A stretch of DNA of 64,000 bases from Utricularia gibba. Taxonomy: Eukaryota; Plantae; Magnoliophyta. A program made the translations under genes and the position numbers. Location: positions 1 to 64,000 of the forward strand of contig NEEC01000149.1 of the NCBI GenBank assembly GCA_002189035.1. Reading direction: 5' to 3'. Shown piece by piece: positions 1 to 64,000 of this stretch (positions are counted from its first letter, which is position 1; the number at the start of each line of letters is the position of its first letter). Below the pieces are notes generated by a model. It was not told where the DNA came from. It saw nothing but the letters and a program-made list of their open reading frames with translations, and ran no database searches.

Positions 1-219
1 AGTTGTAGCCCGGCAAATAAAGTGATGTATTTATTAACGTTCAGTTTTCGGGGCTGCCTACATGGTTTTCAAGGAACAGCTTCTCGTTTTGTGGCGGCCA
101 GTCTCGCTGGGAACTTGGTCCTTGACCCCGATTATGTATGGCTCATGAGGTCAACCGGATGCAAATCGATGAATACAATGATGCATTTGTTTAAATTACG
201 ATATCACGTGCACCCTACA

Positions 220-2095
220 TGATTTTTTCAACACTTACTTTATACTTGAGGAGGCGGTCTTGGGGGGCAAGAGGAACCGGACAAAGGTCAGCTTAGGCTT
301 GGGCCGAAAGTAAGTTGTAGCCCGGCAAAAAGTGATGTATTTATTAACGTTCGGTTTTCGGGGGCTGCCTACATGGTTTTTCAAGGAACATCTTCTCGTT
401 TTTGGCGGCTAGTCTCGTTGGGAACTGGTCCTTGACCCCGATTCTGTATGGCTCATGGGGTCAACCGGATGCAAATCGATGAAAAAAAATGATGCATTTG
501 TTTAAATTACGATATCACGTGCACCCTACATGATTTTTTCAACAACTTACTTTATACTTGAGGAGGTGGTCTTGGGGGGCAAGAGGAACCGGACAAAGGT
601 CAGCATAGGCTTTGGCCGAAAGTAAGTTGTAGCCGGCAAAGAAAAGTGATGTATTTATTAACGTTCGGTTTTCGGGGTTGCCTACATGGTTTTTAAAGGA
701 ACAGCTTCTCGTTTTGTGGCGGCCTGTCTCGCAAGGAACTTGGTCCGGGCCCCTGATTCTTTATGGCTCATGAGGACAAAAGGATGCAAATCGATGAAAA
801 AATGATGCATTTGTTTAAATTACGATATCACGTGCACCCTACATGATTTTTTCAACAACTTACTTTATACTTGAGGAGGTGGTCTTGGGGGGCAAGAGGA
901 ACCGGACAAAGGTCAGCTAGGCTTTGGCCGAAAGTAAGTTGTAGCCCGGCAAAGAAAAGTGATGTATTTATTAAGGTTCGGTTTTTCGGGGTTGCCAACA
1001 TGGTTTTTAAAGGAACAGCTTCTCGTTTTGTGGCGGCCTGTATCGCAAGGAACTTGGTCCGGGCCCCTGATTCTTTATGGCTCATGAGGACAAAAGGATG
1101 CAAATCGATGAAGAAAAATGATGCATTTGTTTAAATTACGATATCACGTGCACCCTACATGATTTTTTTAACAACTTACTTTATACTTGAGGAGGCGGTC
1201 TTGGGGGGCAAGAGGAACCGGACAAAGGTAAGCTTAGGCTTGGGCGAAAAGTAAGTTGTAGCCCGGCAAATAAAGTGATATTTATTAACGTTCAGTTTTC
1301 GGGGGCTGCCTACATGGTTTTTCAAGGAACAGCTTCTCGTTTTGTGGCGGCCAGTCTCGCTGGGAACTTGGTCCTTGACCCCGATTATGTATGGCTCATG
1401 AGGTCAACCGGATGCAAATCGATTAAAAAATGATGCCTTTGTTTAAATTACGATATCACGTGCACCCCACATGATTTTTTCAACAAATTACTTTATACTT
1501 GAGGAGGCGGTCTTGGGGTGCAAGAACGGGACAAAGGTCAGGTTTTGCTTGCACCGAGAGTTAGTTGTAGCCCGGCAAATAAAGTGATGTATTTATTAAC
1601 GTTCAGTTTTCGGGGGCTGCCTACATGGTTTTTCAGGAACAGCTTCTCGTTTTGTGGCGGCCAGTCTCGCTGGGAACTTGGTCCTTGACCCCGATTATGT
1701 ATGCTCATGAGGTCAACCGGATGCAAATCGATGAATACAATGATGCATTTGTTTAAATTACGATATCACGTGCACCCCACATGATTTTTTCAACAACTTA
1801 CTTTATACTTGTGGAGGCGGTCTTGGGGTGCACCTGGAACGCGACAAAGGTCAGGTTTGGCTTGGCCGAGAGTAGTTGTAACCGGCAAATAAAGTGATGT
1901 ATTTATTAACGTTCAGTTTTCGGGGGCTGCCTACATGGTTTTTCAAGGAACAGCTTCTCGTTTTTTGTGGCGGCCAGTCTCGCTGGGAACTTGGTCCTTG
2001 ACCCCGATTATGTATGGCTCGTGAGGTCAACCGGATGCAATTCGATGAATACAATAATGCATTTGTTTAAATTACGATATCACGTGCACCCTACA
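220..2095 (+). repeat. Variant 6-monomer HOR unit (A-B-B-C-D-E)
   Basis: Two consecutive B-type monomers (531-843 and 844-1159; both carry gaggtgg, ggcaaagaaaag, gcaaggaac, ccgggcccctg, gacaaaagg) lie between A (220-530) and C (1160-1471). Several monomers carry alleles of their neighbours. Confidence 0.75.
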
Positions 2096-5000
2096 TGATT
2101 TTTTCAACAACTTACTTTATTGAGGAGGCGGTCTTGGGGGGCAAGAGGAACCGGACAAAGGTCAGCTTAGGCTTGGGCCGAAAGTAAGTTGTAGCCCGTC
2201 AAAATGTGATGTATTTATTAACGTTCGGTTTTCGGGGGCTGCCTACATGGTTTTTCAAGGAACATCTTCTCGTTTTTGGCGGCTAGTCTCGTTGGGAACC
2301 TGGTCCTTGACCCCGATTCTGTATGGCTCATGGGGTCAACCGGATGCAAATCGATGAAAAAATGATGCATTTGTTTAAATTACGATATCACGTGCACCCT
2401 ACATGATTTTTTCAACAACTTACTTTATACTTGAGGAGGTGGTCTTGGGGGCAAGAGGAACCGGACAAAGGTCAGCATAGGCTTTGGCCGAAAGTAAGTT
2501 GTAGCCCGGCAAAGAAAAGTGATGTATTTATTAAGTTCGGTTTTCGGGGTTGCCAACATGGTTTTTAAAGGAACAGCTTCTCGTTTTGTGGCGGCCTGTA
2601 TCGCAAGGAACTTGGTCCGGGCCCCTGATTCTTTATGGCTCATGAGGACAAAAGGATGCAAATCGATGAAGAAAATGATGCATTTGTTTAAATTACGATA
2701 TCACGTGCACCCTACATGATTTTTTAACAACTTACTTTATAATTGAGGAGGCGGTCTTGGGGGGCAAGAGGAACCGGACAAAGGTAAGCTTAGGCTTGGG
2801 CCGAAAGTAAGTTGTAGCCTGGCAAATAAAGTGATAAATTTATTAAAGTTCAGTTTTCGGGGGCTGCCTACATGGTTTTCAAGGAACAGCTTCTCGTTTT
2901 GTGGCGGCCAGTCTCGCTGGGAACTTGGTCCTTGACCCCGATTATGTATGGCTCGTGAGGTCAACCGGATGCAAATCGATTAAAAAAAATGATGCCTTTG
3001 TTTAAATTACGATATCACGTGCACCCCACATGATTTTTTCAACAAATTACTTTATACTTAGGGAGGCGGTCTTGGGGTGCACCTAGAACGGACAAAGGTC
3101 AGGTTTTGCTTGCACCGAGAGTTAGTTGTAGCCCGGCAAATAAAGTGATGTATTTATTAACGTTCAGTTTTCGGGGGCTGCCTACATGGTTTTTCGAGGA
3201 ACAGCTTCTCGTTTTGTGGCGGCCAGTCTCGCTGGGAACTTGGTCCTTGACCCCGATTATGTATTGCTCATGAGGTCAACCGGATGCAAATCGATGAATA
3301 CAATGATGCATTTGTTTAATTACGATATGACGTGCACCCACATGATTTTTTCAACAACTTGCTTTATACTTGTGGAGGCGGTCTTGGGGTGCACCTGGAA
3401 CGCGACAAAGGTCAGGTTTGGCTTGCGCCGAGAGTTAGTTGTAACACGGCAAATAAAGTGATATATTTATTAACGTTCAGTTTTCGGGGGCTGCCTACAT
3501 GGTTTTTCAAGGAACAGCTTCTCGTTTTTGTGGCGGCCAGTCTCGCTGGGAACTTGGTCCTTGACCCCGATTATGTATGGCTCATGAGGTCAACCGGATG
3601 CAATTCGATGAATACAATAATGCATTTGTTTAAATTACGATATCACGTGCACCCTACATGATTTTTTCAACAACTTACTTTATACTTGAGGAGGCGGTCT
3701 TGGGGGGCAAGAGGAACCGGACAAAGGTCAGCTTAGGCTTGGGCCGAAAGTAAGTTGTAGCCCGGCAAGGAATGTGATGTATTTATTAACGTTCGGTTTT
3801 CGGGGCTGCCTACATGGTTTTTCAAGGAACATCTTCTCGTTTTTGGCGCTAGTCTCGTTGGGAACTGGTCTTGACCCGATTCTGTATGGCTCATGGGTCA
3901 ACCGGATGCAAATCGATGAAAAAATGATGCATTTGTTTAAATTACGATATCACGTGCACCCTACATGATTTTTTCAACAACTTACTTTATACTTGAGGAG
4001 GTGGTCTTGGGGGGCAAGAGGAACCGGACAAAGGTCAGCATAGGCTTGGCCGAAAGTAAGTTGTAGCCCGGCAAAGAAAAGTGATGTATTTATTAAGGTT
4101 CGGTTTTCGGGGTTGCCAACATGGTTTTTAAGGAACAGCTTCTCGTTTTGTGGCGGCCTGTATCGCAAGGAACTTGGTCCGGGCCCCTGATTCTTTATGG
4201 CTCATGAGGACAAAAGGATGCAAATCGATGAAGAAAATGATGCATTTGTTTAAATTACGATATCACGTGCACCCTACATGATTTTTTTAACAACTTACTT
4301 TATAATTGAGGAGGCGGTCTTGGGGGCAAGAGGAACCGGACAAAGGTAAGCTTAGGCTTGGGCCGAAAGTAAGTTGTAGCCTGGCAAATAAAGTGATAAA
4401 TTTATTAAAGTTCAGTTTTCGGGGGCTGCCTACATGGTTTTCAAGGAACAGCTTCTCGTTTTGTGGCGGCCAGTCTCGCTGGGAACTTGGTCCTTGACCC
4501 CGATTATGTATGGCTCGTGAGGTCAACCGGATGCAAATCGATTAAAAAAAATGATGCCTTTGTTTAAATTACGATATCACGTGCACCCACATGATTTTTT
4601 CAACAAATTACTTTATACTTAGGGAGGCGGTCTTGGGGTGCACCTAGAACGGGACAAAGGTCAGGTTTGCTTGCACCGAGAGTTAGTTGTAGCCCGGCAA
4701 ATAAAGTGATGTATTTATTAACGTTCAGTTTTCGGGGGCTGCCTACATGGTTTTTCGAGGAACAGCTTCTCGTTTTGTGGCGGCCAGTCTCGCTGGGAAC
4801 TTGGTCCTTGACCCCGATTATGTATTGCTCATGAGGTCAACCGGATGCAAATCGATGAATACAATGATGCATTTGTTTAATTACGATATGACGTGCACCC
4901 ACATGATTTTTTCAACAACTTGCTTTATACTTGTGGAGGCGGTCTTGGGGTGCACCTGGAACGCGACAAAGGTCAGGTTTGGCTTGCGCCGAGAGTTAGT

Positions 5001-8000
5001 TGTAACACGGCAAATAAAGTGATATATTTATTAACGTTCAGTTTTCGGGGGCTGCCTACATGGTTTTTCAAGGAACAGCTTCTTGTTTTGTGGCGGCCAG
5101 TCTCGCTGGGAACTTGGTCCTTGACCCCGATTATGTATGGCTCGTGAGGTCAACCGGATGCAATTCGATGAATACAATAATGCATTTGTTTAAATTACGA
5201 TATCACGTGCACCCTACATGATTTTTTCAACAACTTACTTTATACTTGAGGAGGCGGTCTTGGGGGGCAAGAGGAACCGGACAAAGGTCAGCTTAGGCTT
5301 GGGCCGAAAGTAAGTTGTAGCCCGTCAAGGAATGTGATGTATTTATTAACGTTCGGTTTTCGGGGGCTGCCTACATGGTTTTTCAAGGAACATCTTCTCG
5401 ATTTTTGGCGGCTAGTCTCGTTGGGAACCTGGTCCTTGACCCCGATTCTGTATGGCTCATGGGGTCAACCGGATGCAAATCGATGAAAAAAATGATGCAT
5501 TTGTTTAAATTACGATATCACGTGCACCCTACATGATTTTTTCAACAACTTACTTTATACTTGAGGAGGTGGTCTTGGGGGGCAAGAGGAACCGGACAAA
5601 GGTCAGCATAGGCTTTGGCCGAAAGTAAGTTGTAGCCCGGCAAAGAAAAGTGATGTATTTATTAAGGTTCGGTTTTCGGGGTTGCAACATGGTTTTTAAA
5701 GGAACAGCTTCTCGTTTTGTGGCGGCCTGTATCGCAAGGAACTTGGTCCGGGCCCCTGATTCTTTATGGCTCATGAGGACAAAAGGATGCAAATCGATGA
5801 AGAAAATGATGCATTTGTTTAAATTACGATATCACGTGCACCCTACATGATTTTTTTAACAACTTACTTTATAATTGAGGAGGCGGTCTTGGGGGGCAAG
5901 AGGAACCGGACAAAGGTAAGCTTAGGCTTGGGCCGAAAGTAAGTTGTAGCCTGGCAAATAAAGTGATAAATTTATTAAAGTTCAGTTTTCGGGGGCTGCC
6001 TACATGGTTTTCAAGGAACAGCTTCTCGTTTTGTGGCGGCCAGTCTCGCTGGGAACTTGGTCCTTGACCCCGATTATGTATGGCTCGTGAGGTCAACCGG
6101 ATGCAAATCGATTAAAAAAATGATGCCTTTGTTTAAATTACGATATCACGTGCACCCCACATGATTTTTTCAACAAATTACTTTATACTTAGGGAGGCGG
6201 TCTTGGGGTGCACCTAGAACGGGACAAAGGTCAGGTTTTGCTTGCACCGAGAGTTAGTTGTAGCCCGGCAAATAAAGTGATGTATTTATTAACGTTCAGT
6301 TTTCGGGGGCTGCCTACATGGTTTTTCGAGGAACAGCTTCTCGTTTTGTGGCGGCCAGTCTCGCTGGGAACTTGGTCCTTGACCCCGATTATGTATTGCT
6401 CATGAGGTCAACCGGATGCAAATCGATGAATACAATGATGCATTTGTTTATATTACGATATCACGTGCACCCACATGATTTTTTCAACAACTTGCTTTAT
6501 ACTTGTGGAGGCGGTCTTGGGGTGCACCTGGAACGCGACAAAGGTCAGGTTTGGCTTGCGCCGAGAGTTAGTTGTAACACGGCAAATAAAGTGATATATT
6601 TATTAACGTTCAGTTTTCGGGGCTGCCTACATGGTTTTTCAAGGAACAGCTTCTTGTTTTTGTGGCGGCCAGTCTCGCTGGGAACTTGGTCCTTGACCCC
6701 GATTATGTATGGCTCGTGAGGTCAACCGGATGCAATTCGATGAATACAATAATGCATTTGTTTAAATTACGATATCACGTGCACCCTACATGATTTTTTC
6801 AACAACTTACTTTATACTTGAGGAGGCGGTCTTGGGGGGCAAGAGGAACCGGACAAAGGTCAGCTTAGGCTTGGGCCGAAAGTAAGTTGTAGCCCGTCAA
6901 GGAATGTGATGTATTTATTAACGTTCGGTTTTCGGGGCTGCCTACATGGTTTTTCAAGGAACATCTTCTCGATTTTTGGCGGCTAGTCTCGTTGGGAACC
7001 TGGTCCTTGACCCCGATTCTGTATGGCTCATGGGGTCAACCGGATGCAAATCGATGAAAAAAATGATGCATTTGTTTAAATTACGATATCACGTGCACCC
7101 TACATGATTTTTTCAACAACTTACTTTATACTTGAGGAGGTGGTCTTGGGGGGCAAGAGGAACCGGACAAAGGTCAGCATAGGCTTTGGCCGAAAGTAAG
7201 TTGTAGCCCGGCAAAGAAAAGTGATGTATTTATTAAGGTTCGGTTTTCGGGGTTGCCAACATGGTTTTTAAAGGAACAGCTTCTCGTTTTGTGGCGGCCT
7301 GTATCGCAAGGAACTTGGTCCGGGCCCCTGATTCTTTATGGCTCATGAGGACAAAAGGATGCAAATCGATGAAGAAAATGATGCATTTGTTTAAATTACG
7401 ATATCACGTGCACCCTACATGATTTTTTTAACAACTTACTTTATAATTGAGGAGGCGGTCTTGGGGGCAAGAGGAACCGGACAAAGGTAAGCTTAGGCTT
7501 GGGCCGAAAGTAAGTTGTAGCCTGGCAAATAAAGTGATAAATTTATTAAAGTTCAGTTTTCGGGGCTGCCTACATGGTTTTCAAGGAACAGCTTCTCGTT
7601 TTGTGGCGGCCAGTCTCGCTGGGAACTTGGTCCTTGACCCCGATTATGTATGGCTCGTGAGGTCAACCGGATGCAAATCGATTAAAAAAAATGATGCCTT
7701 TGTTTAAATTACGATATCACGTGCACCCCACATGATTTTTTCAACAAATTACTTTATACTTAGGGAGGCGGTCTTGGGGTGCACCTAGAACGGGACAAAG
7801 GTCAGGTTTTGCTTGCACCGAGAGTTAGTTGTAGCCCGGCAAATAAAGTGATGTATTTATTAACGTTCAGTTTTCGGGGGCTGCCTACATGGTTTTTCGA
7901 GGAACAGCTTCTCGTTTTGTGGCGGCCAGTCTCGCTGGGAACTTGGTCCTTGACCCCGATTATGTATTGCTCATGAGGTCAACCGGATGCAAATCGATGA

Positions 8001-9936
8001 ATACAATGATGCATTTGTTTATATTACGATATGACGTGCACCCCACATGATTTTTTCAACAACTTGCTTTATACTTGTGGAGGCGGTCTTGGGGTGCACC
8101 TGGAACGCGACAAAGGTCAGGTTTGGCTTGCGCCGAGAGTTAGTTGTAACACGGCAAATAAAGTGATATATTTATTAACGTTCAGTTTTCGGGGGCTGCC
8201 TACATGGTTTTTCAAGGAACAGCTTCTTGTTTTTGTGGCGGCCAGTCTCGCTGGGAACTTGGTCCTTGACCCCGATTATGTATGGCTCGTGAGGTCAACC
8301 GGATGCAATTCGATGAATACAATAATGCATTTGTTTAAATTACGATATCACGTGCACCCTACATGATTTTTTCAACAACTTACTTTATACTTGAGGAGGC
8401 GGTCTTGGGGGCAAGAGGAACCGGACAAAGGTCAGCTTAGGCTTGGGCCGAAAGTAAGTTGTAGCCCGTCAAGGAATGTGATGTATTTATTAACGTTCGG
8501 TTTTCGGGGGCTGCCTACATGGTTTTTCAAGGAACATCTTCTCGATTTTTGGCGGCTAGTCTCGTTGGGAACCTGGTCCTTGACCCCGATTCTGTATGGC
8601 TCATGGGGTCAACCGGATGCAAATCGATGAAAAAAATGATGCATTTGTTTAAATTACGATATCACGTGCACCCTACATGATTTTTTCAACAACTTACTTT
8701 ATACTTGAGGAGGTGGTCTTGGGGGGCAAGAGGAACCGGACAAAGGTCAGCATAGGCTTTGGCCGAAAGTAAGTTGTAGCCCGGCAAAGAAAAGTGATGT
8801 ATTTATTAAGGTTCGGTTTTCGGGGTTGCCAACATGGTTTTTAAAGGAACAGCTTCTCGTTTTGTGGCGGCCTGTATCGCAAGGAACTTGGTCCGGGCCC
8901 CTGATTCTTTATGGCTCATGAGGACAAAAGGATGCAAATCGATGAAGAAAATGATGCATTTGTTTAAATTACGATATCACGTGCACCCTACATGATTTTT
9001 TTAACAACTTACTTTATAATTGAGGAGGCGGTCTTGGGGGCAAGAGGAACCGGACAAAGGTAAGCTTAGGCTTGGGCCGAAAGTAAGTTGTAGCCTGGCA
9101 AATAAAGTGATAAATTTATTAAAGTTCAGTTTTCGGGGCTGCCTACATGGTTTTCAAGGAACAGCTTCTCGTTTTGTGGCGGCCAGTCTCGCTGGGAACT
9201 TGGTCCTTGACCCCGATTATGTATGGCTCGTGAGGTCAACCGGATGCAAATCGATTAAAAAAAATGATGCCTTTGTTTAAATTACGATATCACGTGCACC
9301 CCACATGATTTTTTCAACAAATTACTTTATACTTAGGGAGGCGGTCTTGGGGTGCACCTAGAACGGGACAAAGGTCAGGTTTTGCTTGCACCGAGAGTTA
9401 GTTGTAGCCCGGCAAATAAAGTGATGTATTTATTAACGTTCAGTTTTCGGGGGCTGCCTACATGGTTTTTCGAGGAACAGCTTCTCGTTTTGTGGCGGCC
9501 AGTCTCGCTGGGAACTTGGTCCTTGACCCCGATTATGTATTGCTCATGAGGTCAACCGGATGCAAATCGATGAATACAATGATGCATTTGTTTATATTAC
9601 GATATGACGTGCACCCCACATGATTTTTTCAACAACTTGCTTTATACTTGTGGAGGCGGTCTTGGGGTGCACCTGGAACGCGACAAAGGTCAGGTTTGGC
9701 TTGCGCCGAGAGTTAGTTGTAACACGGCAAATAAAGTGATATATTTATTAACGTTCAGTTTTCGGGGGCTGCCTACATGGTTTTTCAAGGAACAGCTTCT
9801 TGTTTTTGTGGCGGCCAGTCTCGCTGGGAACTTGGTCCTTGACCCCGATTATGTATGGCTCGTGAGGTCAACCGGATGCAATTCGATGAATACAATAATG
9901 CATTTGTTTAAATTACGATATCACGTGCACCCTACA

Positions 9937-10251
9937 TGATTTTTTCAACAACTTACTTTATACTTGAGGAGGCGGTCTTGGGGGGCAAGAGGAACCGGAC
10001 AAAGGTCAGCTTAGGCTTGGGCCGAAAGTAAGTTGTAGCCCGTCAAGGAATGTGATGTATTTATTAACGTTCGGTTTTCGGGGGCTGCCTACATGGTTTT
10101 TCAAGGAACATCTTCTCGATTTTTGGCGGCTAGTCTCGTTGGGAACCTGGTCCTTGACCCCGATTCTGTATGGCTCATGGGGTCAACCGGATGCAAATCG
10201 ATGAAAAAAATGATGCATTTGTTTAAATTACGATATCACGTGCACCCTACA
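9937..10251 (+). repeat. Exemplar HOR monomer A
   Basis: Markers: ggggggcaagagg, cagcttaggcttggg, cccgtcaaggaatgtg, aacatcttctcgatt, gctagtctcgttggg, catggggtc. Confidence 0.9.
9948..10036. other. Perfect 12-bp inverted repeat acaacttacttt / aaagtaagttgt (65-nt spacer), present in A, B and C monomers
   Basis: Arms at 9948-9959 and 10025-10036 are exact reverse complements. In D, E and M the right arm is agagttagttgt. Confidence 0.85.
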
Positions 10252-10566
10252 TGATTTTTTCAACAACTTACTTTATACTTGAGGAGGTGGTCTTGGGGGG
10301 CAAGAGGAACCGGACAAAGGTCAGCATAGGCTTTGGCCGAAAGTAAGTTGTAGCCCGGCAAAGAAAAGTGATGTATTTATTAAGGTTCGGTTTTCGGGGT
10401 TGCCAACATGGTTTTTAAAGGAACAGCTTCTCGTTTTGTGGCGGCCTGTATCGCAAGGAACTTGGTCCGGGCCCCTGATTCTTTATGGCTCATGAGGACA
10501 AAAGGATGCAAATCGATGAAGAAAATGATGCATTTGTTTAAATTACGATATCACGTGCACCCTACA
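10252..10566 (+). repeat. Exemplar HOR monomer B
   Basis: Markers: gaggtggtc, cagcataggctttgg, ggcaaagaaaag, ggttgccaac, cctgtatcgcaagg, ccgggcccctg (ApaI site), gacaaaagg, gatgaagaaa. Confidence 0.9.
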
Positions 10567-10879
10567 TGATTTTTTTAACAACTTACTTTATAATTGAGGA
10601 GGCGGTCTTGGGGGCAAGAGGAACCGGACAAAGGTAAGCTTAGGCTTGGGCCGAAAGTAAGTTGTAGCCTGGCAAATAAAGTGATAAATTTATTAAAGTT
10701 CAGTTTTCGGGGGCTGCCTACATGGTTTTCAAGGAACAGCTTCTCGTTTTGTGGCGGCCAGTCTCGCTGGGAACTTGGTCCTTGACCCCGATTATGTATG
10801 GCTCGTGAGGTCAACCGGATGCAAATCGATTAAAAAAATGATGCCTTTGTTTAAATTACGATATCACGTGCACCCCACA
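10567..10879 (+). repeat. Exemplar HOR monomer C
   Basis: Markers: ttataattgagg, ggtaagcttagg (HindIII site), cctggcaaat, gtgataaatttattaaag, ggctcgtgagg, gattaaaaaaatgatgcc. Confidence 0.9.
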
Positions 10880-11194
10880 TGATTTTTTCAACAAATTACT
10901 TTATACTTAGGGAGGCGGTCTTGGGGTGCACCTAGAACGGGACAAAGGTCAGGTTTTGCTTGCACCGAGAGTTAGTTGTAGCCCGGCAAATAAAGTGATG
11001 TATTTATTAACGTTCAGTTTTCGGGGGCTGCCTACATGGTTTTTCGAGGAACAGCTTCTCGTTTTGTGGCGGCCAGTCTCGCTGGGAACTTGGTCCTTGA
11101 CCCCGATTATGTATTGCTCATGAGGTCAACCGGATGCAAATCGATGAATACAATGATGCATTTGTTTATATTACGATATGACGTGCACCCCACA
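10880..11194 (+). repeat. Exemplar HOR monomer D
   Basis: Markers: caacaaattact, cttagggagg, ggggtgcacctag, ggttttgcttgcacc, tttcgaggaac, tatgtattgc, gatgaatacaatg, tatattacgatatgacgtg. Confidence 0.9.
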
Positions 11195-11510
11195 TGATTT
11201 TTTCAACAACTTGCTTTATACTTGTGGAGGCGGTCTTGGGGTGCACCTGGAACGCGACAAAGGTCAGGTTTGGCTTGCGCCGAGAGTTAGTTGTAACACG
11301 GCAAATAAAGTGATATATTTATTAACGTTCAGTTTTCGGGGGCTGCCTACATGGTTTTTCAAGGAACAGCTTCTTGTTTTTGTGGCGGCCAGTCTCGCTG
11401 GGAACTTGGTCCTTGACCCCGATTATGTATGGCTCGTGAGGTCAACCGGATGCAATTCGATGAATACAATAATGCATTTGTTTAAATTACGATATCACGT
11501 GCACCCTACA
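11195..11510 (+). repeat. Exemplar HOR monomer E
   Basis: Markers: caacttgcttt, cttgtggagg, cacctggaacgcgac, taacacggc, gtgatatattt, cttcttgttttt, caattcgatgaatacaataatgc. Confidence 0.9.
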
Positions 11511-14500
11511 TGATTTTTTCAACAACTTACTTTATACTTGAGGAGGCGGTCTTGGGGGGCAAGAGGAACCGGACAAAGGTCAGCTTAGGCTTGGGCCGAA
11601 AGTAAGTTGTAGCCCGTCAAGGAATGTGATGTATTTATTAACGTTCGGTTTTCGGGGGCTGCCTACATGGTTTTTCAAGGAACATCTTCTCGATTTTTGG
11701 CGGCTAGTCTCGTTGGGAACCTGGTCCTTGACCCCGATTCTGTATGGCTCATGGGGTCAACCGGATGCAAATCGATGAAAAAAATGATGCATTTGTTTAA
11801 ATTACGATATCACGTGCACCCTACATGATTTTTTCAACAACTTACTTTATACTTGAGGAGGTGGTCTTGGGGGGCAAGAGGAACCGGACAAAGGTCAGCA
11901 TAGGCTTTGGCCGAAAGTAAGTTGTAGCCCGGCAAAGAAAAGTGATGTATTTATTAAGTTCGGTTTTCGGGGTTGCCAACATGGTTTTTAAAGGAACAGC
12001 TTCTCGTTTTGTGGCGGCCTGTATCGCAAGGAACTTGGTCCGGGCCCCTGATTCTTTATGGCTCATGAGGACAAAAGGATGCAAATCGATGAAAAAAATG
12101 ATGCATTTGTTTAAATTACGATATCACGTGCACCCTACATGATTTTTTTAACAACTTACTTTATAATTGAGGAGGCGGTCTTGGGGGCAAGAGGAACCGG
12201 ACAAAGGTAAGCTTAGGCTTGGGCCGAAAGTAAGTTGTAGCCTGGCAAATAAAGTGATAAATTTATTAAAGTTCAGTTTTCGGGGGCTGCCTACATGGTT
12301 TTCAAGGAACAGCTTCTCGTTTTGTGGCGGCCAGTCTCGCTGGGAACTTGGTCCTTGACCCCGATTATGTATGGCTCGTGAGGTCAACCGGATGCAAATC
12401 GATTAAAAAAAATGATGCCTTTGTTTAAATTACGATATCACGTGCACCCCACATGATTTTTTCAACAAATTACTTTATACTTAGGGAGGCGGTCTTGGGG
12501 TGCACCTAGAACGGGACAAAGGTCAGGTTTTGCTTGCACCGAGAGTTAGTTGTAGCCCGGCAAATAAAGTGATGTATTTATTAACGTTCAGTTTTCGGGG
12601 GCTGCCTACATGGTTTTTCGAGGAACAGCTTCTCGTTTTGTGGCGGCCAGTCTCGCTGGGAACTTGGTCCTTGACCCCGATTATGTATTGCTCATGAGGT
12701 CAACCGGATGCAAATCGATGAATACAATGATGCATTTGTTTATATTACGATATGACGTGCACCCCACATGATTTTTTCAACAACTTGCTTTATACTTGTG
12801 GAGGCGGTCTTGGGGTGCACCTGGAACGCGACAAAGGTCAGGTTTGGCTTGCGCCGAGAGTTAGTTGTAACACGGCAAATAAAGTGATATATTTATTAAC
12901 GTTCAGTTTTCGGGGGCTGCCTACATGGTTTTTCAAGGAACAGCTTCTTGTTTTTGTGGCGGCCAGTCTCGCTGGAACTTGGTCCTTGACCCCGATTATG
13001 TATGGCTCGTGAGGTCAACCGGATGCAATTCGATGAATACAATAATGCATTTGTTTAAATTACGATATCACGTGCACCCTACATGATTTTTTCAACAACT
13101 TACTTTATACTTGAGGAGGCGGTCTTGGGGGGCAAGAGGAACCGGACAAAGGTCAGCTTAGGCTTGGGCCGAAAGTAAGTTGTAGCCCGTCAAGGAATGT
13201 GATGTATTTATTAACGTTCGGTTTTCGGGGCTGCCTACATGGTTTTTCAAGGAACATCTTCTCGATTTTTGGCGGCTAGTCTCGTTGGGAACCTGGTCCT
13301 TGACCCCGATTCTGTATGGCTCATGGGGTCAACCGGATGCAAATCGATGAAAAAAATGATGCATTTGTTTAAATTACGATATCACGTGCACCCTACATGA
13401 TTTTTTCAACAACTTACTTTATACTTGAGGAGGTGGTCTTGGGGGGCAAGAGGAACCGGACAAAGGTCAGCATAGGCTTTGGCCGAAAGTAAGTTGTAGC
13501 CCGGCAAAGAAAAGTGATGTATTTATTAAGGTTCGGTTTTCGGGGTTGCCAACATGGTTTTTAAAGGAACAGCTTCTCGTTTTGTGGCGGCCTGTATCGC
13601 AAGGAACTTGGTCCGGGCCCCTGATTCTTTATGGCTCATGAGGACAAAAGGATGCAAATCGATGAAGAAAATGATGCATTTGTTTAAATTACGATATCAC
13701 GTGCACCCTACATGATTTTTTTAACAACTTACTTTATAATTGAGGAGGCGGTCTTGGGGGCAAGAGGAACCGGACAAAGGTAAGCTTAGGCTTGGGCCGA
13801 AAGTAAGTTGTAGCCTGGCAAATAAAGTGATAAATTTATTAAAGTTCAGTTTTCGGGGGCTGCCTACATGGTTTTCAAGGAACAGCTTCTCGTTTTGTGG
13901 CGGCCAGTCTCGCTGGGAACTTGGTCCTTGACCCCGATTATGTATGGCTCGTGAGGTCAACCGGATGCAAATCGATTAAAAAAAATGATGCCTTTGTTTA
14001 AATTACGATATCACGTGCACCCCACATGATTTTTTCAACAAATTACTTTATACTTAGGGAGGCGGTCTTGGGGTGCACCTAGAACGGGACAAAGGTCAGG
14101 TTTTGCTTGCACCGAGAGTTAGTTGTAGCCCGGCAAATAAAGTGATGTATTTATTAACGTTCAGTTTTCGGGGCTGCCTACATGGTTTTTCGAGGAACAG
14201 CTTCTCGTTTTGTGCGGCCAGTCTCGCTGGGAACTTGGTCCTTGACCCCGATTATGTATTGCTCATGAGGTCAACCGGATGCAAATCGATGAATACAATG
14301 ATGCATTTGTTTATATTACGATATGACGTGCACCCCACATGATTTTTTCAACAACTTGCTTTATACTTGTGGAGGCGGTCTTGGGGTGCACCTGGAACGC
14401 GACAAAGGTCAGGTTTGGCTTGCGCCGAGAGTTAGTTGTAACACGGCAAATAAAGTGATATATTTATTAACGTTCAGTTTTCGGGGGCTGCCTACATGGT

Positions 14501-15123
14501 TTTTCAAGGAACAGCTTCTTGTTTTTGTGGCGGCCAGTCTCGCTGGGAACTTGGTCCTTGACCCCGATTATGTATGGCTCGTGAGGTCAACCGGATGCAA
14601 TTCGATGAATACAATAATGCATTTGTTTAAATTACGATATCACGTGCACCCTACATGATTTTTTCAACAACTTACTTTATACTTGAGGAGGCGGTCTTGG
14701 GGGCAAGAGGAACCGGACAAAGGTCAGCTTAGGCTTGGGCCGAAAGTAAGTTGTAGCCCGTCAAGGAATGTGATGTATTTATTAACGTTCGGTTTTCGGG
14801 GGCTGCCTACATGGTTTTTCAAGGAACATCTTCTCGATTTTTGGCGGCTAGTCTCGTTGGGAACCTGGTCCTTGACCCCGATTCTGTATGGCTCATGGGT
14901 CAACCGGATGCAAATCGATGAAAAAAATGATGCATTTGTTTAAATTACGATATCACGTGCACCCTACATGATTTTTTCAACAACTTACTTTATACTTGAG
15001 GAGGTGGTCTTGGGGGCAAGAGGAACCGGACAAAGGTCAGCATAGGCTTTGGCCGAAAGTAAGTTGTAGCCCGGCAAAGAAAAGTGATGTATTTATTAAG
15101 GTTCGGTTTTCGGGTTGCCAACA

Positions 15124-16529
15124 TGGTTTTTCAAGGAACAACTTCTCATTTTGTGGCGGCCAGTCTCGCTGGGAACTTGGTCCTTGACCCCGATTATGTA
15201 TTGCTCATGAGGTCAACCGGATGCAAATCGATTAAAAAAAAATGATGCCTTTGTTTAAATTACGATATCACGTGCACCCCACATGATTTTTTCAACAACT
15301 TGCTTTATACTTGTGAGGCGGTCTTGGGGTGCACCTGGAACGGACAAAGGTCAGGTTGGCTTGCGCCGAGAGTTAGTTGTAACCGGCAAATAAAGTGATG
15401 TATTTATTAACGTTCAGTTTTCGGGGGCTGCCTACATGGTTTTTCAAGGAACAGCTTCTCGTTTTGTGGCGGCCAGTCTCGCTGGGAACTTGGTCCTTGA
15501 CCCCGATTCTGTATGGCTCATGAGGTCAACCGGATGCAAATCGATTAAAAAAATGATGCCTTTGTTTAAATTACGATATCACGTGCACCCCACATGATTT
15601 TTTCAACAACTTACTTTATACTTGAGGAGGCGGTCTTGGGGTGCACCTAGAACGGGACAAAGGTCAGGTTTGGCTTGCGCCGAGAGTTAGTTGTAGCCGG
15701 CAAATAAAGTGATGTATTTATTAACGTTCAGTTTTTGGGGGCTGCCTACATGGTTTTTCAAGAACAGCTTCTCGTTTTGTGGCGGCCAGTCTCGCTGGGA
15801 ACTTGGTCCTGGACCCCGATTCTGTATGGCTCATGAGGTCAACCGGATGGAAATCGATTAAAAAATGATGCCTTTCTTTAAATTACGATATCACGTGCAC
15901 CCACATGATTTTTTCAACAACTTACTTTATACTTGAGGAGGCGGTCTTGGGGTGCACCTAGAACGGGACAAAGGTCAGGTTTGGCTTGCGCCGAGAGTTA
16001 GTTGTAGCTCGGCAAATAAAGTGATGTATTTATTAACGTTCAGTTTTCGGGGGCCCTACATGGTTTTTCAAGGAACAGCTTCTCATTTGTGGCGGCCAGT
16101 CTCGCTGGGAACTTGGTCCTTGACCCCGATTCTGTATGGCTCATGAGGTCAACCGGATGCAAATCGATTAAAAAAATGATGCTTTTGTTTAAATTACGAT
16201 ATCACGTGCACCCCACATGATTTTTTCAACAACTTACTTTATACTTGAGGAGGCGGTCTTGGGGTGCACCTAGAACGGGACAAAGGTCAGGTTTGGCTTG
16301 CGCCGAGAGTTAGTTGTAGCTCGGAAAATAAAGTGATGTATTTATTAACGTTCAGTTTTCGGGGGCTGCCTACATGGTTTTTCAAGGAACAGCTTCTCGT
16401 TTTGTGGCGGCCAGTCTCGCTGGGAACTTGGTCCTTGACCCGATTATGTATGCTCATGAGGTCAACCGGATGCAAATCGATTAAAAAATGATGCCTTTGT
16501 TTAAATTACGATATCACGTGCACCCCACA
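15124..16529 (+). repeat. First block of M-type (non-HOR) monomers, ~4.5 units
   Basis: After gccaaca (15117-15123, last B marker) the sequence follows the M pattern. Monomer starts are 15284, 15595, 15906 and 16218; the 15284 unit has an E-like 5' end. Confidence 0.85.
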
Positions 16530-19013
16530 TGATTTTTCAACAACTTGCTTTATACTTGTGGAGGCGGTCTTGGGGTGCACCTGGAACGGGACAAAGGTCA
16601 GGTTTGGCTTGCGCCGAAAGTTAGTTGTAACACGGCAAATAAAGTGATATATTTATTAACGTTCAGTTTTCGGGGGCTGCCTACATGGTTTTTCAAGGAA
16701 CAGCTTCTTGTTTTTGTGGCGGCCAGTCTCGCTGGGAACTTGGTCCTTGACCCCGATTATGTATGGCTCGTGAGGTCAACCGGATGCAATTCGATGAATA
16801 CAATAATGCATTTGTTTAAATTACGATATCACGTGCACCCTACATGATTTTTTCAACAACTTACTTTATACTTGAGGAGGCGGTCTTGGGGGGCAAGAGG
16901 AACCGGACAAAGGTCAGCTTAGGCTTGGGCCGAAAGTAAGTTGTAGCCGGCAAAATGTGATGTATTTATTAACGTTCAGTTTTCGGGGGCTGCCTATGGT
17001 TTTTCAAGGAACAGCTTCTCGTTTTTGGCGGCCAGTCTCGTTGGGAACTTGGTCCTTGACCCCGATTCTGTATGGCTCATGGGGTCAACCGGATGCAAAT
17101 CGATTAAAAAAATGATGCATTTGTTTAAATTACGATATCACGTGCACCCACATGATTTTTTCAACAACTTACTTTATACTTGAGGAGGTGGTCTTGGGGG
17201 CAAGAGGAACGGACAAAGGTCAGCATAGGCTTGGCCGAAGTAAGTTGTAGCCCGGCAAAGAAAAGTGATGTATTTATTAACGTTCGGTTTTCGGGGGCCA
17301 ACATGGTTTTTAAGGAACAGCTTCTCGTTTTGTGGCGGCCTGTATCGCAAGGAACTTGGTCCGGGCCCGATTCTTTATGGCTCATGAGGACAAAAGGATG
17401 CAAATCGATGAAGAAATGATGCATTTGTTTAAATTACGATATCACGTGCACCCTACATGATTTTTTTAAACAACTTACTTTATAATTGAGGAGGCGGTCT
17501 TGGGGGCAAGAGGAACCGGACAAAGGTCAGCTTAGGCTTGGGCCGAAAGTAAGTTGTAGCCGGCAAATAAAGTGATAAATTTATTAAAGTTCAGTTTTCG
17601 GGGGCTGCCTACATGGTTTTCAAGGAACAGCTTCTCGTTTTGTGGCGGCCAGTCTCGCTGGGAACTTGGTCCTTGACCCGATTATGTATGGCTCATGAGG
17701 TCAACCGGATGCAAATCGATTAAAAAAAATGATGCCTTTGTTTAAATTACGATATCACGTGCACCCCACATGATTTTTTCAACAAATTACTTTATACTTA
17801 GGGAGGCGGTCTTGGGGTGCACCTAGAACGGGACAAAGGTCAGGTTTTGCTTGCCCGAGAGTTAGTTGTAGCCCGGCAAATAAAGTGATGTATTTATTAA
17901 CGTTCAGTTTTCGGGGGCTGCCTACATGGTTTTTCAGGAACAGCTTCTCGTTTTGTGGCGGCCAGTCTCGCTGGGAACTTGGTCCTTGACCCCGATTATG
18001 TATTGCTCATGAGGTCAACCGGATGCAAATCGATGAAAACAATGATGCATTTGTTTAATTACGATATGACGTGCACCCCACATGATTTTTTCAACAACTT
18101 GCTTTATACTTGTGGAGGCGGTCTTGGGGTGCACCTGGAACGCGACAAAGGTCAGGTTTGGCTTGCGCCGAGAGTTAGTTGTAACACGGCAAATAAAGTG
18201 ATATATTTATTAACGTTCAGTTTTCGGGGGCTGCCTACATTTTTTCAAGGAACAGCTTCTTGTTTTTGTGGCGGCCAGTCTCGCTGGGAACTTGGTCCTT
18301 GACCCCGATTATGTATGGCTCATGAGGTCAACCGGATGCAATTGATGAAACAAATGATGCATTTGTTTAAATTACGATATCACGTGCACCCTACATGATT
18401 TTTTCAACAACTTACTTTATACTTGAGGAGGCGGTCTTGGGGCAAGAGGAACCGGACAAAGGTCAGCTTTGGCTTGGGCCGAAAGTAAGTTGTAGCCCGG
18501 CAAAATGTGATGTATTTATTAACGTTCGGTTTTGGGGGCTGCCTACATGGTTTTTCAAGGAACAGCTTCTCGTTTTTGGCGGCCAGTCTCGCTGGGAACT
18601 TGGTCCTTGACCCCGATTCTGTATGGCTCATGAGGTCAACCGGATGCAAATCGATGAAAAAAATGATGCATTTGTTTAAATTACGATATCACGTGCACCC
18701 ACATGATTTTTTCAACAACTTACTTTATACTTGAGGAGGCGGTCTTGGGGGCAAGAGGAACGGACAAAGGTCAGGTTTGGCTTGGCCGAGAGTTAGTTGT
18801 AGCCCGGCAAAAAAAGTGATGTATTTATTAACGTTCAGTTTTCGGGGTTGCCAACATGGTTTTTCAAGGAACAGCTTCTCGTTTTGTGGCGGCCAGTCTC
18901 GCTGGAACTTGGTCCTTGACCCGATTCTGTATGGCTCATGAGGTCAACCGGATGCAAATCGATTAAAAAAAATGATGCCTTTGTTTAAATTACGATATCA
19001 CGTGCACCCCACA
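16530..19013 (+). repeat. Second HOR island E-A-B-C-D-E-A-B(5' half), degenerate and out of phase with the main HOR
   Basis: Starts: 16530 (E), 16845 (A), 17153 (B), 17458 (C), 17771 (D), 18083 (E), 18396 (A-like), 18704 (B-like 5' part, with ggttgccaac at ~18847). Many 1-bp deletions and progressively more M alleles. Confidence 0.85.
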
Positions 19014-22000
19014 TGATTTTTTCAACAACTTACTTTATACTTGAGGAGGCGGTCTTGGGGTGCACCTGGAACGGGACAAAGGTCAGGTTTGGCTTGCGCC
19101 GAGAGTTAGTTGTAGCGGAAATAAAGTGATGTATTTATTAACGTTCAGTTTTCGGGGGCTGCCTACATGGTTTTTCAAGGAACAGCTTCTCGTTTTGTGG
19201 CGGCCAGTCTCGCTGGGAACTTGGTCCTTGACCCGATTATGTATGCTCATGAGGTCAACCGATTCGATTAAAAATGATGCCTTTGTTTAAATTACGATAT
19301 CACGTGCACCCCACATGATTTTTTCAACAACTTACTTTATACTTGAGGAGGCGGTCTTGGGGTGCACCTAGAACGGGACAAAGGTCAGGTTTGGCTTGCG
19401 CCGAGAGTTAGTTGTAGCTCGGCAAATAAAGTGATGTATTTATTAACGTTCAGTTTTTGGGGGCTGCCTACATGGTTTTTCAAGGAACAGCTTCTCGTTT
19501 TGTGGCGGCCAGTCTCGCTGGGAACTTGGTCCTTGACCCCGATTCTGTATGGCTCATGAGGTCAACCGGATGGAAATCGATTAAAGAAAATGATGCTTTC
19601 TTTAAATTACGATATCACGTGCACCCACATGATTTTTTCAACAACTTACTTTATACTTGAGGAGGCGGTCTTGGGGTGCACCTAGAACGGGACAAAGGTC
19701 AGGTTTGGCTTGCCGAGAGTTAGTTGTAGCTCGGAAAAATAAAGTGATGTATTTATTAACGTTCAGTTTTCGGGGGCTGCTACATGGTTTTTCAAGGAAC
19801 AGCTTCTCGTTTTTGTGGCGGCCAGTCTCGCTGGGAACTTGGTCCTTGACCCCGATTATGTATGGCTCATGAGGTCAACCGGATGCAAATCGATTAAAAA
19901 AATGATGCCTTTGTTTAAATTACGATATCACGTGCACCCCACATGATTTTTTCAACAACTTACTTTATACTTGAGGAGGCGGTCTTGGGGTGCACCTGGA
20001 ACGGGACAAAGGTCAGGTTTGGCTTGCGCCGAGAGTTAGTTGTAGCTCGGAAAAATAAAGTGATGTATTTATTAACGTTCAGTTTTTCGGGGGCTGCCTA
20101 CATGGTTTTTCAAGGAACAGCTTCTCGTTTTGTGGCGGCCAGTCTCGCTGGAAACTTGGTCCTTGACCCCGATTCTGTATGGCTCATGAGGTCAACCGGA
20201 TGCAAATCGATTAAAAAAATGATGCTTTTGTTTAAATTACGATATCACGTGCACCCACATGATTTTTTCAACAACTTACTTTATACTTGAGGAGGCGGTC
20301 TTGGGGTGCACCTAGAACGGGACAAAGGTCAGGTTTGGCTTGCGCCGAGAGTTAGTTGTAGCTCGGCAAAATAAAGTGATGTATTTATTAACGTTCAGTT
20401 TTTGGGGGCTGCCTACATGGTTTTTCAAGGAACAGCTTCTCGTTTTGTGGCGGCCAGTCTCGCTGGGAACTTGGTCCTTGACCCCGATTCTGTATGGCTC
20501 ATGAGGTCAACCGGATGCAAATCGATTAAAAAAAATGATGCCTTTGTTTAAATTACGATATCACGTGCACCCCACATGATTTTTTCAACAACTTACTTTA
20601 TACTTGAGGAGGCGGTCTTGGGGTGCACCTAGAACGGGACAAAGGTCAGGTTTGGCTTGCGCCGAGAGTTAGTTGTAGCTCGGCAAATAAAGTGATGTAT
20701 TTATTAACGTTCAGTTTTTGGGGGCTGCCTACATGGTTTTTCAAGGAACAGCTTCTCGTTTTTGGCGGCCAGTCTCGCTGGGAACTTGGTCCTTGACCCC
20801 GATTATGTATTGCTCATGAGGTCAACCGGATGCAAATTGATTAAAAAAAATGATGCCTTTTTTAAATTACGATATCACGTGCACCCCACATGATTTTTTC
20901 AACAACTTACTTTATACTTGAGGAGGCGGTCTTGGGGTGCACCTAGAACGGGACAAAGGTCAGGTTTGGCTTGCGCCGAGAGTTAGTTGTAGCTCGGAAA
21001 ATAAAGTGATGTATTTATTAACGTTCAGTTTTCGGGGGCTGCCTACATGGTTTTTCAAGGAACAGCTTCTCGTTTTGTGGCGGCCAGTCTCGCTGGGAAC
21101 TTGGTCCTTGACCCCGATTCTGTATGGCTCATGAGGTCAACCGGATGCAAATCGATTAAAAAAATGATGCCTTTGTTTAAATTACGATATCACGTGCACC
21201 CCACATGATTTTTTCAACAACTTACTTTATACTTGAGGAGGCGGTCTTGGGGTGCACCTAGAACGGGACAAAGGTCAGGTTTGGCTTGCGCCGAGAGTTA
21301 GTTGTAGCTCGGCAAAATAAAGTGATGTATTTTTAACGTTCAGTTTTTGGGGGCTGCCTACATGGTTTTTAAGGAACAGCTTCTCGTTTTGTGGCGGCCA
21401 GTCTCGCTGGGAACTTGGTCCTTGACCCCGATTCTGTATGGCTCATGAGGTCAACCGGATGCAAATCGATTAAAAAAATGATGCCTTTGTTTAATTACGA
21501 TATCACGTGCACCCCACATGATTTTTTCAACAACTTACTTTATACTTGAGGAGGCGGTCTTGGGGTGCACCTAGAACGGGACAAAGGTCAGGTTTGGCTT
21601 GCGCCGAGAGTTAGTTGTAGCTCGGCAAATAAAGTGATGTATTTATTAACGTTCAGTTTTCGGGGGCTGCCTACATGGTTTTTCAAGGAACAGCTTCTCG
21701 TTTTGTGGCGGCCAGTCTCGCTGGGAACTTGGTCCTTGACCCGATTCTGTATGGCTCATGAGGTCAACCGGATGCAAATCGATTAAAAAAATGATGCCTT
21801 TGTTTAAATTACGATATCACGTGCACCCCACATGATTTTTTCAACAACTTACTTTATACTTGAGGAGGCGGTCTTGGGGTGCACCTAGAACGGGACAAAG
21901 GTCAGGTTTGGCTTGCGCCGAGAGTTAGTTGTAGCTCGGCAAATAAAGTGATGTATTTATTAACGTTCAGTTTTTGGGGGCTGCCTACATGGTTTTTCAA

Positions 22001-23393
22001 GGAACAGCTTCTCGTTTTGTGGCGGCCAGTCTCGCTGGGAACTTGGTCCTTGACCCCGATTCTGTATGGCTCATGAGGTCAACCGGATGCAAATCGATTA
22101 AAGAAAATGATGCCTTTCTTTAAATTACGATATCACGTGCACCCACATGATTTTTCAACAACTTACTTTATACTTGAGGAGGCGGTCTTGGGGTGCACCT
22201 AGAACGGGACAAAGGTCAGGTTTGGCTTGCGCCGAGAGTTAGTTGTAGCTCGGCAAATAAAGTGATGTATTTATTAACGTTCAGTTTTCGGGGTGCCTAC
22301 ATGGTTTTTCAAGGAACAGCTTCTCGTTTTGTGGCGGCCAGTCTCGCTGGGAACTTGGTCCTTGACCCCGATTCTGTATGGCTCATGAGGTCAACCGGAT
22401 GCAAATTGATTAAAAAAAATGATGCTTTTGTTTAAATTACGATATCACGTGCACCCCACATGATTTTTTCAACAACTTACTTTATACTTGAGGAGGCGGT
22501 CTTGGGGTGCACCTAGAACGGGACAAAGGTCAGGTTTGGCTTGCGCCGAGAGTTAGTTGTAGCTCGGAAAATAAAGTGATGTATTTATTAACGTTCAGTT
22601 TTCGGGGGCTGCCTACATGGTTTTTCAAGGAACAGCTTCTCGTTTTGTGGCGGCCAGTCTCGCTGGGAACTTGGTCCTTGACCCCGATTATGTATGGCTC
22701 ATGAGGTCAACCGGATGCAAATTGATTAAAAAAAATGATGCCTTTGTTTAAATTACGATATCACGTGCACCCCACATGATTTTTTCAACAACTTACTTTA
22801 TACTTGAGGAGGCGGTCTTGGGGTGCACCTAGAACGGGACAAAGGTCAGGTTTGGCTTGCGCCGAGAGTTAGTTGTAGCTCGGCAAATAAAGTGATGTAT
22901 TTATTAACGTTCAGTTTTTGGGGGCTGCCTACATGGTTTTTCAAGGAACAGCTTCTCGTTTTGTGGCGGCCAGTCTCGCTGGGAACTTGGTCCTTGACCC
23001 CGATTCTGTATGGCTCATGAGGTCAACCGGATGCAAATCGATTAAAAAATGATGCCTTTGTTTAAATTACGATATCACGTGCACCCACATGATTTTTTCA
23101 ACAACTTACTTTATACTTGAGGAGGCGGTCTTGGGGTGCACCTAGAACGGGACAAAGGTCAGGTTTGGCTTGCGCCGAGAGTTAGTTGTAGCTCGGCAAA
23201 ATAAAGTGATGTATTTATTAACGTTCAGTTTTTGGGGGCTGCCTACATGGTTTTTCAAGGAACAGCTTCTCGTTTTGTGGCGGCCAGTCTCGCTGGGAAC
23301 TTGGTCCTTGACCCCGATTCTGTATGGCTCATGAGGTCAACCGGATGCAAATTGATTAAAAAAATGATGCCTTTGTTTAAATTACGATATCAC

Positions 23394-23457
23394 GTGCACC
23401 CCACATGATTTTTTCAACAACTTACTTTATACTTGAGGAGGCGGTCTTGGGGTGCAC
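23394..23457. other. Perfect 10-bp inverted repeat gtgcacccca / tggggtgcac across the monomer junction (44-nt spacer), present at junctions into D, E and M monomers
   Basis: Arms at 23394-23403 and 23448-23457 are exact reverse complements. Confidence 0.85.
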
Positions 23458-23720
23458 CTAGAACGGGACAAAGGTCAGGTTTGGCTTGCGCCGAGAGTTA
23501 GTTGTAGCTCGGCAAATAAAGTGATGTATTTATTAACGTTCAGTTTTCGGGGGCTGCCTACATGGTTTTTCAAGGAACAGCTTCTCGTTTTGTGGCGGCC
23601 AGTCTCGCTGGGAACTTGGTCCTTGACCCCGATTCTGTATGGCTCATGAGGTCAACCGGATGCAAATCGATTAAAAAAATGATGCCTTTGTTTAAATTAC
23701 GATATCACGTGCACCCCACA
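23406..23720 (+). repeat. Exemplar M monomer (315 bp) = half H1 (23406-23562, 157 bp) + half H2 (23563-23720, 158 bp)
   Basis: H1 and H2 align end to end with one gap at about 85/157 identities (hand count). Examples: ttgaggaggc/ttgtggcggc, gtttggct/gtatggct, aataaagtgatg/aaaaaaatgatg, gcctacatggttttt/ccccacatgattttt. Confidence 0.9.
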
Positions 23721-26700
23721 TGATTTTTTCAACAACTTACTTTATACTTGAGGAGGCGGTCTTGGGGTGCACCTAGAACGGGACAAAGGTCAGGTTTGGC
23801 TTGCGCCGAGAGTTAGTTGTAGCTCGGCAAATAAAGTGATGTATTTATTAACGTTCAGTTTTTTGGGGGCTGCCTACATGGTTTTTCAAGGAACAGCTTC
23901 TCGTTTTGTGGCGGCCAGTCTCGCTGGGAACTTGGTCCTTGACCCCGATTCTGTATGGCTCATGAGGTCAACCGGATGCAAATTGATTAAAAAAATGATG
24001 CTTTCTTTAAATTACGATATCACGTGCACCCACATGATTTTTTCAACAACTTACTTTATACTTGAGGAGGCGGTCTTGGGGTGCACCTAGAACGGGACAA
24101 AGGTCAGGTTTGGCTTGCGCCGAGAGTTAGTTGTAGCTCGGCAAATAAAGTGATGTATTTATTAACGTTCAGTTTTCGGGGGCTGCCTACATGGTTTTTC
24201 AAGGAACAGCTTCTCGTTTTGTGGCGGCCAGTCTCGCTGGGAACTTGGTCCTTGACCCCGATTCTGTATGGCTCATGAGGTCAACCGGATGCAAATCGAT
24301 TAAAAAAATGATGCCTTTGTTTAAATTACGATATCACGTGCACCCCACATGATTTTTTCAACAACTTACTTTATACTTGAGGAGGCGGTCTTGGGGTGCA
24401 CCTAGAACGGGACAAAGGTCAGGTTTGGCTTGCGCCGAGAGTTAGTTGTAGCTCGGCAAAAAAAGTGATGTATTTATTAACGTTCAGTTTTGGGGGCTGC
24501 CTACATGGTTTTTCAAGGAACAGCTTCTCGTTTTGTGGCGGCCAGTCTCGCTGGGAACTTGGTCCTTGACCCCGATTCTGTATGGCTCATGAGGTCAACC
24601 GGATGCAAATTGATTAAAAAAATGATGCCTTTGTTTAAATTACGATATCACGTGCACCCCACATGATTTTTTCAACAACTTACTTTATACTTGAGGAGGC
24701 GGTCTTGGGGTGCACCTAGAACGGGACAAAGGTCAGGTTTGGCTTGCGCCGAGAGTTAGTTGTAGCTCGGCAAATAAAGTGATGTATTTATTAACGTTCA
24801 GTTTTTGGGGGCTGCCTACATGGTTTTTCAAGGAACAGCTTCTCGTTTTGTGGCGGCCAGTCTCGCTGGGAACTTGGTCCTTGACCCCGATTCTGTATGG
24901 CTCATGAGGTCAACCGGATGCAAATTGATTAAAAAAATGATGCCTTTGTTTAAATTACGATATCACGTGCACCCCACATGATTTTTTCAACAACTTACTT
25001 TATACTTGAGGAGGCGGTCTTGGGGTGCACCTAGAACGGGACAAAGGTCAGGTTTGGCTTGCGCCGAGAGTTAGTTGTAGCTCGGCAAATAAAGTGATGT
25101 ATTTATTAACGTTCAGTTTTTGGGGGCTGCCTACATGGTTTTTCAAGGAACAGCTTCTCGTTTTGTGGCGGCCAGTCTCGCTGGGAACTTGGTCCTTGAC
25201 CCCGATTATGTATGGCTCATGAGGTCAACCGGATGCAAATCGATTAAAAAAATGATGCCTTTGTTTAAATTACGATATCACGTGCACCCCACATGATTTT
25301 TTCAACAACTTACTTTATACTTGGGAGGCGGTCTTGGGTGCACCTAGAACGGGACAAAGGTCAGGTTTGGCTTGCGCCGAGAGTTAGTTGTAGCTCGGAA
25401 AATAAAGTGATGTATTTATTAACGTTCAGTTTTCGGGGGCTGCCTACATGGTTTTTCAAGGAACAGCTTCTCGTTTTGTGGCGGCCAGTCTCGCTGGGAA
25501 CTTGGTCCTTGACCCCGATTCTGTATGGCTCATGAGGTCAACCGGATGCAAATCGATTAAAAAAATGATGCCTTTCTTTTAAATTACGATATCACGTGCA
25601 CCCCACATGATTTTTTCAACAACTTACTTTATACTTGAGGAGGCGGTCTTGGGGTGCACCTAGAACGGGACAAAGGTCAGGTTTGGCTTGCGCCGAGAGT
25701 TAGTTGTAGCTCGGCAAATAAAGTGATGTATTTATTAACGTTCAGTTTTCGGGGGCTGCCTACATGGTTTTTCAAGGAACAGCTTCTCGTTTTGTGGCGG
25801 CCAGTCTCGCTGGGAACTTGGTCCTTGACCCCGATTCTGTATGGCTCATGAGGTCAACCGGATGCAAATCGATTAAAAAAAATGATGCCTTTGTTTAAAT
25901 TACGATATCACGTGCACCCCACATGATTTTTTCAACAACTTACTTTATACTTGAGGAGGCGGTCTTGGGGTGCACCTAGAACGGGACAAAGGTCAGGTTT
26001 GGCTTGCGCCGAGAGTTAGTTGTAGCTCGGCAAATAAAGTGATGTATTTATTAACGTTCAGTTTTTGGGGGCTGCCTACATGGTTTTTCAAGGAACAGCT
26101 TCTCGTTTTGTGGCGGCCAGTCTCGCTGGGAACTTGGTCCTTGACCCCGATTCTGTATGGCTCATGAGGTCAACCGGATGGAAAATCGATTAAAAAAATG
26201 ATGCCTTTTTTAAATTACGATATCACGTGCACCCCACATGATTTTTTCAACAACTTACTTTATACTTGAGGAGGCGGTCTTGGGGTGCACCTAGAACGGG
26301 ACAAAGGTCAGGTTTGGCTTGCGCCGAGAGTTAGTTGTAGCTCGGCAAATAAAGTGATGTATTTATTAACGTTCAGTTTTCGGGGGCTGCCTACATGGTT
26401 TTTCAAGAAACAGCTTCTCGTTTTGTGGCGGCCAGTCTCGCTGGGAACTTGGTCCTTGACCCCGATTCTGTATGGCTCATGAGGTCAACCGGATGCAAAT
26501 CGATTTTGTGAGCGGCCAGTCTCTTGCTAAAACGTTGGTCCTTGACCCCGATTCTGTACATGGCTCATGAGGTCAACCGGATGCAAATCATGATTAAAAA
26601 ATACTTGCATTACTTTAAAGGACGATCTTGGCACACACCCCACAACGGACAAAGGTAACTTACTTTGCGCCGAGAGAGGCGGTCTTGGGGTGCACCTAGA

Positions 26701-29700
26701 ACGGGACAAAGGTCAGGTTTGGCTTGCGCCGAGAGTTAGTTGTAGCACGGCAAATAAAGTGATGTATTTATTAACGTTCAGTTTTGGGGGCTGCCTACAT
26801 GGTTTTTCAAGGAACAGCTTCTCGTTTTGTGGCGGCCAGTCTCGCTGGGAACTTGGTCCTGGACCCCGATTCTGTATGGCTCATGAGGTCAACCGGATGG
26901 AAATCGATTAAAAAAATGATGCTTTTTAAATTACGATATCACGTGCACCCACATGATTTTTTCAACAACTTACTTTATACTTGAGGAGGCGGTCTTGGGG
27001 TGCACCTAGAACGGGACAAGGTCAGGTTTGGCTTGCGCCGAGAGTTAGTTGTAGCCGGCAAATAAAGTGATGTATTTATTAACGTTCAGTTTTGGGGGCT
27101 GCCTACATGGTTTTTCAAGGAACAGCTTCTCGTTTTGTGGCGGCCAGTCTCGCTGGGAACTTGGTCCTTGACCCCGATTCTGTATGGCTCATGAGGTCAA
27201 CCGGATGCAAATCGATTAAAAAAATGATGCCTTTGTTTAAATTACGATATCACGTGCACCCACATGATTTTTTCAACAACTTACTTTATACTTGGGAGGC
27301 GGTCTTGGGGTGCACCTAGAACGGGACAAAGGTCAGGTTTGGCTTGCGCGAGAGTTAGTTGTAGCTCGGAAAATAAGTGATGTATTTATTAACGTTCAGT
27401 TTTCGGGGGCTGCCTACATGGTTTTTCAAGAACAGCTTCTCGTTTTGTGGCGGCCAGTCTCGCTGGGAACTTGGTCCTTGACCCCGATTCTGTATGGCTC
27501 ATGAGGTCAACCGGATGGAAATCGACTTTTTTATTACTATGTGCAGGAGGAGGCGGTCTTGGGTGCACTAGAACGGGACAAAGGTCAGGTTTGGCTTGCG
27601 CGAGAGTTAGTTGTAGCTCGGAAATAAAGTGATGTATTTATTAACGTTCAGTTTTCGGGGCTGCCTACATGGTTTTTCAAGGAACAGCTTCTCGTTTTGT
27701 GGCGGCCAGTCTCGCTGGGAACTTGGTCCTTGACCCCGATTCTGTATGGCTCATGAGGTCAACCGGATGGAAATCGATTAAAAAATGATGCCTTTTTAAA
27801 TTACGATATCACGACCCCACATGATTTTTTCAACAACTTACTTTATACTTGTCTTGGGGTGCACCTAGAACGGGACAAAGGTCAGGTTTGGCTTGCGCCG
27901 AGAGTTAGTTGTAGCTCGGCAAATAAAGTGATGTATTTATTAACGTTCAGTTTTCGGGGGCTGCCTACATGGTTTTTCAAGAACAGCTTCTCGTTTGTGG
28001 CGGCCAGTCTCGCTGGAAACTTGGTCCTTGACCCCGATTCTGTATGGCTCATGAGGTCAACCGGATGCAAATCGATTAAAAAAATGATGCCTTTGTTTAA
28101 ATTACGATATCACGTGCACCCCACATGATTTTTTTCAACAACTTACTTTATACTTGAGGAGGCGGTCTTGGGGTGCACCTAGAACGGGACAAAGGTCAGG
28201 TTTGGCTTGCGCCGAGAGTTAGTTGTAGCTCGGCAAATAAAGTGATGTATTTATTAACGTTCAGTTTTTGGGGGCTACCTACATGGTTTTTCAAGAACAG
28301 CTTCTCGTTTTGTGGCGGCCAGTCTCGCTGGAACTTGGTCCTTGACCCCGATTCTGTATGGCTCATGAGGTCAACCGGATGCAAATTGATTAAAAAAATG
28401 ATGCCTTTCTTTAAATTACGATATCACGTGCACCCCACATGATTTTTTCAACAACTTACTTTATACTTGAGGAGGCGGTCTTGGGGTGCACCTAGAACGG
28501 GACAAAGGTCAGGTTTGGCTTGCGCCGAGAGTTAGTTGTAGCCGGCAAATAAAGTGATGTATTTATTAACGTTCAGTTTTCGGGGCTGCCTACATGGTTT
28601 TTCAAGGAACAGCTTCTCGTTTGTGGCGGCCAGTCTCGCTGGGAACTTGGTCCTTGACCCCGATTCTGTATGGCTCATGAGGTCAACCGGATGCAAATCG
28701 ATTAAAAAAATGATGCCTTTGTTTAAATTACGATATCACGTGCACCCCACATGATTTTTTCAACAACTTACTTTATACTTGGGAGGCGGTCTTGGGGTGC
28801 ACCTAGAACGGGACAAAGGTCAGGTTTGGCTTGCGCCGAGAGTTAGTTGTAGCTCGGAAAATAAAGTGATGTATTTATTAACGTTCAGTTTTGGGGGCTG
28901 CCTACATGGTTTTTCAAGGAACAGCTTCTCGTTTTGTGGCGGCCAGTCTCGCTGGGAACTTGGTCCTTGACCCCGATTCTGTATGGCTCATGAGGTCAAC
29001 CGGATGGAAATTGATTAAAAAAATGATGCCTTTTTTAAATACGATATCACGTGCACCCCACATGATTTTTCAACAACTTACTTTATACTTGAGGAGGCGG
29101 TCTTGGGGTGCACCTAGAACGGGACAAAGGTCAGGTTTGGCTTGCGCCGAGAGTTAGTTGTAGCTCGGCAAATAAAGTGATGTATTTATTAACGTTCAGT
29201 TTTTGGGGGCTGCCTACATGGTTTTTCAAGAACAGCTTCTCGTTTTGTGGCGGCCAGTCTCGCTGGGAACTTGGTCCTTGACCCCGATTCTGTATGGCTC
29301 ATGAGGTCAACCGGATGGAAATTGATTAAAAAAATGATGCCTTTCTTTAAATACGATATCACGTGCACCCCACATGATTTTTTCAACAACTTACTTTATA
29401 CTTGAGGAGGCGGTCTTGGGGTGCACCTAGAACGGGACAAAGGTCAGGTTTGGCTTGCGCCGAGAGTTAGTTGTAGCCGGCAAATAAAGTGATGTATTTT
29501 AACGTTCAGTTTTCGGGGGCTGCCTACATGGTTTTTCAAGGAACAGCTTCTCGTTTTGTGGCGGCCAGTCTCGCTGGCTTGGTCCTTGACCCCGATTCTG
29601 TATGGCTCATGAGGTCAACCGGATGCAAATCGATTAAAAAAATGATGCCTTTGTTTAAATTACGATATCACGTGCACCCCACATGATTTTTTCAACAACT

Positions 29701-32700
29701 TACTTTATACTTGAGGAGGCGGTCTTGGGTGCACCTAGAACGGGACAAAGGTCAGGTTTGGCTTGCGCCGAGAGTTAGTTGTAGCTCGGCAAATAAAGTG
29801 ATGTATTTATTAACGTTCAGTTTTTGGGGGCTGCCTACATGGTTTTCAAGAACAGCTTCTCGTTTTTGTGGCGGCCAGTCTCGCTGGGAACTTGGTCCTT
29901 GACCCCGATTCTGTATGGCTCATGAGGTCAACCGGATGCAAATTGATTAAAAAAATGATGCCTTTCTTTAAATTACGATATCACGTGCACCCCACATGAT
30001 TTTTTCAACAACTTACTTTATACTTGAGGAGGCGGTCTTGGGGTGCACCTAGAACGGGACAAAGGTCAGGTTTGGCTTGCGCCGAGAGTTAGTTGTACTC
30101 GGCAAATAAAGTGATGTATTTATTAACGTTCAGTTTTCGGGGGCTGCCTACATGGTTTTTCAAGGAACAGCTTCTCGTTTTGTGGCGGCCAGTCTCGCTG
30201 GGAACTTGGTCCTTGACCCCGATTCTGTATGGCTCATGAGGTCAACCGGATGCAAATCGATTAAAAAATGATGCCTTTGTTTAAATTACGATATCACGTG
30301 CACCCCACATGATTTTTTCAACAACTTACTTTATACTTGGGAGGCGGTCTTGGGGTGCACCTAGAACGGGACAAAGGTCAGGTTTGGCTTGCGCCGAGAG
30401 TTAGTTGTAGCTCGGAAAATAAAGTGATGTATTTATTAACGTTCAGTTTTCGGGGCTGCCTACATGGTTTTTCAAGGAACAGCTTCTCGTTTTGTGGCGG
30501 CCAGTCTCGCTGGGAACTTGGTCCTTGACCCCGATTATGTATGCTCATGAGGTCAACCGGATGCAAATTGATTAAAAAATGATGCCTTTGTTTAAATTAC
30601 GATATCACGTGCACCCCACATGATTTTTTCAACAACTTACTTTATACTTGAGGAGGCGGTCTTGGGGTGCACCTAGAACGGGACAAAGGTCAGGTTTGGC
30701 TTGCGCCGAGAGTTAGTTGTAGCTCGGCAAATAAAGTGATGTATTTATTAACGTTCAGTTTTGGGGGCTGCCTACATGGTTTTTCAAGGAACAGCTTCTC
30801 GTTTTTGTGGCGGCCAGTCTCGCTGGGAACTTGGTCCTTGACCCCGATTATGTATGCTCATGAGGTCAACCGGATGCAAATTGATTAAAAAAATGATGCC
30901 TTTGTTTAAATTACGATATCACGTGCACCCCACATGATTTTTTCAACAACTTACTTTATACTTGAGGAGGCGGTCTTGGGGTGCACCTAGAACGGGACAA
31001 AGGTCAGGTTTGGCTTGCGCCGAGAGTTAGTTGTAGCTCGGAAAATAAAGTGATGTATTTATTAACGTTCAGTTTTCGGGGGCTGCCTACATGGTTTTTC
31101 AAGGAACAGCTTCTCGTTTTGTGGCGGCCAGTCTCGCTGGGAACTTGGTCCTGACCCCGATTCTGTATGGCTCATGAGGTCAACCGGATGCAAATCGATT
31201 AAAAAAATGATGCCTTTTTTAAATTACGATATCACGTGCACCCCACATGATTTTTTCAACAACTTACTTTATACTTGAGGAGGCGGTCTTGGGTGCACCT
31301 AGAACGGACAAAGGTCAGGTTTGGCTTGCGCCGAGAGTTAGTTGTAGCTCGGAAAATAAAGTGATGTATTAACGTTCAGTTTTGGGGGCTGCCTACATGG
31401 TTTTTCAAGGAACAGCTTCTCGTTTTGTGGCGGCCAGTCTCGCTGGGAACTTGGTCCTTGACCCCGATTCTGTATGGCTCATGAGGTCAACCGGAAATCG
31501 ATTAAAAAAATGATGCCTTTTTAAATTACGATATCACGTGCACCCCACATGATTTTTTCAACAACTTACTTTATACTTGAGGAGGCGGTCTTGGGTGCAC
31601 CTGAACGGGACAAAGGTCAGGTTTGGCTTGCGCCGAGAGTTAGTTGTAGCTCGGAAATAAAGTGATGTATTTATTAACGTTCAGTTTTTGGGGGCTACCT
31701 ACATGGTTTTTCAAGGAACAGCTTCTCGTTTTGTGGCGGCCAGTCTCGCTGGGAACTTGGTCCTTGACCCCGATTATGTATGCTCATGAGGTCAACCGGA
31801 TGCAAATTGATTAAAAAAATGATGCCTTTTTAAATTACGATATCACGTGCACCCCACATGATTTTTTCAACAACTTACTTTATACTTGAGGAGGCGGTCA
31901 ACCGGATGCAAATCGATTAAAAAAATGTTTGTTTAAATTACGATATCACGTGCACCCCACATGATTTTTTCAACAACTTACTTTATACTTGAGGAGGCGG
32001 TCTTGGGGTGCACCTGGAACGGACAAAGGTCAGGTTTGGCTTGCGCGAGAGTTAGTTGTAGCTCGGAATGTGATGTATTTATTAACGTTCAGTTTTGGGG
32101 GCTGCCTACATGGTTTTTCAAGGAACGTTTTGTGGCGGCCAGTCTCGCTGGGAACTTGGTCCTTGACCCCGATTCTGTATGGCTCATGAGGTCAACCGGA
32201 TGCAAATCGATTAAAAAAAATGATGCTTTGTTTAAATTACGATATCACGTGCACCCCACATGATTTTTTCAACAACTTTATACTTGAGGAGGCGGTCTTG
32301 GGGTGCACCTGGAACGGGACAAAGGTCAGGGCTTTGCGAGAGTTAGTTGTAAAAAAAAGTGATGTATTTATTAACGTTCAGTTTTGGGGCTGCCTACATG
32401 GTTTTTCAAGGAACAGCTTCTCGTTTTGTGGCGGCCAGTCTCGCTGGAACTTGGTCCCCGATTCTGTATGGCTCATGAGGTCAACCGGATGCAAATCGAT
32501 TAAAAAATGATGCCTTTGTTTAAATTACGATATCACGTGCACCCCACATGATTTTTTCAACAACTTACTTTATACTTGAGGAGGCGGTCTTGGGTGCACG
32601 GGACAAAGGTCAGGTTTGGCTTGCGCCGAGAGTTAGTTGTAGCCGGAAATAAAGTGATGTATTTATTAACGTTCAGTTTTGGGGGCTGCCTACATGGTTT

Positions 32701-35700
32701 TTCAAGGAACAGCTTCTCGTTTTGTGGCGGCCAGTCTCGCTGGGAACTTGGTCCTTGACCCCGATTCTGTATGGCTCATGAGGTCAACCGGATGCAAATC
32801 GATTAAAAAAAATGATGCCTTTGTTTAAATTACGATATCACGTGCACCCCACATGATTTTTTCAACAACTTACTTTATACTTGAGGAGGCGGTCTTGGGT
32901 GCACCTAGAACGGGACAAAGGTCAGGTTTGGCTTGCGCCGAGAGTTAGTTGTAGCTCGGAAATAAAGTGATGTATTTATTAACGTTCAGTTTTGGGGCTG
33001 CCTACATGGTTTTTCAAGGAACAGCTTCTCGTTTTTGTGGCGGCCAGTCTCGCTGGGAACTTGGTCCTTGACCCCGATTGTATGCTCATGAGGTCAACCG
33101 GATGCAAATCGATTAAAAATGATGCCTTTGTTTAAATTACGATATCACGTGCACCCCACATGATTTTTTCAACAACTTACTTTATACTTGAGGAGGCGGT
33201 CTTGGGGTGCACCTGGAACGGGACAAAGGTCAGGTTTGGCTTGCGCCGAGAGTTAGTTGTAGCTCGGCAAATAAAGTGATGTATTTATTAACGTTCAGTT
33301 TTGGGGGCTGCCTACATGGTTTTTCAAGGAACAGCTTCTCGTTTTGTGGCGGCCAGTCTCGCTGGGAACTTGGTCCTTGACCCCGATTCTGTATGGCTCA
33401 TGAGGTCAACCGGATGCAAATCGATTAAAAAAATGATGCCTTTTGTTTAAATTACGATATCACGTGCACCCCACATGATTTTTTCAACAACTTACTTTAT
33501 ACTTGAGGAGTCTTGGGGGCACGGAACGGGACAAAGGTCAGGTTTGGCTTGCGCCGAGAGTTAGTTGTAGCTCGGCAAATAAAGTGATGTATTTATTAAC
33601 GTTCAGTTTTCGGGGGCTGCCTACATGGTTTTTCAAGGAACAGCTTCTCGTTTTGTGGCGGCCAGTCTCGCTGGGAACTTGGTCCTTGACCCGATTCTGT
33701 ATGGCTCATGAGGTCAACCGGATGCAAATCGATTAAAAAAATGATGCTTTGTTTAAATTACGATATCACGTGCACCCACATGATTTTTTCAACAACTTAC
33801 TTTATACTTGAGGAGGGTCTTGGGGTGCACAGAACGGGACAAAGGTCAGGTTTGGCTTGCGCCGAGAGTTAGTTGTAGCTCGGCAAAAAAGTGATGTATT
33901 TATTAACGTTCAGTTTTCGGGGGCTGCCTACATGGTTTTTCAAGGAACAGCTTCTCGTTTTGTGGCGGCCAGTCTCGCTGGAACTTGGTCCCCCCGATTC
34001 TGTATGGCTCATGAGGTCAACCGGATGCAAATCGATTAAAAAATGATGCTTTGTTTAAATTACGATATCACGTGCACCCCACATGATTTTTTCAACAACT
34101 TACTTTATACTTGAGGAGGCGGTCTTGGGGTGCACCTGGAACGGGACAAAGGTCAGGTTTGGCTTGCGCCGAGAGTTAGTTGTAGCCGGCAAATAAAGTG
34201 ATGTATTTATTAACGTTCAGTTTTGGGGGCTGCCTACATGGTTTTTCAAGGAACAGCTTCTCGTTTTGTGGCGGCCAGTCTCGCTGGAACTTGGTCCTTG
34301 ACCCCGATTCTGTATGGCTCATGAGGTCAACCGGATGGAAATCGATTAAAAAAATGATGCCTTTGTTTAAATTACGATATCACGTGCACCCACATGATTT
34401 TTTCAACAACTTACTTTATACTTGAGGAGGCGGTCTTGGGGTGCACCTAAACGGGACAAAGGTCAGGTTTGGCTTGCGCCGAGAGTTAGTTGTAGCGGCA
34501 AATAAAGTGATGTATTTATTAACGTTCAGTTTTCGGGGGCTGCCTACATGGTTTTTCAAGGAACAGCTTCTCGTTTTGTGGCGGCCAGTCTCGCTGGGAA
34601 CTTGGTCCTTGACCCCGATTCTGTATGGCTCATGAGGTCAACCGGATGCAAATCGATTAAAAAAAATGATGCTTTTGTTTAAATTACGATATCACGTGCA
34701 CCCCACATGATTTTTTCAACAACTTACTTTATACTTGAGGAGGCGGTCTTGGGGTGCACCTAGAACGGGACAAAGGTCAGGTTTGGCTTGCGCCGAGAGT
34801 TAGTTGTAGCTCGGCAAATAAAGTGATGTATTTATTAACGTTCAGTTTTGGGGGCTGCCTACATGGTTTTTCAAGGAACAGCTTCTCGTTTTGTGGCGGC
34901 CAGTCTCGCTGGGAACTTGGTCCTTGACCCGATTCTGTATGGCTCATGAGGTCAACCGGATGAAATCGATTAAAGAAATGATGCCTTTGTTTAAATTACG
35001 ATATCACGTGCACCCCACATGATTTTTTCAACAACTTACTTTATACTTGAGGAGGCGGTCTTGGGTGCACCTAGAACGGGACAAAGGTCAGGTTTGGCTT
35101 GCGCCGAGAGTTAGTTGTACCGGCAAATAAAGTGATGTATTTATTAACGTTCAGTTTTCGGGGGCTGCCTACATGGTTTTTCAAGGAACAGCTTCTCGTT
35201 TTGTGGCGGCCAGTCTCGCTGGGAACTTGGTCCTTGACCCCGATTCTGTATGGCTCATGAGGTCAACCGGATGCAAATCGATTAAAAAAATGATGCCTTT
35301 GTTTAAATTACGATATCACGTGCACCCCACATGATTTTTTCAACAACTTACTTTATACTTGAGGAGGCGGTCTTGGGGTGCACCTAGAACGGGACAAAGG
35401 TCAGGTTTGGCTTGCGCCGAGAGTTAGTTGTAGCTCGGCAAATAAAGTGATGTATTTATTAACGTTCAGTTTTTGGGGGCTGCCTACATGGTTTTTCAAG
35501 AACAGCTTCTCGTTTTGTGGCGGCCAGTCTCGCTGGGAACTTGGTCCTTGACCCCGATTCTGTATGGCTCATGAGGTCAACCGGATGGAAATCGATTAAA
35601 AAAATGATGCCTTTTTTTAAATTACGATATCACGTGCACCCCACATGATTTTTCAACAACTTACTTTATACTTGAGGAGGCGGTCTTGGGGTGCACCTAG

Positions 35701-38700
35701 AACGGGACAAAGGTCAGGTTTGGCTTGCGCCGAGAGTTAGTTGCCGGCAAATAAAGTGATGTATTTATTAACGTTCAGTTTTCGGGGCTGCCTACATGGT
35801 TTTTCAAGGAACAGCTTCTCGTTTTGTGGCGGCCAGTCTCGCTGGAACTTGGTCCTTGACCCCGATTCTGTATGGCTCATGAGGTCAACCGGATGCAAAT
35901 CGATTAAAAAAAATGATGCCTTTGTTTAAATTACGATATCACGTGCACCCCACATGATTTTTTCAACAACTTACTTTATACTTGGGAGGCGGTCTTGGGG
36001 TGCACCTAGAACGGGACAAAGGTCAGGTTTGGCTTGCGCCGAGAGTTAGTTGTAGCTCGGCAAATAAAGTGATGTATTTATTAACGTTCAGTTTTTGGGG
36101 GCTGCCTACATGGTTTTTCAAGGAACAGCTTCTCGTTTTGTGGCGGCCAGTCTCGCTGGGAACTTGGTCCTTGACCCCGATTCTGTATGGCTCATGAGGT
36201 CAACCGGATGCAAATCGATTAAAAAAATGATGCCTTTGTTTAAATTACGATATCACGTGCACCCCACATGATTTTTTCAACAACTTACTTTATACTTGAG
36301 GAGGCGGTCTTGGGTGCACCTGAACGGGACAAAGGTCAGGTTTGGCTTGCGCCGAGAGTTAGTTGTAGCTCGGCAAATAAAGTGATGTATTTATTAACGT
36401 TCAGTTTTGGGGGCTGCCTACATGGTTTTTCAAGGAACAGCTTCTCGTTTTGTGGCGGCCAGTCTCGCTGGGAACTTGGTCCTTGACCCCGATTCTGTAT
36501 GGCTCATGAGGTCAACCGGATGCAAATCGATTAAAAAAATGATGCCTTTGTTTAAATTACGATATCACGTGCACCCACATGATTTTTTCAACAACTTACT
36601 TTATACTTGAGGGCGGTCTTGGGGTGCACCTAGAACGGGACAAAGGTCAGGTTTGGCTTGCGCCGAGAGTTAGTTGTAGCTCGGAAAATAAAGTGATGTA
36701 TTTATTAACGTTCAGTTTTCGGGGCTGCCTACATGGTTTTTCAAGGAACAGCTTCTCGTTTTGTGGCGGCCAGTCTCGCTGGGAACTTGGTCCTTGACCC
36801 CGATTCTGTATGGCTCATGAGGTCAACCGGATGCAAATCGATTAAAAAAAATGATGCCTTTGTTTAAATTACGATATCACGTGCACCCCACATGATTTTT
36901 TCAACAACTTACTTTATACTTGAGGAGGCGGTCTTGGGTGCACCTAGAACGGGACAAAGGTCAGGTTTGGCTTGCGCCGAGAGTTAGTTGTAGCTCGGAA
37001 AATAAAGTGATGTATTTATTAACGTTCAGTTTTCGGGGGCTGCCTACATGGTTTTTCAAGGAACAGCTTCTCGTTTTGTGGCGGCCAGTCTCGCTGGGAA
37101 CTTGGTCCTTGACCCGATTCTGTATGGCTCATGAGGTCAACCGGATGCAAATCGATTAAAAAATGATGCCTTTGTTTAAATTACGATATCACGTGCACCC
37201 CACATGATTTTTTCAACAACTTACTTTATACTTGAGGAGGCGGTCTTGGGGTGCACCTAGAACGGGACAAAGGTCAGGTTTGGCTTGCGCCGAGAGTTAG
37301 TTGTAGCTCGGCAAATAAAGTGATGTATTTATTAACGTTCAGTTTTGGGGGCTGCCTACATGGTTTTTCAAGGAACAGCTTCTCGTTTTGTGGCGGCCAG
37401 TCTCGCTGGGAACTTGGTCCTTGACCCCGATTCTGTATGGCTCATGAGGTCAACCGGATGCAAATGATTAAAAAAAATGATGCCTTTGTTTAAATTACGA
37501 TATCACGTGCACCCCACATGATTTTTTCAACAACTTACTTTATACTTGAGGAGGCGGTCTTGGGGTGCACCTAGAACGGGACAAAGGTCAGGTTTGGCTT
37601 GCGCGAGAGTTAGTTGTAGCCGGCAAATAAAGTGATGTATTTATTAACGTTCAGTTTTGGGGGCTGCCTACATGGTTTTTCAAGGAACAGCTTCTCGTTT
37701 TGTGGCGGCCAGTCTCGCTGGGAACTTGGTCCTTGACCCCGATTCTGTATGGCTCATGAGGTCAACCGGATGCAAATCGATTAAAAAAAATGATGCCTTT
37801 GTTTAAATTACGATATCACGTGCACCCCACATGATTTTTTCAACAACTTACTTTATACTTGGGAGGCGGTCTTGGGGTGCACCTAGAACGGGACAAAGGT
37901 CAGGTTTGGCTTGCGCCGAGAGTTAGTTGTAGCTCGGCAAATAAAGTGATGTATTTATTAACGTTCAGTTTTGGGGGCTGCCTACATGGTTTTTCAAGAA
38001 CAGCTTCTCGTTTTGTGGCGGCCAGTCTCGCTGGGAACTTGGTCCTTGACCCCGATTCTGTATGGCTCATGAGGTCAACCGGATGCAAATCGATTAAAAA
38101 AATGATGCTTTGTTTAAATTACGATATCACGTGCACCCCACATGATTTTTTCAACAACTTACTTTATACTTGAGGAGGCGGTCTTGGGGTGCACCTAGAA
38201 CGGGACAAAGGTCAGGTTTGGCTTGCGCCGAGAGTTAGTTGTAGCTCGGCAAATAAAGTGATGTATTTATTAACGTTCAGTTTTCGGGGCTGCCTACATG
38301 GTTTTTCAAGGAACAGCTTCTCGTTTTGTGGCGGCCAGTCTCGCTGGGAACTTGGTCCTTGACCCCGATTCTGTATGGCTCATGAGGTCAACCGGATGCA
38401 AATCGATTAAAGAAAATGATGCCTTTGTTTAAATTACGATATCACGTGCACCCACATGATTTTTTCAACAACTTACTTTATACTTGAGGAGGCGGTCTTG
38501 GGGTGCACCTGAACGGGACAAAGGTCAGGTTTGGCTTGCGCCGAGAGTTAGTTGTAGCTCGGAAAATAAAGTGATGTATTTATTAACGTTCAGTTTTCGG
38601 GGGCCTACATGGTTTTTCAAGGAACAGCTTCTCGTTTTGTGGCGGCCAGTCTCGCTGGGAACTTGGTCCTTGACCCCGATTCTGTATGGCTCATGAGGTC

Positions 38701-41700
38701 AACCGGATGCAAATCGATTAAAAAAAATGATGCCTTTGTTTAAATTACGATATCACGTGCACCCCACATGATTTTTTCAACAACTTACTTTATACTTGAG
38801 GAGGCGGTCTTGGGGTGCACCTGAACGGGACAAAGGTCAGGTTTGGCTTGCGCCGAGAGTTAGTTGTAGCTCGGAAAATAAAGTGATGTATTTATTAACG
38901 TTCAGTTTTCGGGGCTGCCCTACATGGTTTTTCAAGGAACAGCTTCGTGGCGGCCAGTCTCGCTGGGAACTTGGTCCTTGACCCCGATTGTATGGCTCAT
39001 GAGGTCAACCGGATGCAAATTGATTAAAAAAATGATGCTTTTGTTAAATTACGATATCACGTGCACCCCACATGATTTTTTCAACAACTTACTTTATACT
39101 TGAGGAGGCGGTCTTGGGGTGCACCTGAACGGGACAAAGGTCAGGTTTGGCTTGCGCCGAGAGTTAGTTGTAGCGGCAAATAAAGTGATGTATTTATTAA
39201 CGTTCAGTTTTTGGGGGCTGCCTACATGGTTTTTCAAGGAACAGCTTCTCGTTTTGTGGCGGCCAGTCTCGCTGGGAACTTGGTCCTTGACCCCGATTCT
39301 GTATGGCTCATGAGGTCAACCGGATGCAAATCGATTAAAAAAATGATGCCTTTGTTTAAATTACGATATCACGTGCACCCCATGATTTTTTCAACAACTT
39401 TTATACTTGAGGAGGCGGTCTTGGGGTGCACCTAGAACGGGACAAAGGTCAGGTTTGGCTTGCGCCGAGAGTTAGTTGTAGCTCGGCAAATAAAGTGATG
39501 TATTTATTAACGTTCAGTTTTGGGGGCTGCCTACATGGTTTTTCAAGGAACAGCTTCTCGTTTTGTGGCGGCCAGTCTCGCTGGGAACTTGGTCCTTGAC
39601 CCCGATTCTGTATGGCTCATGAGGTCAACCGGATGCAAATCGATTAAAAAAATGATGCCTTTGTTTAAATTACGATATCACGTGCACCCCACATGATTTT
39701 TTCAACAACTTACTTTATACTTGGGAGGCGGTCTTGGGGTGCACCTAGAACGGGACAAAGGTCAGGTTTGGCTTGCGCCGAGAGTTAGTTGTAGCTCGGC
39801 AAAAAAGTGATGTATTTATTAACGTTCAGTTTTGGGGGCTGCCTACATGGTTTTTCAAGGAACAGCTTCTCGTTTTGTGGCGGCCAGTCTCGCTGGGAAC
39901 TTGGTCCTTGACCCCGATTCTGTATGGCTCATGAGGTCAACCGGATGGAAATCGATTAAAAAAATGATGCCTTTCTTTAAATTACGATATCACGTGCACC
40001 CCACATGATTTTTTCAACAACTTACTTTATACTTGAGGAGGCGGTCTTGGGGTGCACCTAGAACGGGACAAAGGTCAGGTTTGGCTTGCGCCGAGAGTTA
40101 GTTGTAGCGGCAAATAAAGTGATGTATTTATTAACGTTCAGTTTTCGGGGGCTGCCTACATGGTTTTTCAAGGAACAGCTTCTCGTTTTGTGGCGGCCAG
40201 TCTCGCTGGGAACTTGGTCCTTGACCCCGATTCTGTATGGCTCATGAGGTCAACCGGATGCAAATCGATTAAAAAAATGATGCCTTTGTTTAAATTACGA
40301 TATCACGTGCACCCCACATGATTTTTTCAACAACTTACTTTATACTTGAGGAGGCGGTCTTGGGGTGCACCTAGAACGGGACAAAGGTCAGGTTTGGCTT
40401 GCGCCGAGAGTTAGTTGTAGCTCGGCAAAAAAGTGATGTATTTATTAACGTTCAGTTTTCGGGGGCTGCCTACATGGTTTTTCAAGGAACAGCTTCTCGT
40501 TTTGTGGCGGCCAGTCTCGCTGGGAACTTGGTCCTTGACCCCGATTCTGTATGGCTCATGAGGTCAACCGGATGCAAATCGATTAAAAAAATGATGCCTT
40601 TGTTTAAATTACGATATCACGTGCACCCCACATGATTTTTTCAACAACTTACTTTATACTTGAGGAGGCGGTCTTGGGGTGCACCTAGAACGGGACAAAG
40701 GTCAGGTTTGGCTTGCGCCGAGAGTTAGTTGTAGCTCGAAAATAAAGTGATGTATTTATTAACGTTCAGTTTTTGGGGCTGCCTACATGGTTTTTCAAGG
40801 AACAGCTTCTCGTTTTGTGGCGGCCAGTCTCGCTGGGAACTTGGTCCTTGACCCGATTCTGTATGGCTCATGAGGTCAACCGGATGCAAATCGATTAAAA
40901 AAAATGATGCCTTTTGTTTAAATTACGATATCACGTGCACCCCACATGATTTTTTCAACAACTTACTTTATACTTGAGGAGGCGGTCTTGGGTGCACCTA
41001 GAACGGGACAAAGGTCAGGTTTGGCTTGCGCGAGAGTTAGTTGTAGCTCGGAAATAAAGTGATGTATTTATTAACGTTCAGTTTTGGGGGCTGCCTACAT
41101 GGTTTTTCAAGGAACAGCTTCTCGTTTTGTGGCGGCCAGTCTCGCTGGGAACTTGGTCCTTGACCCGATTGTATGGCTCATGGGTCAACCGGATGCAAAT
41201 CGATTAAAAAAATGATGCCTTTGTTTAAATTACGATATCACGTGCACCCCACATGATTTTTTCAACAACTTACTTTATACTTGAGGAGGCGGTCTTGGGT
41301 GCACCTGGGACAAAGGTCAGGTTTGGCTTGCGCCGAGAGTTAGTTGTAGCTCGGAAATAAAGTGATGTATTTATTAACGTTCAGTTTTGGGGGCTGCCTA
41401 CATGGTTTTTCAAGAACAGCTTCTCGTTTTGTGGCGGCCAGTCTCGCTGGGAACTTGGTCCTTGACCCCGATTCTGTATGGCTCATGAGGTCAACCGGAT
41501 GGAAATCGATTAAAAAAATGATGCCTTTGTTTAAATTACGATATCACGTGCACCCCACATGATTTTTTCAACAACTTACTTTATACTTGAGGAGGCGGTC
41601 TTGGGGTGCACCTAGAACGGGACAAAGGTCAGGTTTGGCTTGCGCCGAGAGTTAGTTGTAGCCGGCAAATAAAGTGATGTATTTATTAACGTTCAGTTTT

Positions 41701-44700
41701 CGGGGCTGCCTACATGGTTTTTCAAGGAACAGCTTCTCGTTTTGTGGCGGCCAGTCTCGCTGGGAACTTGGTCCTTGACCCCGATTCTGTATGGCTCATG
41801 AGGTCAACCGGATGCAAATCGATTAAAAAAATGATGCCTTTTTTAAATTACGATATCACGTGCACCCCACATGATTTTTTCAACAACTTACTTTATACTT
41901 GAGGAGGCGGTCTTGGGGTGCACCTAGAACGGGACAAAGGTCAGGTTTGGCTTGCGCCGAGAGTTAGTTGTAGCTCGGCAAAAAAGTGATGTATTTATTA
42001 ACGTTCAGTTTTTGGGGGCTGCCTACATGGTTTTTCAAGGAACAGCTTCTCGTTTTGTGGCGGCCAGTCTCGCTGGGAACTTGGTCCTTGACCCCGATTC
42101 TGTATGGCTCATGAGGTCAACCGGATGGAAATCGATTAAAAAAATGATGCCTTTTTTAAATTACGATATCACGTGCACCCCACATGATTTTTTCAACAAC
42201 TTACTTTATACTTGAGGAGGCGGTCTTGGGTGCACCTAGAACGGGACAAAGGTCAGGTTTGGCTTGCGCCGAGAGTTAGTTGTATAATAAAGTGATGTAT
42301 TTATTAACGTTCAGTTTTCGGGGCTGCCTACATGGTTTTTCAAGGAACAGCTTCTCGTTTTGTGGCGGCCAGTCTCGCTGGGAACTTGGTCCTTGACCCC
42401 GATTCTGTATGGCTCATGAGGTCAACCGGATGCAAATCGATTAAAAAAATGATGCCTTTGTTTAAATTACGATATCACGTGCACCCCACATGATTTTTTC
42501 AACAACTTACTTTACTTGAGGAGGCGGTCTTGGGTGCACCTGAACGGGACAAAGGTCAGGTTTGGCTTGCGCCGAGAGTTAGTTGTAACACGGCAAATAA
42601 AGTGATGTATTTATTAACGTTCAGTTTTCGGGGGCTGCCTACATGGTTTTTCAAGGAACAGCTTCTCGTTTTGTGGCGGCCAGTCTCGCTGGGAACTTGG
42701 TCCTTGACCCCGATTCTGTATGGCTCATGAGGTCAACCGGATGGCAAATCGATTAAAAAAAATGCCTTTGTTTAAATTACGATATCACGTGCACCCCATG
42801 ATTTTTTCAACAACTTACTTTATACTTGAGGAGGCGGTCTTGGGGTGCACCTAGAACGGGACAAAGGTCAGGTTTGGCTTGCGCCGAGAGTTAGTTGTAG
42901 CTCGGCAAATAAAGTGATGTATTTATTAACGTTCAGTTTTTGGGCCTACATGGTTTTTCAAGAACAGCTTCTCGTTTTGTGGCGGCCAGTCTCGCTGGGA
43001 ACTTGGTCCTTGACCCCGATTCTGTATGCTCATGAGGTCAACCGGATGGAAATCGATTAAAGAAAATGATGCTTTTTTAAATTACGATATCACGTGCACC
43101 CCACATGATTTTTTCAACAACTTACTTTATACTTGAGGAGGCGGTCTTGGGGTGCACCTAGAACGGGACAAAGGTCAGGTTTGGCTTGCGCCGAGAGTTA
43201 GTTGTAACTCGGCAAATAAAGTGATGTATTTATTAACGTTCAGTTTTCGGGGGCTGCCTACATGGTTTTTCAAGGAACAGCTTCTCGTTTTGTGGCGGCC
43301 AGTCTCGCTGGGAACTTGGTCCTTGACCCCGATTCTGTATGGCTCATGAGGTCAACCGGATGCAAATCGATTAAAAAAATGATGCCTTTGTTTAAATTAC
43401 GATATCACGTGCACCCCACATGATTTTTTCAACAACTTACTTTATACTTGAGGAGGCGGTCTTGGGGTGCACCTAGAACGGGACAAAGGTCAGGTTTGGC
43501 TTGCGCCGAGAGTTAGTTGTAGCTCGGAAAATAAAGTGATGTATTTATTAACGTTCAGTTTTGGGGCTCCTACATGGTTTTTCAAGGAACTTGGGGTTTT
43601 ATACTTGAGGAGGCGGTCTTGGGTTAGAACGGGACAAAGGTCAGGTTTGGCTTGCGCCGAGAGTTAGTTGGGAAATAAAGTGATGTATTTATTAACGTTC
43701 AGTTTTGGGGGCTGCCTACATGGTTTTTCAAGGAACAGCTTCTCGTTTTGTGGCGGCCAGTCTCGCTGGGAACTTGGTCCTTGACCCCGATTATGTATTG
43801 CTCATGAGGTCAACCGGATGCAAATTGATTAAAAAAATGATGCCTTTGTTTAAAATTACGATATCACGTGCACCCCACATGATTTTTTCAACAACTTACT
43901 TTATACTTGAGGAGGCGGTCTTGGGGTGCACCTAGAACGGGACAAAGGTCAGGTTTGGCTTGCGCCGAGAGTTAGTTGTAGCTCGGCAAAATAAAGTGAT
44001 GTATTTATTAACGTTCAGTTTTCGGGGGCTGCCTACATGGTTTTTCAAGGAACAGCTTCTCGTTTTGTGGCGGCCAGTCTCGCTGGGAACTTGGTCCTTG
44101 ACCCGATTATGTATGGCTCATGAGGTCAACCGGATGCAAATCGATTAAAAAAATGATGCCTTTGTTTAAATTACGATATCACGTGCACCCACATGATTTT
44201 TCAACTTACTTTATACTTGAGGAGGCGGTCTTGGGTGCACCTAGAACGGGGACAAAGGTCAGGTTTGGCTTGCGCCGAGAGTTAGTTGTAGCTCGGAAAA
44301 TAAAGTGATGTATTTATTAACGTTCAGTTTTGGGGGCTGCCTACATGGTTTTTCAAGGAACAGCTTCTCGTTTTGTGGCGGCCAGTCTCGCTGGGAACTT
44401 GGTCCTTGACCCCGATTCTGTATGGCTCATGAGGTCAACCGGATGCAAATCGATTAAAAAAAATGATGCCTTTGTTTAAATTACGATATCACGTGCACCC
44501 CATGATTTTTTCAACAACTTACTTTATACTTGAGGAGGCGGTCTTGGGGTGCACCTAGAACGGGACAAAGGTCAGGTTTGGCTTGCGCCGAGAGTTAGTT
44601 GTAGCTCGGAAAATAAAGTGATGTATTTATTAACGTTCAGTTTTTGGGGGCTGCCTACATGGTTTTTCAAGGAACAGCTTCTCGTTTTGTGGCGGCCAGT

Positions 44701-47700
44701 CTCGCTGGGAACTTGGTCCTTGACCCCGATTATGTATGCTCATGAGGTCAACCGGATGCAAATCGATTAAAAAAATGATGCTTTGTTTAAATTACGATAT
44801 CACGTGCACCCACATGATTTTTTCAACAACTTACTTTATACTTGAGGAGGCGGTCTTGGGGTGCACCTAGAACGGGACAAAGGTCAGGTTTGGCTTGCGC
44901 CGAGAGTTAGTTGTAGCTCGGAAAATAAAGTGATGTATTTATTAACGTTCAGTTTTGGGGGCTGCCTACATGGTTTTTCAAGGAACAGCTTCTCGTTTTG
45001 TGGCGGCCAGTCTCGCTGGGAACTTGGTCCTTGACCCCGATTATGTATGCTCATGAGGTCAACCGGATGCAAATCGATTAAAAAAAATGATGCCTTTGTT
45101 TAAATTACGATATCACGTGCACCCCACATGATTTTTTCAACAACTTACTTTATACTTGAGGAGGCGGTCTTGGGGTGCACCTAGAACGGGACAAAGGTCA
45201 GGTTTGGCTTGCGCCGAGAGTTAGTTGTAGCTCGGCAAATAAAGTGATGTATTTATTAACGTTCAGTTTTCGGGGCTGCCTACATGGTTTTTCAAGGAAC
45301 AGCTTCTCGTTTTGTGGCGGCCAGTCTCGCTGGGAACTTGGTCCTTGACCCCGATTCTGTATGGCTCATGAGGTCAACCGGATGCAAAATCGATTAAAAA
45401 AAATGATGCCTTTGTTTAAATTACGATATCACGTGCACCCCACATGATTTTTTCAACAACTTACTTTATACTTGAGGAGGCGGTCTTGGGGTGCACCTAG
45501 AACGGGACAAAGGTCAGGTTTGGCTTGCGCCGAGAGTTAGTTGTAGCTCGGAAAATAAAGTGATGTATTTTAACGTTCAGTTTTGGGGGCTGCCTACATG
45601 GTTTTTCAAGGAACAGCTTCTCGTTTTTGTGGCGGCCAGTCTCGCTGGGAACTTGGTCCTTGACCCCGATTCTGTATGGCTCATGAGGTCAACCGGATGC
45701 AAATCGATTAAAAAAATGATGCCTTTGTTTAAATTACGATATCACGTGCACCCCACATGATTTTTTCAACAACTTACTTTATACTTGAGGAGGCGGTCTT
45801 GGGGTGCACCTAGAACGGGACAAAGGTCAGGTTTGGCTTGCGCCGAGAGTTAGTTGTAGCTCGGAAAATAAAGTGATGTATTTATTAACGTTCAGTTTTG
45901 GGGGCTGCCTACATGGTTTTTCAAGGAACAGCTTCTCGTTTTGTGGCGGCCAGTCTCGCTGGGAACTTGGTCCTTGACCCCGATTCTGTATGGCTCATGA
46001 GGTCAACCGGATGCAAATCGATTAAAAAAATGATGCCTTTGTTTAAATTACGATATCACGTGCACCCCACATGATTTTTTCAACAACTTACTTTATACTT
46101 GAGGAGGCGGTCTTGGGGTGCACCTAGAACGGGACAAAGGTCAGGTTTGGCTTGCGCCGAGAGTTAGTTGTAGCTCGGAAAAAAGTGATGTATTTATTAA
46201 CGTTCAGTTTTTGGGGCTGCCTACATGGTTTTTCAAGGAACAGCTTCTCGTTTTGTGGCGGCCAGTCTCGCTGGGAACTTGGTCCTTGACCCCGATTCTG
46301 TATGGCTCATGAGGTCAACCGGATGGAAATCGATTAAAGAAAATGATGCCTTTGTTTAAATTACGATATCACGTGCACCCACATGATTTTTTCAACAACT
46401 TACTTTATACTTGAGGAGGCGGTCTTGGGGTGCACCTAGAACGGGACAAAGGTCAGGTTTGGCTTGCGCGAGAGTTAGTTGTAGCTCGGCAAAATAAAGT
46501 GATGTATTTATTAACGTTCAGTTTTGGGGGCTGCCTACATGGTTTTTCAAGGAACAGCTTCTCGTTTTGTGGCGGCCAGTCTCGCTGGGAACTTGGTCCT
46601 TGACCCCGATTATGTATGCTCATGAGGTCAACCGGATGCAAATCGATTAAAAAAATGATGCCTTTGTTTAAATTACGATATCACGTGCACCCCACATGAT
46701 TTTTTCAACAACTTACTTTATACTTGAGGAGGCGGTCTTGGGGTGCACCTAGAACGGGACAAAGGTCAGGTTTGGCTTGCGCCGAGAGTTAGTTGTAGCT
46801 CGGAAAATAAAGTGATGTATTTATTAACGTTCAGTTTTGGGGGCTGCCTACATGGTTTTTCAAGGAACAGCTTCTCGTTTTGTGGCGGCCAGTCTCGCTG
46901 GGAACTTGGTCCTTGACCCGATTCTGTATGGCTCATGAGGTCAACCGGATGCAAATCGATTAAAAAAATGATGCCTTTGTTTAAATTACGATATCACGTG
47001 CACCCACATGATTTTTTCAACAACTTACTTTATACTTGAGGAGGCGGTCTTGGGTGCACCTAGAACGGGACAAAGGTCAGGTTTGGCTTGCGCCGAGAGT
47101 TAGTTGTAGCTCGGAAATAAAGTGATGTATTTATTAACGTTCAGTTTTGGGGGGCTGCCTACATGGTTTTTCAAGGAACAGCTTCTCGTTTTGTGGCGGC
47201 CAGTCTCGCTGGGAACTTGGTCCTTGACCCCGATTATGTATGGCTCATGAGGTCAACCGGATGCAAATTGATTAAAAAAAATGATGCCTTTTTTAAATTA
47301 CGATATCACGTGCACCCCACATGATTTTTTCAACAACTTACTTTATACTTGAGGAGGCGGTCTTGGGGTGCACCTAGAACGGGACAAAGGTCAGGTTTGG
47401 CTTGCGCAGAGTTAGTTGTAGCTCGGAAAATAAAGTGATGTATTTATTAACGTTCAGTTTTTTGGGGGCTGCCTACATGGTTTTTCAAGGAACAGCTTCT
47501 CGTTTTGTGGCCAGTCTCGCTGGGAACTTGGTCCTTGACCCCGATTCTGTATGGCTCATGAGGTCAACCGGATGCAAATCGATTAAAAAAATGATGCCTT
47601 TGTTTAAATTACGATATCACGTGCACCCACATGATTTTTTCAACAACTTACTTTATACTTGAGGAGGCGGTCTTGGGGTGCACCTAGAACGGGACAAAGG

Positions 47701-50700
47701 TCAGGTTTGGCTTGCGCCGAGAGTTAGTTGTAGCTCGGAAATAAAGTGATGTATTTATTAACGTTCAGTTTTTGGGGGCTGCCTACATGGTTTTTCAAGG
47801 AACAGCTTCTCGTTTTGTGGCGGCCAGTCTCGCTGGGAACTTGGTCCTTGACCCCGATTCTGTATGGCTCATGAGGTCAACCGGATGAAATCGATTAAAG
47901 AAAATGATGCCTTTCTTTAAATTACGATATCACGTGCACCCCACATGATTTTTTCAACAACTTACTTTATACTTGAGGAGGCGGTCTTGGGGCACCTAGA
48001 ACGGGACAAAGGTCAGGTTTGGCTTGCGCCGAGAGTTAGTTGTAGCTCGGCAAATAAAGTGATGTATTTATTAACGTTCAGTTTTTGGGGCTGCCTACAT
48101 GGTTTTTCAAGGAACAGCTTCTCGTTTTGTGGCGGCCAGTCTCGCTGGGAACTTGGTCCTTGACCCCGATTATGTATGCTCATGAGGTCAACCGGATGCA
48201 AATTGATTAAAAAAATGATGCCTTTGTTTAAATTACGATATCACGTGCACCCCACATGATTTTTTCAACAACTTACTTTATACTTGAGGAGGCGGTCTTG
48301 GGTGCACCTAGAACGGGACAAAGGTCAGGTTTGGCTTGCGCCGAGAGTTAGTTGTAGCTCGGAAAATAAAGTGATGTATTTATTAACGTTCAGTTTTTGG
48401 GGGCTGCCTACATGGTTTTTCAAGGAACAGCTTCTCGTTTTGTGGCGGCCAGTCTCGCTGGGAACTTGGTCCTTGACCCCGATTCTGTATGGCTCATGAG
48501 GTCAACCGGATGCAAATCGATTAAAAAAATGATGCCTTTGTTTAAATTACGATATCACGTGCACCCCACATGATTTTTTCAACAACTTACTTTATACTTG
48601 AGGAGGCGGTCTTGGGGTGCACCTAGAACGGGACAAAGGTCAGGTTTGGCTTGCGCCGAGAGTTAGTTGTAGCTCGGAAATAAAGTGATGTATTTATTAA
48701 CGTTCAGTTTTGGGGGCTGCCTACATGGTTTTTCAAGGAACAGCTTCTCGTTTTGTGGCGGCCAGTCTCGCTGGGAACTTGGTCCTTGACCCCGATTCTG
48801 TATGGCTCATGAGGTCAACCGGATGCAAATCGATTAAAGAAAATGATGCCTTTTTAAATTACGATATCACGTGCACCCCACATGATTTTTTCAACAACTT
48901 ACTTTATACTTGAGGAGGCGGTCTTGGGGTGCACCTAGAACGGGACAAAGGTCAGGTTTGGCTTGCGCCGAGAGTTAGTTGTAGCTCGGAAAATAAAGTG
49001 ATGTATTTATTAACGTTCAGTTTTGGGGGCTGCCTACATGGTTTTTCAAGGAACAGCTTCTCGTTTTGTGGCGGCCAGTCTCGCTGGGAACTTGGTCCTT
49101 GACCCCGATTCTGTATGGCTCATGAGGTCAACCGGATGCAAATCGATTAAAAAAATGATGCCTTTGTTTAAATTACGATATCACGTGCACCCCACATGAT
49201 TTTTTCAACAACTTACTTTATACTTGAGGAGGCGGTCTTGGGGTGCACCTAGAACGGGACAAGGTCAGGTTTGGCTTGCGCCGAGAGTTAGTTGTAGCTC
49301 GGAAAATAAAGTGATGTATTTATTAACGTTCAGTTTTCGGGGGCTGCCTACATGGTTTTTCAAGGAACAGCTTCTCGTTTTGTGGCGGCCAGTCTCGCTG
49401 GGAACTTGGTCCTTGACCCCGATTCTGTATGGCTCATGAGGTCAACCGGATGGAAATCGATTAAAAAAAATGATGCCTTTGTTTAAATTACGATATCACG
49501 TGCACCCCACATGATTTTTTCAACAACTTACTTTATACTTGAGGAGGGTCTTGGGGTGCACCTAGAACGGGACAAAGGTCAGGTTTGGCTTGCGCCGAGA
49601 GTTAGTTGTAGCTCGGAAAATAAAGTGATGTATTTATTAACGTTCAGTTTTGGGGCTGCCTACATGGTTTTTCAAGGAACAGCTTCTCGTTTTGTGGCGC
49701 CAGTCTCGCTGGGAACTTGGTCCTTGACCCCGATTCTGTATGGCTCATGAGGTCAACCGGATGGAAATCGATTAAAAAAAATGATGCCTTTCTTTAAATT
49801 ACGATATCACGTGCACCCCACATGATTTTTTCAACAACTTACTTTATACTTGAGGAGGCGGTCTTGGGGTGCACCTAGAACGGGACAAAGGTCAGGTTTG
49901 GCTTGCGCCGAGAGTTAGTTGTAGCGGCAAATAAAGTGATGTATTTATTAACGTTCAGTTTTCGGGGGGCTGCCTACATGGTTTTTCAAGGAACAGCTTC
50001 TCGTTTTGTGGCGGCCAGTCTCGCTGGGAACTTGGTCCTTGACCCGATTGTATGCTCATGAGGTCAACCGGATGCAAATCGATTAAAAAAATGATGCCTT
50101 TGTTTAAATTACGATATCACGTGCACCCCACATGATTTTTTCAACAACTTACTTTATACTTGAGGAGGCGGTCTTGGGGTGCACCTAGAACGGGACAAAG
50201 GTCAGGTTTGGCTTGCGCCGAGAGTTAGTTGTAGCTCGGCAAATAAAGTGATGTATTTATTAACGTTCAGTTTTGGGGGCTGCCTACATGGTTTTTCAAG
50301 GAACAGCTTCTCGTTTTGTGGCGGCCAGTCTCGCTGGGAACTTGGTCCTTGACCCCGATTATGTATGGCTCATGAGGTCAACCGGATGCAAATTGATTAA
50401 AAAAATGATGCCTTTGTTAAAATTACGATATCACGTGCACCCCACATGATTTTTTCAACAACTTACTTTATACTTGAGGAGGCGGTCTTGGGGTGCACCT
50501 AGAACGGGACAAAGGTCAGGTTTGGCTTGCGCCGAGAGTTAGTTGTAGCTCGGAAAATAAAGTGATGTATTTATTAACGTTCAGTTTTGGGGGCTGCCTA
50601 CATGGTTTTTCAAGGAACAGCTTCTCGTTTTGTGGCGGCCAGTCTCGCTGGGAACTTGGTCCTTGACCCCGATTCTGTATGGCTCATGAGGTCAACCGGA

Positions 50701-53700
50701 TGCAAATCGATTAAAAAAATGATGCCTTTGTTTAAATTACGATATCACGTGCACCCACATGATTTTTTCAACAACTTACTTTATACTTGAGGAGGCGGTC
50801 TTGGGGTGCACCTAGAACGGGACAAAGGTCAGGTTTGGCTTGCGCCGAGAGTTAGTTGTAGCTCGGAAATAAAGTGATGTATTTATTAACGTTCAGTTTT
50901 TGGGGGCTGCCTACATGGTTTTTCAAGGAACAGCTTCTCGTTTTGTGGCGGCCAGTCTCGCTGGGAACTTGGTCCTTGACCCCGATTCTGTATGGCTCAT
51001 GAGGTCAACCGGATGGAAATCGATTAAAAAAAATGATGCCTTTTTTAAATTACGATATCACGTGCACCCACATGATTTTTTCAACAACTTACTTTATACT
51101 TGAGGAGGCGGTCTTGGGGTGCACCTAGAACGGGACAAAGGTCAGGTTTGGCTTGCGCCGAGAGTTAGTTGTAGCTCGGAAATAAAGTGATGTATTTATT
51201 AACGTTCAGTTTTGGGGGCTGCCTACATGGTTTTTCAAGGAACAGCTTCTCGTTTTGTGGCGGCCAGTCTCGCTGGGAACTTGGTCCTTGACCCCGATTG
51301 TATGCTCATGAGGTCAACCGGATGCAAATTGATTAAAAAATGATGCCTTTTGTTAAATTACGATATCACGTGCACCCCACATGATTTTTTCAACAACTTA
51401 CTTTATACTTGAGGAGGCGGTCTTGGGGTGCACCTAGAACGGGACAAAGGTCAGGTTTGGCTTGCGCCGAGAGTTAGTTGTAGCTCGGAAAATAAAGTGA
51501 TGTATTTATTAACGTTCAGTTTTTGGGGGCTGCCTACATGGTTTTTCAAGGAACAGCTTCTCGTTTTGTGGCGGCCAGTCTCGCTGGGAACTTGGTCCTT
51601 GACCCCGATTCTGTATGCTCATGAGGTCAACCGGATGCAAATCGATTAAAAAAATGATGCCTTGTTTAAATTACGATATCACGTGCACCCCACATGATTT
51701 TTTCAACAACTTACTTTATACTTGAGGAGGCGGTCTTGGGGTGCACCTAGAACGGGACAAAGGTCAGGTTTGGCTTGCGCCGAGAGTTAGTTGTAGCTCG
51801 GAAAATAAAGTGATGTATTTATTAACGTTCAGTTTTGGGGGCTGCCTACATGGTTTTTCAAGGAACAGCTTCTCGTTTTGTGGCGGCCAGTCTCGCTGGG
51901 AACTTGGTCCTTGACCCCGATTCTGTATGGCTCATGAGGTCAACCGGATGCAAATCGATTAAAAAAATGATGCCTTTGTTTAAATTACGATATCACGTGC
52001 ACCCCACATGATTTTTTCAACAACTTACTTTATACTTGAGGAGGCGGTCTTGGGTGCACCTAGAACGGGACAAAGGTCAGGTTTGGCTTGCGCCGAGAGT
52101 TAGTTGTAGCTCGGAAATAAAGTGATGTATTTATTAACGTTCAGTTTTGGGGGCTGCCTACATGGTTTTTCAAGGAACAGCTTCTCGTTTTGTGGCGGCC
52201 AGTCTCGCTGGGAACTTGGTCCTTGACCCCGATTATGTATGGCTCATGAGGTCAACCGGATGCAAATCGATTAAAAAAATGATGCCTTTGTTTAAATTAC
52301 GATATCACGTGCACCCCACATGATTTTTTCAACAACTTACTTTATACTTGAGGAGGCGGTCTTGGGTGCACCTAGAACGGGACAAAGGTCAGGTTTGGCT
52401 TGCGCCGAGAGTTAGTTGTAGCTCGGAAAATAAAGTGATGTATTTATTAACGTTCAGTTTTCGGGGGCTGCCTACATGGTTTTTCAAGGAACAGCTTCTC
52501 GTTTTGTGGCGGCCAGTCTCGCTGGGAACTTGGTCCTTGACCCCGATTCTGTATGGCTCATGAGGTCAACCGGATGCAAATCGATTAAAAAAATGATGCC
52601 TTTGTTTAAATTACGATATCACGTGCACCCCACATGATTTTTTCAACAACTTACTTTATACTTGAGGAGGCGGTCTTGGGGTGCACCTGAACGGGACAAA
52701 GGTCAGGTTTGGCTTGCGCCGAGAGTTAGTTGTAGCTCGGCAAATAAAGTGATGTATTTATTAACGTTCAGTTTTTGGGGGCTGCCTACATGGTTTTTCA
52801 AGGAACAGCTTCTCGTTTTGTGGCGGCCAGTCTCGCTGGAACTTGGTCCTGACCCCGATTCTGTATGGCTCATGAGGTCAACCGGATGGAAATCGATTAA
52901 AAAAATGATGCCTTTTTTAAATTACGATATCACGTGCACCCCACATGATTTTTTCAACAACTTACTTTATACTTGTGGAGGAGGCGGTCTTGGGTGCACC
53001 TGGAACGGGACAAAGGTCAGGTTTGGCTTGCGCCGAGAGTTAGTTGTAGCAAAAATAAAGTGATGTATTTATTAACGTTCAGTTTTCGGGGGCTGCCTAC
53101 ATGGTTTTTCAAGGAACAGCTTCTCGTTTTGTGGCGGCCAGTCTCGCTGGGAACTTGGTCCTTGACCCCGATTCTGTATGCTCATGAGGTCAACCGGATG
53201 CAAATTGATTAAAAAAATGATGCCTTTGTTAAATTACGATATCACGTGCACCCCACATGATTTTTTCAACAACTTACTTTATACTTGAGGAGGCGGTCTT
53301 GGGTGCACCTAGAACGGACAAAGGTCAGGTTTGGCTTGCGCGAGAGTTAGTTGTAGCTCGGAAAATAAAGTGATGTATTTATTAACGTTCAGTTTTTGGG
53401 GGCTGCCTACATGGTTTTTCAAGGAACAGCTTCTCGTTTTGTGGCGGCCAGTCTCGCTGGGAACTTGGTCCTTGACCCCGATTATGTATGCTCATGAGGT
53501 CAACCGGATGCAAATCGATTAAAAAAAATGATGCCTTTGTTTAAATTACGATATCACGTGCACCCCACATGATTTTTTCAACAACTTACTTTATACTTGG
53601 GAGGCGTCTTGGGGCACCTAGAACGGGACAAAGGTCAGTTTTGGCTTGCGCGAGAGTTAGTTGTAGCTCGGAAAATAAAGTGATGTATTTATTAACGTTC

Positions 53701-56700
53701 AGTTTTGGGGGGCTGCCTACATGGTTTTTCAAGGAACAGCTTCTCGTTTTGTGGCGGCCAGTCTCGCTGGGAACTTGGTCCTTGACCCCGATTATGTATG
53801 CTCATGAGGTCAACCGGATGCAAATTGATTAAAAAAATGATGCCTTTGTTAAAATTACGATATCACGTGCACCCCACATGATTTTTTCAACAACTTACTT
53901 TATACTTGAGGAGGCGGTCTTGGGGTGCACCTAGAACGGACAAAGGTCAGTTTGGCTTGCGCCGAGAGTTAGTTGTAGCTCGGAAAATAAAGTGATGTAT
54001 TTATTAACGTTCAGTTTTTGGGGGCTCCCTACATGGTTTTTCAAGAACAGCTTCTCATTTTGTGGCGGCCAGTCTCGCTGGGAACTTGGTCCTTGACCCG
54101 ATTCTGTATGGCTCATGAGGTCAACCGGATGCAAATCGATTAAAGAAAATGATGCCTTTTTTAAATTACGATATCACGTGCACCCCATTTATACTTGAGG
54201 AGGCGGTCTTGGGGTGCACCTAGAACGGGACAAAGGTCAGGTTTGGCTTGCGCCGAGAGTTAGTTGTAGCTCGGAAAATAAAGTGATGTATTTATTAACG
54301 TTCAGTTTTTGGGGGCTGCCTACATGGTTTTTCAAGGAACAGCTTCTCGTTTTGTGGCGGCCAGTCTCGCTGGGAACTTGGTCCTTGACCCCGATTATGT
54401 ATGGCTCATGAGGTCAACCGGATGCAAATCGATTAAAAAAATGATGCCTTTGTTTAAATTACGATATCACGTGCACCCCACATGATTTTTTCAACAACTT
54501 CTTTATACTTGAGGAGGCGGTCTTGGGTGCACCTGGAACGGGACAAAGGTCAGGTTTGGCTTGCGCCGAGAGTTAGTTGTAGCTCGGAAAAAAGTGATGT
54601 ATTTATTAACGTTCAGTTTTTGGGGGCTGCCTACATGGTTTTTCAAGGAACAGCTTCTCGTTTTGTGGCGGCCAGTCTCGCTGGGAACTTGGTCCTTGAC
54701 CCCGATTATGTATGCTCATGAGGTCAACCGGATGCAAATCGATTAAAAAAAATGATGCCTTTTTTAAATTACGATATCACGTGCACCCCACATGATTTTT
54801 TCAACAACTTACTTTATACTTGAGGAGGCGGTCTTGGGGTGCACCTAGAACGGGACAAAGGTCAGGTTTGGCTTGCGCCGAGAGTTAGTTGTAGCGAAAT
54901 AAAGTGATGTATTTATTAACGTTCAGTTTTGGGCCCTACATGGTTTTTCAAGGAAGCTTCTCGTTTTGTGGCGGCCAGTCTCGCTGGGAACTTGGTCCTT
55001 GACCCCGATTATGTATGCTCATGAGGTCAACCGGATGCAAATCGATTAAAAAATGATGCCTTTGTTTAAATTACGATATCACGTGCACCCCACATGATTT
55101 TTTCAACAACTTACTTTATACTTGAGGAGGCGGTCTTGGGTGCACCTAGAACGGGACAAAGGTCAGGTTTGGCTTGCGCCGAGAGTTAGTTGTAGCTCGG
55201 CAAATAAAGTGATGTATTTATTAACGTTCAGTTTTTGGGGGCTGCCTACATGGTTTTTCAAGGAACAGCTTCTCGTTTTGTGGCGGCCAGTCTCGCTGGA
55301 ACTTGGTCCTTGACCCCGATTCTGTATGGCTCATGAGGTCAACCGGATGAAATCGATTAAAAAAATGATGCCTTTTTTAAATTACGATATCACGTGCACC
55401 CCACATGATTTTTTCAACAACTTACTTTATACTTGTGGAGGCGGTCTTGGGGTGCACCTGGAACGGGACAAAGGTCAGGTTTGGCTTGCGCGAGAGTTAG
55501 TTGTAGCTCGGAAATAAAGTGATGTATTTATTAACGTTCAGTTTTGGGGGGCTGCCTACATGGTTTTTCAAGGAACAGCTTCTCGTTTTGTGGCGGCCAG
55601 TCTCGCTGGAACTTGGTCCTTGACCCCGATTATGTATGCTCATGAGGTCAACCGGATGCAAATCGATTAAAAAAATGATGCCTTTGTTTAAATTACGATA
55701 TCACGTGCACCCCACATGATTTTTTCAACAACTTACTTTATACTTGAGGAGGCGGTGGGTGCACCTAGAACGGGACAAAGGTCAGGTTTGGCTTGCGCCG
55801 AGAGTTAGTTGTAGCTCGGAAAATAAAGTGATGTATTTATTAACGTTCAGTTTTGGGGGCTGCCTACATGGTTTTTCAAGGAACAGCTTCTCGTTTTGTG
55901 GCGGCCAGTCTCGCTGGGAACTTGGTCCTTGACCCCGATTCTGTATGGCTCATGAGGTCAACCGGATGCAAATCGATTAAAAAAAATGATGCCTTTGTTT
56001 AAATTACGATATCACGTGCACCCCACATGATTTTTTCAACAACTTACTTTATACTTGCGGTCTTGGGTGCACCTGAACGGGACAAAGGTCAGGTTTGGCT
56101 TGCGCCGAGAGTTAGTTGTAACTCGGAAAATAAAGTGATGTATTTATTAACGTTCAGTTTTGGGGGGCTGCCTACATGGTTTTTCAAGGAACAGCTTCTC
56201 GTTTTGTGGCGGCCAGTCTCGCTGGGAACTTGGTCCTTGACCCCGATTATGTATGCTCATGAGGTCAACCGGATGCAAATCGATTAAAAAAAAATGATGC
56301 CTTTGTTTAAATTACGATATCACGTGCACCCCACATGATTTTTTCAACAACTTACTTTATACTTGGGAGGCGGTCTTGGGGTGCACCTAGAACGGGACAA
56401 AGGTCAGGTTTGGCTTGCGCCGAGAGTTAGTTGTACTCGGAAAATAAAGTGATGTATTTATTAACGTTCAGTTTTGGGGGCTGCCTACATGGTTTTTCAA
56501 GGAACAGCTTCTCGTTTTGTGGCGGCCAGTCTCGCTGGGAACTTGGTCCTTGACCCGATTCTGTATGCTCATGAGGTCAACCGGATGGAAATCGATTAAA
56601 GAAAATGATGCCTTTCTTTAAATTACGATATCACGTGCACCCCACATGATTTTTTCAACAACTTGCTTTATACTTGAGGAGGCGTCTTGGGGTGCACCTA

Positions 56701-59700
56701 GAACGGGACAAAGGTCAGGTTTGGCTTGCGCCGAGAGTTAGTTGTAGCTCGGAAATAAAGTGATGTATTTATTAACGTTCAGTTTTGGGGGCTGCCTACA
56801 TGGTTTTTCAAGGAACAGCTTCTCGTTTTGTGGGCCAGTCTCGCTGGGAACTTGGTCCTTGACCCCGACTCATGAGGTCAACCGGATGCAAATCGATTAA
56901 AAATGATGCGTTTAAAATTACGATATCACGTGCACCCCACATGATTTTTTAACAACTTACTTTATACTTGAGGAGGCGGTCTTGGGTGCACCTAGAACGG
57001 GACAAAGGTCAGGTTTGGCTTGCGCCGAGAGTTAGTTGTAGCTCGGAAAATAAGTGATGTATTTATTAACGTTCAGTTTTTGGGGGCTGCCTACATGGTT
57101 TTTCAAGGAACAGCTTCTCGTTTTGTGGCGGCCAGTCTCGCTGGGAACTTGGTCCTTGACCCCGATTATGTATGGCTCATGAGGTCAACCGGATGCAAAT
57201 CGATTAAAAAAAATGATGCCTTTGTTTAAATTACGATATCACGTGCACCCCACATGATTTTTTCAACAACTTACTTTATACTTGGGAGGCGGTCTTGGGT
57301 GCACCTGAACGGGACAAAGGTCAGGTTTGGCTTGCGCCGAGAGTTAGTTGTAGCTCGGAAAATAAAGTGATGTATTTATTAACGTTCAGTTTTGGGGGCT
57401 GCCTACATGGTTTTTCAAGGAACAGCTTCTCGTTTTGTGGCGGCCAGTCTCGCTGGGAACTTGGTCCTTGACCCCGATTATGTATGCTCATGAGGTCAAC
57501 CGGATGCAAATCGATTAAAAAAAATGATGCCTTTTTTAAATTACGATATCACGTGCACCCCACATGATTTTTTCAACAACTTACTTTATACTTGGGAGGC
57601 GGTCTTGGGTGCACCTAGAACGGGACAAAGGTCAGGTTTGGCTTGCGCCGAGAGTTAGTTGTAGCTCGGGTGATGTATTTATTAACGTTCAGTTTTGGGG
57701 GCTGCCTACATGGTTTTTCAAGGAACAGCTTCTCGTTTTGTGGCGGCCAGTCTCGCTGGGAACTTGGTCCTTGACCCCGATTCTGTATGCTCATGAGGTC
57801 AACCGGATGCAAATCGATTAAAAAAAATGATGCCTTTGTTTAAATTACGATATCACGTGCACCCCACATGATTTTTTCAACAACTTACTTTATACTTGGG
57901 AGGCGGTCTTGGGTGCACCTGAACGGACAAAGGTCAGGTTTGGCTTGCGCCGAGAGTTAGTTGTAAAATAAAGTGATGTATTTATTAACGTTCAGTTTTG
58001 GGGGGCTGCCTACATGGTTTTTCAAGGAACAGCTTCTCGTTTTGTGGCGGCCAGTCTCGCTGGAACTTGGTCCTTGACCCCGATTCTGTATGGCTCATGA
58101 GGTCAACCGGATGCAAATCGATTAAAAAAATGATGCCTTTGTTTAAATTACGATATCACGTGCACCCCACATGATTTTTTCAACAACTTACTTTATACTT
58201 GAGGAGGCGGTCTTGGGTGCACTAGAACGGGACAAAGGTCAGGTTTGGCTTGCGCCGAGAGTTAGTTGTAGCTCGGAAATAAAGTGATGTATTTATTAAC
58301 GTTCAGTTTTGGGGGGCCTACATGGTTTTTCAAGGAACAGCTTCTCGTTTTGTGGCGGCCAGTCTCGCTGGGAACTTGGTCCTTGACCCCGATTATGTAT
58401 GCTCATGAGGTCAACCGGATGCAAATCGATTAAAAAAATGATGCTTTGTTTAAATTACGATATCACGTGCACCCACATGATTTTTTCAACAACTTACTTT
58501 ATACTTGAGGAGGCGGTCTTGGGGTGCACCTAGAACGGGACAAAGGTCAGGTTTGGCTTGCGCCGAGAGTTAGTTGTAGCTCGGAAAATAAAGTGATGTA
58601 TTTATTAACGTTCAGTTTTCGGGGGCCTACATGGTTTTTCAAAACAGCTTCTCGTTTTGTGGCGCCAGTCTCGCTGGAACTTGGTCCTTGACCCCGATTC
58701 TCATGAGGTCAACCGGATGCAAATTGATTAAAAAATGATGCTTTTTAAATTACGATATCACGTGCACCCCACATGATTTTTAACAACTTTTATACTTGAG
58801 GAGGCGGTCTTGGGGTGCACCTAGAACGGGACAAAGGTCAGGTTTGGCTTGCGAGAGTTAGTTGTAGCTCGGAAATAAAGTGATGTATTTATTAACGTTC
58901 AGTTTTGGGGGCTGCCTACATGGTTTTCAAGGAACAGCTTCTCGTTTTGTGGCGGCCAGTCGCTGGGAATTGGTCCTTGACCCCGATTGTATGGCTCATG
59001 AGGTCAACCGGATGCAAATCGATTAAAAAAATGATGCCTTTTTTAAATTACGATATCACGTGCACCCACATGATTTTTTCAACAACTTACTTTATACTTG
59101 AGGAGGCGGTCTTGGGGTGCACCTAGAACGGGACAAAGGTCAGGTTTGGCTTGCGCCGAGAGTTAGTTGTAGCTCGGAAAATAAAGTGATGTATTTATTA
59201 ACGTTCAGTTTTGGGGGGCTGCCTACATGGTTTTTCAAGGAACAGCTTCTCGTTTTGTGGCGGCCAGTCTCGCTGGGAACTTGGTCCTTGACCCCGATTA
59301 TGTATGCTCATGAGGTCAACCGGATGCAAATCGATTAAAAAAATGATGCAAATTACGATATCACGTGCACCCCACATGATTTTTTCAACAACTTACTTTA
59401 TACTTGAGGAGGCGGTCTTGGGTGCACCTGAACGGGACAAAGGTCAGGTTTGGCTTGCGCGAGAGTTAGTTGTAGCTCGGAAAATAAGTGATGTATTTAT
59501 TAACGTTCAGTTTTGGGGGCTGCCTACATGGTTTTTCAAGGAACAGCTTCTCGTTTTGTGGCGGCCAGTCTCGCTGGAACTTGTCCTTGACCCGATTCTG
59601 TATGGCTCATGAGGTCAACCGGATGCAAATCGATTAAAAAAATGATGCCTTTGTTTAAATTACGATATCACGTGCACCCCACATGATTTTTTCAACAACT

Positions 59701-62700
59701 TTTTATACTTGATCTTGGGTGCACCTAGAACGGGACAAAGGTCAGAGAGTTAGTTGTAAAAATAAAGTGATGTATTTATTAACGTTCAGTTTTGGGGGCT
59801 GCCTACATGGTTTTTCAAGGAACAGCTTCTCGTTTTGTGGCGCCAGTCTCGCTGGGAACTTGGTCCTTGACCCCGATTATGTATGCTCATGAGGTCAACC
59901 GGATGCAAGATTAAAAAAAATGATGCCTTTTTTAAATTACGATATCACGTGCACCCCACATGATTTTTTCAACAACTTGCTTTATACTTGAGGAGGCGGT
60001 CTTGGGGTGCACCTGAACGGGACAAAGGTCAGGTTTGGCTTGCGCCGAGAGTTAGTTGTACTCGGCAAATAAAGTGATGTATTTATTAACGTTCAGTTTT
60101 CGGGGGCTGCCTACATGGTTTTTCAACAGCTTCTCGTTTTGTGGCGGCCAGTCTCGCTGGGAACTACCCCGATTATGGCTCATGAGGTCAACCGGATCGA
60201 TTAAAAAAATGATGCCTTTTTTAAATTACGATATCACGTGCACCCCACATGATTTTTTCAACAACTTTTTATACTTGACCTAGAACGGGACAAAGGTCAG
60301 GTTTGGCTTGCGCCGAGAGTTAGTTGTAGCTCGGAAATAAAGTGATGTATTTATTAACGTTCAGTTTTGGGGGCCTACATGGTTTTTCAAGGAACAGCTT
60401 CTCGTTTTGTGGCGGCCAGTCTCGCTGGAACTTGGTCCTTGACCCCGATTATGTATGGCTCATGAGGTCAACCGGATGCAAATCGATTAAAAAAATGATG
60501 CCTTTTTTAAATTACGATATCACGTGCACCCCACATGATTTTTTCAACAACTTACTTTATACTTGAGGAGGCGGTCTTGGGGTGCACCTGAACGGGACAA
60601 AGGTCAGGTTTGGCTTGCGCCGAGAGTTAGTTGTAGCTCGGAAATAAAGTGATGTATTTATTAACGTTCAGTTTTTGGGGGCTGCCTACATGGTTTTTCA
60701 AGGAACAGCTTCTCGTTTTGTGGCGGCCAGTCTCGCTGGGAACTTGACCCCGATTCTGTATGGCTCATGAGGTCAACCGGATGGAAATCGATTAAAAAAT
60801 GATGCCTTTGTTTAAATTACGATATCACGTGCACCCCACATGATTTTTTCAACAACTTACTTTATACTTGGGAGGCGGTCTTGGGTGCACCTAGAACGGG
60901 ACAAAGGTCAGGTTTGGCTTGCGCCGAGAGTTAGTTGTATAAAGTGATGTATTTATTAACGTTCAGTTTGGGGCTGCCTACATGGTTTTTCAAGGAACAG
61001 CTTCTCGTTTTGTGGCGGCCAGTCTCGCTGGGAACTTGGTCCTTGACCCGATTATGTATGCTCATGAGGTCAACCGGATGCAAATGATTAAAAAAATGAT
61101 GCCTTTGTTAAATTACGATATCACGTGCACCCACATGATTTTTTGTTGAGGAGGCGGTCTTGGGGTGCACCGGGACAAAGGTCAGGTTTGGCTTGCGCTT
61201 AGTTGTTAAAAAATAAAGTGATGTATTTATTAACGTTCAGTTTTGGGGGGCTGCCTACATGGTTTTTCAAGGAACAGCTTCTCGTTTTGTGGCGGCCAGT
61301 CTCGCTGGGAACTTGGTCCTTGACCCCGATTCTGTATGGCTCATGAGGTCAACCGGATGCAAATCGATTAAAAAATGATGCCTTTTTAAATTACGATATC
61401 ACGTGCACCCCACATGATTTTTTCAACAACTTACTTTATACTTGAGGAGGCGGTCTTGGGGTGCACCTAAACGGGACAAAGGTCAGGTTTGGCTTGCGCC
61501 GAGAGTTAGTTGTAGTCGGAAAATAAAGTGATGTATTTATTAACGTTCAGTTTTGGGGGCTGCCTACATGGTTTTTCAAGGAACAGCTTCTCGTTTTGTG
61601 GCGGCCAGTCTCGCTGGGAACTTGGTCCTTGACCCCGATTATGTATGCTCATGAGGTCAACCGGATGCAAATCGATTAAAAAAAATGATGCCTTTGTTTA
61701 AATTACGATATCACGTGCACCCCACATGATTTTTTCAACAACTTACTTTATACTTGGAGGCGGTCTTGGGGTGCACCTAGAACGGGACAAAGGTCAGGTT
61801 TGGCTTGCGCCGAGAGTTAGTTGTAGCTCGGAAAATAAAGTGATGTATTTATTAACGTTCAGTTTTCGGGGGCTGCCTACATGGTTTTTTCAAGGAACAG
61901 CTTCTCGTTTTGTGGCGGCCAGTCTCGCTGGGAACTTGGTCCTTGACCCCGATTATGTATGCTCATGAGGTCAACCGGATGCAAATTGATTAAAAAATGA
62001 TGCCTTTGTTTAAATTACGATATCACGTGCACCACATGATTTTTCAACAACTTACTTTATACTTGAGGAGGCGGTCTTGGGGTGCACCTAGAACGGGACA
62101 AAGGTCAGGTTTGGCTTGCGCCGAGAGTTAGTTGTAGCTCGGCAAATAAAGTGATGTATTTATTAACGTTCAGTTTTCGGGGCTGCCTACATGGTTTTTC
62201 AAGGAACAGCTTCTCGTTTTGTGGCGGCCAGTCTCGCTGGGAACTTGGTCCTTGACCCCGATTCTGTATGGCTCATGAGGTCAACCGGATGGAAATCGAT
62301 TAAAAAAATGATGCCTTTCTTTAAATTACGATATCACGTGCACCCCACATGATTTTTTCAACAACTTACTTTATACTTGGGAGGCGGTCTTGGGGTGCAC
62401 CTGAACGGGACAAAGGTCAGGTTTGGCTTGCGCCGAGAGTTAGTTGTAGCTCGGAAAATAAAGTGATGTATTTATTAACGTTCAGTTTTGGGGGCTGCCT
62501 ACATGGTTTTTCAAGAACAGCTTCTCGTTTTGTGGCGGCCAGTCTCGCTGGGAACTTGGTCCTTGACCCCGATTATGTATTGCTCATGAGGTCAACCGGA
62601 TGCAAATATTAAAAAAATGATGCCTTTGTTTAAATTACGATATCACGTGCACCCCACATGATTTTTTCAACAACTTACTTTATACTTGAGGAGGCGGTCT

Positions 62701-64000
62701 TGGGGTGCACCTAGAACGGGACAAAGGTCAGGTTTGGCTTGCGCCGAGAGTTAGTTGTAGCTCGGAAAATAAAGTGATGTATTTATTAACGTTCAGTTTT
62801 GGGGCTGCCTACATGGTTTTTCAAGGAACAGCTTCTCGTTTTTGTGGCGGCCAGTCTCGCTGGGAACTTGGTCCTTGACCCCGATTCTGTATGCTCATGA
62901 GGGATGCAAATCGATTAAAAAAAGCCTTTGTTTAAATTACGATATCACGTGCACCCCACATGATTTTTCAACTTACTTTATACTTGAGGAGGCGGTCTTG
63001 GGGTGCACCTAGAACGGGACAAAGGTCAGGTTTGGCTTGCGCCGAGAGTTAGTTGTATCGGAAAATAAAGTGATGTATTTATTAACGTTCAGTTTTCGGG
63101 GGCTGCCTACATGGTTTTTCAAGGAACAGCTTCTCGTTTTGTGGCGCCAGTCTCGCTGGGAACTTGGTCCTTGACCCCGATTATGTATGCTCATGAGGTC
63201 AACCGGATGCAAATCGATTAAAAAAAATGATGCCTTTGTTTAAATTACGATATCACGTGCACCCCACATGATTTTTTCAACAACTTACTTTATACTTGAG
63301 GAGGCGGTCTTGGGGTGCACGAACGGACAAAGGTCAGGTTTGGCTTGCGCCGAGAGTTAGTTGTTAAAGTGATGTATTTATTAACGTTCAGTTTTCGGGG
63401 CTGCCTACATGGTTTTCAGCTTCTCGTTTTGTGGCGGCCAGTCTCGCTGGAACTTGACCCCGATTTGCTCATGAGGTCAACCGGATGAAATCGATTAAAA
63501 AAAATGATGCCTTTTTTAAATTACGATATCACGTGCACCCCACATGATTTTTTCAACAACTTACTTTATACTTGAGGAGGCGGTCTTGGGTGCACCTAGA
63601 ACGGGACAAAGGTCAGGTTTGGCTTGCGCCGAGAGTTAGTTGTAGCTCGGAAACGTTCAGTTTTGGGGGCTGCCTACATGGTTTTTCAAGGAACAGCTTC
63701 TCGTTTTGTGGCGGCCAGTCTCGCTGGGAACTTGGTCCTTGACCCCGATTCTGTATGCTCATGAGGTCAACCGGATGCAAATCGATTAAAAAAATGATGC
63801 CTTTGTTTAAATTACGATATCACGTGCACCCCACATGATTTTTTCAACAACTTACTTTATACTTGAGGAGGCGGTCTTGGGTGCACCTGAACGGGACAAA
63901 GGTCAGGTTTGGCTTGCGCCGAGAGTTAGTTGTAGCTCGGAAATAAAGTGATGTATTTATTAACGTTCAGTTTTTGGGGGCTGCCTACATGGTTTTTCAA

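What the first reader, a model, noticed from the sequence alone, without database searches (positions are those of the whole stretch)
23406..23720. The 315-bp monomer is a hidden ancient dimer of ~157-bp subunits
Seen: splitting the M monomer after gctgcctaca gives halves of 157 and 158 bp that align over their full length with a single gap. About 85/157 positions are identical (64/119 ungapped over the last 119 bp), versus roughly 25-27% expected by chance. The motif cc(t/c)acatg(a/g)ttttt and the A/T tracts recur at the half period. Established: many centromeric satellites have nucleosome-sized units (rice CentO ~155, maize CentC ~156, primate alpha ~171). Inference: a ~157-bp mononucleosomal satellite dimerised long ago and has since been homogenised as a 315-bp unit. 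The array then has three tiers: 157, 315 and 1573 bp (ten subunits).
Basis: partly seen in the sequence, partly recalled or inferred. Interest (0 to 1): 0.75.

Follow-up and report, generated by a model that had tools for sequence, protein, structure and literature searches.

The report
Plant satellite unit is an old dimer
The 315-letter unit of this plant's long tandem repeat really consists of two very old, much-diverged copies of a roughly 157-letter unit, a common way for such repeats to grow and not a new kind of thing.

Summary
Observation confirmed. The whole 64-kb window is one head-to-tail satellite array of about 204 monomers of about 314 bp. The monomer at 23406-23720 equals the window consensus.

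- **Not chance:** gapped score 10 against -35 +/- 6 for dinucleotide shuffles (z 7.4, 0/2000).
- **Best lag:** 157/158 is the best circular lag, 0.397 against a best-lag null maximum of 0.365 (0/3000).
- **Spread:** the similarity covers the whole subunit, crosses both junctions and survives 5-bp block shuffles (z 6.4).

An old dimer is therefore well supported. JC distance between the halves is about 0.71, against 0.07-0.17 between present monomer types. Homogenisation now works at 315 bp: halves are 46-58% alike in every monomer, and there is no sign of exchange between them.

Not shown: nucleosome or centromere function, and any living 157-bp relative. The 1573-bp tier exists only in 1-15200; the cited monomer lies in a monomeric domain.

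At least eight first-reader notes report the same split on other contigs of this genome; none listed has a follow-up. This is a new member of a known kind and of low interest.

The parts
1..64000 (+). One uninterrupted head-to-tail satellite array, about 204 monomers of about 314 bp, all in one orientation, with no foreign insertion
   Evidence: TRF period 314, 205 copies. blastn tiling with the monomer gave 210 HSPs, 197 of them full length, all on the plus strand; the largest untiled gap is 30 bp.
23406..23720 (+). The 315-bp monomer of the finding; identical to the majority consensus of 197 monomers
   Evidence: the monomer equals the consensus.
23406..23562 (+). Subunit H1 (157 bp)
23563..23720 (+). 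Subunit H2 (158 bp); 85 identities with H1, one 1-bp gap
23399..23417 (+). Boundary box at the H2-to-H1 junction (CCCCACATGATTTTTTCAA); low variability among monomers
   Evidence: Mean minor-allele frequency is 0.030 against 0.041 overall.
23556..23574 (+). Boundary box at the H1-to-H2 junction (GCCTACATGGTTTTTCAAG); among the least variable stretches
   Evidence: Mean minor-allele frequency is 0.021 against 0.041 overall.
1..15200 (+). Domain with a 5-monomer higher-order repeat (about 1573 bp, ten subunits); the five monomer types are 85-94% alike
   Evidence: Monomer-lag identity is 0.984 at lags 5 and 10 against 0.877-0.899 at other lags. Base autocorrelation has a peak at 1573.
15200..64000 (+). 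Monomeric domains without a higher-order period (all lags 94-96%)
43421..43879 (+). A 1.5-mer made of H1, an H2/H1 chimera and H2. The register is shifted by one subunit (158 bp), with the junction in or within about 6 bp of the H1/H2 homology register, just after the boundary box
   Evidence: blastn q1-173 followed by q21-315; sequence; crossover models; TRF row 43441-43736.

Best explanation
The 315-bp monomer descends from two neighbouring units of an older satellite of about 157 bp.

Shown:
- H1 and H2 are direct, collinear, full-length paralogues at 54% identity with one 1-bp indel.
- Together they make up the monomer with nothing left over.
- Homology continues across both junctions.

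Inferred:
- In a 157-bp array, two adjacent variants were amplified together by unequal crossing-over or segmental amplification, in a dimer register.
- Recombination and conversion then kept copies alike only at the 315-bp register.
- The two halves drifted apart to about 0.71 substitutions per site.

The same process is visible one level up today. In window 1-15200, five monomer types that are 85-94% alike are homogenised together as a 1573-bp unit.

At 54% identity the halves are now too different for regular exchange. Only one subunit-sized register slip is seen in about 204 monomers, next to the best-kept shared block.

The array is most likely heterochromatic satellite DNA, possibly centromeric. 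That, and any link of 157 bp to nucleosome spacing, is inference from size and organisation only.
For: - Exact reproduction of the alignment.
- z 7.4 against dinucleotide shuffles.
- Lag 157/158 is the single outlier among all circular lags and beats the best lag of 3000 shuffles.
- Similarity is spread along the whole subunit, holds at every rotation and holds without the boundary motif.
- It survives shuffles that keep local composition.
- Mismatches are 29 transitions and 43 transversions, near saturation, as expected for an old split.
- H1/H2 identity is 0.46-0.58 in all 193 monomers tested, while monomers are about 92.5% alike on average and 94-96% within the monomeric domains.
- There is no excess of partner-base alleles.
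- There is no deeper sub-period inside the subunits: half-subunit alignments give z -1.6 and -0.2.
- A present-day higher-order repeat in the same array shows the mechanism at work.
- One in-register subunit slip lies at 43421-43879.
- First readers saw the same 157/313-316 split on other contigs of this genome. These notes are unchecked.
- Plant satellites cluster at 150-180 bp and 300-370 bp (PMC5615363; PMC2820488).
Against: - No living 157-bp monomeric relative was found, in this window or in any collection I could reach. The ancestral 157-bp array is therefore inferred, not observed.
- A single tandem duplication inside a non-satellite progenitor, amplified later as a 315-bp unit, would give the same H1/H2 alignment. 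Only the exact two-subunit content and the homologous junctions argue against it.
- There is no ~10-bp WW periodicity and no chromatin data, so the nucleosome link is unsupported.
- The one subunit slip could be coincidence: three irregular junctions in the window, about 0.12 chance that one lands within 6 bp of the half period.
Confidence: 0.75

Rival explanations
1. One-off internal duplication. A tandem duplication of about 157 bp arose once inside a non-satellite sequence, such as a transposable element, an rDNA spacer subrepeat or unique DNA. The pair was only later amplified as a 315-bp satellite. There never was a 157-bp satellite.
For: This gives the same H1/H2 paralogy. No 157-bp array was found anywhere. 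Other satellites of this genome are said to derive from 5S rDNA, so satellites born from other sequence classes occur here (unchecked notes).
Against: The monomer holds exactly 2.0 subunits. Homology crosses both junctions, with 11/18 and 11/20 identities on either side of the boundary. Every rotation scores 3-10 against a null of -35. An amplified one-off duplication would normally carry flanking non-duplicated sequence or a truncated copy. There is no Rfam match.
Confidence: 0.15
2. Similarity without common descent. The two halves resemble each other because both are shaped by the same constraint, such as A/T tracts and a protein-binding box placed at nucleosome spacing. They would not be copies of one sequence.
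For: The A/T profile recurs at lag 157 with r 0.57. The boundary box is the best-kept shared block and is little variable among monomers. Sites that differ between the five HOR monomer types show a half-period pattern.
Against: Base-level identity far exceeds what regional composition gives: the 5-bp block shuffle has a null of 54.5 +/- 4.7 against 85 observed. The core without the box is still at z 5.2. Collinearity over 157 bp with a single 1-bp indel is what descent predicts and convergence does not.
Confidence: 0.05
3. Chance or low-complexity artefact. The half-period match is a selected best phase in an AT-tract-rich sequence.
For: Optimally gapped shuffles also reach about 78 identities.
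Against: 0 of 2000 shuffles reach the score. 0 of 3000 reach the best-lag identity, a test that is free of phase choice. The peak is also visible in the raw 64-kb autocorrelation at lag 157: 0.337 against a baseline of 0.255.
Confidence: 0.01

Closest known systems
Plant satellites of the 300-370 bp size class built from two diverged subrepeats, for example Beta pAv34 with subrepeats SR1 and SR2 (Dechyeva and Schmidt 2006, recalled from memory, not read here)
   Same: The monomer is about twice the common 150-180 bp size (size classes: PMC5615363; PMC2820488). It consists of two direct, diverged subrepeats and is homogenised as the double unit.
   Different: There is no sequence relationship that I could test. 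pAv34 is subtelomeric, whereas the chromosomal place of this satellite is unknown. The halves here are more diverged (54% identity) than I recall for most described cases.
Primate alpha satellite: dimeric units and multimeric higher-order repeats of 171-bp monomers (dimers positioning pairs of CENP-A nucleosomes: PMC4410388, abstract seen)
   Same: A nucleosome-sized base unit. Adjacent diverged units are homogenised together. A further higher-order tier (5-mer) sits next to a monomeric domain in the same array.
   Different: This is a plant with an unrelated sequence. The two subunits are far more diverged than alpha-satellite monomers within a repeat (about 54% against roughly 60-80%, the latter from memory). 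No CENP-B-box-like function has been shown, and centromere association is untested.
Genlisea nigrocaulis 161-bp centromere-associated tandem repeat Gn7c161 (PMC4542322)
   Same: Its size is close to the 157-bp subunit. It would be a relevant relative if the plant is a member of Lentibulariaceae, which is only my unverified inference.
   Different: Neither published primer of Gn7c161 matches the window with up to 3 mismatches. There is no evidence of homology.

Membership tests
Satellite DNA (long head-to-tail tandem array) | Many tandem copies of one unit in one orientation over tens of kilobases | tested here: met
   About 204 monomers fill all 64 kb, all on the plus strand.
Composite (dimer-derived) satellite monomer | Two direct subrepeats of equal length that together cover the whole monomer | tested here: met
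   157 + 158 bp, one 1-bp gap, homology across both junctions, every rotation scores 3-10.
Composite (dimer-derived) satellite monomer | Subrepeat similarity above composition-preserving controls | tested here: met
   z 7.4 against dinucleotide shuffles. Best-lag test 0/3000. 5-bp block shuffle z 6.4.
Composite (dimer-derived) satellite monomer | Homogenisation at the double unit, not at the subunit | tested here: met
   Monomers are about 92.5% alike on average (94-96% in the monomeric domains), while H1/H2 identity is 46-58% in every monomer. There is no partner-base allele excess.
Composite (dimer-derived) satellite monomer | Existence of monomeric (157-bp period) relatives in the same or related genomes | not testable with these tools
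   No plant genome collection is on hand. The metagenome, viral and prokaryote scans and the ORF-protein word search found no relative.
Higher-order repeat organisation (alpha-satellite-like) | Copies n monomers apart are much more alike than neighbours | tested here: met
   Lag 5 gives 98.4% against 88-90% at other lags, but only in window 1-15200. The rest is monomeric.
Centromeric satellite | Association with CENH3 chromatin, or a cytological position at primary constrictions | not testable with these tools
   There are no chromatin or FISH data. The window has no flanking sequence.
Nucleosome-positioning repeat | About 10-bp periodicity of WW dinucleotides, or measured nucleosome phasing | tested here: not met
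   WW power at 9.5-11 bp is 0.02-0.26 against a shuffle mean of 0.72. Measured phasing cannot be tested.

The most novel reading that the evidence does not exclude
The 157-bp period may still be read by the cell. Each subunit would keep a quiet edge of about 50 bp around the shared box CCYACATGRTTTTTCAA and a free-to-vary core. The array would then position two alternating kinds of nucleosome, or bind a box-specific protein, every 157 bp, like alpha-satellite dimers and CENP-B boxes but in a plant.

The hint comes from the 74 sites that differ between the five HOR monomer types. They fall in a half-period pattern:
- The smoothed autocorrelation is top-ranked at lag 157 (r 0.39-0.55 raw, 0.43-0.59 after removing the A/T effect).
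- Homologous H1/H2 sites vary together 13 times against about 8.7 expected, p 0.048.

The signal is weak, is absent in the younger monomeric domains, and the box itself is no better kept than a 54% alignment allows.
Probability: 0.12. Interest if true: 0.55.

Novelty: new member of a known kind. Interest (0 to 1): 0.27.

Why it matters
It gives a clean, statistically secured example of a satellite caught at two stages of one growth process. An old dimerisation is now almost erased (54% identity between halves). A young 5-mer higher-order repeat sits in the same array. This helps to annotate the plant's main 313-316-bp satellite correctly, with a base unit of about 157 bp. It also tells anyone doing CENH3 or MNase work on this species which period to look for. 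It does not change what is known about how satellites evolve.

Tried and rejected
- **Metagenome scan:** I used a half-period pattern (the box, 130-160 bases, the box). It returned 120 loci, almost all with single chance matches. blastn of the consensus against all of them found nothing beyond the motif itself.
- **L052:** this locus holds an unrelated 173-bp tandem repeat that happens to carry the box. Its unit scores -18 against H1/H2, inside the null of -23 +/- 3.
- **Protein word search:** a satellite ORF was used to try to reach satellite-derived 'proteins' in other assemblies. No candidate was found.
- **Viral and prokaryote scans:** an exact 23-mer present in 131 monomers of the window had no match in either collection.
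- **Rfam:** no match on 2 kb at E up to 1.
- **Single-strand DNA folding:** z -0.9, nothing unusual.
- **Genlisea 161-bp repeat primers:** no match.
- **Ongoing H1/H2 gene conversion:** partner-base alleles are not enriched, 0.10-0.16 against 0.16-0.17 for other bases.
- **Half-period correlation of variability over all monomers:** none, Spearman 0.11, p 0.18.
- **Deeper sub-periods in the subunit:** none.
- **~10-bp WW periodicity:** none.
- **Literature:** no paper describing this satellite was found. The Utricularia gibba long-read genome paper is not held.
- **CentO/CentC comparison:** not made, because I hold no tool-given sequence for them.

Full report
**What is there**

The whole window is one satellite array. 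TRF reports a period of 314 bp with 205 copies over 1-64000. Tiling the window with the monomer of the finding gave 210 blastn HSPs, all on the plus strand. Of these, 197 are full length, and no untiled gap exceeds 30 bp. The monomer at 23406-23720 is letter for letter the majority consensus of the 197 full monomers. G+C is 45.7% and CpG is not depleted (observed/expected 0.92).

Earlier notes of this scan say the genome is a plant. One note describes a mitochondrial TAA-to-GTT swap behind 'a famous pair of building blocks in a key power-unit protein'. From memory, this recalls the Cys-Cys motif of COX1 in Utricularia. I take that only as an unverified hint about the species, and nothing below depends on it. 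The contig is not human.

**Check of the observation**

Cutting after GCTGCCTACA gives H1 (23406-23562, 157 bp) and H2 (23563-23720, 158 bp). The global alignment has one 1-bp gap and 85 identical columns. The last 119 bp ungapped give 64 matches.

The figure '85 of 157 against 25%' is not a fair comparison. Optimally gapped shuffles also reach about 78 identities, by using many gaps. The alignment score is the right statistic.

- The score is 10, against -34.9 +/- 6.1 for dinucleotide-preserving shuffles. That is z 7.4, with none of 2000 as good.
- A test free of any choice of phase agrees. Circular ungapped identity of the monomer with itself is 0.397 at lags 157 and 158.
- The mean over all lags is 0.253 +/- 0.028, and the next best real lag is 0.308.
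- The best lag of 3000 shuffled monomers averaged 0.319 and never exceeded 0.365.
- The peak also shows in the raw 64-kb autocorrelation: 0.337 at lag 157 against a baseline of 0.255, with echoes at 470 and 785.

**Motif or full-length homology?**

The homology is full length.

- Matches are even along the alignment, 8 to 12 per 20 columns.
- The three thirds give z 4.7, 2.2 and 6.6.
- The core without the boundary motif gives z 5.2.
- Every rotation of the split point scores 3 to 10, against a null near -35.
- Shuffling one half within blocks of 5 bp keeps A/T tracts and local composition in register. It leaves a null of 54.5 +/- 4.7 identities against 85 observed (z 6.4, 0 of 5000).

The resemblance is therefore base by base, not only a shared layout of A/T tracts. 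That layout is shared too: the A/T profile autocorrelation is 0.57 at lag 157 and at most 0.25 elsewhere. There is no deeper period inside the subunits.

**Age and unit of homogenisation**

- The 72 mismatches are 29 transitions and 43 transversions, close to saturation.
- The Jukes-Cantor distance for p = 0.46 is about 0.71 substitutions per site (my arithmetic).
- The five monomer types of the higher-order repeat differ by p = 0.06-0.15.
- Monomers in the monomeric domains differ by about 0.05.
- H1/H2 identity is 0.46-0.58 in all 193 monomers that could be split.
- Where H1 and H2 differ, rare alleles do not favour the partner's base.

The halves therefore no longer exchange sequence, and the 315-bp unit is what is kept uniform.

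**Array-derived dimer or one-off duplication?**

The monomer holds exactly two subunits. The homology runs through both junctions: the box CCYACATGRTTTTT straddles the H1-to-H2 and the H2-to-H1 boundary. This is what a dimer lifted out of a 157-bp array gives.

A single duplication inside some other sequence, amplified later, would normally carry non-duplicated flank or a truncated copy. I therefore favour the array-derived dimer, but I could not observe the ancestor.

**The third tier**

The 5-monomer repeat is real. Monomers five apart are 98.4% alike, against 88-90% for other distances. This holds only in 1-15200. Beyond that, all distances give 94-96%. 'Three tiers' describes a quarter of the window, not the array as a whole.

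First readers report other higher-order periods of the same family on other contigs: 630, 1253 and 1880 bp. I did not check these.

At 43421-43879 the array reads H1, then the first 16 or so bases of H2, then H1 again from about position 17-23, then H2. This shifts the register by 158 bp. Crossover models place the junction in the H1/H2 register or within about 6 bp of it, right after the shared box.

This fits a rare exchange between the two halves at their best-kept block. With three irregular junctions in the window (offsets 88, 103 and 158 bp), the chance of one landing there is about 0.12. It is an anecdote, not a proof.

**A weak hint of a subunit-level constraint**

The five higher-order monomer types differ at 74 sites. 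These sites are placed with a half-period pattern.

- The smoothed variability autocorrelation is top-ranked at lag 157, also after removing the effect of A/T content (r 0.43-0.59, first of 111-123 lags).
- Homologous sites of H1 and H2 vary together 13 times against about 8.7 expected (one-sided p 0.048).
- Both subunits are quiet at their edges and variable at positions 46-90.
- The younger monomeric domains show nothing of the kind.
- The box itself, 10 of 11 identical, is no better kept than a 54% alignment allows (my binomial estimate).

I report this as the basis of the novel case only.

**Function**

Nothing in the sequence speaks for more than ordinary satellite DNA.

- No Rfam family matches.
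- Single-strand folding is ordinary (z -0.9).
- There is no ~10-bp WW periodicity.
- ORFs of 70-133 codons are what a 315-bp unit, divisible by three, throws up by chance; every frame of the consensus has 3 to 7 stops per monomer.

Centromeric position and nucleosome phasing remain untested.

**Relatives and literature**

- One unrelated 173-bp repeat carrying the box (L052) does not align with H1 or H2.
- A word search with a satellite ORF found no candidate.
- Viral and prokaryote collections hold no copy of a 23-mer present in 131 monomers here.
- The 161-bp centromere-associated repeat of Genlisea nigrocaulis is close in size, but its published primers do not match.
- I found no paper on this satellite.

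Reviews state that plant and animal satellites cluster at 150-180 bp and 300-360 bp (PMC5615363), or at 160-180 bp and 320-370 bp in plants (PMC2820488). Monomers made of two diverged subrepeats have been described before, for example Beta pAv34 (from memory).

**Verdict**

The functional gloss is untested and the kind of thing is known. The scan has noted the same split on at least eight other stretches of this genome. None of the notes listed carries a follow-up.

Noticed in passing
window 1-15200: The 74 sites that differ between the five monomer types of the 5-mer higher-order repeat show a 157-bp half-period pattern: quiet subunit edges and a variable core at subunit positions 46-90. The smoothed autocorrelation is top-ranked at lag 157, and homologous sites co-vary with p 0.048. 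The pattern is absent in the monomeric domains.
   Followed up: partly
window 43421-43879: A 1.5-mer (H1, H2/H1 chimera, H2) with a register shift of one subunit (158 bp). The second H1 copy also carries small deletions of 6-7 bp.
   Followed up: yes
window 26421-26589 and 31790-32002: Two partial internal duplications of 88 and 103 bp inside monomers, not at the half period (TRF rows; blastn tiling).
   Followed up: no
window 59684-60535 and 63269-63835: Runs of short monomers (276-291 bp, 86-92% identity) with several scattered deletions of 3-20 bp at different places in each copy. These are either local decay of the array or lower consensus quality of a noisy long-read assembly. Indels make up 4-5% of TRF columns overall.
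   Followed up: partly
window about 15000-15400: The higher-order repeat domain passes into a monomeric domain without any break in the monomer register. Other first readers noted this junction as well.
   Followed up: no
whole window: There is strand asymmetry: G 16278 against C 12485, and T 19571 against A 15666 on the plus strand. CpG is not depleted (observed/expected 0.92), yet CpG positions are more variable among monomers (0.067 against 0.039).
   Followed up: no
L052:131-1850: A metagenome contig (Ga0307517_10081923) holds an unrelated 173-bp tandem repeat, probably eukaryotic. Each unit carries the 14-mer ACATGGTTTTTCAA by chance, and there is no further similarity to H1 or H2.
   Followed up: yes
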